Below, piece by piece: positions 1 through 41,539 of a stretch of DNA of 41,539 nt. Location of the stretch: positions 1 through 41,539 of the forward strand of contig CALAQA010000103.1 in the NCBI GenBank assembly GCA_937889065.1, read 5' to 3'. Numbering within the stretch: position 1 is the stretch's first letter; each line of letters starts with the position of its first letter. Origin of the DNA: an uncultured Alistipes sp. GTDB taxonomy: Bacteria > Bacteroidota > Bacteroidia > Bacteroidales > Rikenellaceae. Under the pieces are notes generated by a model, which was not told where the DNA came from, did no database searches, and saw only the letters and a program-made list of their open reading frames with translations. The position numbers and the translations under genes were made by a program.

Positions 1-420
1 GAGTTGAAGGGTGTACCCGTGCGTCTGGCAATGGGTGGCCGTGATATGGAGAACGGCACCATCGAGCTGGTACGTCGTGACACGCTCGAGAAGCAGACCA
101 TCTCGCAGGAGGGTTTGGTAGAGCTCATCGAGCAGCTGATGACCGACATCCAGCAGAACATCTACCAGAAGGCGCTCGACTACCGCAACTCGATGATTAC
201 CAAGGTAGATACCTGGGAAGAGTTCAAGCAGGTACTCGACGAGAAGGGCGGTTTCATCTCGGCCCACTGGGATGGCACGGTCGAGACCGAGGTAGCCATC
301 AAGGAGGCCACGAAGGCAACGATTCGTTGTATTCCGCTCGACGTGGAGGACGAGGAGGGCACCTGTATCTTTACGGGCAAGCCTTCGCACCGCCGTGTGC
401 TCTTCGCCCGCAGCTACTAA
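1..420 (+). CDS. proS: Prolyl-tRNA synthetase, C-terminal fragment (5' truncated by window edge)
   Basis: Open frame from base 1: [15 protein letters not shown]...RRDTLEK...[10 protein letters not shown]...TKATIRCIP...C...GKP...VLFARSY, the typical C-terminus of the eukaryote/archaea-like ProRS found in Bacteroidota. Confidence 0.95.
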
Positions 421-459
421 ACCTAAAACGACTAACCACACCTTAAACTTCGCAATAGT

Positions 460-1296
460 ATGTTACGCAAACTGATCTGCCTGGTCGCTGTTCTGGGGCT
501 GATGATGCCCCTCACGGCCGAGGCCAAGAAGAAGAACGAGGAGCCGAAGCAGCTCACCATCCAAAACCAATGGTTTGGCAAGCGTGTTGCCTACCTGGGT
601 GACTCGATTACCGACGAGCGTCAGACCGCCACACAGAAGGTCTATTGGCAGTATCTGCAAGAGCTGCTGGGCATTGTGCCCACCGTCTATGGTATCAGCG
701 GCAACCAGTGGCACCACATCATTCCCCAGACCGAGCGTCTTATGGCCAAGCAGGGGCAGGAGGTGGATGCCATCTTCATCTTCATCGGCACCAACGACTT
801 CAACGCCTGCGTGCCCTTAGGTGAGTGGTACGAAGAGAAGCCCGTAGAGTTGCAGGTACACGCCGACGGCACCAAGGAGTGGCGTTGGCACCGCACCCCC
901 GTGATGGATGACAGCACGGTGCGTGGTCGCATCAACAAGGCGATGACCTTCCTGAAGGCCAACTACCCCACCAAGCAGATCATCCTGCTCACCCCCATTC
1001 ATCGTGCCATCTTCCGCAGTCGCAACGGCCGTATGCAGCCCGATGAGATGTACTCGAACAAGGTGGGACTCTTCCTCTCGGACTACCTGAAGGTCTATCA
1101 GGAGGTGGCCAACGTATGGGCGGTACCCGTAATCGATCTGAACTCGATTTGCGGCCTCTACCCCGTAATGGATGAGCACGCTCAATACTTCCGCAGCTCG
1201 GAAAACGACCGTCTGCACCCCGATTCGGAGGGTCAGTACCGTATGGCCAAGGCGCTGATGTATCAGCTGCTGGCCCACCCGGCCGACTTTGAGTAA
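460..1296 (+). CDS. Secreted SGNH/GDSL-family hydrolase (probable carbohydrate acetylesterase)
   Basis: N-terminal signal peptide; blocks YLGDSIT (catalytic Ser), YGISG, IGTNDF and DRLHP (Asp/His). The substrate is an inference. Confidence 0.88.
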   Translation: MLRKLICLVAVLGLMMPLTAEAKKKNEEPKQLTIQNQWFGKRVAYLGDSITDERQTATQKVYWQYLQELLGIVPTVYGISGNQWHHIIPQTERLMAKQGQEVDAIFIFIGTNDFNACVPLGEWYEEKPVELQVHADGTKEWRWHRTPVMDDSTVRGRINKAMTFLKANYPTKQIILLTPIHRAIFRSRNGRMQPDEMYSNKVGLFLSDYLKVYQEVANVWAVPVIDLNSICGLYPVMDEHAQYFRSSENDRLHPDSEGQYRMAKALMYQLLAHPADFE

Positions 1297-1325
1297 TAAG
1301 GGGGGGCTATTGTCCTCCAATTAAA

Positions 1326-1434
1326 CCTTTTGGTTGCCGAATGGCAACTGATTTGAAAGGTAAAATCCACCTTTCCAAGCAAGACTTGGAGGTGGATTTT
1401 TACTTTTCAAAGCCACCTTCGGTGGTCCAAAAGG
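1326..1434. repeat. Long imperfect palindrome (~110 bp) between convergent genes
   Basis: CCTTTTGG..GCCGAA..TTTGAAAGGTAAAATCCACCT.TCCAAG-caaga-CTTGGA.GGTGGATTTT.ACTTTTCAAA..TTCGGT..CCAAAAGG; the nested arms pair. Confidence 0.8.
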
Positions 1435-1597
1435 CTACGGCCGAGGGGTTGAGCAACGTCTGACTAAAAAGAAAAAAAATATAGACAATCCCTTCAAACC
1501 TTCCTTTGAAAAGGGAGGCTTAGTCGCTTCGCTCCCGGGTAATACTAATCAATGTCGTTATGCCAATGCTTGACTGATACCATCCCGTATAAGCGAC

Positions 1598-1628
1598 AAA
1601 AGAGGGGAACCTAACCTAGGCTCCCCTC
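1598..1628 (-). terminator. Intrinsic terminator downstream of the sigma factor and small ORF
   Basis: Minus strand reads GAGGGGAGCCTA-ggt-TAGGTTCCCCTC-TTTT. Confidence 0.75.
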
Positions 1629-1647
1629 CCCATCAAAAATTAACCCT

Positions 1648-1794
1648 CTAAATATCCCCTGGACGAAAGAGTTCCGAAAGGTAGTGATGAAGCATATAGA
1701 GCTCGGCATCACCTTGTATAACCTCCCCTAAAAGGAGTTCCTCGTCGTCGGAGATGGCTGAAATTTGTTGTTTCTCATAGTCCATTTCCTCCAT
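1648..1794 (-). CDS. Small acidic hypothetical protein (48 aa), not in the ORF track
   Basis: ATG(1794)..TAG(1648): MEEMDYEKQQISAISDDEELLLGEVIQGDAELYMLHHYLSELFRPGDI; lies between the sigma gene and its terminator. Confidence 0.5.
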   Translation of the reverse strand: MEEMDYEKQQISAISDDEELLLGEVIQGDAELYMLHHYLSELFRPGDI

Positions 1795-1860
1795 AGGCAC
1801 GCATTTTTAAGTATTCTTTGACTTAATAACGCCCCGCGGAGTGGGATTATTGTGTGAGAA

Positions 1861-2445
1861 TTACGACAAAACCATATTTTTTTCTTGAATCATTCGTCGA
1901 AGATTAATCAGGGCATAACGCATACGTCCCAACGCCGTGTTCACACTCACGTCGGTCTGCTCGGCAATCTCCTTGAAGGTAAGGTTGGCGTAGTAGCGCA
2001 GCTTCACCACCTCACGCTGCTCGTCGGGCAACTCCTCAATCAACAGACGCAGTGACTCGGCCGTCTGCTGGCTCATCATCTGATCCTCGATGGTCGGCTC
2101 GGCAAAACGCAGCGTACCCAACACGTTGTAGCCCGAATCGGCCTCGGTGATGGTCTTCTGCTGTTTCTGGTGGCGGAAGTGGTCTATGACTTGATTATGG
2201 GCAATACGCAACACCCACGAGAGGAACTTGCCACTATCCACATAGCGGCCCTCGTCGATGACACGTACAGCTTTAATGAAGGTCTCCTGGAAGATATCCT
2301 CGGCCACATCACGGTCCTTGACAATCATACGGATATAATCTCGTACGCGACGGCTGTGGCGCTCGATAAGCTGCGATATTGCACGCTGATCACCTGCAAG
2401 GTACTGACCGAGCAAAGCACGGTCACTCTGTACTTGTGCGTTCAT
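1861..2445 (-). CDS. ECF-type RNA polymerase sigma-70 factor
   Basis: Region 2 (AEDIFQETFIKA..KFLSWVLRIAHNQVIDHFR) and region 4 HTH (LPDEQREVVKLRYYANLTFKEIAE...NTALGRMRYA). Confidence 0.93.
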   Translation of the reverse strand: MNAQVQSDRALLGQYLAGDQRAISQLIERHSRRVRDYIRMIVKDRDVAEDIFQETFIKAVRVIDEGRYVDSGKFLSWVLRIAHNQVIDHFRHQKQQKTITEADSGYNVLGTLRFAEPTIEDQMMSQQTAESLRLLIEELPDEQREVVKLRYYANLTFKEIAEQTDVSVNTALGRMRYALINLRRMIQEKNMVLS

Positions 2446-2670
2446 ACTCTTTTGTTTATCGTTAGGTTAAAAGAGTAGAGTTTTCTCGATAGGCAATCCT
2501 TTTTTAGTGCAAATGCAGTGAGTAAATCGGTTTCGAAACGACCCTTTTAGGTACATTTCCGAGTGCAAGATAGGCATAATTTTTTATTTTTGCAAATTTT
2601 CTTCTCTTTTTGCCAAACTGCGGGCGCTGTGCCACCTGCAAAACCGATGCCGAAGAGGGGGCCAACGCAC

Positions 2671-2704
2671 AAAAAAAAGAGGGCCTCTCGATTGAGAGAC
2701 CCTC
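2671..2704 (-). terminator. Intrinsic terminator ending capsule unit 2 (after ompA)
   Basis: Minus strand GAGGGTCTCTCAATCGAGAGGCCCTC followed by T8. Confidence 0.85.
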
Positions 2705-2733
2705 CGCAAAACCGCCCCAAAGGGCTCGGTTTA

Positions 2734-3933
2734 TTACTTGTGGATTTCGTAGGTACCGTCGTGCGACTCACCCATAATCACAGCACGGCTCAGTCGAGGA
2801 TCGTCGTAGAACATATTGTCCACACCACCCTTCGATACGATGCGCAGCTGCTCCTCGTTTACACCATACTCCTCGGTGAGGCACTGGTAAACGGCCTTGG
2901 CACGGGCTGCCGACAGCTCCTCGTTGATGCGCTTCGAACCGGTACCCTCGTCAGCATAACCGGCGATGGTGAAGGTTACGTTGGGCTTGTCCGAATCCTT
3001 GATAGCCTTGGCTACCAGACCCAGCGTTACACGACCCTCGTTCGACAGATCGGCCTTACCAATCTCGAAGAGAACGAGTACGGGAGCGATCACCGACGAG
3101 GTCTCAACCTCCTTGATCACCTTCTCAACCACGGGGGCATCCTTCAGCGCCTGGTTCTCGGCACGCAGGGCCTCGAGCTGCTTCTGCAAGGCATCGGCCT
3201 CGGCACGGTTGTTACGGATCACAGTCTTCTCACGATCCCAACCACGCTTCTTGAACTTGTACGAGAAGCCGAACGTGGCGGTCCAAAGACCCTCCTCCTT
3301 ACGGCCACCCTCGTCACCGTCGAACGAGTCCTTTACCATCGTCGTGCGCAGGTCGATGTTGAAATCGAACTTGTCACTCAGACGAATGGCATTGAAGATA
3401 CCGAAGTTGAGGCTTACCTCACGAGCGCGGGGGCTCTCCCAGGTAGCCATCCAGCCCAGACCCAGGTAGGGCGAGCAGTTCCAGGTGCGATCGGCCTTGT
3501 AACCCAGCAGGATGCTCGACATATTGAACAGCACATCAGCGTGGATGTTGTAGAAGTCGAACTGCTGTTCCCACAAGGCATGCTCGGGAACAATGTACTC
3601 ATCTGCTGACACTCGGTGTGCCGAGCCGTGGGTAGCACCCTTAATCGAGAGACCGCTAATCATAGCACGCACACCGATCTGGGGGCTGAACCACTTACCG
3701 AAACCGGCATCCAGAGCCAACGACAGACGGTCACCGAAGTCCATCTGCTTGTTGTGGTCACCGTAGTAAACCTGTGCACCACCACCGATCTGTACAAACC
3801 AGTTGTCCCAGAAATGGTTGGTAACAACCTTATGCTTGTCGGTGCTGTAAACCACCTCCTCCTCGGCGGGAGCCTGAGCGAAGGCGAAGCCGGCCATCAA
3901 AACGAAGGCCAAAAACAAGGCTAATTTCTTCAT
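2734..3933 (-). CDS. OmpA-family outer membrane protein (N-terminal beta-barrel, coiled linker, C-terminal peptidoglycan-binding domain)
   Basis: Real start MKKLALFLAFVLMAGFAFA (signal peptide) at 3933; NHFWDNWF..GG, GKWFSP barrel motifs; VLFEIGKADL, IAGYADEGTGS..N..LS..RA, SRAVI OmpA-C motifs. Confidence 0.92.
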   Translation of the reverse strand: MKKLALFLAFVLMAGFAFAQAPAEEEVVYSTDKHKVVTNHFWDNWFVQIGGGAQVYYGDHNKQMDFGDRLSLALDAGFGKWFSPQIGVRAMISGLSIKGATHGSAHRVSADEYIVPEHALWEQQFDFYNIHADVLFNMSSILLGYKADRTWNCSPYLGLGWMATWESPRAREVSLNFGIFNAIRLSDKFDFNIDLRTTMVKDSFDGDEGGRKEEGLWTATFGFSYKFKKRGWDREKTVIRNNRAEADALQKQLEALRAENQALKDAPVVEKVIKEVETSSVIAPVLVLFEIGKADLSNEGRVTLGLVAKAIKDSDKPNVTFTIAGYADEGTGSKRINEELSAARAKAVYQCLTEEYGVNEEQLRIVSKGGVDNMFYDDPRLSRAVIMGESHDGTYEIHK

Positions 3934-3961
3934 AATTTGTGTGTTTAGTGAATAAATATTT

Positions 3962-6385
3962 TTATTTGTTTGTCTTGCTCTTTTTCGATTTGCCATAGCC
4001 GTAACCATAACTGTAGCCATAGCCATAGCCATAGCCATAACCGTATCCGTAACCATAGCCGTAACCGTAGCCATAACCACGACGGTGCAACTCCGAGCCA
4101 TTGACCACAAGGGCCATATTGTTGAGTTTCTTCTCCTGATAGAGGTCCTCCAACTCGGGCAGCTGACGCTTGTCGAGCTTGCCGGCACGCACCACGAAGA
4201 GGGTCAAATCGGCAATACGGTTCGAGATGGCACCATCGGCAATGATACCGATAGGCACGTTATCGGCCACGATGTAGTCGTAGCTCTTGCGCAGGTGGGC
4301 AATCATCTGATCCAGACGATCCGACATCAGCAGCTCGGCAGGGTTCGGGGCAATCGTACCTGCGGGGATGATGTCCAACCCGTTCTCGTCGTGACGAATC
4401 AGCTCATCGACCGTGATGCTCTCGTCTGCAAGGTAGTTCGTCAGACCCTTGTTGTGGTGACCCAGGTGAGCCGACAGCGTACCCTTACGAATATCCATAT
4501 CGACCACAATCACCCGCTTGCCTGCCTGCAAGAGGCTCATAGCCAGGTTCGAGGCGATGAAGGTCTTACCTGCACTCTCGTTGAACGACGTTAGGGTCAG
4601 CACGTGGCTGCGATGGCCTTCGGCACTCGAAGCACCGCTCTGCACACCACCCAGCAACTTAAAGCGCATATTGGTACGCAGGATACGGAAGGCCTCCGAA
4701 ATAACACCCTCTTTGTCGGTACAGATGGCCAGACCCTGACGGCTCTTTTGGGCCTTCAACACCTCCTTATCGAGGGGAATCTCACCCAGAATGGGTACCG
4801 AAACGGCCGCCTTGATCTCCTTCTTACTGTGCACTCGGGTATCGAGGAACATCACCAAGAGGAAATAGACGCCCGGAATGGCCAGACCCAACAGGAAGCC
4901 CAAAAGCAGAATGCGGTTGCGCGAGGGGGCAATGGGCGACGACGAGCCGCTGGCATCGTCGATAATCTGTGCATTGTTATCGGCCATCGCCTGCGAGAGG
5001 GCATTCTCCTCACGGCGGTTCAAAAGGAAGAGGTAGAGGCTCTCCTTAATCTTCTGCTGACGCTCGATGGAGAGCATATCACGCTCCTTGCGGGGAATCG
5101 ACTGCACACGAGCACGGGCACGACGCTCACGACCCTCGGTATCGGCAATTTTGGCCTCGAGGTTGGCAATCGTGTTGTCGATGGTGCGGATGATGGTCTG
5201 CTTCATAGCACGCAGCGAGCTGTTCAGCTCCAACACCACGGGGTTGCTGTCGCTGCCATCCTCAACGAGGCGGTCACGACGCAGTTTCATCGTGTTGTAC
5301 TGCGAAATCTGCTGCTCGATACCGGCGGCCGAGATACCCGTATTGGCAGGAATCAGCTCGGTCTCCTTCGAGGGGTCGGTGATGTTCTCACGGATGTAGG
5401 TCGCCAGCTGCAACTGCGCCTCCAACTCGATCAGTGCGCTGCTCTGCTTCGACTTCTCGGTCATATACTCGCCCGTAGCCGACTCGATGCTGATCAGGTC
5501 GTTCGAGCTCTTATACGACAACAGATCCGACTCGACCGTACCCAGCTCACGCTCGATAATAATCAGACGGTTGTTGATAAAGTCGGCCGTGTTGATGGCC
5601 ACCTGATTCTTCTCCTCGATCGACCACTCGTTATAGACGGCGATGAGCGAGTGCAACATATCCTCGGCACGGGTGGGCGACAGGTCCTTGATCGAGAGGG
5701 CCAGAATCGAGGCCTCCTCGGTCTCCTGACGGATGCCCAGGTTGGCCAGGTAGTAGGCCACCGTAGCCCCCATCGTGTTCTTCGTCACACGAATCGGGGT
5801 GTCGGCCCAACGGCTGTTCATAAAGTTGGTCGGCGAAACGACCACATTACCTGCGTAGATGGGAATCGTGTCGCCCAACTTGGCCGCAATGCTCTTCTGC
5901 TCCTCCAGCCCCTCGAAATCCGACAGTTCGACCGTCGTCTTATCCTTCAGGCGGACCGTGAAGGCGACACGGTGGTTCTGCATCTCCTCGGGGAAGGTCA
6001 CCGAGATGGGGGCCGAGGTGTAGAGCTCCTTGTCACGCAGACCGTCGGCGATGGTGTAGCTCACGTCCGAGTGGACACGCTTCACCACCTCACGCATCAG
6101 GTTCTTGGTGCGGAAGCGGTAGATCTCACTGGCCACATTGACCTTGTTGATGAATTGGTCGTAGCGCTCCAGACCACCGGCCGAAGAGGTCTTCTGGGCG
6201 GGGTCTTTGATGAATACCGTAGCCGTGCGGAAATAGACAAAGGGCGAGTCGGCGTACTTATACCACGCCAAACCCACGCACAGTGCTATCGAGAGCAGAA
6301 ACCAGGGCCACTTCGAGAGCAGATAGACAAACAGGTCGGTTACGTTGATCTCGTCCTGCTTGTTTGTTTTGTTGTTCGATTGCAT
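3962..6385 (-). CDS. wzc: Polysaccharide co-polymerase / BY tyrosine kinase
   Basis: Two TM segments around a periplasmic coiled-coil; SEAFRILRTN, Walker A (SAGKT), DMDIRK, PNPAELL and a C-terminal Tyr cluster. Start placed at MQSNNK (6385). Confidence 0.95.
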   Translation of the reverse strand: MQSNNKTNKQDEINVTDLFVYLLSKWPWFLLSIALCVGLAWYKYADSPFVYFRTATVFIKDPAQKTSSAGGLERYDQFINKVNVASEIYRFRTKNLMREVVKRVHSDVSYTIADGLRDKELYTSAPISVTFPEEMQNHRVAFTVRLKDKTTVELSDFEGLEEQKSIAAKLGDTIPIYAGNVVVSPTNFMNSRWADTPIRVTKNTMGATVAYYLANLGIRQETEEASILALSIKDLSPTRAEDMLHSLIAVYNEWSIEEKNQVAINTADFINNRLIIIERELGTVESDLLSYKSSNDLISIESATGEYMTEKSKQSSALIELEAQLQLATYIRENITDPSKETELIPANTGISAAGIEQQISQYNTMKLRRDRLVEDGSDSNPVVLELNSSLRAMKQTIIRTIDNTIANLEAKIADTEGRERRARARVQSIPRKERDMLSIERQQKIKESLYLFLLNRREENALSQAMADNNAQIIDDASGSSSPIAPSRNRILLLGFLLGLAIPGVYFLLVMFLDTRVHSKKEIKAAVSVPILGEIPLDKEVLKAQKSRQGLAICTDKEGVISEAFRILRTNMRFKLLGGVQSGASSAEGHRSHVLTLTSFNESAGKTFIASNLAMSLLQAGKRVIVVDMDIRKGTLSAHLGHHNKGLTNYLADESITVDELIRHDENGLDIIPAGTIAPNPAELLMSDRLDQMIAHLRKSYDYIVADNVPIGIIADGAISNRIADLTLFVVRAGKLDKRQLPELEDLYQEKKLNNMALVVNGSELHRRGYGYGYGYGYGYGYGYGYGYGYSYGYGYGKSKKSKTNK
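3992..4078 (-). repeat. (Gly-Tyr) repeat encoding the Wzc tyrosine cluster: (GY)11-SY-(GY)2-G, 14 Tyr
   Basis: Direct translation; mixed codons GGT/GGC/GGA and TAT/TAC. Confidence 0.95.
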
Positions 6386-6417
6386 CGTTATTGTTTCGTT
6401 TCTTCTTTTTTCAGCAA

Positions 6418-7206
6418 TTAGTTGCGGTCGATGTACCACAAAATCGAGGCGGCAGCCGTAGCAAACGACAACACCAGCGTCACATACTGCAGTACACTAT
6501 CCTCCTTGTCCTTCTTGCGGTACTTCGGCACGACATACACCACGTCGTTCTGCTCGAGGTAGAAGGCGGGCGAGTTGAAGATCTCCTTCGAACGCAAATC
6601 GTGCGTGAAGACCTGACGCTCGGCACCCTTCTCACGAATCACCAACACCTGATCCACACGGGCATTGGCACCCAAATCACCCGCCTTGGCCAACGCCTCG
6701 AGGAGCGTGATGCGGTCACCCTCCACCGAATAGACACCGGCACCCGAAGCACCCAGCACCGAGTACTTGAAGTTGAGGAACTCGACCGACACCTGCGGGT
6801 CGTTGATGTAGCCGCCATCGATGATGCGGTTGCGAATCAACTCCGACAGCTGACTCACGGTCAGCCCCTCCACCTGTAACTTACCCAAGATCGGGAAGAC
6901 GATGTTGCCATCCACATCCACACGGTAGCCCTTGTCCGAGACACCGCCACGGGTGGCATCCACACTGCCATCGGCCGAAACCGAAACCAATCCACTCGGA
7001 TTGTTGAACGGCAGGGCCAACTCGGGGCTTTTGCAGGTCACGGTAATGCTCAATCGGTCGTCGCGGTGTACCGTAGCCTCGTGCTTGATGTTAAATTGCT
7101 CTTTCTCACCAACCTTAAGATCCTGCAAATATACGAACTTCTTTGACGAAGCACAAGAAGTCAGCAGGAAAACTGACAGGCAAAACAGTAAAATTTTGTT
7201 ATTCAT
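6418..7206 (-). CDS. wza: Polysaccharide export outer-membrane lipoprotein
   Basis: Lipobox LLTSC; DRLSITV, GYRVDVDGNIVFPILG, ITLLEALAKAGDL, YLEQNDVVYV; adjacent to wzc. Confidence 0.93.
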   Translation of the reverse strand: MNNKILLFCLSVFLLTSCASSKKFVYLQDLKVGEKEQFNIKHEATVHRDDRLSITVTCKSPELALPFNNPSGLVSVSADGSVDATRGGVSDKGYRVDVDGNIVFPILGKLQVEGLTVSQLSELIRNRIIDGGYINDPQVSVEFLNFKYSVLGASGAGVYSVEGDRITLLEALAKAGDLGANARVDQVLVIREKGAERQVFTHDLRSKEIFNSPAFYLEQNDVVYVVPKYRKKDKEDSVLQYVTLVLSFATAAASILWYIDRN

Positions 7207-7230
7207 AGGTCGTTTATGGATTATTTATTC

Positions 7231-8139
7231 TTATTTCTCGTTTTTCAGCCCCGCAAGGCAGCATCGGGCGGCCTCCGCATCGGGTCGGCAGACCAGTTCG
7301 CCCACAGGGGTTTGTTGGCTGATTTGAATCAACAAATCGCACAGCGACTCATAGCAGGCAGTCTCTTGGCGAACGACCGATGCGCCGGGCAGCAGGGCCA
7401 CAAAGGCCTCCAAATCGTTCAATCGCCGAAAGCGATTCTCCGCCCCTTGACGCAGTCGGACAATCCCCCGAGCCGAAACACCCAAATTCTTGTAGCAGTG
7501 GGTCTTTCCGCTCCAAGGCGTACCGTACACCTTCACGTCGTCGCCCTCCAAACGCAGGGTCGGATTGTCGTCATTGAGCAACTCCGCCCCAAACGCCTCG
7601 CCCCAAAGTCGGGCATGGGTACTTTTGCCCGTGCCGCTGCTTCCCAAAAAGAGGTAGCCCGCTTGTTCGAGCATCACCGTCGAGGCGTGCATCGAGACCC
7701 CGCGATGGGCAATCACCGCCACCGAATAGAGGACTCGAATGAGCGACGTAACCGCCTCACGCAGGCGCACATCCCCCCAATCGATGATCGCTTGGGCGTG
7801 GCTGAAATCCGCACTCATCCACATCCGATGCAGTCGGTTCGAGGGGTCAAACGAGGTCTCCACCAAAAAGCCCTCCGTGGCTCGCCACAAGCGCAGGTGG
7901 CCCATATCGTTGTTGTCCTCCTCCAACAGCTCCCCCTTCAACGCCCGCTCCTCGGAGAGGCTATCCACCGCCTCGAAGCGGAAAATCGGGGTTTCTTCGG
8001 CCTCAATCGACCCTTCAAAGGGGCGAAAACTCGGCAGAATCGCATCTACCCGCTCGGCCCAACTGTTCGGGAGCATCAGCTCAAACGGCAGCCCCGCCAC
8101 CCGATAACAAAGGCGTTTTAGGCCCGCAGTTGCCCCCAT
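7231..8139 (-). CDS. HPr-kinase/PEPCK-fold P-loop kinase-like protein (similar in motif layout to lasso-peptide kinases)
   Basis: MHAS, Walker A LFLGSSGTGKST, LLNDD, VYGTPWSGK. Start uncertain (ATG 8139 or 8160). Confidence 0.8.
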   Translation of the reverse strand: MGATAGLKRLCYRVAGLPFELMLPNSWAERVDAILPSFRPFEGSIEAEETPIFRFEAVDSLSEERALKGELLEEDNNDMGHLRLWRATEGFLVETSFDPSNRLHRMWMSADFSHAQAIIDWGDVRLREAVTSLIRVLYSVAVIAHRGVSMHASTVMLEQAGYLFLGSSGTGKSTHARLWGEAFGAELLNDDNPTLRLEGDDVKVYGTPWSGKTHCYKNLGVSARGIVRLRQGAENRFRRLNDLEAFVALLPGASVVRQETACYESLCDLLIQISQQTPVGELVCRPDAEAARCCLAGLKNEK

Positions 8140-9227
8140 AGAAGTTGCCAAATGGTACATACAGCCTCGCCGGGCACATAGCCGAGCGAGAATCGGCTGT
8201 TACGACAAAAAGCCTTAAAGGTATGCCACTTACGATGGATAATGCTGGCCGTCGGGGGGAGGTGATCCTTGGCGTGCTTGCCAAAGTTGCCTCCACGAAA
8301 AACAATCTCGGCCAACGGCTCGGCATCTACGCCTCCACGCTCCTTGTAGGGCAGGTATTGCTCCTCCAAGCCCATCTTCTGACATAGGAAGGCGTGCAGC
8401 AGGGAGCTCCAACGCTCCAGCCCCGCCTTATTATATAAGGTACGTATCTTCTCGCCATCCACCTTGCCACTGAGGCGGTAGTAGGCACGTGCCATATCAC
8501 AAATCTGACGCAATCCGATGCCCAGGCCGATGGCGTGCTTCATAATGTGGGCATTCAGCAACAGCATATTTACCTCGGCCGACGGCACTCGCACCGCCTC
8601 GCTCGGAATCTCGGGCAGGGTCACCGGCTCGGCCTCCATTCCATCCACCACCCCGGCGATGTAGCCCTTCGTGAAGGGGCTTTGCAGGTCGATGAGTTCT
8701 CGGTGGTGCTCCACCTCAATCGACTCCCAGCGATAGACCAAACTGCCATCGGGGGCCGTGCGACACGACTTGCCAAGGCTGCGGGCAATCTCGGCCGCCT
8801 TGTCGGCCTCCCCCTCGCCCAAAAAGCAGAGGTCAATATCGCCGCAGGTGCGCAGCAGCGGCTGCTCGTACATCGTGGCTACCCCCTGCCCCTTTTGCAG
8901 GATGGGATTCAGCCCGTGGCTGCGGTAGATCTGCAACAGCTCGACCAACGTACGGTTGCTCTCGTAGTTGCGCTCCTCGATGCGACCCACCTCGGCCACC
9001 CAGCGGAACAGCAACTCCTCGGGCGGAAAGAAGGGGTGCGGCAGGTAGTCCAGACCTCGGTAGGTGATGCCCACCACCGTCTGCATCGTGGCCAGGGCGA
9101 AGAGTTCGGACCACTCCTCCTCGGTGAGCGGGAAGAGCTCCTCGAAGGGCTCACGACGCTCCCACAATCCCGAGCGAAGCAACATCAAAAGGGCCGAATA
9201 GGCCTTGCCGTACTTCTTGACTGCCAT
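8118..9227 (-). CDS. Uncharacterised nucleotidyltransferase (NTP_transf_5-like)
   Basis: PILQKGQG..Y..P.LR.CGDIDL, VEHH and H...GIGLRQICD motifs typical of this family. Confidence 0.85.
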   Translation of the reverse strand: MAVKKYGKAYSALLMLLRSGLWERREPFEELFPLTEEEWSELFALATMQTVVGITYRGLDYLPHPFFPPEELLFRWVAEVGRIEERNYESNRTLVELLQIYRSHGLNPILQKGQGVATMYEQPLLRTCGDIDLCFLGEGEADKAAEIARSLGKSCRTAPDGSLVYRWESIEVEHHRELIDLQSPFTKGYIAGVVDGMEAEPVTLPEIPSEAVRVPSAEVNMLLLNAHIMKHAIGLGIGLRQICDMARAYYRLSGKVDGEKIRTLYNKAGLERWSSLLHAFLCQKMGLEEQYLPYKERGGVDAEPLAEIVFRGGNFGKHAKDHLPPTASIIHRKWHTFKAFCRNSRFSLGYVPGEAVCTIWQLLWGQLRA

Positions 9228-9228
9228 C

Positions 9229-9498
9229 TTACTCCTTAATCAATCCGTATTCACGCCACGTGGCCAACAGCGCCTCCGCATCGGCTTGAGCCGTAGCGAG
9301 GTCAATCTCGTAGCGACTCGTGAGGAACTCGGCCACCTGTGCAGCATCTACCTCACGCTCGCCCACAAACTCCCACACGGCAGCCGCCGTTTCGTTGAGC
9401 TGATAGACATTCGTCATTCGAGCCTCACCGGTCACACCATCGACCACCATATACATACGGCCGATTTTGCGCAGCTTGAGTCGGGGTACACGTCGCAT
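9229..9498 (-). CDS. Stand-alone PqqD-family protein / RiPP recognition element (RRE)
   Basis: 89 aa; three beta-strand N-terminus, then YQLNETAAAVWEFV...VAEFLTSRYEID...AQADAEALLATW...GLI, the classic PqqD-family pattern. Confidence 0.88.
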   Translation of the reverse strand: MRRVPRLKLRKIGRMYMVVDGVTGEARMTNVYQLNETAAAVWEFVGEREVDAAQVAEFLTSRYEIDLATAQADAEALLATWREYGLIKE

Positions 9499-9522
9499 AG
9501 TGAGCTGTGAATGTGCGGTTTG

Positions 9523-10158
9523 CTAAAATTTCTTACCCGTCAGAATCGAGAGTGCCGTCAGGGTGATAATCTTCATATCGAGCCAGAACGAACACTTCTC
9601 CAGGTACTCCAAATCCATACGCAGACGCTCCAACATCTTCTCCATCGTATCGGTATAGCCGTTGTAGAGGGTCGCCATCGAGAAGAGACCCGGACGCATC
9701 GCATAGAGGCGTGCATAGTCGGGGTTGTGCTCCATAATCTGGTCGATAAAGACCTGACGCTCGGGACGATAACCCACAAACGACATATCGCCCTTCAAGA
9801 CATTCCACAACTGCGGAAGCTCGTCGATGTGGTGGTCGCGAATGAAACGTCCGACACGGGTCAGACGGTCGTCACCCGAATGGTAGAGCTGTGCGCCGTC
9901 ACGCTCGGCCTCCACAATCATCGAGCGAAACTTGTAGAGCGTGAAGGGTTTGCCTTTGTAGCCGATGCGCTCCTGCTTGAAGATGGCCGGGCCGCCATCC
10001 TCCAATTTGATGCAGATCCAAATAATGAGCATCAGCCACGACCAAACCAAAAGGCCGATGAGCGAACAAACAATATCGAAAGTGCGTTTGCAAAGACGTG
10101 CCCACCAGGGCATCGGATGAGCCGCTACGGGGTGAGCGCTGTTAGTCATTGTTTGCAT
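9523..10158 (-). CDS. Priming (initiating) sugar-phosphate transferase, Bac_transf family
   Basis: KRTFDI..S, one TM, FKQERIG..G.PF...KFRSM, DDRLTRVGRFIR..IDELPQLWNVLKGDMSFVG.RP. Start uncertain (10149-10191). Confidence 0.93.
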   Translation of the reverse strand: MQTMTNSAHPVAAHPMPWWARLCKRTFDIVCSLIGLLVWSWLMLIIWICIKLEDGGPAIFKQERIGYKGKPFTLYKFRSMIVEAERDGAQLYHSGDDRLTRVGRFIRDHHIDELPQLWNVLKGDMSFVGYRPERQVFIDQIMEHNPDYARLYAMRPGLFSMATLYNGYTDTMEKMLERLRMDLEYLEKCSFWLDMKIITLTALSILTGKKF

Positions 10159-11281
10159 TGGTTTCAGTATAGAGTTTAAGCGTAGTATCAATCATACGGT
10201 CGAGGGTAAACATCCGCTCGTAGCGTTTGCGGGCCCCCTCGGCATAGCGTTCGTAGATCATCGGATGGGCCGTGATGGCCTTAATGGCCTCGGCCAACCG
10301 CTTGGCATCGCCCGACTTGGCATTCAAGCCGCTCTCGCCATCCCGATTGACCCAGTGTACACCCGACCCCTGAATGGTGGTAGCCACCACCGGTTTGGCG
10401 TGGGCCATCGCCTCAATCTGCACGATGCCGAAGGCCTCGGTTTTGAATACCGAGCTGAGGCAGAACAGATCGCAGGCATCGTAGTAGCAGCAGACCTCCT
10501 CGCCCGAGATAAAGCCTAGCAGACGTACTCGTTCCTGCAGGCCCAACTCGTCGATGCGCTGCTGCAACTGCTCACGCAAGGGGCCCGAGCCACCAATCAG
10601 CACCACAAAATCATCGCCCAGCCATTGGGCCGACTCGACCAGGTGTTCGTAGCCCTTGTAGGAGACCAAACGACCCAGCGAGAAGACGATCTTCTTGCCC
10701 GGGAACTGCTCACGGATGTAGGCGCCGCACCCCTGTGTCGTCTGCGGATCCTCGATACCGATGGGGATGCAGCGGGTCTTCGCCTGCACATCCACCAGGT
10801 AGGGCGACTCCTTCAGGTAGAGGGGCGTCGTACCCACAATGGTCTCGGCACGACGGATGAGCCAACGCTGCAAGGGCTTGTAGAGCTTCAAGAGAAACTT
10901 CTGCTTGAGAATGTCGCTGTGCCAATGCAGAATCACACGCCCCTTGTAGCCCGCCAGGAAGAGCGCCAGACAGGCCATCGGGTCGGGATGGTGGATGTGG
11001 ATGATGTCGTAGTTGCGGCAAATGCGGCGCAAGCGGAAAATCATCACGGGCGAGAGCATCGTAGCCGCCGCCTTTACCACGGCGTGGCAACAGATGAGGT
11101 TGGCGTTTTCGTTGATCTTCACCACCTCGCTACGCCCCTCCACGGCACACAACATATCGCACTTCACCCCACGCTGCGACAGACCCAGCATCAGGTCATA
11201 CATCACCTTCTCCACGCCACCGCGGATGGGGTAAAATTTTCCAACTTGAAGTACACTCAATGTCGATGATTTCTGATTCAT
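10142..11281 (-). CDS. GT4 (GT-B) glycosyltransferase
   Basis: GKFYP.RGGVE, HIHHPDP, LGRLVSYKG, EAFGIVQIEAMA (EX7E). Likely start MNQKSS at 11281. Confidence 0.92.
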   Translation of the reverse strand: MNQKSSTLSVLQVGKFYPIRGGVEKVMYDLMLGLSQRGVKCDMLCAVEGRSEVVKINENANLICCHAVVKAAATMLSPVMIFRLRRICRNYDIIHIHHPDPMACLALFLAGYKGRVILHWHSDILKQKFLLKLYKPLQRWLIRRAETIVGTTPLYLKESPYLVDVQAKTRCIPIGIEDPQTTQGCGAYIREQFPGKKIVFSLGRLVSYKGYEHLVESAQWLGDDFVVLIGGSGPLREQLQQRIDELGLQERVRLLGFISGEEVCCYYDACDLFCLSSVFKTEAFGIVQIEAMAHAKPVVATTIQGSGVHWVNRDGESGLNAKSGDAKRLAEAIKAITAHPMIYERYAEGARKRYERMFTLDRMIDTTLKLYTETNANND

Positions 11282-11374
11282 TCGGCCTGCTTTGATGCTA
11301 TTCTCGGCTCGCACACACGCCTACGCGAGCCACTTTGGCGAACATTTTTCGGCATCCGACCCACCCGACAGCAC

Positions 11375-11425
11375 ATAATATCGGGGCTTTGACAACCACA
11401 CAAAACAGTGATTCCCAATCAATTA
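11375..11425 (-). repeat. Leader element copy A (direct repeat of 22821-22871)
   Basis: 39/51 identical in an ungapped alignment to copy B (manual count); contains the palindrome TGATT-N3-AATCA. Confidence 0.75.
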
Positions 11426-11488
11426 TCCCAACCCGTAAATCAGCAACCCATCACAAACGGCCGCTTTTAGGCAGGTGGATACACTTTG

Positions 11489-11519
11489 CAAATATACGAC
11501 TTTTAGTAGAAAGTTGAAA
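11489..11519 (-). promoter_or_regulatory. Bacteroidota sigma-A-type promoter for capsule unit 2
   Basis: -7 box TATATTTG (11496-11489, consensus TAnnTTTG); TTTC 19 nt upstream as a near-consensus -33 box. Confidence 0.65.
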
Positions 11520-11613
11520 CAAAACGGACCTTTTTTTGCTATTTTTTTTCATCGCTCCACAGCGCTGATTTTAAGCCACCTTCCCGCCCCCATCTCACCT
11601 ACCCGACCACCTC

Positions 11614-11650
11614 AAAAAACCACCCGCCCGAATCTCGGACAGGTGGTTTT
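11614..11650 (-). terminator. Intrinsic terminator ending capsule unit 1
   Basis: AAAACCACCTGTCCGA-gat-TCGGGCGGGTGGTTTTTT on the minus strand, just after the GT4 stop at 11679. Confidence 0.85.
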
Positions 11651-11678
11651 GTATGAATCTAAAAAACGGAGTGCTCGC

Positions 11679-12782
11679 CTACGCCAACAAGGCGGCAAAC
11701 AACTCGTACCAATCTGTGGCCACGGGAGCTGCGATACGAGCGGGCGGCACAGGGTGAAAGGAGGAATAATCCTTCTGGATGACATTCCGCATCTCCTCTG
11801 CGAGTGTTTGCGGACATTCGGGATCGAAAAAAGCGACCTCATCACTGCCTGCCGCAGTTTCGTGTGCATAAGGTAAATCCGCCAACAACATTGGCTTCCT
11901 ATAGGCAGCAAACTCGGATATGGGCAACCCCCAAGTCTCCACTCGAGAGGGAAAAATCAAACAATCGCTCACCGCATAATAATGAGCCAACTGCTCTTTG
12001 CTCAAAAAGCCGACAAATTTAATGTTTTCACAACTTCCCCATTTGTTGTAGAGCCATTTAGCATAGCGGTTTTCGTCCCCCTTCAGCGTGATCGCCACCT
12101 CGAACTGAGACGCATCAGCCTCCTCTGCCAACATCTCTGCTGCTCGACAAACAGCCTCAAAATTTTTATGACAATCGGGAGTGGCAGCAAAGAAAAAGCG
12201 GACTTTGCCATCCTCAACCCGAACAGCACTTATGGGTGCAATCTTCGCTTTTTGAGGAGGAGCTACAATAAACCGACTCTCCTCAACACCAAACATTTGC
12301 GAGAAACCGCGACGGAGCCATTCGGCTTGAACTATTAAGTATTTGTTGCGATGGATATTGATGCGATATGCAAAACGTGTAAAAAGTGCAAAAAGTACGA
12401 TTTTGGGATCGAATAGAAAATCTCGCCATCGCCACTTCAGGAAAGGAAATGAAGTTTGACAATAGACGGCCTGACGCTTTGCTGTAACACGTGGCGTGGT
12501 ATCGTGCATCGACAACCACAAATCAATCGACGGAAACCGCTTTGACACCTGTTTCATCGTGACGTACTCACACCACAAACGTCTCCCCCATCCTTTGATG
12601 GTATGAGGCATCTCGATGTACTCTATGTTGGGATAATCGCACAACGAACGTTTATGCACCAAAGCAACAATGTGCCAACCTTGCAGCTGAGCTTGCGTGG
12701 ATAAATAGTCCAAGCAACTTCGCAAAATGGTCAATGTGCCACCTTTACGGATATTCACAGCAGACAAAACAATTGTTTTCAT
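11679..12782 (-). CDS. GT4 glycosyltransferase
   Basis: GGTLTIL, HKNFE, FPSRVETWGLPISEF, DLPYAHE. Confidence 0.9.
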   Translation of the reverse strand: MKTIVLSAVNIRKGGTLTILRSCLDYLSTQAQLQGWHIVALVHKRSLCDYPNIEYIEMPHTIKGWGRRLWCEYVTMKQVSKRFPSIDLWLSMHDTTPRVTAKRQAVYCQTSFPFLKWRWRDFLFDPKIVLFALFTRFAYRINIHRNKYLIVQAEWLRRGFSQMFGVEESRFIVAPPQKAKIAPISAVRVEDGKVRFFFAATPDCHKNFEAVCRAAEMLAEEADASQFEVAITLKGDENRYAKWLYNKWGSCENIKFVGFLSKEQLAHYYAVSDCLIFPSRVETWGLPISEFAAYRKPMLLADLPYAHETAAGSDEVAFFDPECPQTLAEEMRNVIQKDYSSFHPVPPARIAAPVATDWYELFAALLA

Positions 12783-13921
12783 CGTTTGGACAACGTGTTA
12801 AACAGTTCCATCCAACAATTCATAATGCGTTGCTCATCGAAACGAGCCGAGGACCGAATGGCGACAGTCCCCATTTGACGACGTAGTTCGGGAGATTCTA
12901 TAAGCTTTATAAGGCCATCAGCCAACCCTTGGATATTTCCCTCCTCAACCAAAAAACCGTCCACACCGGAACTTACCACATCTGACGGACCGCATTTGCA
13001 ACGGAACGACACGATTGGCAATCCAAAAGCCTGTGCCTCCAACAAGACCATCGGCAACCCTTCATAGCGGGACGACATGATATATATAGAGGCTGCTGTA
13101 TAGATCGACTCCATATCGCTTGTCGGGGGTACCAAATGAATCTTTTGTTCCAATCCAAGCGTACGAGTTTGAGCCTGCAACGCCTCTTTAAGTTCGCCCC
13201 CTCCAACAATATCCAAATCCCACTCGGGATGACGTTCAGCCACCATATTCCAAGCAGCTATCAATCGATCAAATCCCTTTTGGTGAGAATATCGACCGAT
13301 GGAGACAACCCGCCTTTCCCCCAACGAGGCATACTTCTTCGGGGTAAATGTACGAGCATTAGGGATCACCATTATATTGGGCAGATTACCCCAATAACCA
13401 CGATCCTCTTCGGTCAATACCACAAATTTATCGTAACGCTGCACCAATCGCTCGTCATTGCGGGTGCGCCATCTATCCACCAAACCCCACAACCCTGTTC
13501 GTGCATATTGCAGTCGCTTGAATTTAGAAAAATGAATCTCCAACACCTTCTTGCTACCGTCTCGAATTCCCGCCAAAAACGAAGCTTCGTTGCAATACAT
13601 TGAAATCGTTATATCCGGTTTTTCTTCAAGTAACACCTTCCTTAAACGCCGACGATGTGCGTATTGCTTATAGGGATATTTTACGAGTTTATTGAAGAAC
13701 GATTTGCCGTTGTTTTCCTCATAATTAACAGCCAAGTCAATGCAGCGAATTCGGCTATCAAGTGCAAAGAACGGAGCTGCACCACGCTGATCAGTGGTCA
13801 CAATCACCACCTCATATCCGTGTTGAACCAAATAGTTGGCCTTATTGGCCAATACCCGCTCCATTCCTCCGGAATTATACGTTCCGGCTATGCAATAAAG
13901 GATTTTCACGATTCGGGACAC
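12779..13921 (-). CDS. GT4 glycosyltransferase
   Basis: GGMERV, IGRYSHQKGFD, SSRYEGLPMVLLEAQA. Confidence 0.92.
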   Translation of the reverse strand: MSRIVKILYCIAGTYNSGGMERVLANKANYLVQHGYEVVIVTTDQRGAAPFFALDSRIRCIDLAVNYEENNGKSFFNKLVKYPYKQYAHRRRLRKVLLEEKPDITISMYCNEASFLAGIRDGSKKVLEIHFSKFKRLQYARTGLWGLVDRWRTRNDERLVQRYDKFVVLTEEDRGYWGNLPNIMVIPNARTFTPKKYASLGERRVVSIGRYSHQKGFDRLIAAWNMVAERHPEWDLDIVGGGELKEALQAQTRTLGLEQKIHLVPPTSDMESIYTAASIYIMSSRYEGLPMVLLEAQAFGLPIVSFRCKCGPSDVVSSGVDGFLVEEGNIQGLADGLIKLIESPELRRQMGTVAIRSSARFDEQRIMNCWMELFNTLSKR

Positions 13922-15198
13922 ATCAATGGATCCTCTTCCGGTCGAACTCTGTCAAGCACCAAAAAGAGCGCAAAGACCAAAAAGATATCGGTTGAAACCT
14001 TAAACCACACCGTAAAATTGACGGCCAGAAAGAGCCAGAACAACGTTGCAAGATGTGGATTTTTTTGCATACATATACGGCCGGCCTTCCATATAAAAGC
14101 CATCATCGCTAACAAACCCGGAATACCCGAATAGAAGATAAAACGCAGGTAGCCAATATCTGTTTGCATATAATACCCGTGGAAACTGGGGCCAGTATAA
14201 TACGGATCAATCCCGGTGGGGTTAATCATATACCCATCACCAATCCACCATGTCTTTGCATTATCAGGAAAGACCACCATGTTTCTTAAAATTTCGTTTG
14301 AACGAACCTCCCATTCACCTGTCTCCGCTAACGAAAAGAAGCCCTCAAAGGCAAAGCGCAGGTTGTCATGCACCTGTTCGTTATTATTATAGAACCATAC
14401 GACTATGGGGACAACAACCAATAATGCAACCACACCCCATAGCGCCACGCGCCACACCGAGCGATTGAAAGATAAACGATGCAGCCCCAATGCAAAGATG
14501 ATATAGGCAATAGCCAGAACGATTCCAACAGTCGTTGTACGTGCAATCATATTTCCCACCACGGCAATTATGAAGAACGCAAGGATATAACATACGACAT
14601 ATTTTCTGCGTGGCGTTTCCATCAATTGAGTACATAGGTATGCTATCACCACCAAAGCCACGGCGAAACGAGATCCCGCAGGATCAAGATGGGCGCCTAC
14701 GCCATGTAATCTTTCTTGCAACCAAACCTCCTGCATTCCTACCACCGTAGAATGGACTAAAAGACGAAACGGCACATAAAAATCCACCAAAATAGCCGAT
14801 ACACACTGGAACACACACACGGCAATCAGGTAGTTGCATACTAGCTCAACAGAGATATATCCGTGTATCTTTCGCATATACATTACCGCCAGATAGGCTG
14901 CACTCAACCAAACCCACATCGAGATAATGTACGAAACATAGGTATAATCTCGTGTCTCATTCAACGTGACGGCCACAAAACTGGTAAAGGAGACCACCAA
15001 AGCATACATCGAGATGGTCACTGCGTCCTTACTAAAGATCGAGTTTCTCGCTTTTCCCAACTGAAAACCCAAGACCACCAAACCAATACCGGCCATTGCC
15101 ATCTTGGTATTCACGCCCGGCAGGAAGGTGAATTCAAAGGGGAAAAAGTAAAAACTCGTAATGATTACACCTATCGCAATCTGTATATATTTCAGCAT
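13906..15198 (-). CDS. wzy: Probable polysaccharide polymerase (multi-TM)
   Basis: About 10-11 hydrophobic segments, ARTT and TDIGYLR..FY.G..G; position among GTs in a wzx/wzc locus. Confidence 0.7.
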   Translation of the reverse strand: MLKYIQIAIGVIITSFYFFPFEFTFLPGVNTKMAMAGIGLVVLGFQLGKARNSIFSKDAVTISMYALVVSFTSFVAVTLNETRDYTYVSYIISMWVWLSAAYLAVMYMRKIHGYISVELVCNYLIAVCVFQCVSAILVDFYVPFRLLVHSTVVGMQEVWLQERLHGVGAHLDPAGSRFAVALVVIAYLCTQLMETPRRKYVVCYILAFFIIAVVGNMIARTTTVGIVLAIAYIIFALGLHRLSFNRSVWRVALWGVVALLVVVPIVVWFYNNNEQVHDNLRFAFEGFFSLAETGEWEVRSNEILRNMVVFPDNAKTWWIGDGYMINPTGIDPYYTGPSFHGYYMQTDIGYLRFIFYSGIPGLLAMMAFIWKAGRICMQKNPHLATLFWLFLAVNFTVWFKVSTDIFLVFALFLVLDRVRPEEDPLMCPES

Positions 15199-15199
15199 T

Positions 15200-16180
15200 T
15201 TAACGATATATTATGCCATAAATAAACTTATAAACCACCTTGTAGTAGAGCCACACCGCCCAGAACTGTTGTTTTGCAGCCAGCCATTGCAGCATCTTGG
15301 TACGCCACGGCAACGTTGCGGCACTCCAGATATAGCGATTCGACTCCGGATACCACTCCGTCCAGCGGCGATAATCCGAACGTTTGTCACTGATAATAAA
15401 GGGCAGCTTCACGCTCAACTGGAAGCGTGCAATCGGCGCCTCCATTGCAGCACCAAACCGTGCTCGAAGGAAGGTCACCGTCTCATCTACGTTGCAACGA
15501 ATATCGACCAAATGACGCTCCGAGAAGGTTTGCGTCAGCGCCGACATATTCAGACGCACATAGTGATAATAGGCCTTGGGGATATAGGCAACTAGCTTGG
15601 CGCACGCCAACAACCGTATCATCGTCATATCCTCGCCCATGCTGTGGCCCGCAGGGAAGCGAACGGCGTTTTCGGCGTAGAGCGATCGTCGCACCAACTT
15701 ATTCCATACGTTGTATTTCATCGCCCCATCCAGCACACCATTCAACGCCTCCTCGGCTGTGGCATAACTGCGAACCTTCATATAACGCTCGTTTTGCTCG
15801 AACGAAAGAAAAAAATCGCTCCAAAGATAGTCCGCGCCTTGTTGCTTGGCCGCCTCGTACATCTCGGCCAACATTTCGCGCTCCACATAGTCATCGCTAT
15901 CGCAGTGGAAGATATACTCACCCTGCGCCACCTCCAAACCGGTGTTGCGGGCAGCCGGGAGACCCTTGTTTTGCTCGTGAGTCAGGATGCGCACCTGATT
16001 TGCCCGTTCGGGATAATCGGCCAACGTGCGCTGCAAAATGGCAATACTTTGGTCGGGCGAAGCATCATCCACAAAGATATACTCCACCTCGTCGAGCGTC
16101 TGCTCCATCAACGACCGCACGCACCGCTCGATGAAACCCTCAACCTTGTAAATAGGAACTATGACGGAGACTTTCATCAT
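15200..16180 (-). CDS. GT2 glycosyltransferase
   Basis: VSVIVPIY, FVDDASPD, GLPAARNTG, CDSDD, GED. Confidence 0.93.
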   Translation of the reverse strand: MMKVSVIVPIYKVEGFIERCVRSLMEQTLDEVEYIFVDDASPDQSIAILQRTLADYPERANQVRILTHEQNKGLPAARNTGLEVAQGEYIFHCDSDDYVEREMLAEMYEAAKQQGADYLWSDFFLSFEQNERYMKVRSYATAEEALNGVLDGAMKYNVWNKLVRRSLYAENAVRFPAGHSMGEDMTMIRLLACAKLVAYIPKAYYHYVRLNMSALTQTFSERHLVDIRCNVDETVTFLRARFGAAMEAPIARFQLSVKLPFIISDKRSDYRRWTEWYPESNRYIWSAATLPWRTKMLQWLAAKQQFWAVWLYYKVVYKFIYGIIYR

Positions 16181-17157
16181 CTAAAACAAAATTTCACAAC
16201 AGCAGTCTCTTTGTTGCGAATGACCAGATATGCAGTTGCAAACGAAAGTGCAACCGTAGCAACAAACATCCAATAGGGATGCAGACCCGGGTAAAGTATT
16301 GTTAACAACCCAACCCACAACATATGCACAAAATAGACTATCGTACTAGTGAGTCTGAAGTTTTTATAAAGGTTGTCTTGTCTGGGCTTGATATCAAATT
16401 GAAGCACTAGTGAAAACAACGCATATATCACCACAAACGTTGCAAGTTTAACACCTAGCATGTGAACTATAAAGCTTGCAATCAATAATAACCACAATAT
16501 ATTCTTGTTACACACTCCGTGAGATGCTATCGCCACACCTATCATAATATACGGCAATCCTTCAAAAAAACCATTTCGAGTCGTTTGAAACAACCTATAG
16601 TATATATTGAAATAGCCGATATCGTGCATTTGATTAATCACAACACCGATAAGTGCAAAAAGTGCAGCGATAACATACATCGTTCTTGCCTTAAAATCCA
16701 AGCGGACCATTAAGTAAATTATAACTCCTGCCACCAACATTCCTAGCAAATACCATAATGGCCATGACCAAAAATTTTGACCGACAAGAAGGATATTTCT
16801 ACAATAGACAAGAAATGCTTTAGGAAATGACAATCCATCAAGCCAAAAGCCATATATAGCATACGGGAGATATATCAGCGTCCACACGATGTACAGTCTT
16901 AACGTCTTGGACAACCATTTCCTTAAACGCGATAGCTTTTCTTGCTTGGTTGCGTTCCATATTTTATACCATACCAAAAAACCAGACGCAGCAAAAAAGA
17001 AAGGGACCTTGATAGCTAAAGCATTGGTCAACATTTCTCTCCACTCACTTGAAGATATAACGGCAAACAAATTAGTATGTGTGGCTACCACCAAAACAGC
17101 CATACATACTTTAATAAGATCTATGTTATTAAAATTTGACCGTGAAATCCTAAGCAT
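16177..17157 (-). CDS. Acyltransferase family 3 (membrane O-acetyltransferase)
   Basis: NIDLIK..MAVLVV..H, VPFFF..SGF, LWYL, IVYFVH; multi-TM. ATG at 17157 (TTG at 17163 is an alternative). Confidence 0.85.
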   Translation of the reverse strand: MLRISRSNFNNIDLIKVCMAVLVVATHTNLFAVISSSEWREMLTNALAIKVPFFFAASGFLVWYKIWNATKQEKLSRLRKWLSKTLRLYIVWTLIYLPYAIYGFWLDGLSFPKAFLVYCRNILLVGQNFWSWPLWYLLGMLVAGVIIYLMVRLDFKARTMYVIAALFALIGVVINQMHDIGYFNIYYRLFQTTRNGFFEGLPYIMIGVAIASHGVCNKNILWLLLIASFIVHMLGVKLATFVVIYALFSLVLQFDIKPRQDNLYKNFRLTSTIVYFVHMLWVGLLTILYPGLHPYWMFVATVALSFATAYLVIRNKETAVVKFCFR

Positions 17158-17166
17158 CCGCAACCG

Positions 17167-17904
17167 TTATTTACGTATTTTACTCACAAAACAACCCAGT
17201 CTCAGTAAAATTTTCTTCACAAGAGCATTCCAATATGCAGGAATTAGCATCTTGATAGGCATCTTTGTTCTGTTTTCACCGAACGTTTCCTGTTTTATTG
17301 TACTTGAAAATGACTCAATATTCGCATCTATAACATACGGGAAAATTGCCTTAAGTTCTATTCCTTGAGCTCTATATAAAGACCAATGATCAGCAACACA
17401 CGACGGAGGAGTATTCAATTTTATTATGAGTCGCGCTGCTGCGCGATTTATCAAATATGCATAAGCGCCAACAGCATCAAACACATTTGTGACACAAACT
17501 CCATTAACATTTTTTTTACGATACCACCAATAGTCGCCACTAAGAAAAAGGATGATGGGGTCTTCCGAATTTAATAGATTTGCACATTGGGGTAATACAG
17601 ACATTTCGCCCACAATCGTTATATCATCCTCCAATATCAGTACATACGGTTCATTAGATTTCAGGAGATTCTGGTAGCACTTATAATGACTCAGCGTACA
17701 TCCTATTTCTCCAAGATTCAACACTCTCCCATAACGCTTATACGATAGCGTCCGATCGAATTGATCTTCAATTTGTGTATCCGTAAGAGCTTTACCGTAC
17801 ACAGCATCGACAAATTCGTAATCTAAATCATACTTCTTACAAATTTGAGCCATATGGGCGCGACGCTCCGCGTCTTTCTTCAGATTGATAATCCAGGTCT
17901 TCAT
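17167..17904 (-). CDS. GT25 glycosyltransferase
   Basis: IINLKK...RR..M, FVDAVYG, GEIGCTLSH, LILEDD, AYLIN..AA. Confidence 0.9.
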   Translation of the reverse strand: MKTWIINLKKDAERRAHMAQICKKYDLDYEFVDAVYGKALTDTQIEDQFDRTLSYKRYGRVLNLGEIGCTLSHYKCYQNLLKSNEPYVLILEDDITIVGEMSVLPQCANLLNSEDPIILFLSGDYWWYRKKNVNGVCVTNVFDAVGAYAYLINRAAARLIIKLNTPPSCVADHWSLYRAQGIELKAIFPYVIDANIESFSSTIKQETFGENRTKMPIKMLIPAYWNALVKKILLRLGCFVSKIRK

Positions 17905-17908
17905 TATG

Positions 17909-18898
17909 TTATTTATGTACTATTGCATCAACAATCTTTATAATCTTTATTAACGGGGCTGTCCATTTAGACAAAATCAATGTTTGACAAATTTTATCTT
18001 TTATACTGCATAATGGGTTCGACCAAATATATTTATTTGAAGCTGGCTCTACACTTCGATACTTCTCCCATTTTTCAGGAATAAACAACCACCCTCTTTT
18101 TGCTGAAAGCATACGCCAAGCCAATTCTCGTTCAAGTTCAAAATAAGTTTGATTGTCTCTAAAAAAGTTATTTATTTGATTGTAAATATAGATTTGAGAT
18201 TCTGTATTTCTTGCTAATGATTGCGAGGAGTTTGCATTAGAAACTATACTGCTAAGATTACAACGATTGTAATGGTATAGAGGCAACGATAATCGAATAT
18301 ACTTTTGAGCATAATACAGCAGCCTCACGGAAAGGCCATAGTCTTCACAAAAGCTATGGCCTTCATATGCCCTTAGATCATATTTTTCATATAATTCTCT
18401 TGATGCCAATACATTCCATAGAACATTCCAGCCATAGGTCATATAACACTTCATTAATTCCACTTTATCAATCATGGAATCTACAGTTGAATACTTGAGT
18501 TGTTGATTGGGGAGTTCCATATAAAAATCGCAAACCACGTAGTCGCTATTATTTGTGATAGCAGCATTATACAGCTTTTCATACATATCCTTCTCAACCC
18601 AATCATCACTATCGCAATGTACTATAAAATCACCGGAAGCAATACTAATACCCGTATTTCTTGCTGCGGGAATACCTTTATTCTCATCGTGAACTACAAT
18701 ACGACTGTGACTTGCTCGCTCTGGATACTCCGTCATAATTCGCTTGACAATGGAGATACTATCATCGGGAGATGCATCATCCACAAAGATATATTCGATT
18801 TCTTGTAGCGTCTGCTCGAAAAGTGAACGCACACATCGCTCCACATAGGTAGCAACATTATATATGGGGACGATAACCGAGACTTTACTTTTGCCCAT
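17909..18898 (-). CDS. GT2 glycosyltransferase
   Basis: VSVIVPIYN, FVDDASPD, AARNTG, CDSDD, CED. Confidence 0.93.
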   Translation of the reverse strand: MGKSKVSVIVPIYNVATYVERCVRSLFEQTLQEIEYIFVDDASPDDSISIVKRIMTEYPERASHSRIVVHDENKGIPAARNTGISIASGDFIVHCDSDDWVEKDMYEKLYNAAITNNSDYVVCDFYMELPNQQLKYSTVDSMIDKVELMKCYMTYGWNVLWNVLASRELYEKYDLRAYEGHSFCEDYGLSVRLLYYAQKYIRLSLPLYHYNRCNLSSIVSNANSSQSLARNTESQIYIYNQINNFFRDNQTYFELERELAWRMLSAKRGWLFIPEKWEKYRSVEPASNKYIWSNPLCSIKDKICQTLILSKWTAPLIKIIKIVDAIVHK

Positions 18899-19850
18899 AC
18901 AAAAAATAGCGAACTAAAATTTTAACACGTTTCCACAATGAGAGTTGGTCCAACTCATTGAGTTTCGAATAGAAGAATTCGAAATAGAACTTCTCGTCAA
19001 AATAGGGCGACTTGCGGTAGTACTCCCACCAAATATCGAAATTGACGCAATATTTCTTCCAGGGCTTATGACCATTAAAATGCAGATTCCCGCTGCAAAT
19101 CGCCTCGGATAACTCTTCGGCCGTTAGATAGCCTGTTAATTTTTCCGGCTCTCGCATCGCATAATAGAACGTGTAATCTGTCATATTGTATTTGGCCGGC
19201 AAATACAACACACGCTCTCCACACGCCAAATTCAAAATATCCTGGTCTTGATATTTGAGTTTTCGTTTCGCAAGCTCCTTAAATCGTGAAACCAAATCGT
19301 CTTGACGTATTGCACTATTGTTCAAAACGATAAAACCCGATTGCAGATAACGCCCTAACGGCAAACCTTCTACGGATTGAATATATTTTCGACCATCATC
19401 GCCAATATTCAGTCCTAAATCCTTCGTCGCTGCCACATAGTTTTCCCCAAGATCCACTGCGTACAAATCGCTCAAATCCATCCGAAAAACAATATCTGCA
19501 TCGGCATAGATTACCTTATCGTATTCCGGTATCAATTCAGGAATAAGCAACCGGTAGTAAGCAGGAGTTGTGATACCTCGTATTTCAAATGCATTATCAA
19601 ACAAATCACCAACTGTCCGATACTGAATTCGGCAATTGGGGTAGTGTTTGGGCAACTTATTCAACTCTTCCTTCCGCAAGTTCTCCTTTTCAGAATGCAG
19701 AATAAAGATATCGTAAAAGGTATCCGGTTGGGCATTCATCATCAATGACGACAAACAGACACACGCCGGCATCACCAAATTATTGTCGAAAGCAAAAGCT
19801 ATGGGAATGATTTTCATAACCATTTGTGAGTAAGGCTTATTTAGCTCCAA
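18885..19850 (-). CDS. GT8 glycosyltransferase
   Basis: IPIAFAFDNN, AYYRLLIP, KVIYADAD, QSG, DQDILN, HFNG.KPW. Confidence 0.92.
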   Translation of the reverse strand: MELNKPYSQMVMKIIPIAFAFDNNLVMPACVCLSSLMMNAQPDTFYDIFILHSEKENLRKEELNKLPKHYPNCRIQYRTVGDLFDNAFEIRGITTPAYYRLLIPELIPEYDKVIYADADIVFRMDLSDLYAVDLGENYVAATKDLGLNIGDDGRKYIQSVEGLPLGRYLQSGFIVLNNSAIRQDDLVSRFKELAKRKLKYQDQDILNLACGERVLYLPAKYNMTDYTFYYAMREPEKLTGYLTAEELSEAICSGNLHFNGHKPWKKYCVNFDIWWEYYRKSPYFDEKFYFEFFYSKLNELDQLSLWKRVKILVRYFLYGQK

Positions 19851-20826
19851 AAAGCAATCGATATAAACGTTTAGCGTTTATGAAAAAATGCGCTTTTATC
19901 GGGATAGAATCGAACACATTCATCTTTCTTCTGTTTGCTTTAACATATTTCGACGGGAAATTCGTTTCCGGCCTTAAAGCAAAATGCTCGTCTTGATCAA
20001 TTTCTTGACGCTCATACGGAAAATCCAGTGCGGTTGTTCTATCTTGGGCGGCAGAATTATCAGGACAATACAAGCCCGAACCATCAAATCCCCAGTTTCT
20101 AACTTTACTCACAGTGGGAACTACTACATATTTATCTTGAATTGCCGTGTACATTCGCATTGAAACATCTGACAATTTAGACGCTAGAGTCGTTGAAATA
20201 TCTTGTGTCATACAAAATAACACATATTCCCACTGACATCTTTTGGTCATTTTTGCAAAAGGGCTTAACAACATTCGCCTATCTTTGAAAGCGAGACCTC
20301 CTGACATTATGAAACTATCTATATCTTTCAGTTTCGATTTCCAGAAACCAGTTCCCCACATCGGACAACTAAAATTCTCAGTCGTTACATTTGCGCCATT
20401 CTCTACCTTCCACCTTATAGGATAAGAATATCCTGTAACAGCTATGACATTGGGATTATTCTCATAATAATCCAAGCATTTATTCATATACTCGAGAAAA
20501 TTAGGAGAAAACTCCACATCGTCATCAGTTCTGATAAACCGATCGTATCGTGTTAGCACATATTCTCTTATATCTCGAGAGTTAAGAGCCGCACCATAGT
20601 TATGCGAACGTTTTACAACATATAAATTTGCAAATTCGGGAAACGGATTAGACAAATATTCCACTATTCGAGTGTAGCCTTCTTTATATTTTTCCGAAGG
20701 AGGGTAATCTAATGCTACATACACGTCTGTATATTTCGCCCAAGAATTTTTTCGTAGGCTCTCCATCAGTCTAATAAAATGCTTATCTCGGGATAGTGTA
20801 GGGATAATAATTGGAGCGTAATTCAT
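19837..20826 (-). CDS. GT-A fold (GT2-like) glycosyltransferase
   Basis: APIII, FIRTDDD (DxD-like), WGTGFW, SKVRNWGFDGSG; position in the locus. Confidence 0.78.
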   Translation of the reverse strand: MNYAPIIIPTLSRDKHFIRLMESLRKNSWAKYTDVYVALDYPPSEKYKEGYTRIVEYLSNPFPEFANLYVVKRSHNYGAALNSRDIREYVLTRYDRFIRTDDDVEFSPNFLEYMNKCLDYYENNPNVIAVTGYSYPIRWKVENGANVTTENFSCPMWGTGFWKSKLKDIDSFIMSGGLAFKDRRMLLSPFAKMTKRCQWEYVLFCMTQDISTTLASKLSDVSMRMYTAIQDKYVVVPTVSKVRNWGFDGSGLYCPDNSAAQDRTTALDFPYERQEIDQDEHFALRPETNFPSKYVKANRRKMNVFDSIPIKAHFFINAKRLYRLLFGAK

Positions 20827-20834
20827 TTTAGTGT

Positions 20835-22274
20835 TTACATTACTTTGCGCTTCAAAAGCGACAACAACTCTTCCATTTCGCTAAAACGCAACAGGTAGGC
20901 ACCACCGGCATAGACACAGCCACCCGTCACGACACCAACAAACACCTTCATCCACAGCGCAGGCAACAGTTGCGTAACACCCCACACCAAAGCACCCATC
21001 GTCAAACTCAGCAGCAGGATATGCGAAAAATCCTTCATCTGAGCAAAGAAGCCGTAGCCGATCAGTTTCTTGGTGTAGTAGGTATTCAAACCAAGACTTA
21101 TCCATCCTCCGACCACACGTCCCAGACACATCACAACCAGGCCGAAGGGCAGTGTGACACACAGAATCGTCACGCCCAAAAATTTCTTCCAGACCTCCAG
21201 TTTCAGGAAGTAATCCGAACGGCCCATCACTGTTAATAAATTCAGGTTAATGGCGTGGATTGGGTACAACATATAGCTAAAACAGATAATCTGCAACAGC
21301 ACAATTGCACCCGCCCATTTTTCCGTCAGAATCCAACGAATCAAAGGATCGGCAATGGAGGCCAACCCCACCATCAGCGGAAAGATAATGAAAGCCGAGA
21401 CCCGCAAAAAGCGTTTGTAGGCATCCGCCAAGCGTTGCTCCTCGTTCTGAATGGTACTCAACACGGGGAAGGTGACATTTTGCATCACGCCTGTGATGTT
21501 GGAGGAGGGCATCTGCGCAAAAGAGTCAGCCTTGGCAAACAGTCCCAACTGCGCCGAGGAGAAGGCCTTACCGATGACGAGCGTATAGATGTTGTTATAC
21601 AGCGTATCGAGCAGGCCCGACGCCAACAGTTTCGAGCCGAACGAAAAGAGCTCCTTAAACGACCGTTTCGAGAAGACTCGTTTAGGCATCCAACGCACAA
21701 AGCCCCACAACAAAGCACTACGGAGCAACGATTGCAGTACCGCCTGCGTCACCAAGGCCCACACACCATAGCCGTTGTAGGCCATCCAAAGGGTTACACT
21801 GCCGGTGATGAGGATGGTTAAGACCGATATTTTGGCGCGTGTCTTAAAGTCAATAGCAATGGAGAGCTGTGCACTCTGAATACCCGACAGGGCATTGAAA
21901 ATCAACGTCAGACCGACCACCTTTGTCACCGTCTCCAGCAACGGTTCATCGTAAAAATCGGCAATAAGCGGCGAAGCAAACCACAAGAGAATATAGAGAA
22001 AGACGGCAACCGCAATGTTGAAATAAAAGACGGTCGAGAAGTCCTCCTCAGTGCGGTCGATTTTACGAATCAGCGCAGCGCCAAAGCCACTGTCGATGAA
22101 GGTTTGCGATACAGCCAGGAAGATACCCAGCATTGCAATGATACCAAAATCCTCCGGCAACAACAAACGGGCAATCAGAATGCTGAAGACAAACTGAATG
22201 CCTTGCGAAGAGAAGCGGTCCACCGCACTCCAAATCACACCTGAAACGGTTTTTTGTTTAAGTGATTCTGCCAT
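20835..22274 (-). CDS. wzx: Repeat-unit flippase
   Basis: SLKQKTVSGVIWS, ARLL.PEDFG, DSGFG.ALI, FGSKLL; about 12-14 TM. Confidence 0.93.
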   Translation of the reverse strand: MAESLKQKTVSGVIWSAVDRFSSQGIQFVFSILIARLLLPEDFGIIAMLGIFLAVSQTFIDSGFGAALIRKIDRTEEDFSTVFYFNIAVAVFLYILLWFASPLIADFYDEPLLETVTKVVGLTLIFNALSGIQSAQLSIAIDFKTRAKISVLTILITGSVTLWMAYNGYGVWALVTQAVLQSLLRSALLWGFVRWMPKRVFSKRSFKELFSFGSKLLASGLLDTLYNNIYTLVIGKAFSSAQLGLFAKADSFAQMPSSNITGVMQNVTFPVLSTIQNEEQRLADAYKRFLRVSAFIIFPLMVGLASIADPLIRWILTEKWAGAIVLLQIICFSYMLYPIHAINLNLLTVMGRSDYFLKLEVWKKFLGVTILCVTLPFGLVVMCLGRVVGGWISLGLNTYYTKKLIGYGFFAQMKDFSHILLLSLTMGALVWGVTQLLPALWMKVFVGVVTGGCVYAGGAYLLRFSEMEELLSLLKRKVM

Positions 22275-22278
22275 TGGG

Positions 22279-22722
22279 TTAGTGGTTGCGGGAGAAGAGG
22301 CGGTGCCAGAGGGAGCGGGGTTGGGGTTTGGCGGGGGCGTGGTCGGCGCCGACCGAGCGCAGGTAGCTGTCGTAGCTCATTCGGCGGTGGACAAGCTCGT
22401 AAATCACCCCCCAATCGGGCAGGCCGCCCACGTTGCGGTCATCGATGAAGAGGTCGGCCTGCAGCTTGCGGCAGCGGATGGCCGTGCGGTCCTGCTCCTC
22501 GTCGGGGAAGTTGCTATTAACGGCAAAAAACTCCACACCTCGCTCGGCGCAGAAACGAATGGCATCGTCCAACAATTCGCCCTCGCGGACCGACCACAAA
22601 ATCAGGCGGTGACCCTCCTCCTGCAACCGTTTCAACGTGGCGGTGGCGAAGGGTATCTCACGCCCGATTTCGGGGTACTTATGTTCGACGATCGTGCCGT
22701 CGAAATCTACTGCAATTATCAT
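22279..22722 (-). CDS. Small HAD-superfamily phosphatase (BT0820-like)
   Basis: Motif I IAVDFDGT, motif II LWSVR, RKL.AD.FIDD. Likely start MIIAVD at 22722. Confidence 0.88.
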   Translation of the reverse strand: MIIAVDFDGTIVEHKYPEIGREIPFATATLKRLQEEGHRLILWSVREGELLDDAIRFCAERGVEFFAVNSNFPDEEQDRTAIRCRKLQADLFIDDRNVGGLPDWGVIYELVHRRMSYDSYLRSVGADHAPAKPQPRSLWHRLFSRNH

Positions 22723-22820
22723 CTTTCGGGTGTTAATGGGGAACAACTACGTTGTTCGAATGGTGCAAATCGAGGTCGCAAAAGGGGTTGTTTTGAAGCC
22801 CAACACAGTGAGTTAGGTAT

Positions 22821-22871
22821 ATAATTCGGGGGCTTTGCAAACCACCAAACAAACTGATTTGCAATCAATTA
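22821..22871 (-). repeat. Leader element copy B (direct repeat of 11375-11425)
   Basis: See copy A; lies at the same distance (about 61-63 nt) from a TATATTTG box. Confidence 0.75.
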
Positions 22872-22932
22872 AGATTTTCGTTTCGACTTTTTCCATCCAC
22901 AAGCCGACTTGGCGGAGTGGTTTGGGGTGTTG

Positions 22933-22963
22933 CAAATATAGTCAAATATGCGAACAAATGAAA
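22933..22963 (-). promoter_or_regulatory. Bacteroidota sigma-A-type promoter for capsule unit 1
   Basis: -7 box TATATTTG (22940-22933); TTTC 19 nt upstream. Confidence 0.65.
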
Positions 22964-23372
22964 GAAAATTGGACAATTTTATGGGAGAATTCGAACAGCA
23001 CATCATCGACCACCACTCTTCGAGTCTTTGTAAAATCACCTACTCAACGCTTGGAACTTTGCTTTTATTTTTCTAATTTTGTATCGTCCATTATTGGGCT
23101 ACATACATATTGATAGTGAAAGTGTTTCGCTAATCCTTGCTGATAAAATTTGGCGATTTTAAGTAAGCAAACGGGGATAACGACAACTCTTCCACCTGCT
23201 ATAGGTATACATTATGCAGTCGCTACAATGATACCTCAACAGGTGTGGTGTTGTAGCGTCTGTTCGTTTGCGGGTCTCGCCAAATTCCCTTCAGCAGATA
23301 GACGATCTCGACTCCACACTTTCTTTTTACACACCAAGCAACCGCACAGGAGTCGATGCAACCATTAATGTT

Positions 23373-25133
23373 ATGAAGCATAGACTTTTAGCGTGGAGCC
23401 AAAAGATTGTCAGTCCTATTGCCGAAAATCCGGTATTTTTTATTTTCACCGCCATCATCCTATACTTACCGACATTGATTTATGGGATTACGAATTTCAG
23501 CAACTGGCTGCGCAGTTACGGCATTTTAGCTATGCCGATTATTTGCATTGTTGCCTACACCCTAGCCACTATGGCACAGTTGAGCGGAAGACACAAGAGA
23601 AGCATAAAAGCAATTACATACACACTTTTGTACTTTCTTTCAGCAATTGAAATCTTCTTAATCGTACAATTTTCAACTCTAATATCACCATTAACTCTTC
23701 GTTTGCTATCCGAAACAAACCCCACCGAAACCTATAATTTTTTCATCACTTTTATCACCAACCGAAATACCGGATTTATCATTTGCATTTTCGGACTTAT
23801 TGCCTTCGTAAATTACCATTGCGAAATACACATAAAGAGTTTTTCTTTTTCTCAGAAAATCACACCAATAATCAGTTGCATTATCATCTGCGCTGGTGCA
23901 GTACAACTTTGCCGGGATTACCGATTCACTAGACATCTACTGAAAGATGACATCAATCAAGTAGCAAATATAAAAGGCAGATACAAAACACAATACACAA
24001 GCCTCGGAAGGCTCCTTTTTTCTTGTCGCATTTTCCAACTTTCATTCAACGACATTGACAATCTTGCTGCAACGCTCGAACAACACACTCCTGCCATATG
24101 CCCACAACCAATCAACAATGTTATATTGATAATTGGAGAATCATTCATTAAACACCATTCATCGTTGTATGGTTATAGACTTGACACCAATCCATTACTC
24201 TATAAAGAGTGTCAAACTAAAAATTTAGCCATATTTAACGATGTCATAACATCCCATAACGCAACTTCAGATATTATGAAGCGCTTATTCTCGTTTTCAA
24301 ATCAGGATAGCGACGCATACTGGACGACATATAGTATGTTCCCGAAAACATTCATCAGCGCTGGATATAAGTCCTATTTCTTAAGTAATCAAGAAGCGAA
24401 ATTAACGGCTAATACCTGGGATTTTGCAAACACATTCCTTATATCCCCTAAAGTTGTCAAAAATTTATTTCATTGGCAAAACGAAAGATATTATAAGTAT
24501 GATTCTGAATTGATTGAAAAACACCTCGATTGGTTGTGCACCGCAACAAAAACGCCAAAACTATTGACTATTCACCTTATAGGACAACATGTTGGATTTG
24601 CAGAACGGTACGACCATTCGAACGCCCGATTCACAACAAACGAATACGAATATCGCCAGGACTTAAACTCATACCAAAAAGAGTGCGTCATGCATTATGA
24701 TAACGCAACTGTGTATAATGATCAAATTGTACACTCGATAATTGAACGATTCAAGAACGAAGAGGCTATAATAATATATTTATCTGACCACGGTGAAGAG
24801 GTGTTTGACTATAGAAATCATATGGGTAGAGGACTAAATACAAACATCAGCGCAAATGAAGCAAAATATCAGTTTGAAATACCATTTATGATCTGGATGT
24901 CAGACAAGTACAAACAGAACCGGCCGGATATGGTTGCTCGAATTGAGCGCTCCGTTGACAGGCCCTACATGATTGATGACCTACCCCATTTAATGCTTGA
25001 TTTGGCGGGTATCGAATGTGAATGGTTTGACCCGACGCGTAGTATCATAAACGACAAATTCAATGCAAAACGCAAACGATTACTACTCGATTCAAAACAA
25101 GACTATGACGAAATTATGAAGGGTGCAAAATAA
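23373..25133 (+). CDS. Phosphoethanolamine transferase (EptA/CptA-like, sulfatase fold)
   Basis: About 5 N-terminal TMs (..LSETNPTE..F), VILIIGES, putative catalytic Thr in SHNATS, HL.GQH, YDN, YLSDHGE. Start MKHRLL at 23373. Confidence 0.9.
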   Translation: MKHRLLAWSQKIVSPIAENPVFFIFTAIILYLPTLIYGITNFSNWLRSYGILAMPIICIVAYTLATMAQLSGRHKRSIKAITYTLLYFLSAIEIFLIVQFSTLISPLTLRLLSETNPTETYNFFITFITNRNTGFIICIFGLIAFVNYHCEIHIKSFSFSQKITPIISCIIICAGAVQLCRDYRFTRHLLKDDINQVANIKGRYKTQYTSLGRLLFSCRIFQLSFNDIDNLAATLEQHTPAICPQPINNVILIIGESFIKHHSSLYGYRLDTNPLLYKECQTKNLAIFNDVITSHNATSDIMKRLFSFSNQDSDAYWTTYSMFPKTFISAGYKSYFLSNQEAKLTANTWDFANTFLISPKVVKNLFHWQNERYYKYDSELIEKHLDWLCTATKTPKLLTIHLIGQHVGFAERYDHSNARFTTNEYEYRQDLNSYQKECVMHYDNATVYNDQIVHSIIERFKNEEAIIIYLSDHGEEVFDYRNHMGRGLNTNISANEAKYQFEIPFMIWMSDKYKQNRPDMVARIERSVDRPYMIDDLPHLMLDLAGIECEWFDPTRSIINDKFNAKRKRLLLDSKQDYDEIMKGAK

Positions 25134-25171
25134 ACCAACTTTCAATTCGTAAGTATAGGCAAAATAGACAC

Positions 25172-25205
25172 AAAAAAAACGGCCCACCGAGGTGAGCCGT
25201 TTTTT
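25172..25205. terminator. Bidirectional intrinsic terminator
   Basis: A8-CGGCCCACC-ga-GGTGAGCCG-T6 between convergent genes. Confidence 0.88.
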
Positions 25206-25225
25206 CGTGTAATGCGGAGCAAAAC

Positions 25226-25798
25226 CTACTCCTCGACGATACGAATCGAGAGGATCAGATCGCCGGGGCGGATATCGTCGATAACATCCAGACCCTCAAC
25301 CACTTTACCAAAGCAGGTGTGCATACCGTCGAGGTGCTGCGTATTCTGACGATTGTGGCAGATGAAGAACTGCGAGCCGCCCGTATCCTTGCCTCGGTGG
25401 GCCATCGAAAGCACACCGCGATCGTGGTACTGGCGAGGGGCCGAAGTTTCACATTTAATCGTATAGCCCGGGCCGCCTGCACCGTTGCCGATGGGGCATC
25501 CGCCCTGAATTACAAAGTCGGGAATGACACGATGGAATGTCAAACTGTCATAGAAGCGGCTTTCGGCCAGCTTCACAAAGTTGGCGACAGTGCCCGGAGT
25601 CTCCTTCTCGTAGAGCTCGGCCTTCATATCGCCCTTCTCGGTCGAGATAATTGCGTATTTCATAGTCTGATTTGTTTGGTTTTCAAGGGTTTCAACCGCC
25701 TGCTCCAACGCACTATTCTGCTGGCGATCAACAAGCCACCAGGTCATCGTCCCCAGGAGGAGCAAGCCAATGATAAGCAGTACAATTTTGGTCTTCAT
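25226..25798 (-). CDS. Cyclophilin-type peptidyl-prolyl cis-trans isomerase with an N-terminal membrane anchor
   Basis: [38 protein letters not shown]; hydrophobic N-terminus. Confidence 0.93.
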
Positions 25799-25804
25799 CG
25801 TCTT

Positions 25805-26119
25805 CTAAAATGTCAAGGTAAGCCGGTAATAATCCGTACTCCACGAAACGCCTTCGTGGTCATCGTCGGCCTCAATGGTAGCATAAAATTTCAGCGTACC
25901 GCCCGGGTAGAGGGTCTGCTGCTGCCCGTTGTGTTCAAACACCACCTCGCTCTTGCTGAAGCGCAGGATGCGCACATCGCAAAAGCCGATAAAGCGAAGA
26001 AGCCGACCCTCGGCCAACTCGAAATCGCCACTCTCGCTCTTCGACCGCTCGTGGCCGCCAATATCCTCGGTGGTGCAGGTGTATTGGTAGGTAAGTCGTA
26101 AAGGTTCGTTTTTGCCCAT
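25805..26119 (-). CDS. Hypothetical protein (~104 aa)
   Basis: ATG at 26119; 6-nt gap to the cyclophilin start suggests an operon; no recognisable motif. Confidence 0.6.
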   Translation of the reverse strand: MGKNEPLRLTYQYTCTTEDIGGHERSKSESGDFELAEGRLLRFIGFCDVRILRFSKSEVVFEHNGQQQTLYPGGTLKFYATIEADDDHEGVSWSTDYYRLTLTF

Positions 26120-26241
26120 AGCGTAATCGGAAATTCGTTCTGACAAATTTAGCGATTATTTTTCAGAACACAAAATTCCACCCATCCAAAAACAAACTAT
26201 ACCCAAAGGGTATCAAAAATCGTAATTTTTTGGCAAAAATG

Positions 26242-26272
26242 TTTGTCGGTCTTAAAAAAAAGATTACTTTTG
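26242..26272 (+). promoter_or_regulatory. Consensus Bacteroidota promoter for the susCD unit
   Basis: TTTG(26242-45), 19-nt spacer, TACTTTTG(26265-72). Confidence 0.8.
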
Positions 26273-26331
26273 TTAAAATTTAGCGACCTATATTTTTAAA
26301 ATTTTTATAAAAACCTAAACCTACTCACTTA

Positions 26332-26502
26332 ATGCAAAAAACCAAAGTATTTGCACGTCTGACTACGTCGTCGGACCGTGGGAGATGCCTAAAGGCATTG
26401 AGCCACAAGAATTTGTGGGGGGGGGTTGAGTATAATCCACGGAGCTCCGCACAGATCCGAATGCTCGTCTCTTCCTCGTTAAAAACGTCAACTAATGTTT
26501 AA
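26332..26502 (+). CDS. Putative 56-aa upstream/leader ORF containing a G9 tract
   Basis: MQKTKVFARLTTSSDRGRCLKALSHKNLWGGVEYNPRSSAQIRMLVSSSLKTSTNV*; AT-rich upstream context; ends 19 nt before the susC ATG. Confidence 0.45.
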   Translation: MQKTKVFARLTTSSDRGRCLKALSHKNLWGGVEYNPRSSAQIRMLVSSSLKTSTNV

Positions 26503-26521
26503 CAGGTAAAGAGATTGAGCC

Positions 26522-29500
26522 ATGAAACAAAGATTACTCTTTATCGTGCTCCTTTTGTGGGGCGCAATGGGCATCGCAAATGCCCAAAACATCATCGTGA
26601 AAGGTACGGTGAAAGACGCTACCGGCGAGACGGTTATCGGTGCAACGGTTGTCGAGAAGGGCAACACGGGCAATGGTACCTCGACGGGCGTCGATGGTGA
26701 TTTCCAACTGACTGTTCCCAAAGGTCAGTCGCTTCTGATTTCGTTTATCGGTTATGCTACGCAGGAGGTAACGCCCGTAGCCGGTGAGCACCTGGAGGTT
26801 GTTCTCGAGGAGGATGCTCTGAAGGCAGACGAGGTGGTCGTTATCGGTTACACCAGCGTAGTTCGTAAGGACCTGACCGGTGCCGTAGGTTCGGTGTCGG
26901 GTGCTGCGCTGGCTGCCGTTCCCGTAACGTCGGCTGCTGTGGCTCTGCAGGGTAAGATTGCCGGTGTACAGGTAACGTCGGTCGATGGTGCTCCGGGTGC
27001 CGACATCAACATCCGTGTACGTGGTGGTACGTCGGTGACGCAGACCAACGAGCCGCTCTACATCGTCGATGGTTTCCAGGTGGACAACATCAACGATATT
27101 CCCCCGACGGATATTACCTCGATCGACATTCTGAAGGACGCCTCGCTGACGGCCATCTATGGTGCCAAGGGTGGTAACGGTGTAGTTATCGTGACCACGA
27201 AGTCGGCCAAGACGGGCGACATCCAGGTGGGCGTGAATATGCAGCTGTCGGTAAGCCAGCTCTCGAAGGAGTTGGATCTGATGGATACCCCGCAGTTCGT
27301 AAACTACACCTACGACTGGGCCATCGGTACGAACAACCGCAGCACCTATGCCAAGCAGTTCCGTGCCAACTTCGGTAACCCGATGGACCTCGACATCTAC
27401 AACCGTGCCGTAACGCACGATTGGCAGGATGAGGTGCTGGGTAACACCCCCGTGAACTACTCGACCAACGTCACCATCGGTGGCGGTACGGACAAGTATC
27501 GTTTCAACATCTCGCTCACCCAGTCGGAGGATAAGGGTATCATCGAGGGCTCGGGCGTACGTCGTACGAACCTCAACATGAAACTTAACGCCGTGCTGGC
27601 CAAGAACCTGACCTTGTCGTTCAACCCCAAGATGCAGTATCGTCGCACGACGGGTGCCGGTGGTGACAACATAGGTTCGGGCGGTCTGATCGACGTACTG
27701 CGCTACCGTCCGACGAACGGTCTGCGCGAGTTCGCCTTCTGGGATCCCGCTACGGTCGATCCGGACGATGAGGCCATCTTCGAGTACACGAACCCCGTTT
27801 CGGATATCGAGTACAACACGCAGAAGCAGCACTCGTATGGCTACACGATGCCCGTGAGCCTGGAGTGGAAGCCCGTCAAGGGTCTGACGCTGCGCACCGA
27901 GGCTACGCACTATATGAACTTCTACGACAAGCACCGTTTCTGGGGTGCCATGACCGAAAAGGGTCAGTCGAACAACAAGTTGCCCGTAGCCCAGATCGAC
28001 AACACCCGCACGGAGCGTTACCAGTGGACCACCACGGCTCACTACGCCTTCACGGCCAAGGAGAAGCACAACTTCTCGTTCCTGGCAGGTTTCGAGCTTT
28101 TCAGCTCGCAGAAGCGTTCGGAGTCGGTTTCGGCCCGCTACTTCCCCCGCGACATCACGGCCGACAAGGCGCTGAACGATATGGGCTTCGGTACCCCCTG
28201 GACCTCGACCACGTCGCTCTCGACCCCGAACCGCACGATGTCGTTCTTCGGTCAGGCCAACTATAATTATAAACATAAGTATCTGCTCTCGGCTACGTTC
28301 CGTGCCGATGGTTCTACGAAGTTTGCTCCGGGCAACCAGTGGGGTTACTTCCCCTCGATTTCGGGTGCCTGGGTAATCTCGGAGGAGAACTTCATGCAGT
28401 CGCAGAGCGTGATCAACAACCTCAAGCTGCGTGCTTCGATCGGTATCTCGGGTAACAACAACATCAACGACGATATGTGGCGTTTCCTCTATACCGTGAA
28501 CTCGACGGGTGGTCCGGGCTTTGGCGAGGCTACCGAGAACGGCGAGTCGTGGTACGCCAACACGGCCGATGGTAAGACCTATCCCAACCCCAACATCAAG
28601 TGGGAGAAGACGCTGACGCGTAACGCTGCGTTGGATATGGGCTTCTTCAACGACCGTCTGACCATCACCCCCGAGGTTTACTGGAACACGACGAGCGACC
28701 TGCTCTACTGGTCGGACGTGCCGACCGTATCGGGTTACCAGCGTCAGATTCGTAACATCGGTCAGGTGACCAACAAGGGTTTCGAGCTCTCGATTACGGG
28801 CGACATCCTGCGTGGTAAGGACTATGTGCTGACCGCTACGGCTTCGTTCGGTATGAACAAGCGTAAGATTGACAAGCTCAACGATACGGACGACGTGATC
28901 TGGGATCAGGACGATAAGTGGAAGTCGAGCTACAACGACTACTGCCTCAAGGTGGGTGAGGAGACCGGTTTGATCTACGGTTTCGTATATGACGGCCTCT
29001 ACACGATGGATGAGTTCGATTTCGACCCCAACCAGAACTTCCTCGCCGTTCCGAAGGAGGGCACCGTGATCAACACCGTATTTGGTGACTCGAACACGGG
29101 TGTTCCTACCCTGCCCGGTAAGATTAAGTTCAAGGATCTGAACAACGACGGTCAGATTGACGAGAACGACCGCACCGTGATCGGTAACACCAACCCCAAA
29201 TTCCAGGGTGGTTTCGGTCTGAGCGGCCGCTGGCGCAACTTCGACTTCACGATGAACTTCAACTATATGTTGGATTTCGACATCAACAACGCTATGGCCT
29301 ACACGCTCTCGTCGGCCGAGGGTAACGCCAATAACTTCTACAACGTCCTCTCGAAGTTCCACGGCAACCGTTGGACCTACTTCAACCCCGAGGATGGTGA
29401 CAACCTCTACCAGTGCTACTGGGTGGACGACACCGTAGAGCGTTATGCCGCTGCCAACGCCAACGCTACGCTGTGGAACCCTGCTGACGTTACGAATAAG

Positions 29501-29767
29501 GTGACGCACTCGTACTTCATCGAGGACGGCTCGTTCCTGCGCTGCCAGGACATCACGATTGGTTACACGCTGCCCACCGAGATTACCCGCAAGTGGAGCA
29601 TCTCGCGTCTGCGTTTCTACGCCAGCGCCACCAACCCGTTCATCATCACGAACTATTCGGGTTACGACCCCGAGGTCGATATTCAGACCGACCTCACCTG
29701 CGGTATGGACTACAACCGCTACCCGCGTAGCCGCACGTTCGTATTCGGTGTAAACCTTACTTTCTAA
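26522..29767 (+). CDS. susC: SusC/RagA TonB-dependent transporter
   Basis: Signal peptide, N-terminal extension, EVVVIGY, PLYIVDG, DILKDAS.TAIYGA.G.NGV, RADGS.KF, WEKT, EDGSFLR, C-terminal Phe. Confidence 0.97.
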   Translation: MKQRLLFIVLLLWGAMGIANAQNIIVKGTVKDATGETVIGATVVEKGNTGNGTSTGVDGDFQLTVPKGQSLLISFIGYATQEVTPVAGEHLEVVLEEDALKADEVVVIGYTSVVRKDLTGAVGSVSGAALAAVPVTSAAVALQGKIAGVQVTSVDGAPGADINIRVRGGTSVTQTNEPLYIVDGFQVDNINDIPPTDITSIDILKDASLTAIYGAKGGNGVVIVTTKSAKTGDIQVGVNMQLSVSQLSKELDLMDTPQFVNYTYDWAIGTNNRSTYAKQFRANFGNPMDLDIYNRAVTHDWQDEVLGNTPVNYSTNVTIGGGTDKYRFNISLTQSEDKGIIEGSGVRRTNLNMKLNAVLAKNLTLSFNPKMQYRRTTGAGGDNIGSGGLIDVLRYRPTNGLREFAFWDPATVDPDDEAIFEYTNPVSDIEYNTQKQHSYGYTMPVSLEWKPVKGLTLRTEATHYMNFYDKHRFWGAMTEKGQSNNKLPVAQIDNTRTERYQWTTTAHYAFTAKEKHNFSFLAGFELFSSQKRSESVSARYFPRDITADKALNDMGFGTPWTSTTSLSTPNRTMSFFGQANYNYKHKYLLSATFRADGSTKFAPGNQWGYFPSISGAWVISEENFMQSQSVINNLKLRASIGISGNNNINDDMWRFLYTVNSTGGPGFGEATENGESWYANTADGKTYPNPNIKWEKTLTRNAALDMGFFNDRLTITPEVYWNTTSDLLYWSDVPTVSGYQRQIRNIGQVTNKGFELSITGDILRGKDYVLTATASFGMNKRKIDKLNDTDDVIWDQDDKWKSSYNDYCLKVGEETGLIYGFVYDGLYTMDEFDFDPNQNFLAVPKEGTVINTVFGDSNTGVPTLPGKIKFKDLNNDGQIDENDRTVIGNTNPKFQGGFGLSGRWRNFDFTMNFNYMLDFDINNAMAYTLSSAEGNANNFYNVLSKFHGNRWTYFNPEDGDNLYQCYWVDDTVERYAAANANATLWNPADVTNKVTHSYFIEDGSFLRCQDITIGYTLPTEITRKWSISRLRFYASATNPFIITNYSGYDPEVDIQTDLTCGMDYNRYPRSRTFVFGVNLTF

Positions 29768-29787
29768 TCGACTAAAAAGAGAACACT

Positions 29788-31836
29788 ATGAAACTGAGAA
29801 AGTTATTTATCTTGGCTCTTGTCGCGTTCGGTTTCGCTTCGTGTAGCGATTATTTGGAGGTTGATTCACCCTCGAAATACGACGACGAGTATATCTTCAC
29901 GAAAGCCTCTGAGATAGACCGTGCCTTGAATGGCGTCTATGCACAAATGCTCAGTGGCAATACCTATGGTAACTATTATCTGGCAAACCTCTGCCTCAAC
30001 AGCGATGTTGATATGTGGGCTTCTGCCACGGAGACTGCCACCGACGATAGCTACCGTCGTTTCGACTCGACGCCGCGCGGCTCGGCCGGTTCAAAGGCTT
30101 GGAACGATGCCTTCAAGGGTGTCGAGTACGCCAACAACTTTATCGCAAAGCTCAAAAACAGCCCCCTGTACATCAACTGCGAGGACGAGGACGAGAAGGC
30201 CGAGTTGGATCAGATGATGGGTGAGGCCAAAGTGCTTCGTGCCATTTTCTACCACGATTTGGTAGTGCTGTGGGGCGATGTTCCTTTCTCGCTGGAGCCT
30301 GTTTCGGAGGCCGACAACAACGAGGACCTGCTGCTGCCCGTTACCGATCGTACGGCTATCCACGACGCCCTGATTGCCGACCTGAAGGAGGCATCGGAGA
30401 AGATGCAGTTCGCCTCGGAGATCAAGAATGGCGTGGAGCGTATCTCGAAGGAGGCCGCCTGGACGATGATTGCCCGTATGGCACTGACGGCCGGCGGTTA
30501 CTCGCTGCGTCCCGACAAGGCCAACCCGGCCAACTACGGTACGATGGAGCGCCCCGCCAACTACAAGGAGTACTACGCTACGGCGATGGAGTATGCCGGC
30601 AAGGTGATTGAGTCGGGTACGCACACCCTGGCCAAGGCCTACAACATGGTCTTCATCGACGAGTGTAACTACATCGTAACGAGCAACGACGACCCCATCT
30701 TCGAGATTCCCTTCGCACAGAAATCGACCGGTTCGATTGGTTACATTCACGGTCCTTCGGGTGCCGTTTATGAGGGTGTATCGGTGGCTCCCAACATTTG
30801 GGGTGCCTCGAACGGTGGTGCTTGCCTGAGTGCCTTCTACCGCTTCTTCTTCGACGAGGGTGACAAGCGTCGCGATTTCGTGAATGGTCTGTGGGACTAC
30901 ACCTACGATGGTATCCCCAACCTGCGTAACCACCTGACGGTTCGTAACAACAAATGGTCGAAGTTCTGGGGTCCGTCGTTGGGTCCCGAGACGAGCGGTA
31001 GCACGGGTATCAACTATCCGCTGATGCGTTATGCCGATGTGCTGCTGATGTATGCCGAGGCTGCCAATGAGGTGAACGAGGGTCCGACCGCCGAGGCTGT
31101 CGAGGCACTGCGTCAGGTACGTATGCGTGCCTTTGGCGATGCCGAGAAGGTGGAGAGCTACCTGGCAGCTGTTCAGGGCTCGAAGGAGGAGTTCCTGAAG
31201 GCCGTTCTGGACGAGCGCAGATTGGAGTTCGGTGGCGAGAATATGCGTTGGCGCGACCTGGTTCGCAACAACCTCTACAGCGAGGCTATTGCCTACTCGT
31301 TCCTGCGCTACTACAGCGTAGCCGAGTCGATGTCGGGTGGTGGTTCGGATTGGACTGCCAAGGTTGCCGAGTACGATGGCAAGGAGGAGACCTTCTGGGA
31401 GTCCATTCCTTATCGTATCTACTTCAAGCCGACGACGGTGGAGAATGACGGTGTAACGCACACGAACAACAACCCGAAGAATGTGGATATCTATCCCAAT
31501 ACGACGTTGGATGTCATCGAGTTCTATCCGAATTGTCTCTACGAGTCCGAGGTGAATACGGGTCAGTATGCAGGTTATGAGTACGCCGACTTCTTTATGA
31601 ACTCGTCGTGGTACGATGAATCGATCGGCCGTCCGAGCAACAACATCTGCTACTCGTTCTTCGGCTTTATGCGCATTAACCCGAGAGGTATCATTCAGCT
31701 CGTTCGCAACGGTGTTGAGGAGCCCTTTACGGCTGAAAGCTTCAACAACCTGCCCGTTGTTCGCTACATTTTGCCGTACCCCAACGACGCTATCCAGCGC
31801 AGTGGCGGTGTGTATAAGAATTACTATGGTTATTAA
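29788..31836 (+). CDS. susD: SusD/RagB glycan-binding lipoprotein
   Basis: Lipobox FASC-SDYL; GEAK.LRA.FY..LV..WGDVP, MRYADVLLMYAEA, ERR.EF.GE..RW.DL.R. Confidence 0.96.
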   Translation: MKLRKLFILALVAFGFASCSDYLEVDSPSKYDDEYIFTKASEIDRALNGVYAQMLSGNTYGNYYLANLCLNSDVDMWASATETATDDSYRRFDSTPRGSAGSKAWNDAFKGVEYANNFIAKLKNSPLYINCEDEDEKAELDQMMGEAKVLRAIFYHDLVVLWGDVPFSLEPVSEADNNEDLLLPVTDRTAIHDALIADLKEASEKMQFASEIKNGVERISKEAAWTMIARMALTAGGYSLRPDKANPANYGTMERPANYKEYYATAMEYAGKVIESGTHTLAKAYNMVFIDECNYIVTSNDDPIFEIPFAQKSTGSIGYIHGPSGAVYEGVSVAPNIWGASNGGACLSAFYRFFFDEGDKRRDFVNGLWDYTYDGIPNLRNHLTVRNNKWSKFWGPSLGPETSGSTGINYPLMRYADVLLMYAEAANEVNEGPTAEAVEALRQVRMRAFGDAEKVESYLAAVQGSKEEFLKAVLDERRLEFGGENMRWRDLVRNNLYSEAIAYSFLRYYSVAESMSGGGSDWTAKVAEYDGKEETFWESIPYRIYFKPTTVENDGVTHTNNNPKNVDIYPNTTLDVIEFYPNCLYESEVNTGQYAGYEYADFFMNSSWYDESIGRPSNNICYSFFGFMRINPRGIIQLVRNGVEEPFTAESFNNLPVVRYILPYPNDAIQRSGGVYKNYYGY

Positions 31837-31856
31837 TAGATAAGCGACTGAAAGCT

Positions 31857-34094
31857 ATGAAAAAGTTATCATTATATCTTTTATTGGCACTCTTCGCCCT
31901 GCCGTTTGCCGCTTGTTCGAACGACGACGAGCCCGGTGTGGATGAGGGTGTTACGGAGCGTGAGTTTATGACGATGTTCCGCAAAGACCACAACACCAAC
32001 AAGGGTGATAGTGAGCCTTACGCCTGCGGTGTAAAGAACTTGAACGACATTCAGCTCTATTGGTACGGTGTGCATGGTTGCGCCGGTTATCAGATTCGTG
32101 TTGCGCTGCAGCCTAACGTGTCGGGCGGTGAGCAGGCTTGGGAGGAGTCGGCTGCCACGGGTAAGTTGGTATTCGATACCATCGTAGGCCCCGAGGTGTT
32201 GGAGCTTCTTGTGAAGGACCTGGAGTATGCTACCTCGTATCGTTTTGCCATCCGTACCCTTTCGACCAAGGGTGATGGTTACCACTCGAAGTGGTATGGC
32301 TACGGCGACGGTCGCCACTGGGCCGATTGGGCCGGTTGGGATACGGGTGAGCGCTACCTCACCCCGCTGATGCTCAACATCAACAAGATTACGAAGACCT
32401 CGTTCCGCGTAAACTTTGACCGTGTATATGCTACGGCCGGTGACGATGCCAACGGCACGATGAAGGAGAATTTCGAGGTGGATGCCGACGGCAACTTCGT
32501 ATTCCACTACCTGACCATCACCCCTTCGCCCACCAACCCCGATGCCGTTATCGACGGTAAGTGGAAGAAGTACTATGTGTCGGCCGAGGAGCTGGCCCAG
32601 GGTTATGTAGATGTAGAGGGCCTGTCGGAGAACAGTGTGTATGTGGTGAAGGCCGTAAACGAGAACATCGACGTATTTGTGGATGCCGTTTACAATACGG
32701 TAACACCTCGTACGGATGGTACGCCGGGTGATCCCGTGCTCCTGAAGTGGGACGAACTGTACATCCAGAACGACTCGGTTCCCGGTGCCAACGACTACAA
32801 GGCTGCCCGTCTGGATGAGTGGCTCGTAAACTACACGTCGGATGCCACGATGGCCGAGGGTTCGATCTTCTACCTGGAGGGTGACAAGAACTACTACTTC
32901 CACCAGAACCCCACGCTGTGTAAGGGCTTTACGCTGGCTACCAATCCGGAGGATATCAAGGCCGGCAAGGGCAAGGCATCGGTATTCCTGGGTGGTACGG
33001 CTGTGGTAGGTAACGCTCCCAACTCGTGTAACTTTATGTTCGGTCGCCAGCCCCAGAGTGGTGAGGGTGATGCCGAGATTAACGTTAAGTCGGTAATCTT
33101 CGAGGACATCAACTTCGACTGCCCCGAGGCCAAGAACTTCGGTGACGGCGCCGGTACGGGTAACTACTTCGCCAATATGTACTCGAATGGTATGGGTGTG
33201 GTATTCTCGTCGTTCGAGGCTCGCAACTGTACGTTCCAGCGCATGGTACGTGGTTTCGTCCGTGTACAGGGTGCCAAGCGTAAGGTGTTCGAGAATATCA
33301 TTGTCGAGAACTGCGTATTTGTAAACTGCGGTTACTACGATAATGGTGGATCGGGTTATTGCTGGATCGATAGCGATGGTAAGACCCCGAAGTCGAACGT
33401 ATTTACCAATACCGTATTCCGTGGTAACATCTTCTACGATTCGCCTCGTCGTGCCATGTTCCGTGACAACAATGCCAACCTGGCTTGGCCGGAGAATGTG
33501 AGCTACCACATTACCCTGGAGAACAATACGTTCCTCAACTTCTCGACCCGCGACAAGCGTTATCTGTTCGATCTTCGCAACGTACCTTCGGGCAGTTCGT
33601 TCACGGTGAAGAACAACCTCTTCGTGATGGCCAAGAAGAGCGGCGATGCTCGTAACATGAATATGGCCGGTATGGATATTCGTGCCGTCAATGGTGCCGG
33701 TCAGCAGATCAGCTTCGACGTAATCGACAACTATTGCTCGGCAACCGAAACCGACAAGCAGAAGGACGACGGTATCTTTACGGCCGGTGCCTTCTCGGCC
33801 AAGAAGAACTCGGCAGGTGCATTTGTGAACTACCTGCCCGGTGTGCTGAATGGTGCCGATGCGCTAGTTACGAAGCACACCCGCACGGCCGACGGTGCCA
33901 TCCTCGACCCGACGCAGATCTTCGTAGATCCGTGTCCGCCGCACGTAACGGGTGATGCAACCGGTACGGATCAGCCCGAAATGCACGAGCGTGATATGGA
34001 TGACATGTTGCGTGGTATGAAGTTCCAGAACAATGCCGCTGTAACGGGCGCAGAGTTCTATCAGAAGAAGGTAGGTGCTCCGATGCTCTACTAA
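31857..34094 (+). CDS. Surface lipoprotein (probable surface glycan-binding protein; Fn3-like plus beta-helix-like regions)
   Basis: Lipobox FAAC followed by acidic SNDDE; repeated F.NC.F / I.ENC.F / L.NNTF beta-helix-like motifs; directly downstream of susD. Confidence 0.8.
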   Translation: MKKLSLYLLLALFALPFAACSNDDEPGVDEGVTEREFMTMFRKDHNTNKGDSEPYACGVKNLNDIQLYWYGVHGCAGYQIRVALQPNVSGGEQAWEESAATGKLVFDTIVGPEVLELLVKDLEYATSYRFAIRTLSTKGDGYHSKWYGYGDGRHWADWAGWDTGERYLTPLMLNINKITKTSFRVNFDRVYATAGDDANGTMKENFEVDADGNFVFHYLTITPSPTNPDAVIDGKWKKYYVSAEELAQGYVDVEGLSENSVYVVKAVNENIDVFVDAVYNTVTPRTDGTPGDPVLLKWDELYIQNDSVPGANDYKAARLDEWLVNYTSDATMAEGSIFYLEGDKNYYFHQNPTLCKGFTLATNPEDIKAGKGKASVFLGGTAVVGNAPNSCNFMFGRQPQSGEGDAEINVKSVIFEDINFDCPEAKNFGDGAGTGNYFANMYSNGMGVVFSSFEARNCTFQRMVRGFVRVQGAKRKVFENIIVENCVFVNCGYYDNGGSGYCWIDSDGKTPKSNVFTNTVFRGNIFYDSPRRAMFRDNNANLAWPENVSYHITLENNTFLNFSTRDKRYLFDLRNVPSGSSFTVKNNLFVMAKKSGDARNMNMAGMDIRAVNGAGQQISFDVIDNYCSATETDKQKDDGIFTAGAFSAKKNSAGAFVNYLPGVLNGADALVTKHTRTADGAILDPTQIFVDPCPPHVTGDATGTDQPEMHERDMDDMLRGMKFQNNAAVTGAEFYQKKVGAPMLY

Positions 34095-34113
34095 TCTCTG
34101 CACATACCACTTT

Positions 34114-34144
34114 AGGAGGCTGTCCCGTTGGGGCAGCCTCCTTT
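34114..34144 (+). terminator. Intrinsic terminator of the susCD unit
   Basis: AGGAGGCTGTCCC-gtt-GGGGCAGCCTCCT-TT. Confidence 0.85.
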
Positions 34145-34237
34145 ATTATTATAGGTGCAAGCGGTACGGTTGAGGCAGCAAGGAAAACTTTTTTTGATTT
34201 TTTTGCCGTTTTTTATTGTGGTTTCAAAAATTATCTC

Positions 34238-34245
34238 TACATTTG
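34238..34245 (+). promoter_or_regulatory. -7 box of the tRNA promoter
   Basis: TACATTTG about 30 nt upstream of the tRNA. Confidence 0.6.
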
Positions 34246-34274
34246 CACACCCAAATGGGAAAACGACCTAAAAA

Positions 34275-34361
34275 GGAGAGATGCCGGAGTGGTCGATCGG
34301 GCCGCACTCGAAATGCGGTGAACGGGCAACTGTTCCCAGGGTTCGAATCCCTGTCTTTCCG
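34275..34361 (+). tRNA. tRNA-Ser (anticodon CGA)
   Basis: Acceptor stem GGAGAGA/TCTTTCC; anticodon arm CCGCA-CT-CGA-AA-TGCGG; long variable arm; T arm CAGGG-TTCGAAT-CCCTG; discriminator G; CCA not encoded. Confidence 0.96.
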
Positions 34362-34379
34362 CACCCTATATAAATAGGT

Positions 34380-34421
34380 ATAGAGACGCCAATGTTCATC
34401 ACTGGCGTCTCTATTTTTTTT
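34380..34421 (+). terminator. Terminator after the tRNA (probably also serves the convergent aminopeptidase)
   Basis: ATAGAGACGCCA-11 nt loop-TGGCGTCTCTAT followed by a T run. Confidence 0.85.
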
Positions 34422-34422
34422 A

Positions 34423-35724
34423 TTACTTCAAGTTGAAGAAGGTGGTAAAAGCCTTGCACACGTACTCTTGATCGGCCACGGAAGCGGTCTCGCGCACGGA
34501 GTGCATGCCCCACATGGGGTTGCCCATGTCGACACCCCGCATGGGGAGTTGCGAGGTGAGGATATTGCCCAGCGTGGAGCCACCTGCCATGTCGGAGTGG
34601 TTGACGAAGTACTGGCAGGGAACCTCAGCCAAGCGGCATATCTCGGCAAAGACGGCGGCCGACTCAGCGTCGGTGACGTACTTCTGGTTGGCATTGATCT
34701 TGATGACGGGGCCGCCTCCCATGACGGGATGGTTGGTGGGGTCGTGCTTGCCGGGGTAGTTGGGGTGCAGGGCGTGGGCCATATCGGCCGAAATCATGAA
34801 GGAGTGCTCGAGGGCACGGTAGAGACCGTCGGCACCACATCCGTCGTTGATGACTACACGCTCGAGGAGGTTGCGCAGCACGGGTGAGGCAGCTCCCTGC
34901 TTGGTGCCGCTACCGGTCTCCTCGTTGTCGAAGACGCCGAGCACCTGGGTCATCGGGGTGGCTTCGCTATGGAGCAGGGCATAGAGGCCTGCGTGTACCA
35001 TGGCCAGGTCGTCGAGTCGGCCACAGGAGATGAACTCGCCATTGAGGCCCACGAGTTCGGCCTTGTGGGTATCGTAGAGCGAGAGGTCGAAGTCGAGGAT
35101 ATCGACCATGGATACGCCCAGTTCCTCGGCGATGACCTTGAGCAGGAGGTTGTCGGCCTCAAGCTTGTCATTGATGATGCCGATGACGGGGAGCATGTCG
35201 ACCTGCTTGCTGAGCTTGTTGCCCTCGTTGACCTGACGGTTGAAGTGGATGGCCAGATGGGGTATGATGAGCAGGGGACGCTCGATCTTGAGACGGCGCA
35301 CCTCGGGCTTCAAGGGGTTGGCGGTGCGCAGGAGCACACGGCCGGCGAGCGAGAGGGGACGGTCGAACCATGTATACAGGATGGGGCCACCGTAGACCTC
35401 GGTATTGAGCTTCACCACGCCACCCTCGGTGTACATCTCGGCAGCGGGCTTCACACGGAAGCAGGGCGAGTCGCTATGGGCGCAGATGAGCTTGAAGCCT
35501 GCCTCGGCAGGATGGGCGGTGCCCATACGGAAGGCAAACACAGCGGAGTTATTCTTGGTCACGAAATAGCCCTTGCCGGGAACCAGCATGGGGAAGGGCT
35601 TGCCGGCATCGAGGTGGGTGAAACCGGCAGCACGAAGCTGTTTCTCGACATAGTCTGCGGCAAGGAAGTTGACAGGCGATGCATCGAGCAGGGCCATCAG
35701 TTGGGTTGCAATGTTATTGTCCAT
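34423..35724 (-). CDS. M18 family (aspartyl-type) aminopeptidase
   Basis: AHSDSP, EVYGG...TWFDRPL..AGR, RLDDL, FDNEE.GS, SADMAH..HPNY, GGSTLG, MHS.RE. Confidence 0.95.
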   Translation of the reverse strand: MDNNIATQLMALLDASPVNFLAADYVEKQLRAAGFTHLDAGKPFPMLVPGKGYFVTKNNSAVFAFRMGTAHPAEAGFKLICAHSDSPCFRVKPAAEMYTEGGVVKLNTEVYGGPILYTWFDRPLSLAGRVLLRTANPLKPEVRRLKIERPLLIIPHLAIHFNRQVNEGNKLSKQVDMLPVIGIINDKLEADNLLLKVIAEELGVSMVDILDFDLSLYDTHKAELVGLNGEFISCGRLDDLAMVHAGLYALLHSEATPMTQVLGVFDNEETGSGTKQGAASPVLRNLLERVVINDGCGADGLYRALEHSFMISADMAHALHPNYPGKHDPTNHPVMGGGPVIKINANQKYVTDAESAAVFAEICRLAEVPCQYFVNHSDMAGGSTLGNILTSQLPMRGVDMGNPMWGMHSVRETASVADQEYVCKAFTTFFNLK

Positions 35725-35761
35725 AATAATAGTATAAATGAATTTCTTTATTGTATAGGGA

Positions 35762-35769
35762 CAAAGATA
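35762..35769 (-). promoter_or_regulatory. -7 box of the aminopeptidase promoter
   Basis: TATCTTTG on the minus strand, 37 nt upstream of the ATG. Confidence 0.6.
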
Positions 35770-35933
35770 CGAATAAACGAGCGAGAAATATCAAGTTTGC
35801 TTGAATATTTATCCCAGCGAGTAAAAGTATCTTCACAATTTATGGTAAAGATAGTAATAAACGGGCAAATAAAAAGGGCTAAGAGAAGAAAAGCTTGATT
35901 TTAGAGAACAATATAGCTGTTGTCCAACACGCA

Positions 35934-36028
35934 GTTTGTCATGCTGAACATCGTGAAGCATCCCGCGCTGGGACTTTGCGAGAGACACTGAGAGATCCTT
36001 CCGCCGCTACGCTTTGTCAGGATGACAC
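35934..36028. repeat. REP/MITE-like palindromic element, copy 1
   Basis: TGTCATGCTGAAC..GAAGCATC ... GATCCTTC..TCAGGATGACA terminal inverted arms. Confidence 0.75.
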
Positions 36029-36198
36029 CATCGCGGGTGAATTTGCTTTCTTGGATAACATCTATGTTATTGCATAGTTTTATTAGCAATTTACGATGTA
36101 CAATTTATTTTCCGATGGTATAATTTGACAATTTTGTCATCGCGAGTAAATTGCAGAATAATCAAATTGTAAATCAATAGTAAATAGTAAATTTCAAT

Positions 36199-37320
36199 AT
36201 GTCAAACAATATCCGATTAATCGTCAGTGGTGGTGGTACAGGCGGGCATATCTTTCCTGCCCTGTCAATAGCGGGTGCCGTGAAAGCCAAGTGTCCCGAT
36301 GCCGAGATACTCTTCGTGGGTGCCGAGAATCGTATGGAGATGCAGCGCGTGCCTGCTGCAGGATACCGTATCATCGGTTTGCCGGTGAGCGGCTTCGACC
36401 GCAAGCACCTGCTCAAGAATATTGCTGTGCTGTGGCGTCTGATGAAGAGCCGCCGCAAGGCACGCCGTATCATCCGTGAATTCCGTCCTCACGTGGCTGT
36501 GGGCGTGGGTGGTTATGCGAGCGGTCCTACACTCAAGGAGGCCGGTGCGATGGGCATCCCTACGCTGCTGCAGGAGCAGAACTCCTACGCCGGCGTCACC
36601 AACAAGCTGTTGGCCAAGCAGGCCGACTGCATCTGCGTGGCCTACGAGAGCATGGAGCGTTTCTTCCCGAAGGAGAAGATCAAGCTTACGGGTAATCCCG
36701 TGCGGCAGAACCTCTTGGAGGCCTCCATCACGCACGACGATGCTGTGCGCACCTTCGGCCTCGATCCCACGAAGAAGACTATCCTCATCGTGGGTGGTAG
36801 CCTCGGTGCCCGTACGCTCAATGAGAGTATGTTGCAGGCGTGGGACACCCTTGGGAAGTCCGACGTGCAGTTTATCTGGCAGACGGGCAAGTACTACCAC
36901 GAGCAGATTACCGCTCAGCTGCGTGGCCGTGAGTTGCCGAACGTGCATGTGTGCGACTTCATCAGCAGCATGGATGCTGCATACGCGGCTGCCGACCTGG
37001 TCATCTCCCGTGCCGGCGCAGGCTCCATCTCCGAGTTCTGTCTGCTGGGCAAGGCGGTGATACTGGTGCCCTCGCCCAATGTAGCCGAGGACCATCAGAC
37101 CAAGAACGCCCTTGCCCTGGTGAATAAGGAGGCGGCTCTCTACGTCAAGGATGCCGATGCCACGGCCAAGCTGGTGGCTCTCGCTCTCGACACGGTAGAG
37201 GACGAAGGCAAGTTGGCACAGCTGCGCACAAACATACTCACCTTAGCTTTCCATCATTCAGCCGAGGTCATTGCCGACGAGGTGATAGCATTGGCTACAA
37301 AGTATAAGAATCAGTGTTAA
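36199..37320 (+). CDS. murG: Undecaprenyl-PP-MurNAc-pentapeptide GlcNAc transferase
   Basis: SGGGTGGHIFP, GGYASGP, EQNS, TGNPVR, GGSLGA, SRAGA, HQTKNA. Confidence 0.97.
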   Translation: MSNNIRLIVSGGGTGGHIFPALSIAGAVKAKCPDAEILFVGAENRMEMQRVPAAGYRIIGLPVSGFDRKHLLKNIAVLWRLMKSRRKARRIIREFRPHVAVGVGGYASGPTLKEAGAMGIPTLLQEQNSYAGVTNKLLAKQADCICVAYESMERFFPKEKIKLTGNPVRQNLLEASITHDDAVRTFGLDPTKKTILIVGGSLGARTLNESMLQAWDTLGKSDVQFIWQTGKYYHEQITAQLRGRELPNVHVCDFISSMDAAYAAADLVISRAGAGSISEFCLLGKAVILVPSPNVAEDHQTKNALALVNKEAALYVKDADATAKLVALALDTVEDEGKLAQLRTNILTLAFHHSAEVIADEVIALATKYKNQC

Positions 37321-37351
37321 GTAATGTGTGGAAATAACCGGCATCGTTCTC

Positions 37352-37425
37352 GTGTCATTCTGAGCAGCGCGAAGAATCTCGTCGAGTGCTATGCGAGATG
37401 TTTCACTTCGTTCAACATGACAAAC
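37352..37425. repeat. REP/MITE-like palindromic element, copy 2 (inverted relative to copy 1)
   Basis: GTGTCATTCTGAGC..GAAGAATCTCG ... GCGAGATGTTTCACTTCGTTCAACATGACAAAC. Confidence 0.75.
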
Positions 37426-37472
37426 AGGTGCAACTTGTTATTTTCATTTCGCTAAAAAGTATAAGACCGAAC

Positions 37473-38852
37473 ATGGAGATTGATGCAATAAAATCAGTAT
37501 ATTTCATCGGTGCCGGTGGCATCGGTATGAGTGCCCTGGTACGTTACTTCTTGTCGTTGGGCAAGGTGGTGGCAGGGTATGACCGCACGTCGAGTGAGCT
37601 CACCGAACGCCTCAATGCAGAGGGTGCGGCTATCCACTATGAGGACGACTGTGCCTTGATTCCCGATGAGTGCCGTGACAAGGCGCATACGCTGGTGGTG
37701 TACACACCGGCCGTGCCGCAGGACCATAGCGAGCTCAGCTGGTTCCGTGAGCAGGGTTTCGAGATTCAGAAGCGTGCCCAGCTGCTGGGTACCATCACCC
37801 GCAGCCGCCGAGGCCTGTGTGTGGCGGGTACGCACGGCAAGACCACCACGTCGACCATGGCGGCCCATCTCATCTATGGCTCGCATGTGGGGACTACGGC
37901 CTTTCTTGGAGGCATCTCGCAGAACTATGGCACCAATCTGCTGCTCTCGGACAAGAGCGACTATGTAGTGATTGAGGCTGATGAGTTTGACCGCTCGTTC
38001 CATCAGCTGCGCCCCTACATGTCGGTAATCACCTCCACTGACCCCGACCACCTGGACATCTATGGTACTCCCGAAGCCTATTGGGAGAGCTTCGAGAAGT
38101 ACACCTCGCTCATCCGCCCCGACGGTGTGCTCATCATCCACGAAGGGCTGGAGATAAAGCCGCAGGTGCAGCCGGGAGTGCGTGTATATACCTATTCGCG
38201 TGACAAGGGCGACTTTCATGCCGAGAATATACGCATTGGTGGAGGCGAGATAGTGATTGACTTCGTGCACCCTGAGGGCACGATCAAGGATATTTGCCTC
38301 GGTGTACCCTTGAGTGTCAATATCGACAATGGCGTGGCCGCCATGGCGATGGCCCGTCTGGCAGGCGTCACCGACGAGGAACTGCGTGCAGGCATGGAGA
38401 GCTTCCGAGGTGTGGAGCGCCGCTTCGACTTCAAGCTGAAGAGCGATGCCAAGGTCTACCTCAGCGACTATGCCCATCATCCGGCCGAGATACGCCAGAG
38501 TGCTCTCTCCATACGCGAGCTGTATGCAGGGCGTAAGGTGACAGCCATTTTCCAACCTCACCTCTACTCACGCACACAGGACTTCTACCGTGAGTTTGCC
38601 GAGAGCCTCTCGCTCTTCGATGAGGTCATCCTCACCGACATATATCCTGCTCGTGAGAAACCCATCCCAGGAGTTACCAGTGCGCTCATCTACGACAACC
38701 TCGCTGCTCATGTGCAGAAGCAGATGATAAGCAAGAGCGATGTGCTCGCTACCGTAGAGGCCAAGAAAAACGAGCTGGAGGTGCTCGTGACGCTCGGCGC
38801 AGGCGATATAGAGAATTATGCAACAGAGATAACGAAGATTCTGAAGAAATGA
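37473..38852 (+). CDS. murC: UDP-N-acetylmuramate--L-alanine ligase
   Basis: FIGAGGIGMS, AGTHGKTTTS, EADEFDRSF, DHLD, DYAHHP, FQPH..SRT, GAGDI. Start MEIDAIK at 37473. Confidence 0.97.
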   Translation: MEIDAIKSVYFIGAGGIGMSALVRYFLSLGKVVAGYDRTSSELTERLNAEGAAIHYEDDCALIPDECRDKAHTLVVYTPAVPQDHSELSWFREQGFEIQKRAQLLGTITRSRRGLCVAGTHGKTTTSTMAAHLIYGSHVGTTAFLGGISQNYGTNLLLSDKSDYVVIEADEFDRSFHQLRPYMSVITSTDPDHLDIYGTPEAYWESFEKYTSLIRPDGVLIIHEGLEIKPQVQPGVRVYTYSRDKGDFHAENIRIGGGEIVIDFVHPEGTIKDICLGVPLSVNIDNGVAAMAMARLAGVTDEELRAGMESFRGVERRFDFKLKSDAKVYLSDYAHHPAEIRQSALSIRELYAGRKVTAIFQPHLYSRTQDFYREFAESLSLFDEVILTDIYPAREKPIPGVTSALIYDNLAAHVQKQMISKSDVLATVEAKKNELEVLVTLGAGDIENYATEITKILKK

Positions 38853-39577
38853 AAAAGCTACTTTCTACCATCGTCCTCATCCTCTTAGCAGGCTACATCG
38901 TGTTTGCCACGATAGCCTTCTGCAACAAACCGGCCGATCAGGTATGCAAGGGCATCCGCCTGGAGATGCGCGACAGCCTGAAGACAGGCTATATGACCAC
39001 AGCCGATGTGGTGTCTCTGCTCAAGCAGAAGGATTTGGACCCTACGGGCAGGCTCCTCGATGAGGTGAGCTGCCGCGCCATAGAGAAGGTGCTCGACGAG
39101 GTGCCTCTCATTGCCCAAAGCGAGTGTTACAAGACGATAGCGGGCTATGTGGTGGTAGAGGTGGAGTGTCGCCGTCCTATCCTGCGCGTCATTGCCAACT
39201 CGGGCGACAATTTCTACATCGATGAGCAGGGCGAGGTGATAGAGCACATCGCCCGACCAACCTATATCCCTGTTGCCACAGGACATGTCAGGCGCGATTT
39301 TGCTCAGAAGGAGCTGCTCACCCTGGCGCAGTTTCTCCGTGCCGACGACCTGTGGAATGCCCAGATAGAGCAGATCTATGTCACCTCCAATGAGGAGATT
39401 GAGCTGATACCTCGTGTGGGCGACCACACCATCGTGCTGGGACGTCCCGGTAACTATGCCTACAAGTTCAGCAAGCTGCGTACTTTCTATGAGAAGGGCC
39501 TCAGTGAAGTGGGGTGGGACAGATACTCGCGCATCAACATTGACTATAACAACCAGGTGGTAGGTACGAAGAGGTAG
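38849..39577 (+). CDS. ftsQ: Cell division protein FtsQ/DivIB
   Basis: N-terminal TM, R.PI.RV, W.AQIEQI, ELIPRVG.H; lies between murC and ftsA. Confidence 0.88.
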   Translation: MKKLLSTIVLILLAGYIVFATIAFCNKPADQVCKGIRLEMRDSLKTGYMTTADVVSLLKQKDLDPTGRLLDEVSCRAIEKVLDEVPLIAQSECYKTIAGYVVVEVECRRPILRVIANSGDNFYIDEQGEVIEHIARPTYIPVATGHVRRDFAQKELLTLAQFLRADDLWNAQIEQIYVTSNEEIELIPRVGDHTIVLGRPGNYAYKFSKLRTFYEKGLSEVGWDRYSRINIDYNNQVVGTKR

Positions 39578-39693
39578 TCGGGGCTATGCTTGATAAGTAA
39601 ACAACTATTGTCTTCGCTAAATCGAAAAAATATAGTAACTTTACACCCTCTTTTCGGATAGGTGTATAAAACGATAAAGAAACAGCATTAGAT

Positions 39694-41115
39694 ATGGCAA
39701 CAAATGACTTAATCGTAGCAATTGAACTTGGCTCGTCGAAGATAGCTGGGGCTGTGGGACGCAAGCGCCCCGACGGTAGTCTGCAAGTGGTGGCCTACGC
39801 CAGTGAGCCCGCCTCGGGCTTCGTGCGCCGTGGTGTGGTATACAACATCGACAAGACAGCACAGTGCCTGACCGACCTCGTCAACCGGTTGGAACCTGAG
39901 CTGAACAATGCTACAATAGAGCAAGCATACGTGGGTGTGGGCGGATACACCCTACATTCTGAACTGAATACCGTGGCACGCTCCTTTGAGGAGGAGACCC
40001 GCGTGTCGGATAACATCGTCACCGGCATGGAGGAGGAGAATGCGGCCAAGGAATATCCGGGTCATAACATCCTGGTGATGGTGTCGCAGGAGTACAAGAT
40101 TGGTAATAACTTGCTGAACGACCCTGTGGGGGTGAACTGCATGCGTATCGAAGGTAACTACCTCAATATCTTGGCCCGCACATCGGTGATGGACAACACG
40201 GGTAAGAGCTTCGAGCTGGCCAAGGTGAATATTGCCAATGACTCTATCGCCCCATTGGTGGCTGCCGATGTGCTGCTCACCGACAATGAACGCCGCCAAG
40301 GATGTGTACTGGTAGACTTCGGTGCCGATACCACTACCGTATCGGTGTATAAGGGGGGCTATCTGCGCTTCCTCACCGTCATTCCTATGGGCGGACAGAA
40401 TATTACCCGCGACCTGTGCTCCTTGCAGCTCGATGAGCAGGAGGCCGAGCGCATCAAACGCAACTATGGCTTGGTGTTCCCGGCATCGGCCGATGAGACC
40501 GTGCAGGTCGATGCCAGCCGCTTCATTGAGGTGCGCAAGGTGCATGATGTCATCGAGGCTCGCTTCGAGGAGATTATGCTCAATGTGTGTCATCAGATAG
40601 AGGCCTCAGGCTATGAACTCAAAAACCTCCTTGCCGGCGTAGTCTTCTGTGGCGGTGGCATCAACCTCAAGGGCATTGAGGGTGTACTGACGCAGAAGTT
40701 CCAATCAACCAAAATCCGTCTTGCACATGACACAGCCGTGCAGGTCGACTGGGATACCGCTACGCATCCCGAGAATGGTACGCAGGGTGTGCTCGTAGGT
40801 CTGCTGATGGCAGGCGAGGAGACCTGCTTCCAGGAGGTGCAGATGGAGATTCAGCCCGAGGATTACAAGGATGCCGTGACGGGTAACCTCTTCAATGACG
40901 AGGGCGAAAGTGCTCAGGAAGAGCGTGACCGCAAACGCATGGAGGAGCTTCAGCGCAAGCGCGAGGAGGCTGCCAAGCGTGCGCAGGAGAGAAAAGAGAA
41001 GCAGAAGGGCTTCCTCTCGGGCATTATGAAGAAGATTAAGTCCGTAGGTGAGAAGTTCGAAGAGGGTATCGGCGAATTCCTCTCCGATGAAGATAAAGAC
41101 GATAATAATAAATAA
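39694..41115 (+). CDS. ftsA: Cell division protein FtsA
   Basis: [32 protein letters not shown]; charged C-terminal tail with an amphipathic end. Confidence 0.93.
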
Positions 41116-41126
41116 ACGATAGCACT

Positions 41127-41539
41127 ATGAACGATAACGATATTATGCCATTTGACCTGCCTACCGAGGCTCCGAAGATCATCAAGGTGATAGGTGTCGG
41201 AGGTGGTGGCGGTAATGCCGTGAAAAACATGTACCGCACAGGCATTCAGGATGTGTCATTCGTCTTGTGCAATACCGACAATCAGGCATTGGCCAAGTCG
41301 GAGATTCCCGTCAAACTGCAGATTGGTCGCAACACGACCAAGGGTCTCGGTGCTGGCAATGACCCCGATGTGGCTCGCCAAGCTGCAGAGGAGAATATCG
41401 AGGACATACGCAAGCAGTTCCAGGACGGTACGGAGATGGTATTCATCACCGCCGGTATGGGTGGTGGTACGGGTACCGGTGCCGCTCCCGTCGTGGCTCG
41501 TGTAGCCAAGGAGTCGGGGGTGCTCACAGTGGGTGTGGT
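41127..41539 (+). CDS. ftsZ: Cell division protein FtsZ (3' truncated by window edge)
   Basis: [25 protein letters not shown], and the tubulin signature [10 protein letters not shown]. Confidence 0.97.

Follow-up and report, generated by a model that had tools for sequence, protein, structure and literature searches.

A three-gene module lies between the initiation and export genes of a polysaccharide operon

On the minus strand of the window, that is, the whole 41.5-kb stretch of DNA analysed here, we found three genes (7231-9498) flanked by the gene for a priming sugar transferase on one side and by wza, wzc and ompA on the other. The first encodes an 89-residue PqqD-family RiPP recognition element (RRE; 9229-9498; PF05402), the second a 369-residue NTP_transf_5 nucleotidyltransferase (NTase; 8118-9227; PF14907) and the third a 309-residue ScmC-family P-loop kinase of HPrK/PEPCK fold (7231-8160), for which an alignment of relatives favours an ATG at 8139 over 8160 as the likely start. 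The PqqD gene begins 24 nt past the stop of the sugar transferase gene (9523 to 9498) and is followed after 1 nt by the NTase gene, which overlaps the kinase gene by 43 nt, or by 22 nt counted from the ATG at 8139; a further 24 nt separate the kinase stop (7231) from the wza start (7206). These gaps and the overlap confirm the tight coupling to initiation and export genes that had been proposed in a preliminary description of this DNA.

The neighbouring genes lie on the same strand. The short polyprenyl-phosphate sugar-phosphate transferase (Bac_transf; 9523-10191; 222 aa; PF02397, E 1.3e-63) is preceded by three GT4 glycosyltransferase genes recognised by Pfam (10142-11314, 11679-12782 and 12779-13921) and by the gene for a multi-span membrane protein of 430 residues (13906-15198). 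The membrane protein gave no Pfam or NCBIfam match and is carried here as a Wzy_C/O-antigen-ligase-like lead: its Atlas neighbours are named O-antigen ligase, and one cluster has PF04932 on 98% of its members. On the export side follow a Wza-like outer-membrane polysaccharide export lipoprotein (6418-7206; 262 aa; Poly_export, E 9.9e-20, and SLBB_2), a Wzc-type chain-length regulator/tyrosine autokinase with a (GY)n tail (3962-6439; 825 aa; GNVR and AAA_31; TIGR01007 at 135.6 bits against an NCBIfam cut-off of 108) and, as the last gene of the operon, an OmpA-family outer-membrane protein (2734-3933; PF00691, E 1.1e-17), the start of which was placed at the signal peptide, 3933. Directly past the ompA stop, a terminator-like hairpin (2678-2705, minus strand; 12-bp stem with seven G-C pairs, then a T run) is the strongest of 16 such sites in 1200-12000.

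The window thereby holds a Poly_export/SLBB protein, a GNVR protein with a P-loop tyrosine kinase and tyrosine-rich tail, a priming transferase and a flippase, as is characteristic of a Wzy-dependent polysaccharide locus with OPX and PCP-2a proteins. No Wzb-type phosphatase was found among the window ORFs scanned, and an Rfam scan of the window returned nothing but one tRNA. NCBIfam also identified SusC/SusD genes in the window, which, like the nearest related loci, point to a Bacteroidales-like organism. Pfam scans of 19 and then 20 ORFs and an NCBIfam scan of 33 agreed that the window has no lasso cyclase (asparagine-synthase-like), transglutaminase-like B2 protease, radical SAM enzyme or ABC exporter, as the preliminary description had reported.

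Families, folds and conserved residues of the three proteins

The PqqD protein scores 55.8 bits with PF05402 (cut-off 23.4; E 6e-15) and aligns with 38 relatives. Its closest solved relative is the lasso RRE TfuB1 (6jx3_B; E 4.2e-6). None of the three proteins scored above any NCBIfam cut-off: the PqqD protein reached 33.9 bits with lasso_PqqD_Strm, below the cut-off, and 18.9 bits with the HPr-rel-A PqqD model (cut-off 35), while the kinase reached 16.9 bits with TIGR04249 (cut-off 125) and 11.5 bits with TIGR04352 (cut-off 200).

The kinase gave only sub-threshold P-loop matches to the local Pfam set (AAA_33, E 6e-5) and 0 matches at E<=10 when compared by sequence with solved structures. 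Its predicted structure (pLDDT 91.5) matches ATP-dependent PEPCK (E 6e-7) and HPrK/P (1kkm and 1jb1; E about 5e-5). Across 31 kinases, the Walker A segment G173-T181, the segment N196-D197-D198-N199-P200 and the segment W216-S217-G218-K219 are invariant; the Walker A pattern G-x-S-G-T-G-K-S-T and the acidic pair that follows it, in N-D-D-N-P, are thus both present throughout the alignment. The label ScmC was taken from the precomputed PF27840 annotation of relatives and from Atlas neighbours.

The NTase likewise matches PF14907 clearly, at 130 bits (cut-off 31.2; E 1.5e-37). Eight residues are invariant in 36 sequences (K112, G113, D130, D132, H227, H231, R240 and D244), among which G113, D130 and D132 form the G-x(n)-D-x-D metal site of the pol-beta type. 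By sequence, nothing significant was found among solved structures (best E 0.14). The predicted structure (pLDDT 94.5) has weak matches to pol-beta-type NTase folds, namely MenT1 (1.5e-3), LnuA and ANT(2'')-Ia, none of them at E<=1e-3; at rank 28 comes a very weak match to FKRP, a glycan phospho-alcohol transferase. Pfam gives NTP_transf_5 no function, and apart from the PsmN-like case discussed below our literature search turned up no member that has been characterised. The sole mention of PF14907 in that search, which covered literature outside subscription journals, concerned phosphonate gene neighbourhoods and is irrelevant here. Together, these data uphold the three family assignments of the preliminary description, two by profile scores above cut-off and that of the kinase by its PEPCK/HPrK-like model.

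The module recurs in related polysaccharide loci

In a collection with one genome per species, at least 596 stretches contain relatives of the kinase. For a census of gene neighbourhoods we used the best 80 of these at least 596 matches to an alignment of the window's nearest relatives, and the proportions given below describe these 80 loci and not the whole family. The exact order transferase-PqqD-NTase-kinase-Wza-Wzc, with the sugar transferase directly upstream of PqqD, is found in 24 of the best 80, which come from several Bacteroidales families. Because the same six-gene order recurs in 24 of these 80 loci, the place of the trio in the operon is more than chance. In 34 of the best 80, the kinase adjoins both Wza and Wzc; these polysaccharide-linked loci contain PqqD in 30 of 34 cases, the NTase in 33, the Wzy_C/ligase-like membrane protein in 27 and an OmpA-family gene after wzc in 21. 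The three GT4 genes keep their order in relatives, with glycosyltransferase clusters 0/13/0 preceding the sugar transferase in related loci. In full, such a locus runs from the Wzy_C-like protein through three GT4 enzymes, the priming transferase, the trio, Wza and Wzc to OmpA, often with a peptide and a large lipoprotein ahead of OmpA and often with a peptidase and an exporter after it.

A second group, 43 of the best 80 loci, stands alone without Wza, Wzc or OmpA. These cassettes consist of kinase, S26 peptidase and PqqD, with or without the NTase and the exporter, and the NTase is present in 13 of the 43. In the kinase tree, a branch with an SH-aLRT value of 95 (quick method) parts 41 stand-alone rows from 40 others, of which 35 are polysaccharide-linked, 3 probably so and 2 not. 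The polysaccharide label was as clustered on this tree in 0 of 500 shuffles. The preliminary description had held that its reading would be refuted if other EPS loci lacked the trio; the census places the trio in such loci. Its view that polysaccharide biology has taken over tailoring parts of the lasso type gains support as well, with the embedding conserved and the embedded kinases forming one lineage.

Related loci were also screened for lasso genes. Neither a lasso cyclase nor a B2 protease was found among the cluster representatives or among 97 of 120 flanking proteins of at least 300 aa; 14 of the remainder, mostly members of already annotated clusters, and 9 longer than 900 aa were left out of the scan.

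A YxxP peptide, an S26-type peptidase and an ABC exporter accompany the system in relatives

Three additional parts were found in related loci: a family of peptides of about 60 residues with a YxxP block, an S26-type signal-peptidase-like protein (TIGR02228, E 1e-9; Peptidase_S24, E 1e-6) and an ABC exporter. The peptides have a leader-like block of the form Y-E-A-P-x-T-x4-V-E-L-E-x-G-F-M-x-A-S, approximately, which is followed by an acidic tail. YxxP-type motifs are carried by the leaders of lasso peptides. In 266 peptide sequences, the tyrosine is conserved in 99%, the proline in 100% and the serine that ends the block in 89%; P0141, an unrelated repeat protein (573 aa, 8 stretches), was excluded before this consensus was counted. 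All three tandem copies at locus L051 stop at the conserved serine or one residue past it, and no lasso core is evident in the peptides of relatives. Seven peptides compared with Pfam and NCBIfam at E<=10 gave noise only. A profile of the family retrieved 733 cluster representatives from 1.84 billion searched at E<=1e-3 (39 of them at E<=1e-10), nearly all 45-90 aa long.

The family is present in 24 of the best 80 of at least 596 loci, in 26 copies. Among those of the best 80 that are polysaccharide-linked and covered for at least 6 kb beyond wzc, 14 of 20 have the peptide and 18 of 20 have one or more of peptide, peptidase and exporter; the other two, L006 and L034, carry none of the three. 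Within the stand-alone group, peptide and NTase go together: the peptide is present in 5 of 13 loci that have the enzyme and in 1 of 30 that lack it (Fisher p 0.007, kinship ignored).

We also modelled the PqqD protein of a related locus, L028, together with residues 1-35 of its peptide, supplying an alignment for each. The predicted complex scored 0.47 (0.47, 0.51 and 0.47 in the individual runs) against 0.02 for the best control, a result rated as weak support, which likeness to solved complexes may explain; structures of RRE-leader complexes are indeed known. At least 85% of contacts were common to the runs, and the pLDDT of the partner was at least 54. When the prediction tool was calibrated, 116 of 157 solved complexes and 2 of 215 mismatched pairs attained the pass mark, but passes at scores of 0.60 or lower, the range in which the L028 model falls, came from just 18 of the 157 solved complexes and from both passing mismatched pairs.

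The window itself lacks all three parts. A profile search for the peptide at E<=10 gave noise only and a six-frame motif scan nothing, and neither an S26 peptidase nor an ABC exporter is encoded within the 41.5 kb. The trio had been described as an orphan: this holds in cis for the copy in the window and fails for its relatives, which carry a peptide family, an S26 peptidase and an ABC exporter of their own.

Comparison with known systems

The nearest parallels are the clusters for paeninodin and pseudomycoidin (genes B1, K, N and D). The lasso-B1-like RRE, the HPrK-fold kinase and the NTase-fold enzyme of the window have counterparts there, as do the ABC exporter and the YxxP-block peptide of the fuller relatives. 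In the pseudomycoidin report (PMC6993621), PsmN is said to resemble ANT(2'')-Ia, a likeness that the window NTase weakly shares by fold, and mutation of PsmK D158/D159 or PsmN D134/D136 abolished activity. The invariant catalytic-type residues of the kinase and the NTase, which the proteins of the window also carry, correspond in kind to these positions. The paeninodin kinase is described in PMC8498205 as targeting a C-terminal serine. Lasso clusters encode an asparagine-synthetase-like macrolactam synthetase (C), a transglutaminase-type B2 protease and a precursor with leader and core. None of the three was found in the window, and neither of the two enzymes beside the related loci examined. 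In further contrast to lasso clusters, relatives carry an S26-type serine peptidase-like protein in the place of B2, their peptide, with its long acidic tail, shows no evident macrolactam-type core, and the trio is embedded in a polysaccharide operon.

Two NCBIfam systems are similar in part. HPr-rel-A (TIGR04352, kinase A; TIGR04353, PqqD chaperone) combines an HprK-like kinase with a PqqD protein, as judged from the names of its models; even the best relatives reached only 29.6 bits for PqqD (L018) and 26.6 bits for the kinase (L078). The SynChlorMet protein ScmC (TIGR04249; PF27840) is linked to our kinases by the precomputed PF27840 annotation and the ScmC-labelled Atlas neighbours mentioned above, but the radical SAM partners of the SynChlorMet cassette were found neither in the window nor among the flanking proteins scanned. 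A literature search, again covering literature outside subscription journals, found no paper on the HPr-rel-A kinase or on SynChlorMet, and nothing in print on a trio of this kind in a polysaccharide operon.

On the polysaccharide side, the window resembles Wzx/Wzy loci such as those for group 1 capsule and colanic acid in its priming transferase, glycosyltransferases, Wzx, Wzy_C-like protein, Wza-like lipoprotein and Wzc with tyrosine-rich tail. It differs from these loci in having three RiPP-type genes between initiation and export and an OmpA-family gene in the operon, to which relatives add the peptide, the peptidase and the ABC exporter.

A proposed tailoring core for a peptide substrate, and alternatives

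We consider it moderately probable that the trio is the tailoring core of an unnamed, cyclase-less RiPP-like system that is related to lasso biosynthesis and has been incorporated into a conserved polysaccharide locus of the Wzy type. The data are best read as a system that is widespread in Bacteroidota and kin to the phosphorylating and glycosylating branch of lasso clusters, one lineage of which has become a fixed part of the locus. Its substrate is likely the YxxP peptide rather than Wzc or OmpA. In the mechanism that we propose, PqqD would bind the YxxP block of the peptide and the kinase would phosphorylate a Ser or Thr, most plausibly the 89%-conserved serine that ends the block. This phosphate might then receive a further group from the NTase-fold enzyme, as it does from PsmN in pseudomycoidin, before the peptide is cleaved and exported. 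Such a system could contribute to the assembly, anchoring or regulation of the polysaccharide. Since no peptide, peptidase or exporter lies within 41.5 kb, the trio of the window would act on a peptide whose gene lies elsewhere, or else on a different substrate; and as the trio is more constant than the peptide in the polysaccharide-linked class, there is room for a peptide-independent role.

A conserved polysaccharide locus thus carries peptide-tailoring enzymes as fixed parts. If our reading is true, the system would represent a new branch of lasso-related RiPP chemistry that does without a cyclase, yielding a phospho-peptide or perhaps a phospho-glyco-peptide, with an unnamed precursor family of its own, the 733 cluster representatives described above, and with its chemistry tied to polysaccharide export. 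It would also provide a testable substrate for NTP_transf_5. A further-reaching version, which we regard as quite improbable, joins peptide and polysaccharide in one product or machine, a RiPP-polysaccharide conjugate exported by Wza-Wzc and common in gut Bacteroidales. The YxxP-recognised peptide, once phosphorylated and extended by the NTase, would in this case serve as acceptor, primer or cap for the polymer, and the conserved glycosyltransferases together with the Wzy_C/ligase-like protein would build the polymer on the peptide or transfer it there. Gut Bacteroidales rely on surface polysaccharides for colonisation and for interaction with phages and the host.

We weighed the tailoring of a peptide against readings in which the substrate belongs to the polysaccharide machinery. 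The kinase and the NTase might act on the pathway itself by phosphorylating a sugar or lipid-linked repeat unit and attaching a phospho-linked substituent, with PqqD merely as a scaffold. The position of the trio between priming transferase and wza in 24 of the best 80 of at least 596 loci, the enrichment of the NTase in the polysaccharide-linked loci of this set (33 of 34, against 13 of 43 stand-alone loci), the absence of a peptide in cis from the window, L006 and L034, and the presence of the small-molecule-hydroxyl modifiers LnuA and ANT(2'')-Ia, and very weakly of FKRP, among the weak fold matches of the NTase would all fit. However, PqqD/RRE is a peptide-binding module, and the closest solved relative of the window protein binds a lasso leader; the kinase has the fold of protein and peptide kinases and of PEPCK, not of sugar kinases; the NTase falls outside the sugar-1-phosphate nucleotidylyltransferase family; and a dedicated peptide family accompanies the system and goes with the NTase in stand-alone loci. 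We consider action on the pathway unlikely. The earlier suggestion that kinase and NTase make an activated sugar donor loses ground in the same way, given the peptide family, peptidase and exporter of relatives. Modification of a locus protein (the Wzc tail, OmpA or Wza), by which export would be regulated or anchored and no small peptide be needed, appears improbable. It accords with the tight coupling of the trio to wza, wzc and ompA, with the OmpA-family genes co-conserved in 21 of the 34 polysaccharide-linked loci among the best 80 and with the lack of a peptide in cis in the window, but the leader-like YxxP block was absent from all window frames in the motif scan and the (GY)n tyrosine cluster of the Wzc tail is typical of autophosphorylation. 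Moreover, 43 of the best 80 of at least 596 loci keep kinase and PqqD without Wza, Wzc or OmpA, and the ancestral substrate was therefore none of these proteins. The Wzc tail and OmpA had been put forward as candidates in the preliminary description; a small peptide is the more natural substrate, because the trio of relatives comes with a leader-bearing peptide family, an S26-type peptidase and an exporter.

Two further explanations concern the window copy and the remainder of its genome. That the trio works for a complete lasso-peptide cluster in another part of the genome is barely credible: its parts do look like B1, K and N of the paeninodin/pseudomycoidin type, but no asparagine-synthase-like or transglutaminase-like protein was present in the cluster representatives or in the 97 of 120 flanking proteins scanned, and the system comes with a peptidase type and a peptide family of its own. 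It is also highly improbable that the window trio is an inactive remnant, left after the loss of peptide, peptidase and exporter. Although these three partner genes are missing from the window and a terminator closes the operon after ompA, its proteins keep every residue that is invariant across the 31 kinases and across the 36 NTases, its genes have full-length, translationally coupled reading frames, and both structural models are confident. In addition, near-identical kinases (91% and 88% identity) were found in other samples.

Organization of the operon and properties of the trio proteins

ORF calling together with Pfam and NCBIfam placed the trio in a head-to-tail run of eight minus-strand genes (2734-11314) that encode a GT4 glycosyltransferase (10142-11314), a priming transferase of the short Bac_transf type (9523-10191), the PqqD protein (9229-9498), the NTP_transf_5 nucleotidyltransferase (NTase; 8118-9227), the P-loop kinase-like protein (7231-8160, the ATG at 8139 being favoured by the family alignment), a Wza-like lipoprotein (6418-7206), Wzc with a (GY)n tail (3962-6439) and an OmpA-family protein (2734-3933). 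The spacing given in the preliminary description (24 nt, 1 nt, an overlap and 24 nt) is exact. The operon terminates after ompA, as judged from a 12-bp G+C-rich hairpin and T run 3' of the ompA stop (2705-2678). The Wzc C-terminus (3962-4100, minus strand) carries about 16 G-Y dipeptides with one S-Y interruption and then a lysine-rich end, forming an unusually regular tyrosine cluster and, in the DNA, a short tandem repeat.

Upstream of the run lie two further GT4 genes, a multi-span protein (13906-15198) whose neighbours in the Atlas protein-cluster resource are O-antigen-ligase/Wzy_C-like, and lower-G+C glycosyltransferases with a Wzx flippase. G+C drops from about 0.57 to 0.37-0.46 over 11000-25000, the glycosyltransferase, acyltransferase and flippase part, and is low again at 23000-25000; the fall points to separate acquisition of the variable sugar-building genes and the conserved export block.

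The PqqD protein matches PF05402 with 55.8 bits; among solved structures it is closest to TfuB1, which binds the leader in a lasso system (E 4.2e-6). The NTase matches PF14907 with 130 bits, and residues K112, G113, D130, D132, H227, H231, R240 and D244 are invariant in an alignment of 36 relatives. Fold matches of its model (pLDDT 94.5) were all weak and all to pol-beta-type nucleotidyltransferases, including ANT(2'')-Ia in the very structures (5cfs, 4xje) on which Zyubko et al. based their PsmN model (PMC6993621). The kinase gave no significant model in the Pfam and NCBIfam copies scanned; its relatives bear the precomputed PF27840, labelled ScmC in the Atlas. The kinase model (pLDDT 91.5) matches ATP-dependent PEPCK (E 6e-7) and HPrK/P (E ~5e-5), and its Walker A, N-D-D-N-P and W-S-G-K motifs are invariant in 31 sequences. 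Based on the confident models and the invariant residues, both kinase and NTase look active.

Two locus architectures among kinase relatives

The kinase belongs to a large family, with E<=1e-3 reached by 6809 of 8000 scored candidates and a relative encoded by at least 596 stretches (596 of 600 matched stretches in a one-genome-per-species collection). We studied the neighbourhoods of the best 80 of these at least 596 loci, a sample that leans towards the window's nearest relatives because the query alignment was built from them. ORFs were called and clustered, cluster representatives were annotated by Pfam and NCBIfam, and families were mapped back with custom HMMs. The 80 loci are nearly all from Bacteroidales, with Pedobacter and Sphingobacterium also represented; the window's species is not among them, and the best identity within this set is 47%.

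Two architectures emerged: 34 loci (plus 3 probable) are polysaccharide-linked, with the kinase beside Wza and Wzc, and 43 are stand-alone. In linked loci a Wzy_C-like protein and GT4 genes precede the priming transferase, PqqD, NTase, kinase, Wza and Wzc; after these come, in varying combinations, a gene for a small peptide, one for a large lipoprotein, one or two for OmpA, one of the S26-type signal-peptidase-like kind and an ABC exporter. In stand-alone loci, kinase, S26-like peptidase and PqqD make up a compact cassette amid unrelated housekeeping genes. The NTase is present in 33 of the 34 linked and 13 of the 43 stand-alone loci, and 21 of the latter have an ABC exporter. Some stand-alone cassettes have efflux genes, TolC-like (OEP), MacB-like or other, that replace or accompany the half-size exporter (L066 11672-17150; L051 3015-7516).

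In a maximum-likelihood tree of 81 kinases (quick method), a starred branch (SH-aLRT 95) divides 41 stand-alone rows from 40 others, of which 35 are linked, 3 probable and 2 not linked (for one of these the contig stops at the kinase). This split indicates that the linked form is a single lineage, associated with the locus in several families, and not a chance insertion. The reported placement of the trio in a polysaccharide operon is confirmed. The window's exact six-gene order recurs in 24 of the 80 loci. One genome holds both a linked (L013) and a stand-alone locus (L059), and another a linked and a probably linked one (L037, L038). Paralogous copies can therefore coexist in one genome, so a reduced locus such as the window's could plausibly act in trans.

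A YxxP peptide family at related loci

Clustering of small ORFs outside large genes, followed by three rounds of profile search, yielded one family besides PqqD and its antisense shadow, with 26 members across 24 of the 80 loci. Members include L001 14228-14401, L020 14063-14248, L026 15003-15200, L028 14219-14395, L048 14520-14618, L057 12545-12700 and three tandem copies in L051 (7956-8272). The gene lies between wzc, just upstream, and the lipoprotein gene in linked loci and adjoins the cassette in stand-alone loci. Among the 20 linked loci with at least 6 kb beyond wzc, 14 have the peptide and 18 have at least one of peptide, peptidase and exporter. In stand-alone loci the peptide accompanies the NTase, being present in 5 of 13 loci with the NTase vs 1 of 30 without (Fisher p 0.007, uncorrected for relatedness).

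The locus peptides have about 25-75 residues, with an invariant YxxP, a V-E-L-E-x-G block, a conserved Ser and an acidic tail often ending in W-D/E/N. In a search of 1.84 billion proteins, 733 cluster representatives, nearly all of 45-90 residues, matched the 26-member profile at E<=1e-3, and 39 did so at E<=1e-10. Across 266 motif-anchored sequences, the YxxP Tyr is conserved in 99% and the Pro in 100%, and beyond it follow T (81%), V (92%), E (89%), L (77%), E (99%), G (75%), F/I, M/C, A (66%) and S (89%); the acidic tail after the block has a median of 34 residues, 25% D+E, no Cys and a penultimate Trp in 57%. The three L051 copies end at the conserved Ser or one residue beyond. The peptides matched nothing in Pfam or NCBIfam. 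A word-indexed search recovered 210 of 294 candidates; wherever a source names them, it is as 'hypothetical protein', and none carries a Pfam domain.

In both architectures, a large lipoprotein gene often follows the peptide gene or cassette. One type has about 750 aa and no family; the other, about 520-1100 aa, has weak FimA/Mfa-like and Lcl_C or Fib_succ_major matches (examples of large lipoproteins: L010 14269-16614, L025 16659-19472, L026 15219-17471, L030 6567-9584, L048 14618-16189, L079 11719-13419). The lipoprotein may be a partner or target of the peptide.

The window itself contributes only a reduced copy of the system, resembling L006 and L034: no YxxP peptide, S26-like gene, ABC exporter or large lipoprotein was found in it. 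The label "orphan" in the preliminary description suits the window's copy in cis and not its relatives, whose own peptide family could not be seen from the window's sequence.

Proposed function and alternative explanations

In paeninodin, an HPr-kinase-like enzyme is described as phosphorylating the precursor's C-terminal Ser (PMC8498205); PsmN is reported to be required for decorating this phosphate with one or two hexoses, its D134A/D136A mutant being inactive (PMC6993621). By analogy, PqqD would bind the YxxP block, the kinase would phosphorylate a hydroxyl residue, with the conserved Ser as the best candidate, and the NTase-fold enzyme would extend the phosphate; cleavage by the S26-type peptidase and removal by the ABC exporter would follow. 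Two features argue for a functional tie to the polysaccharide: the trio's constant position between initiation and export, and an NTase that linked loci almost never lack. The tie could be regulation or anchoring or, in its boldest form, a peptide-polymer conjugate. The same position would also suit a trio acting on the glycan pathway itself or on a protein of the locus; the peptide genes of linked and stand-alone loci are more in keeping with peptide tailoring. The reduced gene content of the window could mark a remnant, set against which are a kinase and NTase with intact invariant residues.

The trio might also serve a remote lasso cluster. The system works like the tailoring branch of such clusters, but in the window and the related loci scanned it lacks the cyclase and the B2 protease that define them. 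As first described for the window, Pfam on 39 ORFs and NCBIfam on 33 revealed neither an asparagine-synthase-like cyclase nor a transglutaminase-like protease, and likewise no radical SAM enzyme and no ABC exporter. Neither an Asn_synthase nor a transglutaminase domain was found among the cluster representatives of the 80 loci or in 97 of 120 unclustered flanking proteins of at least 300 aa (of the others, 14 were mostly annotated already and 9 were set aside by size). Radical SAM proteins in these sets are limited to MiaB- and RlmN-like housekeeping enzymes, and the small peptidase-like gene is of the S24/S26 type (Peptidase_S24, E 1e-6; archaeal-type signal peptidase I model, E 1e-9, under its cut-off). 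The trio also scores far under the cut-offs of two curated NCBIfam kinase/PqqD systems. Literature searches outside subscription journals and supplements turned up neither the arrangement nor the peptide family. The system forms a large family in gut bacteria and gives two enzyme families without an assigned function a concrete candidate substrate.

Genes surrounding the locus

Directly downstream of the terminator lies an ECF-type sigma factor (1861-2445, minus strand), followed by a 50-residue acidic ORF without family (1648-1800, minus strand); the two could jointly regulate the locus or have nothing to do with it. On the other side, a CptA/EptA-like phosphoethanolamine transferase (23268-25133, plus strand) with a sulfatase domain adjoins the polysaccharide locus (NCBIfam PRK10649, 234 bits, under cut-off). 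A tRNA lies at 34275-34361. A polysaccharide utilisation locus with a SusC/SusD pair and a beta-helix protein (26522-34094, plus strand) and murG, murC, ftsQ, ftsA and ftsZ (36199-41537, plus strand) identify the window as chromosomal Bacteroidota DNA.
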